DNA of 38,517 bases from Catajapyx aquilonaris (Eukaryota), in assembly GCA_000934665.2 (NCBI GenBank), contig JYFJ02000922.1, forward strand, positions 62,001 to 100,517. The letters run 5' to 3'. The notes under the pieces were generated by a model. That model searched no databases. It saw nothing but the letters and a program-made list of their open reading frames with translations, and had not been told where the DNA came from. The position numbers and the translations under genes were made by a program. Positions 1-38,517 of the stretch are shown piece by piece (the stretch's first letter is position 1; the number at the start of each line of letters is the position of its first letter).

Positions 1-1125
1 TAAAACACGTCTACCTTCCGAGCTCTTCCGCTCCGATTCTGCTTTAATCTCCTTTCAGTACAGTGCAGTGGCAGGAGCACGGCCCATACAACATATTCCT
101 ATTTGACAAAGTATATACTATCATGACACCGTCCCAAGACCAAAGTTTTATACGTAGGCTGTCTTGGTGACATCTCATGTAAGTGAGAAAACAATATGTG
201 AAAAATCGTTGTCTAGTCAGCCAGATAATATAGGGACATTACCAAAATTGAATTATTGGAATATGTCAAACAATCGCCACACCTGTGCATTATGCGACAG
301 TAAGACTGCTCGCCATGCTGTTCAATATTGATGAGCGAATATGCTGTCGAAATAGTGTATTCATACACTTGGTCCTTTGCCTCCCCAGAAGTCTACTACA
401 TCACACTAGCATAGCAGCGCAGCAGTAATTTGAAAGCCAAGGGTAAAATCCTCCGCTGTTTATAAATGGTAATAAAAACAAGTCTCCAGGACGTGATATA
501 GGTCAGTTTGCCTGTGGGACACCAGAAACACGGCACGAACGGTGTACAGATACGGTGCAACCAGCTTGTTTTAATCACGGAGTTTTAAAAAAAGGCAGAG
601 AGGAGCGTGAGAGAATGTCCTTGCAGATTAATGGATGTTTTGGGACTTGACACGGATTGCGTCACGCACCCAACTTCCAAACAGACCTAATGTTTGATGC
701 ACATTAGTTGCTCTCAACGTGCACGCATGCATGGGTCACGACGCAAGGTACGTATGATTGTCATCACGACTAATAGCATTGGCGCTCGGTGTATTTCATC
801 CTGGCTTAGGTGACACTATGGCGATATCAGGGGGTTTCCGTTTCGAACGAGTCAACAACAAACGAAACGTGAAAATGGTTGGCGGAGACTCCTCTCATGC
901 TGTAGAGCGCATGTGCATTATTTTAGTGGTTTAGCTATGTGACTATAGTGCTAAGTTTGAACAGGTTAGGGAATGGTGTAGTTGTGGGCAGTTGTATCGA
1001 ATTTTTTGACATATTCGTTATAGAAATGACGAATCTGCCTCATTTTTAACTATATATACATATAAAATCATATAAGAATTAATCAAAAAAAAGGTCGCCG
1101 CAACGACGTATATATAGCTTACCGG

Positions 1126-1195
1126 TATCGCTCAAAGAGATGAAGACGATTTTGCATTTGGTTTCAATGCAAAATCTCAATCTTTTTGAGCGATA
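1126..1195. repeat. 70-bp imperfect hairpin
   Basis: TATCGCTCAAAGAGA..GATTTTGCATT / AATGCAAAATC..TCTTTTTGAGCGATA. Confidence 0.65.
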
Positions 1196-4100
1196 GTACA
1201 TTTCTTATTTTTCCTGAGCCTCTCAAGCACAAGGTGGGCTTACATTTTTCCCAGTGTTACAGAAAACACGCAGCAATACTGCAATATATTTTTGAAGCAA
1301 GCTCAGCCGTCCTTTTTTCAAAAAAAAATAGTCCATGAGCACTACGTTTGATCCTTTTGGGAGCAGCAATCCCATTGAAAATCAGTCTACCTCTAGCAAA
1401 TACGATATCCTGCAATACTGACGCACCATCGTCCTCCACGGTATCCGAAAAGTTGCGGACCGCCTCAGTTCGTCCTACACATCGGATTAAACTTGAGACC
1501 CGCATACAGGTCGCTCTGAAGCTCTTCAAAAAAATAATAAATAAGGAATGAAATCCGTCCCAAGGATTACGCCGACGAGGTTATGAATATTTGCAGCCCC
1601 GGTGAGATTCGCCAGCTCATCTTTTAAGTGGGAATAAATTCAAGTGGCGCTTCTGATACTTAACCTTTAAAACCTGGAGCTATAAGAAGCCGAGAACGAA
1701 GCGGATAGCTCCCTCGTCGGCAGTCAATCACCCAAATGAATGAAAGAAAAGGATCGTCTTGGACTTCTCCTTTGCGAATGGGGAGAAAGGAACACTAATA
1801 TGCTTTAAAACCTCCTCGGTCCTGAAAAAAAAACTTTCATAGTAATGAAATGGTGGGTGGCAACCATGGCAAAGGCGAAGAAGGAGCGAAAAAACTCACA
1901 GGACTATACGCCACAATGCGGAGCTTCGCGAATCTTATCAAATAGACCCTGTATTTTTTTTTCTTTCCTTGCCCTGAATTCATCCTTTAATGCCGGAGAG
2001 CAAACACGTAAAGGAACCCTCCACCAAAAAAAAACTGCATCCTGGGAGAAAACAGCCGTTGCATTTCGCACAAGAATCAATATTTTCTACCCGGTAATCA
2101 AATTTATTGTTTGGGGCGGAGTGCAATAAGCATTTTTTGAGGTACTTATGTGACGTAACATAAAAACCTCTCTACGACCCAATTTCGGGCAGTCCAACTT
2201 GTTGAACACTTTTGACTTAATGATGCTTCAGATAATATGCAACAATTTTAACGACCCCATTACTGTCTTAATTAGGCAAAAATTACGAGCTGTTCTTAGT
2301 GACTCACATGCCGAAAACACAGGTTTCAAACACCTCTCCTGAAATCACAACAGTTATTGAAAAAGAGGCCCCCCCGTTAGAGTGGGTTTTAAGATCCACT
2401 TACGCATTTGACAGCCCCCAAGTAGAATGAAGTGAACGGGCCTACCCATAAGCAGATGATAATTATATCTGAATGCTGTGAGAAGGGTTTTAAAAATACT
2501 GTACCTCTGCAATCTGTAGAAAAACTTTTTCCGCAATCTTTCTCACTTTCCATCCGCAAGGAAGGGTTTAATATTATTTGGTAATTGAGCAACTCATTTA
2601 ACTATTATCTGGGTCACACAAGTGAATAACTACTCGACAGTCAAGTGACACGGTTAGCATGTTGTGACAATGGCAAAGGAAATATTTTGTTTCAAGTGAT
2701 ATGTAACTCAAGTAAGTTAAGAGATAATATACGTGATGTGGTAATGACGGACTCTATATGCAGCAAAGAAAAGTGTGAAATAAACTTACAGTGTCTCATA
2801 GCTTCCTCAGCAGGGCTTATAGTCCATCTTCGAGCCTTTCAATTTTCATGGTGTTTTACATGGTGTAATAGGCTGATTAATCAGAAGTGTGATGGGTCAT
2901 GTGTCATAAAATAATAGTAGTTCTCCTAAATTAGAGAAGTTATGTTCCTGACACTGTTCCAGCTGAAATTTATTGTAGACTAATGTATAGGCCTACAGTA
3001 TCTTAGTGGTCTATTAAGTTATCTGGCAAAAAAATGTTCATGTGACTTAGATAATAAAAATCCCTATCCTCCCTTTGCAGTTCTACATGAATCATGAAAT
3101 TTAAAACTGTTCATTGCATAAGAAACCAGTTGTGGAGCAGTGATATTGAAAAATACGTATTGGGGTAGGAAATACCTTTCATTTTTCATGAAAAGAGATG
3201 AAAACACTTTGTTTACTTTGTTACAAATTGTGGATAGTTATAGAATGGCAACAACCTTTGTGTAAGGCTAAGACATACCTGGCCATAAAGTGTACACGGC
3301 CGTGACTCACATATTTTATATTTGAATAGAATAAAAGACACTATAATAAATCATTAACTATGAATGTATTAGCCACACACTATTCAAGCTCTTTCAAAAT
3401 TGGTGGAATTTTTAAAATTACAAAATTCCAGTACCCTTAGACCTATTATATTTTTAAACAGCCACGAGGTAATTCAGTAACATTGTCCAATAAGGCTGTA
3501 AGGCTTGCATTTCCCAGTATTATGCCCAGTAATTACCAATGCACAATAGCATATATTATACAGACGTATCACGTTAACATCTACAGGAGCACCATAATCC
3601 CAAATAATATTTAATTTTAAAGCTGGTCCTTTTCCTACTTACTGTAGAATCCCTCTGAGTTTCAATTTCCGGCCTAACATAGGCATGTGGTATGTGTTTT
3701 TTTATGAAGAAAAAAAAGCGGATATGAAAATCACGGGATGTGCACTTGTTCCAGGGCAGCCTCAGCCATCTACGTATATTGACAAGTGGGGGCCGCAGTA
3801 TGCGTTTGCATTTGTATTCGGAAGACCTGGTCACTGGCATTTGCATAGTTTTAATCGGAACCACAGCGAGAGAGTAATTTTTTGACGCGTTTGAAGTGGT
3901 AGTGATACGCCGCCGCCAAAAAAATGCACACGATGTTTGTCACGCAGCACGTCAAAATTTTAAGATATTCCCTTGGAAACACACAATATATGGCCTATAT
4001 CCCTACAAAATCATAAAGTCCAATATCATAGTGACCAACACCCCTGCGGGTAATCCGTGTAAAAGCATGATTTAATTAAAAATTAGTGTACATATGTTAA

Positions 4101-7100
4101 GCTGAATAATGTGCGAATCTCAAAATATATACGACGTATTTAGAAAAGGTACTCATACGACTAGAGCGTTGAGTTTATTATAACTTAATGTTCGTAATAA
4201 TTAGAGCTATACAATATTATTTTATTATCAAGCAGATTCAGCATGGTGCGCAATGGATTTGATAAATTTTTCATGGAAAAATTATTTGTCTTATTTTAAA
4301 TTCCCTGATTAGAAAGTCGAGCAATCCTCACAATAAGCATCATTTGAATCCAGATGCAAAATCTGGGATTGGATCGTTTCTGTTCTAGTCCTCTCCGTTG
4401 CTTAGGAGATTAACATCCAATGGTGCATGGATAAAAGAACTTCTTTTCCTGCTTCATTTTCTTTCGCTCACAGGTAGGAAATTAAGGGACGTGCATGGCA
4501 ACTTTCTCATCTGCATATCCGCTGCTGCTTCCGCTCTCCTTTTTAAACACCCTCTGGAGCAAGCAAAAGTAGAGTACAGCAGCAGCAATTTTCCTCCTGC
4601 TGCAGCACCAGGAATGGGACCCATTTTTATTAAAGCCTGCTGGGTAATCACGATTATGAAAGCTCTAACGTCGTAAGTGTATAATTTTGTGTATAATAAT
4701 CACCACACACATTGCCGCCCTGCAGAGGCGCTTTGTTTCTGGGAATTAAACGGCCTTTGTGCGTATTTGGTTATAACATTTGATTGTTACATAGAGTGTG
4801 GAAAGCTTCGAGTGCGTTGTATTTTTCTCGGTCCTGGTATGTAGGCCTACTGTACTCTGAGAGTTGTGATGTGCAAAAGGGCGTATGTAGAATTTTGTCA
4901 TGGGAGTGTTGAAGCTGCTCTCTAACTCAGTCTGAGGTAATTTTTTTTCTCTTAAAAGTGTGGAGCAGTAACATAGCATGCTGTGCATAACTCGTGGAGA
5001 TCCAACAGAAACAAAATTAGGTCTGCATACATTATACGCACATTTGTAGATAGAAGACTTTCCGCATGTGCATGAGAGCCGTGGTTTAGGGTCCATTCTA
5101 TTTTAGCGCACTCGTGAATGAAAATGAAAGCCTGTAGTTCTGCGCATATGCTCATTTATGCAACATGTCCTCATCTGAATATGTGCTTCACAGCAAACAT
5201 AGCATCGCTTACAACCTCATAAAGTGTGATGCATGGAAAGTGTATGCCTGTGGTTAGATTCACTGCTACTTATGCTGTGGCTTATTGTAACACAGGGTTT
5301 ATTCCCAGTCCGACCAGAAATTTTCAGACTGAATGTGACTAGGAGTTTGTAACACTATGCTGTAACACGTTCCTTCCTTTTCCGGTCCTTCTATAATCTG
5401 AGGTCGTTTGGAAGCACAGTAACAGTGTATTCTGATCCACATCCGGCCCTTATTCCGCGATTAGCTTACAGTATATGTGGGCTATTTGGATGCGGGCGCC
5501 ACTGCTTGCAAGGCTGGAGTCTCTGCCACTTAATGCCAACAGGTGAATTCCTACTTCCATAGTATTATAGCCTGTGTTCCGGCTCTTGCTTGCTGCCAAT
5601 TCGACTGCTATATATTCATATCGGGAACTCATGGGATGAAGGAAACAAACTAATTTCGCACTTCTGGAATACGTAATTGACTCAAGTGCAGCTTCCAGTA
5701 GTATACTAAAGCCATTTTCGTCGGGACCTCCAGCCGATTGAAACATTGCTATTGCGGGGATTGTATTAAGGAAAGATTTTTAGTCCGTGGCGCCCAATCG
5801 CCATCACACTCAAAAGTGGAAGGAAGGCAATTTAGCTGAAGCACTTTTTGGAAAGGATATAAGCCTGCTCAAATATGTTGTAAAAAAATAATAACAATTT
5901 CAGAAAATTAATTCTGACGCAGCCTACATTAACTTACATTCATGTCCACTGAAGATGTTACAGAATTTAATATGTATAAGTATGTGGCCTTGATAGCAAT
6001 GCCTAATTTTACAAGTTGCTTCACTGTGTAAGTACCCGGAATCTTTGACAAGTTAATGTCACAACCTGTAGGATGTTTCTCTTTAAACTGGTTGCTGAAC
6101 TAACTAATGCATAACTCCTCTTCAAATGTGGACTTAAGCAGTGCAGCACCATGTAGGTGGCTGAACTCATGTTTCACATTTGCGCAGGTTCACTTATTCA
6201 TCGGTAAAATTGTTTTCTCTTACCAATTTGCGCTTAATTTTAGTACTCTGTAAAAAATCGTTTAATAGTTAATTATTTTCCTCATTTGTCTCGTGGCCGT
6301 TACTCGAGTTATTTTTGCCATAATAACTTCCTCCTCCACAAGCTACTCTGCTGTCTGTTATTTGGAAACCCGCTGAACATTCTAGAGCCAATTAACGCCG
6401 CGTGAAAGCCAGATGTTGTGAGGGCATATGCTATGAGTACAGGAACGGTATTAATTCCAAAAATATTTTCAGCAGGTTTGAGCCAGACTGAGTTCCCATA
6501 GCAAAGCTATCGCATCGGAAACTAATGACTATTTATTACCACAGCCAACGATGTCGTACTGTAGCAATTACATTCAAAGCAACAATCTGCAATTGTATTA
6601 CAAAAAGGTGTATTTCAAATGTCAATAGTACTGTGCCTTTGACGCATCCGGCCTTTTTCTGGCATTTAAGTTGTACTTAAAACGAATGTTTTTCACGACT
6701 GATCAGATATTCAAATAAATGTGTGATATTACAGTGAGTTACCACGAGACGAGAGAGGTCAGCATTTCTTATTTAAAAGGGGCTGGTGCACTTTAGAGGA
6801 AAACTGATGAAATAATGTAAGTTATCCCTCAAATAAATACTTGACACATTGTGAAAGTAGGCCTTCGGGATATTTAGTCGGCACCAGAACACCTAAGCAT
6901 CATGATTAACTAAAAGAAAGCAGGCTTGCTGGCCTATCGTCCGGTGAAGAGTCCCACATCCCCTTCTATTCAGTCTTCATTCAGTCTCGTGTTTTATTCT
7001 CCCCAGTCACGCGTTCTGAGAAGAGGCTTAGCCGCTGTGGAGCACGAACAAGTCGAAAACGGAAGAGCGGTCTTGGTAAATGAGCCCGTTAAGACCTCTT

Positions 7101-7566
7101 CAAAGCTCCCTTTGTGATATTGGATCGCTCTGTTTTTGACTGCTTCCAAGGAGCTCCCAAAGCAAATGCTGCCATGTTTTCCTTTTTAGATCTCCCACCC
7201 TCTCTGACAGCTCCGATGTTTATTAACAGAGTCTCAATATTGATACGCCAGATTTGATTAATCTCTAGCAACTGTTTAATTTCCTTCGTCGTGCTCTTTT
7301 ACAAGCCCCCGATGGCAGTCAGGATTAGTTTTTATTACGTGCAGTAGACCATACATAAATTCAATAATGCACGCACTGAGTTCGGCAGCCCCATTTCCAC
7401 GGTCTCTTCTATTAGAAGCGTTCTGCCTGAAAAATCCCCTCCGGGCTGCCGAAATTAATATTCTTCGTCTACTAACGTCTGCGTTTATATTAGTTTTCAA
7501 CAGTGACGATACAGTATATTTTGTTGGCGTCACATCAACGGGTTACTTCCTTCCCTCGTCACCCTT

Positions 7567-7590
7567 TTCCTTCCTTCCTTCCTTCCTTCC
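7567..7590. repeat. (TTCC)6 microsatellite
   Basis: Direct reading. Confidence 0.9.
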
Positions 7591-10015
7591 TATCCCCCTC
7601 AGTCCCTCGTTTAATTCCCCAGCATAATATCTCCTCCGCAATCTCATTCACGCGGAAAGACAAACGGCACAAAGACATGGCGTAGGTTTCAATGAACTTT
7701 GGCGTCCTCCCGATCGACTATTCTCGCCCCATCTAGCGAAACCGGGTGGAATCATCCACAAATAATGCAACCCTCTTTCCCTACCTCGTTTGTCATCCGC
7801 CCAGACCCTCACATTTTGAGAATGGGAAAAGGGGGAGTCAGGGAAGATCACGACTTTCTAGGTAAATGCACAGACAAATGACTTTTGAAACACCCGGGCT
7901 CTTGGAGGAAGCCAGGGTAACTTAATCTTGATATTGCTCTCCGACTGATTTATCTCCTGTTATTACCCGCCACACTCCGGGGCTGCCCTCTGCTGGATTA
8001 GACGGCTTGCTTTCATATCAAATATGATGGTTTCGAGTCGTGAGACTCACTCACTGAAAAGGATTTCTCGGATTCCTGCCCGTGGCGAACTAATATGGTA
8101 TAGCCGACTTAGAGGATGCCATTTAACAGAGGCTTTGGTGGTCACAGGCCAAGGAAATTAGCCAGGGTTTATATGGCCTAATCCGGGCTCAGCATGTTCA
8201 CGACTTGTCAGTTTGGTATAAAGATTATGTTCAGCAAATAGATATTGACGCATCTTCGCTCATTCACGACGATTAGGTTGCAAAACACGGCGTTATCAAC
8301 TGGTTGCCCTGAATTCGACTAACTTGCGCGTATCTCCTAATTGGCTCGTCTCAGGCCTTGCCTTTCATGGTGTAATGCTTTCAGCAGATCACCGTGTTTC
8401 ATATATGTTACGTATGAAAACCTGCACTGAAGATCCTATCAGAGTCACATTGCACTGGAGTGATTGAGAGATATAGTGTTTGAAGTTTGAAGAGTGCATT
8501 ATAATTCCTTGCGAAATAAATTTTCTTCAGGGAGCTCTAACACGTATGTATCTAACAAAAAATACTCGCAATTAAAAGTTATGCGGGAAATCCCTATTTC
8601 ATTTGTGAGGGACCATTCTCTCCGCATTGCAAATATGCATAATTATATGTCGGGGAAAATCAAAACTGGGAATTTAACATAGTCACAGTTGGTTAAGTTT
8701 GGCAAATATAGTATAACCTATTACTGTCCGCTCAGTTTTGATTCAAGACCACTCAAGAATGGTCTTATTTTATAGGAATACTGTAAGCTGCGAGTATACT
8801 AGCTTCCTGGTCACAATAAAAGCCACAAGTAGGCCTATGAGATGTTTCAGTGTACTTTTACTGCACAAAGGTATACAGTATATGAGCCTAAACCAAAGGC
8901 CTATATATGACTCTCATGCTCTGTCTCAACACCACGATGTAGAATACGAAAGGAAAACAAGGATGACAATGTTTTTCCTGCAGGTTACAAGGTCGGTCAG
9001 TAAGGTGCGATTTTGATGAGCTCGTGGTGCACTGTTTATCCACCCAAAAAAACGCCATATTACGCGAGGGCAACCATACAGCGTGGTCTACTATGCCAAT
9101 ACCCTGTTCTCTATTTGCTTCATGCTGCTGAAAGGTATACACTAAAACGAGATTTTACTACAAATTCTACACGAGAACCTCCGCCTGCCTTTTAAAAAAC
9201 CTGCCATGTGTCATATAAATATTTATCCAAAAATCGTGTACATTCCGTGATATCCATATTAATAGTATGCCCATGGCCAATGTTTAAATAATTTCGGAAT
9301 TAATTACCTAACAATAAAACCATTATAAATTATATCAAGTCAAACATTTCAATCGTAATGTACATACGTACTACATATAGCAGTACAGTATACAGAAGTG
9401 CACGCAGTTGCCGACTACATTGCTGTTCACCTTGGTACCATCACTATAATTATACCTACATGATAGTATGTTTCAATTTGATCTAGTTTGGATTGACGTT
9501 ACCTTTGTTGCCATTGTTACTGTCACATGCTTAGTACCGGTAATGACAATATTGGTCACAGAAATCTGAACTTTAAAAAACCTAACCGTGTACTTGGAAT
9601 ACTTGTGATGCCACTTGTAGTAGGCTATATCACCGACACACCATAGTACCCGCTCAGTTTAGAAGCGCACACATTGCGGCACAATGATATCTAATATCAC
9701 GTAGTATCACGTAACTCACTCCAGTCACTCGTCTCAGATTACCGTCGCATTGCGCTGTTTTTTCTGGAGTCATCATGGATCCTCCCTCTCCCTCTCCTCC
9801 CCCATCTCTGGAAGCATCTTTTAGAGATGAGCGTGTTCGATTCTTTGGTCAAGCATACAAAATAGAAAGAATGTGTGTACACCGTACAGTACAGTACACG
9901 TACAATATCATTTCATCCATCTTGCATTTATCCGTGCTATTCCCTACACACTCCCTGAACCCATCAAAGCACCATCCAGGCGGTCGTACACTCTCTTTTT
10001 TACATGACTTATGTA

Positions 10016-10022
10016 AATAATA

Positions 10023-10102
<80 letters not shown>
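10016..10102. repeat. (AAT)n microsatellite, interrupted
   Basis: Direct reading; about 29 units with tgg/tga interruptions. Confidence 0.97.
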
Positions 10103-10103
<1 letters not shown>

Positions 10104-12055
10104 GTATACATCACAATATTGTCTAGCTTTATTCATTGTCACAATTTCATGCGTCAATATTAGGATGTATGTTAATTCCTTAGAACTGAAAAAATCAGTT
10201 ACTCTACGATTATCTAAGGCGCTAAAACTATATTGTGGAGCAGTGCATTTTTTCGTCAAAAGGAAGTGAAAAGGTTTGTCGCCAGCTATAGCTATATTAT
10301 AGCCCTTTCTCAATTCGGATCCCTTATCGGACGGCTGGCTCGCACTTCCTGGGGCGATTTGTGAAACTAGACAATCCTTTCCATCAGGAATAATCCTTTC
10401 CACGTGTTTCCTGGAGCCTAGAAGTCAATACAAGGTCATTCCAAGCTCTGGCGGCACCTATATATTGGGGGCGAGAACCCTCCTCATCCAGTTCATCTGC
10501 TCTAATGTGTTTGCTATGTACAAAGACGATATGTGCGAAAGTGATGCGAATCACTGGCCAGTATATAATATTTGTTGTCCGCAACATGCAGATTATGTAC
10601 TTCAGAGAGCTTTTTTTACGGTTTGTTGCTTGAATATAATTGACAATCAACGGGCCAACAAAGCGCTACATTACGTCAAAAAAGTGCCTGGTTTTATTGG
10701 TCAAAATTAGATTTTCTTGGTGAACTTTGGTGCAGATGAAGCGGCACGTGTTTCGCCCCCACACACAGGGGAAAAAACGTGCATATGTTCGTAAAGGCTT
10801 CTAAACTATCTAAAGGTCACGGTACGGAAGACCAACAAACATGTCATGCGTCCAGTCGTACCCGATGAATCTTTCTCCAAGTTCTCGAGGCGTTGAAGAG
10901 TTAACTAGTCAAAGTTTAAGAAAACTACCAGTTTAATGGACGGAGATAGGGAAAGAGCTGACCACGTGACGGGTGCCAACAGAAAAGTGCCTCCCATCTT
11001 GCTCCCATTGGGAACAGTGCCAATTCAGATACTGCCACTCCGCTGATTAACTTCTTGTTAGCGTTTAAGAAGGTTGAGGGCACTTTTTTTTTAAATCTAA
11101 GGAGTTACACCACGACTGATGGGCTTTCTACGATACGAATGTAACCTTAATTATGAAACACACGGTATATCAGCATAATTATGTTTGGGTGTGGAGTGGT
11201 GAAATATGGAGTTTCCTACAAGTACCAAGTATGAACACTATACAGTATACCGGTACTACTTAAGGACTATGGCTGCCCACCACCACAGGAGCTTGAATAT
11301 GCGTACCGAGCCGGTAGACCACAAATTATTGGACAAGGCAGAGTGTGGTTGTATTGCAGCACACGCAGTGCGAGCCATTATACGGAATAGGAATTTGATC
11401 CAAAGAGGATACAGTTAAATGGATATGCAAGTAATATCATGAACATGTATTATGCCGTGTAGGTGGTGAATGTGGGAAGGCCATGTCAAAAATTAATTAA
11501 TCCCTCATATATAGGTATCACAATGTACTCATAAACGGCATAATCAATTTCAACATTGGCTTAACTACTACATTATCACACATGCACAGTATTGTTTGTT
11601 GTAGTGAGTGATTGTACAATCACCGAACATGCGACTGTAGAGATACCTTTTATGAATGTGGTGAATTGGCGCATTCACGATTTCAACCCGTCTTTTTTCT
11701 TGGCAATAAAGGCCACAGAAAGATGAAATTTTCAACAATAGAGAATGGATATTATTTCGCTATCTACTGTGCATGGTCCCATCCAGTGCCTTAAATTAAT
11801 TTACTAGTCATCATCCCCAACTCTTCAGAACATGTCTATTTGCCTGCTACCTCTGCTGAGTGTCATTTAATATTAAATGCTACATAATAATGAGAGAACA
11901 GGTAAAACAATGAAAAGTGCGTTAGTAGAAACGTGCGGTAAGAGGCAACTAGAGAATCGGGTTGTAACTTGTAGCCCATGGGCGCCGTTTGGGTTTGGCA
12001 CTTAAGCCTCTTGACAGCCTCGGCACACCGCAACTCTTGGGGCACAAATTAGCNA

Positions 12056-12210
12056 ATGAATCAGTACTTGCATCAGTGAATCAATCTCTGAATCAGTGAA
12101 TCACCACCAGACTCAAAGAATCTCCCTCTGAATCAGTGAATCACTCGTTGAATCTGTGAATCACCATCTGAATCAATGAATCAGTGTTGAATCAGGCGAT
12201 TCATTGAATC
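12056..12210. repeat. Degenerate TGAATC(AG) minisatellite adjacent to an N at 12054
   Basis: Repeated TGAATC cores at roughly 8-10-bp spacing starting immediately after the only ambiguous base. Confidence 0.85.
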
Positions 12211-13650
12211 TCGTACAAAAAATCTTCGAATGGCGGACCCCTCGCAAATTAGCTAACCGCTGATAAATCGTCACACTCCTCGCCGACAACTTCCGGAGCG
12301 CCAAAAGAAAACCCTCCTTTACTGTACTACCCCACCAAAAAAGAGGCCTTACAGTATCTTGACACTTGCACCAATATTCAGACTGGAGATTGCCACAACC
12401 TCAATTCTAACAAAGGGAGGGAAAATGGCTTCACCTTCCCTCCCACCAACTTTGTTACCTCCAGGAACGCCTGTCTCTCTAAATGGGCTTTGCGTGGAGG
12501 TTAGGACCTTTCATCACTTTTGTGGTTAAAAGAGGCACTTTGGGCCGAATTCCTGGGTCGCCTTAGCGTCCACGCCGCAACTTATATATGTCTCGACTGC
12601 TACCTCTCACTTGGAGCTTGTTGTGGTTTGCAGGCTGTATTCGAGGCCTGTCTCCTAGATACAGTATCGACAGTACAACAAGATTAGCATTTCAGGAGGT
12701 TGTGATTCAAGCGTGACCTCAACCAGACCTCAACGGTAAAATAAATGGTATTGTTCACTGATTTACATGATCATGTAAATAAATTCAAAGAAAATACATT
12801 ACCAGTCGAATGCAGGAAACAATAACTAACAAAAAAAATACGGTATTCTCAAAAATATCAAATTCGTCGCCTAGCTGGGCCATATTCCAGCCTTCTTTCA
12901 TACGTATAATCAAGGTATAATACAGCAGTAGGCTATCATATAAGTCTAGGCCTACACCTCAGCGTATGAAATTCACGCATATAATAGGTTATACGTCTTC
13001 ACGGGTAGGCATGCTGACATGAGTATATACTGTTGTGAACATCGAGGAAGAGAGATATACAGTATAATATTTCCATTGACTTTCCTGTTTAAGAGGGCTA
13101 GTGACTTCATCTGACCATTCTGTAAAAGGATGCAATCAGTGCTCCTTTCAAGGTACTTTTTAATTCTTAGTAATATGACCATGAAGGCCAAACTAGCAGT
13201 CTCTCCGGACACCCTCCTTGCCAAAGGGTTGCCTGTCAAACCTCAAATTTGGAACCGGTTGTGTGTACCACGCTAACTTGGTTGATAATGAAGTTGACAC
13301 TTCCCCACAGGGTTAGTCCCTCAACGAGGGTAAAACAATTATTAATATTATTGTCACGGATAACCAGATTTGGCTACAAGCTACCCTCCTGGGCACATTC
13401 CTGGATTTGCCCCGTAAAAAATGTATACCTCCTTATGTAATCACATTACAATACTGTATAATTATGGTCATGTTATTATAGGCTATGCAAGGATGTTTGT
13501 ATAATATTATTACTATATGTTTAGTAAGAAAATTGACCCACATATCTCATGAGCGAGTAGTGCTTTCAAAGTAATATTTTACGTCGTACTATATACCATA
13601 TATTAAGTTCAACAAGCTTGAACTAAACGCCTCTCTTTTTTCTCCGACAG

Positions 13651-13783
13651 TGATGACAGTGGCAGTGGAAGCGGTGGCAGGACGTCGAGTAGAACTGCCG
13701 TGCAACATACGACCTTCCAGCAGAGAGGACGCCGTCTACATGGTCCTATGGTTCAGGGACGCAGCTGGAAAGCCCATGTACAG
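13651..13783 (+). CDS. Side-like exon: Ig1 (V-set) N-half, (V)MTVAVEAVAGRRVELPCNIRPSSREDAVYMVLWFRDAAGKPMYS
   Basis: Acceptor ctctcttttttctccgacag; donor AG|gtaatc; phase 1 in, phase 2 out. Confidence 0.92.
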
Positions 13784-16700
13784 GTAATCCATTAATCTCA
13801 AAATAATTCGAACAACAAGTATTTAAGGAAGCGCACACTTCCCCCATGAGTGACTAACCCCTCGTTAAGATATCAAGGGCGATTATTACGAGAATATTTC
13901 GAGAAATATGCCGGATAAATATAGTTGGAGGTTTGTTACCTGACAGGTAACTTGGGATACCAGGATTGCTTCATTTGAATCACGTGACCAATATCCTCCA
14001 ACTATAACACCTCCGGGTCTCCTTCAATGCAATCTCCTTTCTTAGCATTACAGTTACTGCTTCCGCCACCTGTATACTAGCCAACTTGGGAGCACTTTTC
14101 CACACCTAACTCTTGACCAAATGTTTCAGTATCGACGTCCGTGGTCGGCCACTGCTTCAAGCCAAACACTGGTCCGCCTCTCATGCCTTCGGATCTCGAG
14201 CATACTTCCGCACAGGAGTCGATCCGGCGCTCCTTGTCGTCGAAAACGTGCAATCTAAAGACGAAGGTGTTTACAGATGCAGAGTGGACTTCCGCAACTC
14301 GCCCACCAGAAACTTCCAAGTCAACCTCACCGTCATTGGTAAGCGCCAAAACTTGTTCCCCTTGTATTGACCATGTCTCAACTTTTGGTGGGGAGAGGTG
14401 AGGGAAGTGAAATCGGCTTCCCTCATCAGTTGTGCCAATGGCAGTTGTGGTCTGGCCCAGAAATGACAGTTACTCGGCCATTCAGGGCGAATTCCCGCGG
14501 GTGATTAGAGCTCTCCTTTGCTGACATGGGGACTACAACTCCCAACAACTGCGGAGTGTGCGCGCCCCAAAATGTTTAGGGCACGTTTGTGCATGCCAGC
14601 TATTGCGGCTGCCAGCAAAAATTTATCTGAATTTAAAACACGCAGTGTGCAGCAGCCAGTGCCACTGAAACGTGATTCTTTCATTCTGCCGGCTTTTGAC
14701 AGCCTGTACACAGGTTATGTCCACCCAAAAACTCTCCCAGACACAACAGGGTTGAGGCCTAGTATATTAGATCTGTTTCGTTATCTACTTTCCTTCGCGG
14801 CGTTTCAATATGTGGGATTGCGTTCGTCGTACTTTGTGGAACACGTTCTGCGCCATCGAATTTTATTGGTCAGCCTACAAAGCTTTGTAGTTTGACAACC
14901 GAGAAGCGGGCTCCGCAATATTATGTTCTGCTCTGTTGGGGTTTCCATTTTGAAGCCAAATGTACCCAATAGTCGGAATGCTTTTACTCTCCTTGCCAGC
15001 CTGAGCAGGAGGAGTATATGGGGCCAACGCAATTCAATTTATGCGTCATGATGTACAGGGCATGCAACTCAAAATAACGGGGAACCCTATATATCGACTC
15101 GATTCAACAAAACTGCAACTGCAGCATAACTTTGCACTCTCTCATACAAAATGTAACATAACAAATGCATATTCGTCCTGACATGCCATTTCTAGGATCG
15201 CACTCTAGTATTAGGAACTTTTTTATACAGTGATGCATAGAATTTTCACTGCACAATTTTATGGTGTGCATCACCCACAGAGTGCAAGAAAATCAGTGCA
15301 GTATGACATGTTGTGCGACTGGAATTAAAGTCATAATGACCATTGAAAACTCATGTAAATGTGGTATAACATTTCAACATTATTAAACTCTATTATTCTG
15401 TACGAGATTTCCGTTTTTAATACTCAATAAGTGTGATTAGGTTGACGAATAATCGCAGATGACTATTAAATGCTCGTCCAGTAGTGCAAAAATATGCCAA
15501 CACCATAACCAAGTAATCTGTACTCTATCTGAGTTATGAACTTCTGCCCTGGACCATCCACTACCTCTCTCCTCTGGCCCAGCACAAGGGCAATACCCAA
15601 ACTCCTCCAACCGAATCTGGTCGCAATTGGAAGGAACTCGCACACTGCATTTGACGGCCATTGGCATTGCCTTTCTACAATCTGCACCGTCAGCTCCGCG
15701 AATACACAAGAGGGTTTAAAAAATTTTGCACGCCAGTCTCGTCAAAAGCTTCTATGGTCCTTGTTGTTTACGAGCACGAGAAAATCGCCTTATTCCGCTA
15801 CAAGTCGACTCGAAAACAGTCCTAAGCCTATTCCATACCAATGTATCTATTCCCATTCCTCAGGCTGAAGAAAGTCCTCCCCACCCCTACTATATAGAGG
15901 TAAAAAAGAAAAAGTCTTCTCGACATCACCTCTAGGCAAACGACACCGTTCCACACTGCGGATCCAACTTCTCCATCTTTTCAGCCCGACTATAAATCTA
16001 CTTTTGAAGCAAACGAGTCGGTTTGGAAATGTTCTTACCCCGGAGGCATCTTGTCCGAACCAGATGGACTTATTCGACTTTTCTTATATATAGAAGAGCT
16101 CAAGTTCCCATCCCTCAAAAAGAGCTCCCTCACCCGCCCCCTTCCCACGAAAGTCGATGCCTGTGATTTCATAATCTGTGAATGTAGTAGAGAGGTCTAG
16201 GAATAGGCGCCAGAGGTCCCTTAGGAACAGGCGAGCAACTTGGTTTGTTCATTTGGCTCAAGTGATTGTTTCCATGGCTGAGGTCAACACCATCACGGTT
16301 AATGAGATAATCAACGCTCGTGGAATGAGTTGAGCAAGTAATTCAACCTCATGTTCATTCTGGCTTGCCCATAAAAAATTAATACGCTTCATTCTAATGT
16401 TACTCACACCCCAAATTAAAAGTCGCCAAGGCTATATAAATAATTGAAAATCGTTTTGCCCCCGATGGCATTCCGCGGCTTCTGATGTAACTTTGAACAC
16501 TGTTTAACTTCTCATGCTCTACATGGACGAGCCTTATCAATCAGATAGAGCTTTAAAATCTCATTTCGATTAAACGGCCCGAGGCAAAAATGTTCAGCGC
16601 GATCGTGATCATGTGGCGTGTCCAGTAGGATATTTATCACGCCTACGAAGTAAATTAGGACCAAGTAACCATAAAAAGCCGAGTTCCCAGTTATAATTTC

Positions 16701-19700
16701 TTGTGATAACGGAAAGACCAAAGCGTTATTTTGGAGCCTTTGAGATAAGGAAGATGTAGTTTGTAGAAATCAGTTCATACAGAAGAAATGGTCGCGTTAC
16801 GTGCGAGATATCAATAAACTCACCTTGGCGTCTCTTTTCGCTTCCAACAGAACCGCCGCAGGAACCAGTCATCTATGATACTACTGGTCAGGAAGTGGAG
16901 CACGTGGCGGGACCTTACGAAGAAGGTGCTGACGTGGTTTTAACCTGCGAAGTTTTTGGAGGTGAGTCAGTGCTGTCGTGTGTTTTCGAATAAAACCATT
17001 CAAAAAATTACCTGCGAATGTGACTGTGGAATGTAGTATTATTATGCCATCTGCATGTTGCTTTACTCCCCCCTGGGAAGGGCACCTATCAGCTGCACCG
17101 TTGTCTAAAATGGCACCGGCCTGTGATGACAATCCTTTGATTCTTCTTGTGCTTTTTCAGGCAACCCACCGCCTGAAGTTTCATGGCTGGTGAATGGAGA
17201 ATTGGTTGACGCCACTTCTGAACGACTAGGTGGCGCTCTCACGGCCAATCAGCTACGCTTCCCGTCGGCTCAACGTCAACACCTGAGGGCACACTTCACT
17301 TGCCGAGCAGCAAACACTCGATTAACCCCTTTCCAAGAGAAGACCGTGGCTCTGGACCTTCACTGTGAGTCTGCTTTCAAGAACTCAGCACTTCTAGTCT
17401 CCATATAGTTTTTGTCTCCTAGCCGTCATGTTCTTAGGAACTCAAATATGAAGATAGGCCATTATGAAGGGCCCCCAACGAGTTCACTGGAAAACTCTGC
17501 TCAAACGCTATTGTATGATAGAGAGAATCAAAGGTTAAATGTCCGCTAGTGTTACGTTCGCTTTGCCTTTGAAGCAGAAATATCACTGTTCTTAACAGTG
17601 AAGTCGTTATCATGAGACATCCCCAACTTTTTTCTCGCGACTATACAAGCCTAAGGATACTGTATACAAGGTGATCCCAAATACTTGTCCGATTGCTACT
17701 GTGAAATTTTTGTACTAATAAGTTCTTATAAGCAGTTACTCCTTTTGGTGATTATTAAAAGTACGACGGTATCTGCTAATGTTATGTTGCATGTATGGTA
17801 CCCATCTTTTTAAAACCTGAAAATGTGCGATTCGCCTGCAAAAATTGATGTCAATTGTTCCAATTGGCAATTTTGCAATATGAAATTTATTGCAAGTCGG
17901 GCGACACGGCCTTCCACCTCTGAGGTCCCGAGTTCGATCCCCGGCTCGGACAGAGGATACTTATGTGGAGAGAGTTTCGATGGGTTTTCCCGTTTCTTCC
18001 CACTTAAAAAATTTATCACATTACTATTGCAGGCAAATGATTAAAGTCGGTGAATTAAAATATGATCCCCCTAAAAGGCTCAAGGAGGCATATCACGGGG
18101 TATCCATTATAAATTTATTGCAAGGCAGACCTCCGATATATTATTCAATTTGGTCTAATATTAGCAGCTACTATTTTTGATAACCACTGAAAGTAGCAAT
18201 ATAAGAGTTACTGCTTAATAATAAGAAGTTTAGTGCAAAAAGAATCGCAACAATCTGACACGTATTTTGGTCCAGCCTGCATTGTTCATTTTGGGTTAAA
18301 AGTTAAAGCCGACTTGGCTGGCTACCTCAATGGTGAGCTTTGAATGATAGCCTTTTTACATGTCGTTAAACGACCCCTCCAATTTGACCCACATGTGTCA
18401 GTGAGGCCCCTATCGGCACGCATCGTGTCCAAAGAAGCCACGGTTTCCGCCCACACCATGTACCAGGCCATTTGCGAATCTGCAGGCTCCAGGCCTCCTG
18501 CCCGTCTCTCCTGGTGGAAAAGTGGACGCCAACTGGAAAGCGCCAAAGTACAGGTTGGAGTTGCAAAATATCCATACACCTTATTATGATACTAATTGTC
18601 CCATGCCTGCAGGAGTTGTCTGGTGGGAATATCAGCAGGAGCGTCTTAACATGGTCACCTACCCCAGATGATGATGGTCAAGCCTTGACCTGCCGAGCTG
18701 AAAACCCTCTTCTGAATCAAAGTGCTCTGGAGGACTCCTGGAGACTTAGTGTCGTCTGTGAGTATATAAAGCCCTTCTTCTTGGGAGTGACTTTTAAAAT
18801 GTTCCTATAGGAAAACGGTGGCAGTTTTTTGAGGCGGAAACAATAGCTTTCAGTCAGGATTTCTGAGTGGCAATTATGTTAATTCAGTGTAGCGTTAAGG
18901 ATGGCTATTCGAGACGATCCTGCTCTTCCGCTCTTTTTCTGACAATGTCAATAATCAAGTGTTACTAATTTTCTAGGTTTCGCTAAGACGCCAAGAAATT
19001 ACATCATTAAGAATTTTAACGACTGAGGTAATCAATCCAAATGACGCTTGGTACTCGTGTTAATAATAAAGACCTCGTAAAAATCTTCTTCAGCTTTCAT
19101 TACGTCCATTTCAGTAATTTTTATCGTATTTTGGGCCCAACGAGGAGGAAAATTCTCTTGAGCATTGAAGGCTATAGAGTGAGAGTCCCATTATGTAAAT
19201 CAGGGGTCCCCAACAACTAGCTTTGACTTGATGACTGCAATATTTTTTGAGGGTGAAGGGAGGCGTGTGGAGAAATTCTGCAAAGGTTAATAGGCAGTAT
19301 GTGCAAAAATATTAACCGCACCATTGGCTAAGCTGGTCACTGTTTTCATTTTATGGTGTAAGTTTTCACACGTTTGTTGGAGTAAGATTCATTTATTCCG
19401 TCTGACTGAAAACTGAACATTAGCCATCGGATTTTACGCTTGTGCTGAAATGAGGTACAAGGTGAGTAAGTTACTTTTTATTGCGTGCCAGCAAAATCGA
19501 GCTCTTTTAAAAGCCCTAGTCTCTGCCGTTCCTACGCAAAAAAAGTATTTCTTGTTCGGATCAATTAGACTACGGTGCTGCACAGCCAGGCGTACTAATG
19601 GAGTTGGAGGAACAAAATTTGACCTTGCTGCATATTGCAGTTACGGCTTGATTACGTACTGCGGTAGTATTGCGTCTTTCAGAAACCTTCTGCATGACTG

Positions 19701-22700
19701 CATACCTATCCTGACGCTATATTAAATCTGAATTCAAGCAAAGTGGAGGTTGAGGAAAAAAATGACAAATAAAACAAAAGGCTCTTTCACTTTGCTGGAA
19801 TGCTGATAGTTGCACAGCTCTAAATATGTTCATCCGAAACGTTTTTGACAGATAGTAGGCTGCAAAGAGCCTCAAAAAATATTATTCCAATATGTGACTA
19901 CTAGAAGCACACATAATACTGTACAGTACAACCACGTAAATGAACTAGTTTTCCAGAGATTTCATCACGAGGCAAATTCTTAATATAATGTACTTATTCC
20001 CAAAACCCTAAAAATATATTCATGTCCACTGTGGCCTACGAATAGCTGAATTACTCTCATAGCGAACGAATAATAATTTATGAGTACGCCTAGACTAAAA
20101 ATTGAACTGCTTATGTAGGAAAGTAGAGTGGCTGCATATAGTTCAGGTTAGAGCAGTACAGCGAGCTGCACAACGTTGAAGCAACCGTATCCGTAGTGTG
20201 TCAGTGTCTTTCTTCGATGTTTGGGCTAGATGCAGCCGGGGCCGAGCCATGGGCCGTGACAATTTTGATATCCAGAATGACACCAAACAAATCGTAGAAA
20301 TCAATTTAGAAAAAAAAACAGCCATGCTCAGTTGCTTTGGTCTTTATAATGCACAATTACCTGATTAATCAGCAAGGCTTAACTCGGAAGATATTGGTGT
20401 GGGATTCATTCGCGTAACATATTTCATCATTTCCTGGAGTTCAAATTGGCACACTTTTTTGTCGTTGTGAATGATTCTGAATGAAATTTTTTCCATTGAC
20501 CTACATTATATTTAACTTATATTGATATAAAGTTCGGGAAAATCAAAAACCTTTCAGAGTATGGAAAAACATGCAAAAAATGACAGTGCAAGAAATGTCA
20601 CAATTGGGGGGGAAAAAAGGTATCTCCCAAAGGTCGAACGACACTAGTATCTCCATTGAGGGCCGGTTTCACCGAGCTTGGTATATGATAAAACCAGGTT
20701 TCTTTAGGAAAATCCATACAAATAGATAGGGATTTTGAGAAATACCCTGGTTTTATCATATACTGAGCTCGGTGAAACCGGCCCTGAATGATAAAACCAG
20801 ATCGCATCGTGCAGCGACTTTTACCTCCTTCACGTATGGTTGCTCCCAATTTGTTTGCTCCAATGTGAAGGAGAGAGGATTCAGCTGAAGTCATATGCGA
20901 TACGTATCATATGCACACACAAAAATAGAAATGAAAACATAGGAGCCGATTTAGCCCACATGAGAAGTCTTGACAGCTGAGATATTTCATCCCATTGTGT
21001 CAGCACAAATAAGTTGCATCCTATTTCCATCAGTTCTATATGTGGTCCAAAATGGTCTTTCTGTTGCATGCATGCATTTTTCACTGCAGCAAACGCCGTC
21101 AAGGGCCCTCGACTATTTCTAGAAGAGTTCTCTCTCTCCCCCCTCTTTCCCTCTCCTCTCCCCCCTCTTTTTCTCCTTTCCCCATTTTCTCTTCTCTGGA
21201 GTGGTACAGAGGGCAATATTCCCCCGGCTTTCCCAATCAGGCTGTCAACAAGTGCGGAAGAGGACAGAAGCTCCCAGACTACTTTCCTTCATGTTCCCCA
21301 CTTGTCAAATCATGTGCTCCCCCATCCCCCATCCACCCTGCCTCCCCTAGTCGGGACGACTATCACCCCGGAAAAATTAACCATTACGAGGGCAACTCAT
21401 CATGATTATGTTTTAACGAGTTTCGTTCCGCGTTTTGCAAATTGCCCAGACCCACCCCCCTCACCCGCCTCTACCCTCCTCACACTCAAGCTTCTCCTGC
21501 ACTTGTAGGTTCCAACGATTTCGGCAAATGAAACTTAATGAGACGTTATTTAAGCTTTTGTGAGTAGGGATCTCGGCCGGAAACATCGTTATTACAGCGT
21601 GGAAGTATTTCAGTAAATTCCTATTAACAAGGTGCTATTGGAACCCAAGTATGTCTTCAATAAGAGCCTTGATTCATATAAATTAAATGGTGGTCGTATC
21701 AAGTCAGATCCCTGACATAAATTAGGTATTTGCCACACATATATTAGCGTGCTTTAGCTTGAATTTTAACAACCAATGTGCTGAGCCTGGATATAAGCTG
21801 CACGAAAAAATAGCCAGTAAAATGTTAGTGATATAAATGGCAATATTTTCATAATTGTTAAATTAAGCTCTTGCTGCCTTTCACACTAATCGGAGGACCT
21901 GAGGGGCCAACATCGCATTCCGGCCAAATATTAATTTTGGTTTGGTCTGAAACGAGGCAACTAAGACCATGATTTGGAGAAAGGGGGTTGGAAGAAAAAG
22001 ACACATGCTCTGTTATGAGAGTGTGAAGAAACTGCAGTAAATCCCGAGAAAACCAACGTAACCACTGCCAGAACCTTTCGAAACTGTATACCTCACATGA
22101 TCCAATACAGTATACATGACCCGAGAGTCGCACCCAGCACAGCCCAAAATAAGTCAACTCTCTGAGAAGCTCACTGTCACTCTGTCAGTCTTATCCAAGT
22201 AAAACGTAATATTACTTTCAGAGCCCTTTTGATTTATTCCCAATCAATCAAATGGTGCTCTCTTCTTTCACTAAGACTGGGTTGTATTTACGCAAACTAA
22301 TAAATTTCTGATTATGTTTGATTATGCATAACAAGAGATTTTCCCATATTTGCTTTCATAAAACATAAGGCTTAAATCTTAAGGCGTTAAACGATCGGAT
22401 AATTATAACTTTTCAACATATGTTTCGATATTGATATTGCATTCTTGCAATTCTCATCTTTATTTCACTTGTAAAAAATGTTGTCTAGCATATGTAGATC
22501 AGGTTGCCAGAAGGCCGCATGTTTTTCACGTAATGTGTTTTTTTTCCATAGACTATGTTATTCATTAGAGAGTTATGCCTGTTGGACGATTTGTGGGTTT
22601 CATGTTATGGCCCTGAGTTATATTATACGGTAGTACAGTTCAATAAATGCGCATAAGTAGTTAGGTTAGCGTTTTCTCTAGATTCTAGTTGTTTGTGCAT

Positions 22701-22825
22701 TTGCTGGGTTGTTTCTTATTCCGTCCCATACATGAGTACAGTATACCATAATGCTCACTCTTGTGAGTATTGCTTAACTTGCATAGGCCCAACATCATCA
22801 CTGACTAGCTATCCCTTCCGTATAG

Positions 22826-22877
<52 letters not shown>

Positions 22878-25800
22878 ATTTCAGACGCACCTGAAGTACG
22901 ACTGCGCCTAGGAAGCACCTTGGACCCCAGTGCTATCAAAGAAGGTGACGATGTCTACTTCGAGTGCCATATACGTGCCAATCCTCGAGCCCACCGTCTC
23001 TTATGGCTACATAATGTATGTCACATGAATGGAGAGGTGTATTTCTGGTTAGCATCAATTTACATTTTCCATTTTTGAACAGGATACTTTACTTGTGCAT
23101 AATGTGTCCGCCGGAATCATCATGAGCAATCAGTCACTAGTGCTCCAAGGAGTAACCCGAGCAAGTTCTGGTCGTTACACATGCTTGGCCTCTAATAGTG
23201 AAGGAGAAGGTTCCAGCAATGCCGCTCAACTCACTGTCATGTGTGAGTATACAGATATATCATCAGTTCATCACTGGCAGGTGTCCATGTGATTCTAGAT
23301 ATACACGATAACTCTGGACCTGGAGGTGAGGGCAAAAACATTGCAACACTTTGTGATGGTACACCTTATCTGCACACACACACCCACACTCAATCAGACA
23401 TGTTACACATCACATGAAGGGGCGCCCCGAATAATGTTGTACTGACATTGGTGAAAATGATCACTCACAACATTAGCCTATTCGGGGCGACCCATCACAT
23501 ATTGGAACATTTCCACTTTGTCACTGATGGAGATGGCAGGGGGTGCTGAACTGACCAATCCAGGTCCTGAGTCATGGTGTATAGTGACTATAATTGATGC
23601 TGTAGTTAGTGTAGTATATTCACTGTTTTTTTGTTTGTGCTCCTGCCTCACCCCCTATACTTATATCTCAGTTGATCTTGTGCTACACATTAAAAAATAA
23701 TAATACTATAATGTGTAGGCCTAATGCTAATACGAAATCAGTGATTCCCTACTACTGTTGGCAACACATACGATTCCTTATTGTGGATGGAAGTTGGAAT
23801 ACTTCTGAGATGAATGAAATAATAACCTATTATTGTCAGCACTATACATTATGGTTGACTTTATTATTAGTTTATTATATTGGTAGGCCTACGGTACTGG
23901 GTCTTACTCATCTTCTTTTCAGTCATAGTCTGGTAAGTCTTTCCTACATTTCCTTGAAAATAACAGCATTCAATCTAGAACCATAACACTAAATTCCATT
24001 TGAAGTACTGGTAGTTCCAAGGTGAGCTAAATAGTACAACCATTGTGCGAGAGAAAGGTGGGAATAGTCTCACTTCTTCAAAATATGCATATAGGCCTAC
24101 AGTAATAGTGATGATAATACATATGATGGTATCCTCTTTCCATTCATCTTACTGACCTCACTAGTGATACCCAACAACTCTTTTGACTCCAACAGTTGCA
24201 CCTGTTTGCCAGCAGTCAGCACCACAAATAGTGGGTGCATCAAGAGAGGAGATCCTCGAGATACCATGCATAGTGGAGGCCCATCCAGCACAAGTGGAGT
24301 TCGCATGGGAGTTCAGTGGTGCTGGCGAAACTGCCCCTGTGCCCATAGGTCGGTTCCGCAGTGAGGGTTCAAGCAGTGTGTTGAATCATGCCATCATGTC
24401 TGACTTGGACTATGGCACTCTCCTGTGCTGGGGTGCCAATATCATCGGTCCCCAGAGATCACCCTGCATCTTTCAGGTAGTGGCAGCAGGTAAACTGATG
24501 GAGAAGTGCTGCCAGAACTATGCAGCCAGGTTGTCAAAAAAGTAGATGGAATTTTGGTTTGGTTTGGTTCTGCCTTGTACTGCAGTGTTGAAGCATATTT
24601 CATTTCTTCACTATGTAGTTGGCCTTACAGATAATTTTGGAGCAATGACCTTTACACTGGGCCAATTACTACTAGGGCAGAACTGAAAATGCTGATTCTG
24701 TGTCCATTTCTTTGCTTATTGTTTGAGCCCTGTGTGGTACTGTATTTATGCAATATAAAGTTACTACACTTTGTAAGAAACTTGGCCAAAATGCTACAAG
24801 TCATTGACACAGTGTGGTAGCTGCTGGATGCTTTGTGTATATGCCTACTCCCTTGTTACGAGTTTACCACATGTTGCAGTTTAATCCTTATTATTTTAAT
24901 TTCAAAGCAGGCATACAGTGTGTCCCTAAGGGTTCAGATTTAAGAACTCCATTCAAATAAACTTGAACTCTGTACTTCATCTGTTTCATAATCACACAAA
25001 CATTCACAAGATTTACAATACAAAATAAGCCAGGCTGTAACACGTACAATATAAGTAGGCCTCACAAAACGTCGTATGATTTTACAAGCGTATGCTATGA
25101 AGGCATGCTATTCTGCACTAAAACTCTGGATATGACTTATACCCTGCATTTTGGAATTTAGTTCACAGCTACATTTGCAAAATGCCACATACAGGGACAC
25201 TAACAACTAACTAACTAACTTGTAAGTACTGTTGGTGTCCTGAGGGGGGAAAGGAAAGGGAGAGAAGGGAGATGCCCATGGAGAGTGCACCTTCAGATCT
25301 TCTGGCCAACTACAGTAAATGATGGGCTGAGTACCACCCACTTGATTTATGGCATTTCAAGCAATGCAGATGCGAGCTTAATTCTGAAGCACATGGTGTA
25401 GCTCATTATATTTAGTACAATACACAATTAGAGGTTATAGCTAGGTTTACATCACCTAATTTTTTTAATGAGGCACTATTACATTCTACAAATCATGAAT
25501 TTAATTTTGTTACAAACAACTGATACAGTACAATAATTCTAATCTTGAGTGACTTTTTGACACTCTGTATCAGCTATACTGTACTGTACATCATCCCATT
25601 TTCTTGTTGTACAGTTTCCATGCACATCATTGCTTTTGACTGACTTGTGTGTACTTGATGCAGGTCGACCCTTGTCCCTGCGAAATTGCTCACTGACTAA
25701 CCAGACTGCAGATGGTTTGGAAGTGGAGTGTGAACCAGGTTTTGATGGTGGGTTGCCTCAACGGTTCCAAATGGAATTATATGATGCCACAACAATGGCT

Positions 25801-27446
25801 CTCAGGTAAAGTCACTATTGACATTCAGTTCAACTTTGTAGCTAAAGAACATACTGAGGGCACTTGTTCACAAGAATAATGTTTCAGGTACAACATTTCA
25901 AGTGAAGAGCCAGTCTTCTCAGTGACAGGTCTGGAGCCTGGAGTTTCACTCCGTTTAGCTGTGTTCGCAGTCAATGCTCGTGGACGAAGCGAGCCCATTG
26001 TGTTGGATGCCATTCTCCTTCGAGGAGCCAGACGCCACACTGGTCAGACACTTGTTGTGTGTTCCTTTCTGCCCTGTATAACCCATGTGAAATTGCAGTA
26101 GCCCAACGTCAGATGCCATTACTACCACTGGCAGCCATTCTTCTGGGTGCAGCCCTCGTTCTCTTCTCCACTGCCTTGGCAGTTGTGCTGACTCTCAGGC
26201 GTCTGTCTCGAAGACGCATGCCAGAGAAGACAGCCCTCCCTTCTTCACCCCGTACACAAGCTGCAGCTGATGCCAACAATCAACCACCAGCTTCCTCTGC
26301 TTCCAGAACCAAGATGGCAGAGGATAGTGATCCTGACCTCATTCCTGCCATGCAAGGTATTAGGTCACAAATACAAAAGAGAGGTCGAGGTTTTATTGAA
26401 GGCTACATGAAATATGGCATGCAGTCATACTTATAATTTTCAATGTAACTTGACAGATAAACTACTATGCTATGTATATTTTGTGGGCCACTTCTTGCCT
26501 AAGCATGCTGCCAACCAGCAGCAATATTTTCAACTCTCTTGATCAGTATATCTGTAATTTCACATCCTATAAATAAACTTGAAAATTAACTTCATGACAA
26601 TATTTGGTGAGATGAATCAATATCTATCGAGTCATGGGCTAATTATCAATTAGATTCCATCCCATTTTCAATGGCCTCTCACTCACCCCTTCCTCACTTT
26701 CTTTTGTATGCACTGTATGCCAATGTGATTAATCCAAGTTATCAGGGAGCATTAAGAATGCTTGTTACCCAGAAGCCGTCAGTCGGATGCCCCCACCAGT
26801 AAGAAATGGCAGCCCTTGCTGGCCATCCATAGCAGCAACCACGCCCACGCCTTCCACACCCACAATCCTCAATCGAAGCTCTGTGGGCTCACTCTTGTCA
26901 CCAGGAGAAGCAATGCTGACTGATGGAAATATACACCAGGTGAGCCGAAAACCTACATTTGGGGACGCCTGAAGTGCATACCACCACATGGGATGCAAAT
27001 GCTTCAATACCTTCTGTTGTGTTCTAGGTCTTGAGCGTGAGGTAAGAGCAGCCTCACAGACCAACTGAGAAATAATATTACACATTTTATCATCACTTAA
27101 GCTAAATAGTAGCTTAACCCTACAGTCCCTGTAGTTTAGTGGCAAAACACACACTCAGCAAGGGTGTGGACCTGGGTTCGATTCCTAGCAGGGGCACACA
27201 GGGTTGAGTTACGAGGGAGTTGCGGCAATTTTTAAAATGTAGTCGCAAATCCTAATGGAGACAGTTTTCCGATCTAGATGGGAGACCCAGTTGTTGGTGT
27301 CATTTCAGGTGAGAGCGGTGCCAATCAACACAAGTGGCAGCATCACTGGTTGCACCAAGGACAAAGCTACTGGACTGGAACTAAATGGACTGCTTATCCG
27401 AGACCGCTTGCTAGCAGATGCCCGCATCCCAGAGAGTTGCGTCTAG
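13651..27446 (+). CDS. Sidestep-family / nephrin-like Ig-superfamily type I membrane protein (5 Ig + FN3 + TM + PDZ-binding tail); 14 coding exons, 5' signal-peptide exon not located
   Basis: Exons 13651-13783, 14130-14338, 16851-16961, 17161-17364, 18402-18553, 18613-18757, 22885-23015, 23083-23242, 24196-24489, 25664-25805, 25888-26042, 26099-26356, 26746-26939, 27309-27446. All are GT-AG with compatible phases; 2426 nt plus 1 upstream nt = 809 codons, open to TAG. Side-family motifs: [96 protein letters not shown].F. The paralog cannot be assigned. Confidence 0.93.
13920..14006. repeat. Short palindromic element (MITE-like)
   Basis: Perfect 12-bp inverted ends TATAGTTGGAGG/CCTCCAACTATA; internal palindrome GTTACCTG-A-CAGGTAAC and a CACGTG. 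Confidence 0.55.
14130..14338 (+). CDS. Side-like exon: Ig1 C-half, IDVRGRPLLQAKHWS...[26 protein letters not shown]
   Basis: tttcag acceptor; G|gtaagc donor; DxGxYxC Ig motif. Confidence 0.94.
16851..16961 (+). CDS. Side-like exon: Ig2 N-half, EPPQEPVIYDTTGQEVEHVAGPYEEGADVVLTCEVFGG
   Basis: tcttttcgcttccaacag acceptor; G|gtgagt donor. Confidence 0.93.
17161..17364 (+). CDS. Side-like exon: Ig2 C-half, NPPPEVSWLVNGELVD...FTCRAANTRLTPFQEKTVALDLH
   Basis: gctttttcag acceptor; T|gtgagt donor. Confidence 0.93.
17667..18279. mobile_element. Degenerate Tc1/mariner-type MITE in a Side-like intron
   Basis: TA|CAAGGTGATCCCAAATACTTGTCCGATTG versus reverse complement CAGGCTGGACCAAAATACGTGTCAGATTG; similarity extends ~80 bp (AAGCAGT(T/A)ACTC). 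Confidence 0.65.
17897..18110 (+). mobile_element. 5'-truncated tRNA-derived SINE
   Basis: Perfect 14-bp direct repeat AAATTTATTGCAAG at 17883-96 and 18111-24; Pol III B-box GTTCGATCC at 17932-40 in a CCGAG-TTCGATC-CCCGG T-arm. Confidence 0.85.
18402..18553 (+). CDS. Side-like exon: Ig3 N-half, LRPLSARIVSK...CESAGSRPPARLSWWKSGRQLESAKVQ
   Basis: tgtcag acceptor; CAG|gttgga donor; GSRPPA.LSWW motif. Confidence 0.9.
18613..18757 (+). CDS. Side-like exon: Ig3 C-half, ELSGGNISRSVLTWSPTPDDDGQALTCRAENPLLNQSALEDSWRLSVV
   Basis: cctgcag acceptor after a 59-nt intron; T|gtgagt donor. Confidence 0.93.
20660..20784. mobile_element. PIF/Harbinger-type MITE (125 bp)
   Basis: TGA duplication at 20657-59 and 20785-87; 39-bp TIRs GGGCCGGTTTCACCGAGCT..GTATATGATAAAACCAGG with 2 mismatches. 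Confidence 0.9.
22827..22877. repeat. (GAT)17 perfect microsatellite
   Basis: Direct reading. Confidence 0.97.
22885..23015 (+). CDS. Side-like exon: Ig4 N-half, [44 protein letters not shown]
   Basis: atttcag acceptor; AAT|gtatgt donor; EGDDVYFEC signature. Confidence 0.94.
23083..23242 (+). CDS. Side-like exon: Ig4 C-half, [53 protein letters not shown]
   Basis: tttttgaacag acceptor (67-nt intron); T|gtgagt donor. Confidence 0.94.
23416..23496. mobile_element. 81-bp MITE with 4-bp TSD (tentatively Sola-like)
   Basis: ACAT|GAAGGGGCGCCCCGAATA ... TATTCGGGGCGACCCATC|ACAT. Confidence 0.7.
24196..24489 (+). CDS. Side-like exon: complete Ig5, FAPVCQQSAPQIVGAS...[27 protein letters not shown]
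   Basis: ctccaacag acceptor; G|gtaaac donor. Confidence 0.94.
25664..25805 (+). CDS. Side-like exon: FN3 N-half, [47 protein letters not shown]
   Basis: gatgcag acceptor; AG|gtaaag donor. Confidence 0.93.
25888..26042 (+). CDS. Side-like exon: FN3 C-half, RYNISSEEPVFSVTGLEPGVSLRLAVFAVNARGRSEPIVLDAILLRGARRHT
   Basis: gtttcag acceptor (82-nt intron); G|gtcaga donor; GLEPG...AVN.RG.S FN3 motif. Confidence 0.91.
26099..26356 (+). CDS. Side-like exon: transmembrane helix and juxtamembrane tail (LLPLAAILLGAALVLFSTALAVVLTL-RRLSRRR...DPDLIP)
   Basis: attgcag acceptor (56-nt intron); G|gtatta donor; hydrophobic stretch followed by a basic stop-transfer cluster. Confidence 0.9.
26746..26939 (+). CDS. 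Side-like exon: Pro/Ser/Thr-rich cytoplasmic segment (alternative in-frame start 26773)
   Basis: ttatcag or ttacccag acceptor, both phase 1 and in frame; CAG|gtgagc donor; bridges phase 1 to phase 0 as required. Confidence 0.78.
27125..27196 (+). pseudogene. tRNA-like sequence (tRNA pseudogene or SINE head), nominal anticodon AGC, in the last Side-like intron
   Basis: Cloverleaf: acceptor GTCCCTG/CAGGGGC, D-arm GTTT-AGTGGCA-AAAC, T-arm CTGGG-TTCGATT-CCTAG. The anticodon stem has a mismatch, position 33 is C, and the Ala G3:U70 pair is absent. Confidence 0.75.
27309..27446 (+). CDS. Side-like terminal exon, VRAVPINTSG...LLADARIPESCV*
   Basis: catttcag acceptor; TAG at 27444-27446; class I PDZ motif S-x-V. 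Confidence 0.88.
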   Translation: MRAVPINTSGSITGCTKDKATGLELNGLLIRDRLLADARIPESCV

Positions 27447-27606
27447 TGCGTTGGAATGTGAAGGGGGAACCTTCCTTTCATCTTCTACGTACTGTACGAC
27501 GTACCAACAAGTACAAAGTTTCACAAATTCAATACCCTTGTGCATTCCGTTCTTCCCCTCCTACACACTGCTCGGCAAGTGGATGCACCAGCGCCAGGGA
27601 AACAAT

Positions 27607-27612
27607 AATAAA
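27607..27612 (+). promoter_or_regulatory. Candidate polyadenylation signal of the Side-like gene
   Basis: First AATAAA after the stop codon, 160 nt downstream. Confidence 0.5.
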
Positions 27613-27792
27613 AACATTGTCAGTATAAGAGGCCTGATAACAACTTCCATTTCTTCCTGATATTAGTGCCCAAGTTGACCTCACTAACAGGACAGTGACA
27701 AAAGCAAACACATTTTAAACTTATGTACTGTTCTGAAAAATGTTTCCAAATGTACAGAACAATGCATCAAAAGCAGACATGGTGATGTTACA

Positions 27793-27894
27793 CTACGACT
27801 GTGCTGGGCCTTTTTTCTCCTGCTTTTTCTTTGCAGAGGCACAATGAGGGCATCTTTTTATGTCCAGCCGAGGAAGAAAACAACGTGAACATGC
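27793..27894 (-). CDS. Minus gene terminal exon ACSRCFLPRLDIKRCPHCASAKKKQEKKGPAQS*
   Basis: tttttatcacag acceptor; completes HCEACSRC across the junction; TAG at 27795-27793; basic NLS-like end. Confidence 0.84.
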   Translation of the reverse strand, partial: ACSRCFLPRLDIKRCPHCASAKKKQEKKGPAQS

Positions 27895-30800
27895 CTGTGA
27901 TAAAAATGCCATATTAGCAACCACTCAAATTGACATAATATAAAAGTTCCTTGAACAGATAGTATGACAAGTATAACTACTATCACTGTGTTACACAGTG
28001 ATATTGTTATTAGGGAGCGCCATTCTTGTTTTGGACCTTTTTTAACCCTGGACCCGTGATGTGGGGTCTTTTAGGACCCCATCCATATTTTAATTTTTAT
28101 TAATTTTTATATGATACTTTTCAATGTATTGACTATATGCAATCATTCTTTGAACAATGCCTAAAATGATCTCTAATTCAAAAAAAACATGCACGTCCTG
28201 TTAGATACTTTTTTTAAATGGCAAACGTTCATTGTAATTATCATTTTAATGCATTTTAATTCCTTCGGGGTCCTAAAAGACCCCACGTCACGGTTCCAGG
28301 GTTAAATAGCTTACCTCACAATGAATCGACTCTGAGATGACACAGGTCTTGCAGCTAACACAATGCCTCTCTGGTTGGGTTTCAAAGGAGTAGAGCTGAG
28401 CCTTACACCAAGAGTATCGAAGTAAGGTTTTGCAGCTGGGATTTGGGCAAGTGCGAACTCCTGGTGTATAGTCCGATAATTTCAGAAGCTGATGACAACT
28501 TGGGCATGCCATCTTTTTGAAAGGTATCAACTGCAGGATATTCACCTGTATTCAGAAGAAAGGATTTGTCAATTTTCCAGTGAAACTTTTCACCAATCAT
28601 GCCACTTTGTTTCTTACCCCTGTACGCTGTTTTACTTCCAACAAGCACGGATCATCGCAATTTTCATTCACAAATATTCCATTTAAGCGGAGGATGGCTT
28701 CAAATGTGGTGTAATTGTTGCCTACACACAAAAATCACTGCTACATAAAAATTGTATGAGAGATATTTATTCCCACTAACCGTGTAATGCTAATGGCAAT
28801 GATGGACTTGAAGGATCTTTAAGTGGTCGTGTGATACTGTCCATGGGATTTACAAAAAGCTGATTCAACTTGGCATCACCAGCAATGAGAAAAAGTTGCA
28901 ACATGCTTGCATCACTACACTTTGAGAGAAGTATCTGAAAAGAGTTGGTTTGCTTCATCACATCCCAGTCGATATACGACAAAATTAACAAAATCCAACT
29001 TTGTGTATGGCTGTTATATCCAACTGTCCGGCTGTGACATCCTCTCTGGCATATGTTTCATATTTGCAACACTTCTTTACGTCACTGTGCAGTCGACATC
29101 CACTATATATGGCAGGTTTGGTGTCCACTTTTATCAGCACCTATTAGAACATGTCATCCATCATCTATGAATATCAGGTGTTTTGCATTGCAATGGATAC
29201 AAGAAACAAAAACTGGATACAAAGCATCCAAAAAGAATTAACATGGTTGAACTGGTAGGCCATTTATGCTTGCAGATTAGAAGGATATAGCAGTTATCAT
29301 CACAGGCAGCTCACTCACAACCAGCTAACAACTACGGCCATTTCAAATGGAACACCTTGTATATGCTCTAGAGTCTAGACCTACCAAGAAAAGGCAGATC
29401 GCACCCACTCCAGAAAATCCACTATAATAACTGAGGGTGAAAAGCTTGAAGAAATGTGCAGTTGTCACAGTATTATAGCCAACTTTGTGTTTAAGAATTT
29501 TGCTCACATGCATATTGTTAAAAATTTTGCAGATGGACAGCTCATTTGCCTAACCAATGGAAAGTATATAGCCATGCTTTCCACCGGTGTACATAACTCA
29601 CCATAATGTTTGGATGGAATTAGTGTCTGAGATTTTCACAGATTTTATTGTGAGCTGAATAATTCTGAAACACGTGGTATACAGTATAACTCTATACAGG
29701 GTGAAGGGAAACTCGCACCAAATCGCCAGGTAGACTGATAGTACTCGCAAAACTAATATAGGGATGTGCAAGTAGTTTTTGGCTCTGTTGCGTAGTTAAT
29801 GCGTGCGGTGTCCTGAAAGTGTAGAGGGCCAGATGGTGGAACATGAGGCAAAAATGACAAAGTGCATGGGTGTCGTACCCGGATTCTTAAGGCCCATACG
29901 CACAGGCCGTCGACGGTTTTGGTTTTTGGTTGCGTTGACGCCTCGGATCAATCATGACTCATGTAAACAAGCGCAACCCATTGCTTAGAGCTTGTTTACA
30001 TGGGTCATGATTGATCCGAGGCGTCAACGCAACCAAAAACCAAAACCGTCGATGGCCTGTGTGAATGGGCCTTTACTCTGACGGGATTTGATCACCTATT
30101 GCACATGGACAATGTGTTTGGGGACCAAGGCAAGGGACTGGAGGCCCTCGAGCTGACTTTTGCTTCTTTATAGCTGCCAGAACAGATGTGACGTCATGAA
30201 ACTTTGAAGGCGCAGTATGCATTAACTACGCAATGGAGCTCAAAACTAATTGCACATCCCTGTATTAGTTTCAAGAGTACTATCAGTCTACATGGTGATT
30301 GTCCGCGAGTTTCCCTTCACCCTGTATATCTGTCTATGAGTCTGCAGATAAATTTAATCATCATGGATTCTCATAAAATTAGACTTATCCTATACACATA
30401 CCAGAAGTGTACTTACTTCCTCATTATTGCAGCGCATGGCTTTGATTGAGTCCATAGGCACCTCAATACTTATCATTTTTGTTACAGGAAAGTTATCGGT
30501 TAAGTTTGTCATGTGAAAATTGGGGAGCAACTCATATTCATAGACCAGCTTCCTGAAAATGTATATGGTACTGAGCAGGTCTCACTACATTTCTCAAGAC
30601 AATTTCAAACCTGCTAGTGAAGATAACTTTCAGTCTGCTGATGGCATCCTTATGGCTTGCATTTGGCACAAATACATATTGGCCAATCTGTAGGCAAATG
30701 AAGTTGAAGTGCCGTGCCCGTTGATTTTGATGCAACATACCTGCAAGAATAAATTCTTCTTAATTGTTTATAAGAGCACACTGGTCCACATTATTAAGGA

Positions 30801-33800
30801 TCATAATAAATATGATAAGCTTCACTTGCTAGTCATACGATGCTGCAACTCAAAATGTGCAATAGAGAGTGATGAACCATTTGAAATGTCTACATTGGTT
30901 ACAAATTTTTTGCCACTAACAACGGACACTCTCCAAGTGCCACTCATCGATTTTCATGAAATTTGGTGCATTGGTAGGCCACCCCAAGGGATAAAAAATG
31001 CACCTAAAGGGACCTGCTCAAAATGACCATGTGACCACATTTTGAGGGGGGAAGAGGTCAACTCGTAAAATTCCTCAAACTCCAAATGCCCATTTTTGAT
31101 GGCGTCTTCAACTAAATTTAATGGGAAATCATGACCTGACGCACCAGTAGCCAGGAAATATCGTGAAATGTTTGAAATATCAAGCAGTTTATACCCAGAA
31201 TGTGCTGACTACCAAAACGAAAGGCATGGCGAGGCCTATTTTGGCAACATTTCAGGATGGTGTGAAACCTGTCACAAGCCTCTGTAATTATTGTAGCTTA
31301 CACTATCTAACTGTAATGATGCACAAGTTTGAAGTATGCCAAGAATTCTCGGCTAGCAACCAAGCAGCAACTTGCAACTGGTGGCTGATCGCACGGTGGC
31401 ATCACTGTAGCCAGATGTACGAGCTTTCCCGACAGTGCTACATGTCTCAAAAAGAGAACATAAAATAATAGGGGTATGTCCTCAATGAACACACTTTTAA
31501 ACCAGGTGTACAGTATCATGGGCCTGAATCAAGGGTCAGCAAACTGGTTCACGGTCAGAGACATCATCTTTATGAGATTGTTGCATGTGTTCAGTACACA
31601 AACAACAAAATAAGGCGACATTGTCTGATATTTTCATAAAAACTTTCGTCGGTCTAAAAAAATAAACATTTAGGGGGCTATACCCCCCTCAAAAAGGGGG
31701 TCACAGGGTCATTTTGAGCAGGTCACTTTGGGTGTGTTTTTCATCCCTTTGCGCAGGCTACCAATGGACCAAATTTCATGAGAATCCGCGATTGGCACTT
31801 GGAAAGTGTTCCTTGTAAGCTGCTTTCTATTTCTTAGTCCATCTCCCAAGCCAGACAGGTCTTCAGGGTAGGAGACAGACTAAGAAAGATACCAGTCTTT
31901 CCTCAAATATATTCAGTTGGTCCAAAGGAGAATGACTGAGGTATGGATGCTGATCTTTTTTCCCCCATGCGAAGCTAGTCGAGATATATTTTTTAATGAT
32001 TTCAAAAATTCAAAAAATTAATCATCATGTCTGACTGGCTGGTGGGAAAGATCACAGGCCAATCTACTGTAACAAGGTGACAAATCAGTGGCGTTAAGTG
32101 ATTAACCTGAAATATGTAGTGTTACTACCATTAGGCTTTCAAATAACCAGAAATGAAAGAAACCTCTCTCATGGCTCATTTCAGCATTGACTGTTCTTCA
32201 GGAGTGTGTGGTATGTAATCCAATCTGCTTTTTTACTTGCTCATTATTTCATTGAAGGGCAAACACCCGGGTAGAAAAGTACATTACACAGAAATCCATA
32301 AGAAAAAACACACTCACAGACATCTGAGGAAGTCAGCTAATATGGTTTAGTCATGTCACCCTACAATAGACAATGGATTTGTCAATGATCGGCAGTTATA
32401 GAATGTAATTGCAAACACTTACTGACTTAATGCAACTAAAATTCATCTTAATCCAAAAAATCCATGTCAACAAACTGGCTACAAAGTTTTATTGTGAATA
32501 GATAATGTTGTCCAAGATACTGAAAAACCTACACAATGGAGCTACACCTGTGTGCAGTGGTTCTTTAAAAATGATCCAAAAATCTAGAACCTATATTTGA
32601 CAGGAAAAAATTATCCAAGTTACCATATGCAGGGTGTACCAAATGAGTGTCTTCAGTTATAATGGTTGTAGGAAATTTTGCTCAAAGCTCTTATTTTTTT
32701 GTAGCTTGTTGCACAACAATCCTGGTGCCATATTATATAGCAGCCACTACATTCGACCACCTGGGAATAATTGGGAACCTTCATTGGGGCTTAACCAGCT
32801 GCACAATAATAACTACTTCAGGCACTATTAGCAATAACTAAAAATGACCCTGGTGCTTGGAACACCCTGCATCTTCAGTTTTTCAAGGCAGCCAATTTGT
32901 CATATTGCTCTGTGTATCATTATTTTCCCCAAAATGGGGTGTTTCGTAGTGATTCAGATAAATTTTGACATTGAACTTCTGGGCACTACAGGATCACTAT
33001 GTAGAGGTGAAATAAAAGAGGTCATCCTAGAAGTTCATCGTCTGAATCGTTATGAATCATCTTGTGCACACTATAGATTTCAGAATTTACCTCACATCTG
33101 CACTGGCAGAAATGTTTCATATATGACAAGACATGTTGGCATGCAGAGGACTGGTGAGGGCAGGGAGGGGGAGGGAGGGAGGGAGGGATGGGAGTTCAAT
33201 GTGGGAGATTGCATTTTCTTGTGGCAGACTGAAAACTTTGTTGGGCAGGGGAGTACCAACTTGATGCAGGAAAGTACCACGACATTTCAATCTTTTTATG
33301 GAGCACACATTTTATGAGTGAAATTCTGAAACAACTATAATTATGGTACTGTTATCGAACTGGCCCACTGAAATTTGATCTCACGTAGCACAATCATTGC
33401 ATTTTAAAAACCATTCATCCACAGTACTCACTGTCTGCTGAAATGGTCCTAGAAGCATCATTGCCATTCACCATTGGAGAAGTGATGGTCTCTCTTGAGT
33501 TGATTGCAGCTGTGGGGTCACCACAAACTTTAATTTTTTTGCAGGAATGTGCACCATCAATCTGCAAGGTAAAGGAACATTCAGAATGTGCGAGCAAACA
33601 AGACTCGAGGTAATTTTTATAGCCTACCTGTCCTGTCTGCTGCTTATGGTCCACACTATAAAAATTAGAAGCAAGCGGAGAGGTGCCCGGAAGTATAAAT
33701 TTATCTTCCTTTGTGTTATGACCAACACTACTGATACCATGATTTATCAGCTGCACTTGAGCATGGGCTTTAGACTTGATGGTAGCCGAGAGTTCGTGTC

Positions 33801-34341
33801 TATCTTTGCATACCATTCGAGCTCCAATTTTCAATGGTAGGAGTTCAATTTTACAGTTTTCCCTGCACACATCAGTTGGTCCTACAAGCTGCTTTTTCTT
33901 GCAACGCTTAAACTTTCCAATGTTAGAGACTGCCTGTGGATTTTTTACTGCCAGCAATTCCTTAACTGTTGGCAATTTTGTCTTAGGCGGCTTTTCACTG
34001 ATAGGAGATGGAGCAGATTTGGAATCTTCAGGTATAGTAAACTGAATTATTATTTGTCCAATGTGGTCCTGGGGCTCTATAATGTACTGCTCATGTACTT
34101 GTGGATTCCCAAGGTCAGCATCCATTGAGGATATGTATGGCTCCTCAACTATGGCCTCGTGTATTGTGTTATGTTCACTATCATTTTCAGTTGCCCCAGA
34201 ATCAGACTGACCCCATAAAGAAATGATCTTGTCCACTTCATTCAAAGCTACTTCTTTTGATACCACACCCTCCTCAGGTCCATTGTCAGTACAAAGATTT
34301 GTCAGAAAGCCATAGTCAATCCCATCAATCACATCATCCAT
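27793..34341 (-). CDS. Uncharacterised ~635-aa protein: acidic/low-complexity N-terminus + TRF2/HOY1-type PH-like domain + C-terminal Cys/His-rich zinc-finger region; 8 coding exons
   Basis: Exons in transcript order: 34341-33432, 30740-30611, 30552-30417, 29140-29000, 28934-28781, 28721-28618, 28545-28315, 27894-27793. All are GT-AG with junction phases 1,2,0,0,1,0,0; total 1908 nt = 636 codons, no internal stop. Four introns are 58-72 nt, like those of the neighbouring gene. Confidence 0.82.
28046..28301. mobile_element. piggyBac-type MITE (256 bp)
   Basis: TTAA at 28042-45 and 28302-05; 35-bp TIRs CCCTGGA(C/A)CCGTGA(T/C)GTGGGGTCTTTTAGGACCCC with 2 mismatches; AT-rich non-coding interior. 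Confidence 0.92.
28315..28545 (-). CDS. Minus gene Cys-rich exon VNILQLIPFKKMACPSCHQ...CPNPSCKTLLRYSWCK...RHCVSCKTCVISESIHCE
   Basis: tacag acceptor (72-nt intron); GAG|gtaagc donor; CxxC/HCxxCxxC pattern. Confidence 0.86.
28618..28721 (-). CDS. Minus gene exon GNNYTTFEAILRLNGIFVNENCDDPCLLEVKQRTG
   Basis: tttttgtgtgtag acceptor (59-nt intron); GGG|gtaaga donor. Confidence 0.82.
28781..28934 (-). CDS. Minus gene exon ILLSKCSDASMLQLFLIAGDAKLNQLFVNPMDSITRPLKDPSSPSLPLALH
   Basis: ctcttttcag acceptor; G|gttagt donor. Confidence 0.82.
29000..29140 (-). CDS. Minus gene exon VLIKVDTKPAIYSGCRLHSDVKKCCKYETYAREDVTAGQLDITAIHK
   Basis: ttctaatag acceptor; AAA|gttgga donor; phase 0/0; 65-nt downstream intron. 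Confidence 0.78.
29697..30324. mobile_element. Tc1/mariner-type MITE with ~120-bp imperfect TIRs
   Basis: TA|CAGGGTGAAGGGAAACTCGC ... GCGAGTTTCCCTTCACCCTG|TA; inverted similarity continues through GTAGACTGATAGTACTC and GGGATGTGCAA. Confidence 0.9.
29890..30072. mobile_element. PIF/Harbinger-type hairpin MITE nested in the Tc1/mariner MITE
   Basis: TTA duplication at 29887-89 and 30073-75; 83-bp arms (AGGCCCAT..CACAGGCC) with 4 mismatches and a 17-nt spacer. Confidence 0.9.
30417..30552 (-). CDS. Minus gene exon KLVYEYELLPNFHMTNLTDNFPVTKMISIEVPMDSIKAMRCNNEE
   Basis: attttcag acceptor after a 58-nt intron; GAA|gtaagt donor. Confidence 0.82.
30611..30740 (-). CDS. Minus gene exon (S)MLHQNQRARHFNFICLQIGQYVFVPNASHKDAISRLKVIFTS(R)
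   Basis: ttattcttgcag acceptor, phase 1 matches the upstream exon; AG|gtttga donor, phase 2. Confidence 0.78.
30916..31819. mobile_element. Non-autonomous DNA transposon with ~140-bp diverged TIRs; superfamily undetermined
   Basis: 30916-31056 is an inverted copy of ~31678-31819 (CCAAGTGCCA, TCATGAAATTTGGT, GACCTGCTCAAAATGACC, TTTGAGGGGGG); TSD unclear. Confidence 0.8.
32630..32869. mobile_element. Old Tc1/mariner-type MITE
   Basis: Ends CAGGGTGTACCAA ... TTGGAACACCCTG; flanks are TG/CA rather than TA. Confidence 0.55.
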
Positions 34342-34343
34342 CT
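33432..34343 (-). CDS. Minus gene large exon (MDDVIDGIDYGFL...SRTISAD), ATG at 34341
   Basis: 308-aa ORF bounded by acceptor tttttttatag (AG at 34345-34344) and donor A|gtgagt at 33431. Confidence 0.85.
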
Positions 34344-34405
34344 CTATAAAAAAATGTCATAGGTACACATGCCTGAAGCATTCTAACCATAGTGCCTATA
34401 CTCAC

Positions 34406-34460
34406 CTGATCCTCTCCACTTACACCACCTAGAAGCGGGCTGCCAGTCCCACCACACACC
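34406..34460 (-). other. Probable upstream exon (5'UTR or coding) of the minus gene; 5' boundary uncertain
   Basis: CAG|gtgagt donor at 34405 forms a 62-nt intron with the 34344 acceptor; frame is open but no start codon was identified. Confidence 0.5.
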
Positions 34461-36063
34461 TGAGATCAGGCTGCTTCCTAGGTTAGTACTAGACTGACTC
34501 AACAACAAAAAGAAGCCACCCCCTCCACATGTGGGACAATAAGGCATTTGACAGGTGGAGGTGTGTTAATCGACCAATATTACAATAGGCTTCAATTTTA
34601 CAAGTTAAATGGATTTACTGAGTTAAAATTTTTATATTGATATGTTGAGACTTCTTGTTAGCAGCATGTAACATAGTGTGGACAAGTAGCTTCAGAACAA
34701 AAGGGCTATACAGTGTGTTCTAAGTATATCGGTGTCCTTTCAGTTATTGCAAATTTAGCAAGAAGTTGTAATTTTTTGTGTAGCTTTTGCACACATGATA
34801 GTGGTGCCCATAGCATCAGCTAGAATCTACAAGTGCCACACTTCCAGTGGCACCATTCTGCAGCAGCTCCAGTAAAGTATTCTCCAGAAACACTCTGTAC
34901 TATACAATCATGTACAATGGAGAATTTAGGCAAGCTGGTAACAGGTATAGCCAACCTGGACTCTGCCCACTCTGCCAGCATACACATTTGTTACAAGTGG
35001 CTCATGGTAACACTGATATTGAGAGCAAGACTGAATGTATACCGGTATATCATTATCAACCCAAGTAAAATACATTTGGGCAGGAGCTATCAAATGCACC
35101 CAACACAGCTGATGCACACACATAAAGTGGGTCATTATCAAGGAGAGGTTGAGTGACTTTGTTTTCCTTGGTTGGGTCTTAGGTTGTATGCTGGCAAGCA
35201 GGACTTTGCAGACTGCCTCCTTGTATGGACGCATGCAAACTTTCCAGAATAATCATGGTACACTATGTATGAATAGGCTTTTACCTCAGTAACTAGGATG
35301 CAGAGATCAAAATAATGAACCTCCCTACATAAGGTGCCTTCTTCTGGTTCTTACGGGGACACACTAAAAGTTTGTTGGTACTGTGTCTTTCTGTATCTGC
35401 AGAAGAATATTATTGTCTGGATCAGTTACAGTATGTGATTTAAAATGCTACATAAACAATCATAGGCAGAAAAAAATTGGTTGTATCTGCAAAATAGCAT
35501 ATAGGCTACTATAACTCCCATGATTATCTGAATTCAGGTGGTATATTTTCTCCAGCAGTTTGAGTATAGATAAGTTTTTTTTTTTTAATTGGCATGTGCA
35601 TAAACAATTAATATTTCACAGTATATAGGGATAACTTGGCCAAAATTGATGCTCCTGACATGAAGGATGGGCAGTACATACAGTCAACTTTTACTGGTAA
35701 TATGTGTATGTGTCATGCATGCACAAAAAACACCTGAAGAAAGGCACAGGGGTCAAAAACCTTGTGTGGAGTCTGGACTGCAGTTCAATTGCAGCCAGGA
35801 GTGACAAATCCGTCACCTTTCACTAATCCCCCCCTTCAGAGAATCACTTGGGGCACAGACACTCTTTGTAAATGACAAATGATATCATTCCTAAAATATT
35901 ATATCACATCCAGATAGAACTTGCATGTCCTGATGCCAATCTTTGCCTGCTGCAGCTTTACTCAAATAACTTATACAGGGTGTTCCAAGTATCACTGCGT
36001 AATGGAAAGGTCTGTACACTGTTTTGTAGACCATTCACAGGTTTACAATATCACCAGCATTAA

Positions 36064-37210
36064 GGAGAAAGGGTGAATAAACCATTTTATAAATTTTACA
36101 GGGGAGGCAAAAATAGGTTGAACATACGAGGGCCGGTCAAAACAAATTGATACTAATTTTTTGTGATAAAGAGAATTAGTTCATGATTCGCTGTGAATGG
36201 CATTGTGTCCAGAATGGATTGGAGTATTAGATCACCAATTCTTGTTCAAATATTTCAAGATCCCAGGCAATTCTGACACCAGAAGTAGACCTAGGTTCAC
36301 ATTCACCTCCGCTCTGTCAGGAGGTTGGCGGTGAGGGCCAATTTTCAGTGTTGAGGTTTTGTTTCCATTTGGAAAAAACAGCCAGGGAGGTACGTACGAC
36401 ACGCTAAGATTATGAGTAGCAGACACTGGTCACCATATTCGCCACAAGGCGTTACAACTCTTCACAAACCTCCACCCGTATTTGCCTCTCATCTGGCGTC
36501 AACAGCCTGGGGCCCCATTGCATCGGGCGCAAACGCTTCTCATGTGAAAATTGTCAATGCAAAAATCATGTGGGCACTACCATGGGAGATACCACACATT
36601 CTGGTAAGGTCATCGACAGTTATGCAGCGATCTTCCTGGAAAATCACTGCACAGGTGGTGTTAAAAGATCTCCTCGGATGGGATTCTGCAAACAGTCCCT
36701 TTGAAAGCAGACTACTGACCCTTGCTGAATGATTTGTACCATAGGAAATATGCTGTGGAACACTTCTTCACCATACCCCTCTCCTAGCATGTCATATGCC
36801 CCCATCACTGTTGTCTTCAAACTGAATCAAAACCTCAATACTGAATATTGGTCCTCACCACCAACCTTCTGGTAGTGCGAGGTGAATATGAACCTTGTTC
36901 TACTTCTGGTGTCCCGGTCGCTTAGGATTTTGGAATGTTCAAACAAAAACTGGTGATCTAATACTTCAATCCATTCTGGACACTATGCCATTCACTGCGA
37001 TTAATGAACTCACTGTCTTTAAATTTTTTTTAAATCAGTCTCAATTTGTTTTGACTGGCCTTCGCAGTCCTCACAAATCACAGCATCCTGTAGGCCTGTG
37101 CACACCGTTTCCCGTACACATTTGTCCTTTCACCAAAACCTGCAGTGGGTCATGTCACCTTAAGGTACGCATTTACGGCATTTTTTGAAAAATGGTCTCG
37201 CCCTTTCTCC
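36064..37210. mobile_element. TTAA-flanked non-autonomous element (Kolobok-like) hosting a mariner insertion
   Basis: TTAA|GGAGAAAGGGTGA..ACCATTTT ... AAAATGGTCTCGCCCTTTCTCC|TTAA; GG...CC termini. Confidence 0.7.
36127..37064 (-). mobile_element. Defective mariner element with ~285-bp inverted arms and a transposase N-terminal remnant
   Basis: TA|CGAGGGCCGGTCAAAACAAATTGA ... TCAATTTGTTTTGACTGGCCTTCG|CA. The minus strand reads (with frameshifts/stops) EDQYSVLRF*..AYDMLGEGYGEE..LWYKSFSKG, EDRCITVDDLTRMCGISHGSAH, MRSVCAR/WGPRLLTPDERQIRVEVCEEL, equivalent to mariner HTH + WVPHEL. Confidence 0.88.
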
Positions 37211-38517
37211 TTAATGCCGACTATAGTCATATTACTGTCCCCACTAACCAATTTTCTTAAAATATGAAAACAAATTATCCCTATTGGACATAGTGGGCTG
37301 GTTCCATTTCAATCCAGACGGAGGGTGCCCAGTCATGGTCTTCGATTTTTTTTTTAAAATATATGTGAAACCCACATCCAATTGAACCCTTATGGAGCAA
37401 TCAGTTTTACGAGATTAAATTTAGTTATCGAAATATTAATATTTCTTTCAAGGGGTACCAAAATAACCTTCACGGGAAGTGCACTTTTTCCATTGCTTTC
37501 AATGAGTATATCTCGGGAACTGTTCTGAAAACCAACATGAAATTTTAAACTCATGCTTTTGGAATGACACGCTGTTATGTAATGCATAAATTTACCTTAT
37601 TTAATGGTACAGTCGCCTGCAAAAAAATCTCCAACATTGCATATTTTGGTCAAAATTCGCATATTTCGCAATTTATTACGGCGTTATGGTAAACGTGACG
37701 GTTATGCCGATTTTATTTTGTGATATACTCGGTGACTCCTTAAAGGTTATGCAATAAAACCTGTGCTAGCTCCGCGTGTCGTTGAGATATGCGAGGTGAA
37801 AATATGGCAACAAGCGAAAACACGCATATTTCAAAAATTATTTTCTCAAAAAAGCCATTTTTTAATTTTATTTTTAATTTTTTATTTTACACAGACAGAC
37901 AGGTTTTAAAACGAGGTAGTGTCAAAACCCGGTGCACATTTTTTCTAAGTGAGATACAATTTTTTTTTCAGATGACAAATTTCGTCATTGTGCTACAATA
38001 TAAATATTTTCTCGAAGAAGCCATTTTAAATATTTAATCGTTATTTTTTGTATGACAAAGTAGCATGAGTTCTATTATAAAATTATATCACAATGGCGTA
38101 ATTTACTGGTACAGTAATCTTCAAAAAAAATCGCCAAAAGTGCTTGTTTTGTTGAAAATTCACTTAGTACGCAATTTATTATGGAGTTATTATTAAGGTT
38201 ATACAAACGAAACCAATTATGTACAACGTAGTTAAAGGGCATGTTGTAAGGACAAATAATATCATTAATATCTGCATTCAAAGAAGAGGTACACCTGGTC
38301 AAAATATGGTCATATGAGAAAACATGCCTGAAAGATACATTTTTTATTCAAAAATGCCTTTTTTTATTTCTTTTCTTTTTATTTGTGTAGATAATGACGC
38401 TCTCTGTCAAAAGATATATTACAAACCCGGGGCACATACGTAGTAATTTAACGATATATATTTGAATGTTGCTCTGGGTTAAACCCACTTCATGACAAAT
38501 GTGTAAATTGTCACAAG

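Follow-up and report, generated by a model that had tools for sequence, protein, structure and literature searches.

A spliced gene of Catajapyx aquilonaris from an undescribed metazoan protein family, with a predicted PH-like domain probably related to PH_TRF2_HOY1

Gene structure and transcript evidence

Ten exons of a gene were observed on the minus strand of the window, by which we mean the whole 38,517-nt stretch of Catajapyx aquilonaris DNA that was analyzed. A 2381-nt contig of a public sequencing run (run X1) aligns to this strand with 0 mismatches at a depth of 19.2, and nine introns are removed from it, all with GT..AG ends on the minus strand (CT..AC on the plus strand). The joints are 30740>33432, 30552>30611, 29140>30417, 28934>29000, and 28721>28781, with four more introns besides, whose joints include 34343>34406, 33561>33628, and 27894>28315. 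The library type of run X1 is unrecorded, and the run contains 0.28 of the sampled words from this DNA; because nine introns are removed precisely at 100% identity, we infer that the contig is a transcript. The animal gene is real and spliced, and its spliced frame is a single ORF encoding a 613-aa protein in three parts, namely a low-complexity N-terminus, a globular middle of ~160 aa (aa 287-447), and a Cys/His-rich C-terminus. The features, in the direction of transcription and with the intronic repeats last, are as follows.

34406..34478, minus strand, exon 1, the first seen in the contig, which ends here with 73 letters on this side of the joint to exon 2
33628..34343, minus strand, exon 2, aa 1-238, with the first ATG at 34341; low-complexity N-terminal region, aligned by a contig piece with 0 mismatches
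33432..33561, minus strand, exon 3, aa 239-281, with contig joints at both ends
30611..30740, minus strand, exon A, aa 282-325; the predicted PH-like domain starts at aa 287, base 30726
30417..30552, minus strand, exon B, aa 326-370, placed by contig joints and by an HMM match
29000..29140, minus strand, exon C, aa 371-417, likewise placed by contig joints and an HMM match
28781..28934, minus strand, exon D, aa 418-468; predicted C-terminal helix of the PH-like domain (end at aa 447, base 28845), then linker
28618..28721, minus strand, exon 8, aa 469-503; putative helical linker with a conserved 'DPCLL' motif
28315..28545, minus strand, exon 9, aa 504-580; main part of a conserved, putative multi-zinc Cys/His module, and the query that found the relatives
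27793..27894, minus strand, coding stretch of the last exon, aa 581-613 and the stop codon (27793-27795); contains the final two Cys pairs of the zinc module
29693..30328, no strand, nested MITE-like inverted repeats, noncoding, within the intron of 1276 nt that separates exons B and C

Exons A to D are those of the initial annotation, which had been drawn from the letters of the DNA. All four are reproduced exactly by the contig joints, their acceptors are canonical and their donors begin with GT, and each translation equals the peptide quoted earlier; the outer limits given then coincide exactly with exon boundaries, 28781 with the 3′ end of exon D and 30740 with the 5′ end of exon A. The exon model and its reading frame were thus borne out. 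The residue numbering proposed for the domain (~305-480) runs ~22 residues higher than in the 613-aa model; the difference comes from a 66-nt in-frame intron (33562-33627) of the large upstream ORF, which is spliced out of the transcript as well.

At the 5′ end, exon 1 may be 5′ UTR or coding, the frame being open upstream of the first ATG. The N-terminal region encoded by exon 2 matched 0 Pfam families. The ORF track reads straight through the short intron between exons 2 and 3. The donor of exon C (GTTGGA) looks weak, yet it is used by the transcript contig. At the 3′ end, the contig covers 27700-27893 of the last exon, and the 3′ UTR continues below 27793, its course below 27700 being assumed; no poly(A) signal (AATAAA or ATTAAA) was found in 27250-27795.

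Relatives in other animals

Relatives of the protein were found from both of its conserved parts. A search of 1.84 billion proteins with exon 9 returned 10 proteins at E≤1e-3 (2.7e-9 to 5.8e-4), and a search with an alignment of the middle domain returned 11 (E 3e-67 to 1e-26), from the bivalve Mya arenaria, the horseshoe crab Tachypleus tridentatus, and nine spiders. An HMM of the middle domain of these 11 relatives, built without any rows from the Catajapyx gene, matched the spliced model at aa 287-447 with 82.6 bits (E 1.9e-27). BLASTP of the middle domain gave an E-value of 2e-16 with the Tachypleus sequence and of 3e-14 with that of Mya, and the model shows the identical residue in 25 of the 47 columns that it occupies and that are conserved to at least 90%. 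Furthermore, the Cys and His columns of the C-terminal module align with those of the relatives, those of the last exon included, and this module is present in amphioxus too. A word-indexed search with exon C and with the Cys exon, covering the longer proteins, found no homolog, and an ESM-Atlas search with exon C gave no usable match.

Judged by these alignments, the Catajapyx gene belongs to an undescribed metazoan protein family with relatives in spiders, the horseshoe crab, and the bivalve. The relatives include Mya arenaria LOC128208237, Tachypleus tridentatus LOC143233532, Parasteatoda tepidariorum LOC107454613, and spider entries named Tesmin/TSO1-like CXC. These chelicerate and bivalve "CXC domain-containing" proteins share with the Catajapyx gene the PH-like domain (23-33% identity), the linker motif, and the C-terminal zinc module, whereas their N-terminal regions are unrelated to the Catajapyx one and mostly much longer. 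A literature search found no paper on the Pfam families PF24818 or PF24823, or on any animal member. Matches of that search to names of the PH_RDR2 type were petunia genes called PhRDR2, and these were set aside.

One domain separates the Catajapyx gene from its relatives. In all of the chelicerate and bivalve proteins, which their sources name accordingly, the PH-like domain is followed by a tesmin-type CXC cluster before the linker, whereas the Catajapyx gene carries none. The conserved CXC columns, including nine Cys columns, are gaps in the Catajapyx model, the intron at the position where the relatives carry the CXC domain is only 59 nt long, and tblastn with 26 family proteins found no CXC-like piece anywhere in the window. 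As far as can be told from sequence comparison, the Catajapyx gene is a CXC-less version of the family.

Predicted fold of the middle domain

The fold was predicted for the Tachypleus relative, which is 31% identical to the Catajapyx protein, from an alignment that left out the Catajapyx rows. The AlphaFold2 model (pLDDT 81.6, pTM 0.79) has ten strands, followed by helices at 130-141 and 144-150. In a structure search independent of Foldseek, all 50 of the 50 matches listed were PH-superfold domains, the best Z values among them being tied between SYCP2 (10.9) and RDR2 (10.7). Several nuclear PH-like domains, namely those of SYCP2 (5iwz), REC114 (6nxf, 6hfg), FACT SPT16/SSRP1/Pob3 (4z2n, 5umr, 4khb), and Rtt106 (3gyo), have the same fold (Z 8.5-10.9 over ~80-108 residues), with an identity to the Tachypleus domain of just 4-10%, so that the fold alone is common to them and a function is not implied. 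These PH-like domains bind peptides, histones, or proteins rather than lipids.

The PH-like fold is carried over to the Catajapyx protein on account of the 82.6-bit HMM match, and a predicted PH-like fold of its middle domain (aa 287-447) is well supported. The initial annotation had read the domain as PH-like and specifically as of the TRF2/HOY1 type. The first part of this reading holds for the AlphaFold2 model of the relative; the specific part is not established. By Z the model lies as close to SYCP2 as to RDR2, with RDR2 first in the Foldseek ranking, and in sequence PF24818 stays below its cut-off.

Kinship of the domain

The initial annotation had likened the exon peptides to motif blocks that it ascribed to the plant and fungal TRF2/HOY1 PH-like domain. 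The Pfam family in question is PF24818 (PH_TRF2_HOY1), with a profile length of 119 and a curated gathering cut-off of 24 bits. A Pfam scan of 24,736 models was applied to the proteins of the relatives. The Mya domain matched PF24818 with 23.2 bits (E 6.6e-5, profile 4-114 of 119) and the Tachypleus domain with 20.1 bits (E 6.1e-4, profile 4-113 of 119), each in one stretch and each below the cut-off, and PF24818 was the only Pfam family at E≤10 on these two domains. The cut-off was reached by no relative's sequence, and four of the six domain-only segments, all spider, gave no PF24818 match. Among the full-length relatives, PF24818 appeared in only 2 of 11 (E 0.0022 and 0.011; 18.3 and 16.1 bits), an E range that is shared by obvious noise of that scan, such as Peptidase_C54 (0.0033 and 0.011, over ~20 residues). 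When the Catajapyx domain exons were scanned one by one, no PF24818 match was seen at E≤10, as is expected for fragments of 42-51 aa. Other single-exon matches in Pfam (DUF7303 at 0.043, DUF7890 at 0.28) were discarded as noise.

In the two relatives, the domain thus matches PF24818 colinearly over nearly the whole profile, and it is ~40 residues longer than the profile, owing to loop insertions. Of the earlier claim of a metazoan member of the TRF2/HOY1 family, the metazoan part stands, the domain being conserved in other animals, whereas every PF24818 score remains under 24 bits; kinship of the domain with TRF2/HOY1 is probable, not proven. The reading that we favor, and consider likely, is that of a ten-exon gene of ~613 aa from an undescribed metazoan family, a version without CXC, in which the putative PH-like sandwich has PH_TRF2_HOY1 as its closest sequence family and the "PH/guide" domain of plant RDR2 among its closest solved structures.

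Conservatively speaking, the domain could also be a PH superfold without specific TRF2/HOY1 kinship, the sub-threshold Pfam matches reflecting sequence patterns at the level of the fold and not descent at the level of the family. Such a reading would account for the scores below the curated cut-off, for the domain segments that score nothing, and for the chance matches with similar E-values in the full-length scans, and it agrees with a structural Z that does not separate RDR2 from SYCP2, JAK1-F3, REC114, or FACT. It would leave unexplained, however, why two proteins that are 29% identical to each other both match the same one of 24,736 models, colinearly over ~110 of 119 positions, with no other Pfam family at E≤10 on either domain. 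Furthermore, the ESM-Atlas independently ranks PF24823 and PF24818 clusters at the top. We regard a generic PH fold as unlikely on this evidence.

The domain may instead be closer to the PH or "guide" domain of cellular RNA-dependent RNA polymerases (RdRPs; PH_RDR2, PH_met_RdRP) than to TRF2/HOY1, and would then be a free-standing copy of an RdRP module in an RNA or silencing context. Chelicerates and bivalves belong to the animal lineages in which RdRP genes have been retained. The plant RDR2 domain, variously called "PH", "guide", or beta-barrel-like (7w82, 7w84, 7rqs, 7roz, 7eu0; PF24823), shares the best Z and is the best Foldseek match, six of the first eight Foldseek entries being RDR2 (best 7roz at 4.3e-3, then 7rqs and 7w82). 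Maize RDR2 residues 107-260 superpose on the Tachypleus model with Z 11.6 and rmsd 2.3 over 111 aligned residues, and RDR2 also gives Z 10.4 over 136, the matches falling on RDR2 residues ~100-263; these alignments of 111-136 residues are longer than the ~100 of other PH folds, many of which lie within ~1-2 Z units of RDR2. The nearest named cluster in the ESM-Atlas is plant PH_RDR2 (0.91, 174 of 256 features), with PH_TRF2_HOY1 at ranks 2, 3, and 7, these scores being uncalibrated for protein parts, and one spider segment gave a weak match to PF25359 PH_met_RdRP (E 0.048).

PF24823 was absent from every Pfam scan, the PF25359 match covers only 33 of 220 profile positions, and profile searches of PDB sequences with the domain alignments returned no RDR2 or other chain, so that the link to RDR2 is structural only. 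Neither an RdRP gene nor a small-RNA gene was seen in the neighborhood of the locus. According to PMC8713982, the PH domain of RDR2 is an internal part of the polymerase, whereas the Catajapyx domain lies inside a non-enzymatic protein. We consider a closer kinship with the RdRP domains distinctly improbable. PMC13650160 equates the RDR2 domain with a subdomain of the region through which nematode RRF-3 binds GTSF-1, a zinc-finger protein, which speaks for the RdRP relationship; with a nematode RdRP region docking a zinc-finger cofactor, the domain of the Catajapyx family could dock a comparable partner. There is a slim chance that the family is a free-standing RdRP "PH/guide" module, combined with DNA- or RNA-binding CXC and zinc modules, that has an adaptor role in silencing by small RNAs or at chromatin.

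A horizontal transfer from a plant or fungus into animals, with introns acquired later, is hardly credible: it can draw on the plant and fungal bias of PF24818, which the initial annotation mentions and the Atlas cluster taxa show, and on nothing further. A bivalve, a horseshoe crab, nine spiders, and Catajapyx all have the domain within one architecture, and this distribution argues against a recent transfer. The C-terminal module extends to amphioxus, the sequences share very few identities with the Pfam profile, and the ten exons have ordinary animal splice sites.

Putative function of the protein

On the favored reading, a metazoan family gene with probable PH_TRF2_HOY1 kinship, aa 287-447 would fold into a PH-like beta-sandwich closed by a helix at its C-terminal end, a putative module for docking proteins or peptides and presumably not for binding lipids. 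Through the Cys/His array at the C-terminus it would be attached, most likely in the nucleus, to either nucleic acid or a partner protein. A nuclear or chromatin context is suggested because the relatives carry a CXC domain and because the best structural neighbors (RDR2, SYCP2, REC114, FACT SPT16/SSRP1) are nuclear PH-like domains.

PF24818 proteins have a Myb partner in plants and a homeobox partner in fungi, HOY1 being a homeobox gene. The partner domains of the present family are instead CXC and the zinc array. Since the relatives add a tesmin-type CXC domain, which is of a DNA-binding type, their layout would parallel that of the proteins to which PF24818 is ascribed in plants (with Myb) and in fungi (with a homeobox). 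The analogy with DNA binding is drawn from the CXC domain, and the Catajapyx protein is without one.

If the kinship is true, PF24818 would not be confined to plants and fungi and would be an old eukaryotic module, joined in each kingdom to a different DNA-binding-type domain (Myb, homeobox, or CXC). Such a pattern would suggest that these nuclear proteins have a docking function in common. A conserved unnamed family of spiders, horseshoe crabs, and bivalves would then also gain its first domain annotation, with Parasteatoda as a tractable test system. Taken alone, the finding amounts to the domain annotation of an uncharacterized gene, with no new mechanism.

C-terminal module and intronic repeats

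The model of the C-terminal Cys/His module has an overall pLDDT of 65.8, and Foldseek returned no match to it at E≤0.001. A PDB sequence search with the Cys exon gave only chance-level rows (E 0.38 or worse), and Pfam on the Cys-module exons only faint IBR, DZR, and zinc-ribbon matches (0.07-1). The best structural neighbors, all weak (Foldseek E 0.018-0.8), were the C-terminal zinc region of ZCCHC4 (6uca), the CHY zinc finger of Pirh2 (2dkt, 7ynx), and the RBR IBR/RING2 of HOIP. Likeness of the modeled module to ZCCHC4, Pirh2, or HOIP is taken as a lead, not as an assignment.

The MITE-like repeats in the intron between exons B and C include one with 128-nt arms (83%) and another with 84-nt arms (95%). 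Many contigs of run X1 fall on these repeats, at a depth of ~50-110, and their internal joints are without GT..AG ends.

The gene model and its protein

The window gene is a spliced gene with an intact reading frame, a conserved PH-like domain, and a conserved multi-Cys/His module. A contig of 2381 nt from X1, the one public sequencing run that covers this DNA and one of unrecorded library type, aligns to the window with no mismatches and leaves out nine intervals, all of which read CT..AC on the plus strand, i.e., GT..AG on the strand of the gene. With nine introns removed precisely and full identity throughout, the contig can hardly be anything but a transcript. Exon ends were taken after cut shifts at the contig-to-window joints.

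Exons of the window gene according to the X1 contig (all minus strand)
34406-34478, exon
33628-34343, exon
33432-33561, exon
30611-30740, exon A
30417-30552, exon B
29000-29140, exon C
28781-28934, exon D
28618-28721, exon
28315-28545, exon (Cys-rich, 77 aa)
27894 downward, last exon

Exons A to D had been recognized in the initial annotation. Their acceptors end cleanly in CAG or TAG and their donors begin with GT, in agreement with the joints of the contig, the outer limits 28781 and 30740 are exact, and each of the four exons yields its quoted peptide in one frame. The residue numbers given there lie about 22 above those used here, because an in-frame intron of 66 nt within the large upstream open reading frame is missing from the transcript. 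The joined exons form a single open frame of 613 aa, which opens with an ATG at 34341 and ends in a stop at 27793-27795. Where translation truly begins is uncertain, since the frame upstream of this ATG stays open to the end of the contig.

Parts of the window protein
aa 1-281, low-complexity, without a family match in Pfam
aa 287-447, globular middle domain
aa 448-613, short helical linker and 19 Cys/His residues from position 485 on (zinc module)

When the exons were taken singly, Pfam returned nothing beyond noise, no homologues were found in a word-indexed protein search, and exon C gave no lead in the Atlas search.

A divergent member of an animal family

The exhaustive HMMER query was the 77-aa Cys-rich exon, the longest conserved continuous piece of the gene. 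Among 1.84 billion proteins, 10 were matched at E ≤ 1e-3, and three of these (597, 1809, and 1202 aa) also hold a region aligning with the middle domain of the window protein. Over that domain, identity is 31% with Tachypleus (E = 2e-16) and 28% with Mya (E = 3e-14), while the Parasteatoda protein aligns with the window protein at 23% identity in one long alignment that spans both the middle domain and the zinc module. A search from an alignment of these three relatives and the window exons retrieved 11 proteins (E = 3e-67 to 1e-26), distributed over Mya arenaria, Tachypleus tridentatus, and nine spiders including Parasteatoda tepidariorum. They are named "uncharacterized" or "CXC domain-containing" in the source databases, and none of the 11 carries a precomputed Pfam domain.

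An HMM of these 11 relatives, which contained no window row, matches the spliced model at aa 287-447 with 82.6 bits (E = 1.9e-27). The relatives have 62 columns that are at least 90% conserved; the window protein has gaps at 15 of them, 13 in the CXC region, and is identical at 25 of the remaining 47, where many of the other differences are conservative changes. Judged by the HMM match and the conserved columns, the window gene is a true, though divergent, member of the family. A tesmin-type CXC cluster follows the middle domain in all relatives with that domain. The transcript of the window gene has no CXC cluster, and none was found anywhere in the window by tblastn with 26 family proteins.

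Several further proteins were observed. A Branchiostoma (amphioxus) protein of 229-231 aa holds only the CXC cluster, a "CL..NI" linker, and the zinc module, without the PH-like domain; the C-terminal cassette therefore exists alone, and either is older than the PH-like fusion or has lost the PH-like domain. Five family loci in Tachypleus tridentatus (LOC143233532, LOC143233542, LOC143233575, LOC143233527, and LOC143257056) all share one longest-contig figure, and clustering at 90% identity puts four of them together, which hints that the family recently expanded in tandem in this horseshoe crab. The Cys-rich exon also matched a 229-aa protein of an ENA record, composed of about six tandem copies of a zinc-ribbon knuckle unit of about 19 aa and passing Pfam DZR at 32.5 bits; the knuckle motif alone probably accounts for this match, without kinship to the family.

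Fold and kinship of the middle domain

The AlphaFold2 model of the Tachypleus domain (11-row alignment; mean pLDDT 81.6, pTM 0.79) is a run of strands followed by closing C-terminal helices. In a search independent of Foldseek against 48,161 representative chains, all 50 matches listed are PH-superfold domains, led by SYCP2 (Z 10.9, rmsd 3.0, 103 aligned) and maize RDR2 (Z 10.7, rmsd 3.3, 122 aligned), with JAK1 FERM-F3, REC114, and FACT following. Foldseek itself ranked RDR2 entries at the top (E = 4.3e-3) and gave no match at E ≤ 1e-3; upon re-comparison of its matches, maize RDR2 residues 107-260 reached Z 11.6 (rmsd 2.3, 111 aligned). A PH-like fold is well supported for this relative. The fold proposed in the initial annotation is borne out on the Tachypleus model, and extends to the window protein by way of the strong HMM match linking the two.

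PF24818 (PH_TRF2_HOY1) matched two of the 11 full-length relatives (E = 0.0022 and 0.011), values no better than the noise of the same scan (Peptidase_C54, 0.0033 and 0.011, over about 20 residues). When domain segments were used, PF24818 was the only Pfam family at E ≤ 10 for Mya (E = 6.6e-5, 23.2 bits) and Tachypleus (E = 6.1e-4, 20.1 bits), each as one continuous stretch of the 119-position profile (4-114 for Mya, 4-113 for Tachypleus). The segments of Parasteatoda and three more spiders had no PF24818 match, and one spider segment weakly matched PF25359, "metazoan RdRP associated PH-like" (E = 0.048). The TRF2/HOY1 type that had been proposed from sequence stands as the sole Pfam match of two of six segments, but both lie just below the 24-bit cut-off of formal Pfam membership and four have no match. 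In the Atlas search, whose scores carry no calibration for parts of proteins, the Mya domain retrieved a plant PH_RDR2 cluster first (0.91, 174/256 shared features); ranks 2, 3, and 7 were taken by plant PH_TRF2_HOY1 clusters (0.83-0.81). Profile searches of PDB sequences gave no match. Pfam, language-model features, and structure are partly independent and none is decisive on its own; together they converge on one small set of PH-like families centred on plants. Kinship with PF24818 or its RdRP-type neighbours is probable.

Origin and possible function

The architecture is shared among Catajapyx aquilonaris, spiders, a horseshoe crab, and a bivalve, and the introns of the window gene are of ordinary animal type; both make an old animal gene, patchily retained, more likely than a recent transfer. 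A literature search on the Pfam names and accessions found no paper on the family or an animal member, and the animal proteins in databases are uncharacterised entries only. We rate the family as a probable metazoan branch, divergent and new in its architecture, of a PH-like family centred on plants and fungi; the window gene is a form of this branch without CXC. As an annotation this is useful, and its evolutionary interest is modest; it is not a new mechanism.

We propose that the middle domain is a docking module and the zinc array an anchor that would bind nucleic acid or a partner, probably in the nucleus. The structural neighbours RDR2, SYCP2, REC114, and FACT appear to be PH-like domains of the nucleus that bind proteins or peptides instead of phosphoinositides. 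In the relatives a CXC domain is present as well, of a kind known to bind DNA in tesmin/LIN54-type proteins. The RDR2 domain is described, in part of one account, as beta-barrel-like and named "PH" or "guide", with no separate function assigned there (PMC8713982), and the corresponding region of nematode RRF-3 is described, in part of another, as contributing to the surface to which the zinc-finger protein GTSF-1 binds (PMC13650160). The docking proposal draws on these neighbours, the CXC domain, and the two accounts. The model of the zinc module is of middling confidence (pLDDT 65.8); its best structural neighbours (ZCCHC4, TMEM55B, and fingers of the RBR and CHY types) all have E above 0.01, and no family was assigned from them.

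Surroundings in the window

Features near or within the gene
27125-27197, plus strand, tRNA-Ala, anticodon AGC (Rfam, 49 bits)
28041-28306, MITE-like 266-bp element in the last intron (40-nt arms, 95%)
29693-30328, MITE-like nested inverted repeat pair in an intron (128-nt arms, 83%, around 84-nt arms, 95%)
30916-31819, MITE-like inverted pair in an intron (136-nt arms, 632 nt apart)

On the strand opposite to the window gene, the tRNA gene sits about 130 nt past the point assumed to be the 3' end of the transcript contig. X1 depth is about 50-140 with many variant contigs over 29693-30328 and 28041-28306; these elements therefore belong to multi-copy families. At 36184-36245, X1 contigs carry about 11 T>C sites (plus strand) in 62 nt and no other type of change, which could reflect a repeat copy that has diverged, an allelic difference, or A-to-I hyper-editing of minus-strand RNA. 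A long tri-nucleotide microsatellite lies at 9849-10424 (minus strand), one frame of which is a run of Tyr codons. Between about 14000 and 26450 on the plus strand, exon-sized open frames with immunoglobulin-superfamily-like sequence were noticed by eye (e.g., 17130-17408, 18388-18810, and 24168-24545), as was, at 25906-26436, a frame that contains a hydrophobic segment and has a basic tail; by such inspection, these look like a neighbouring cell-adhesion-type gene on the strand opposite to the window gene.
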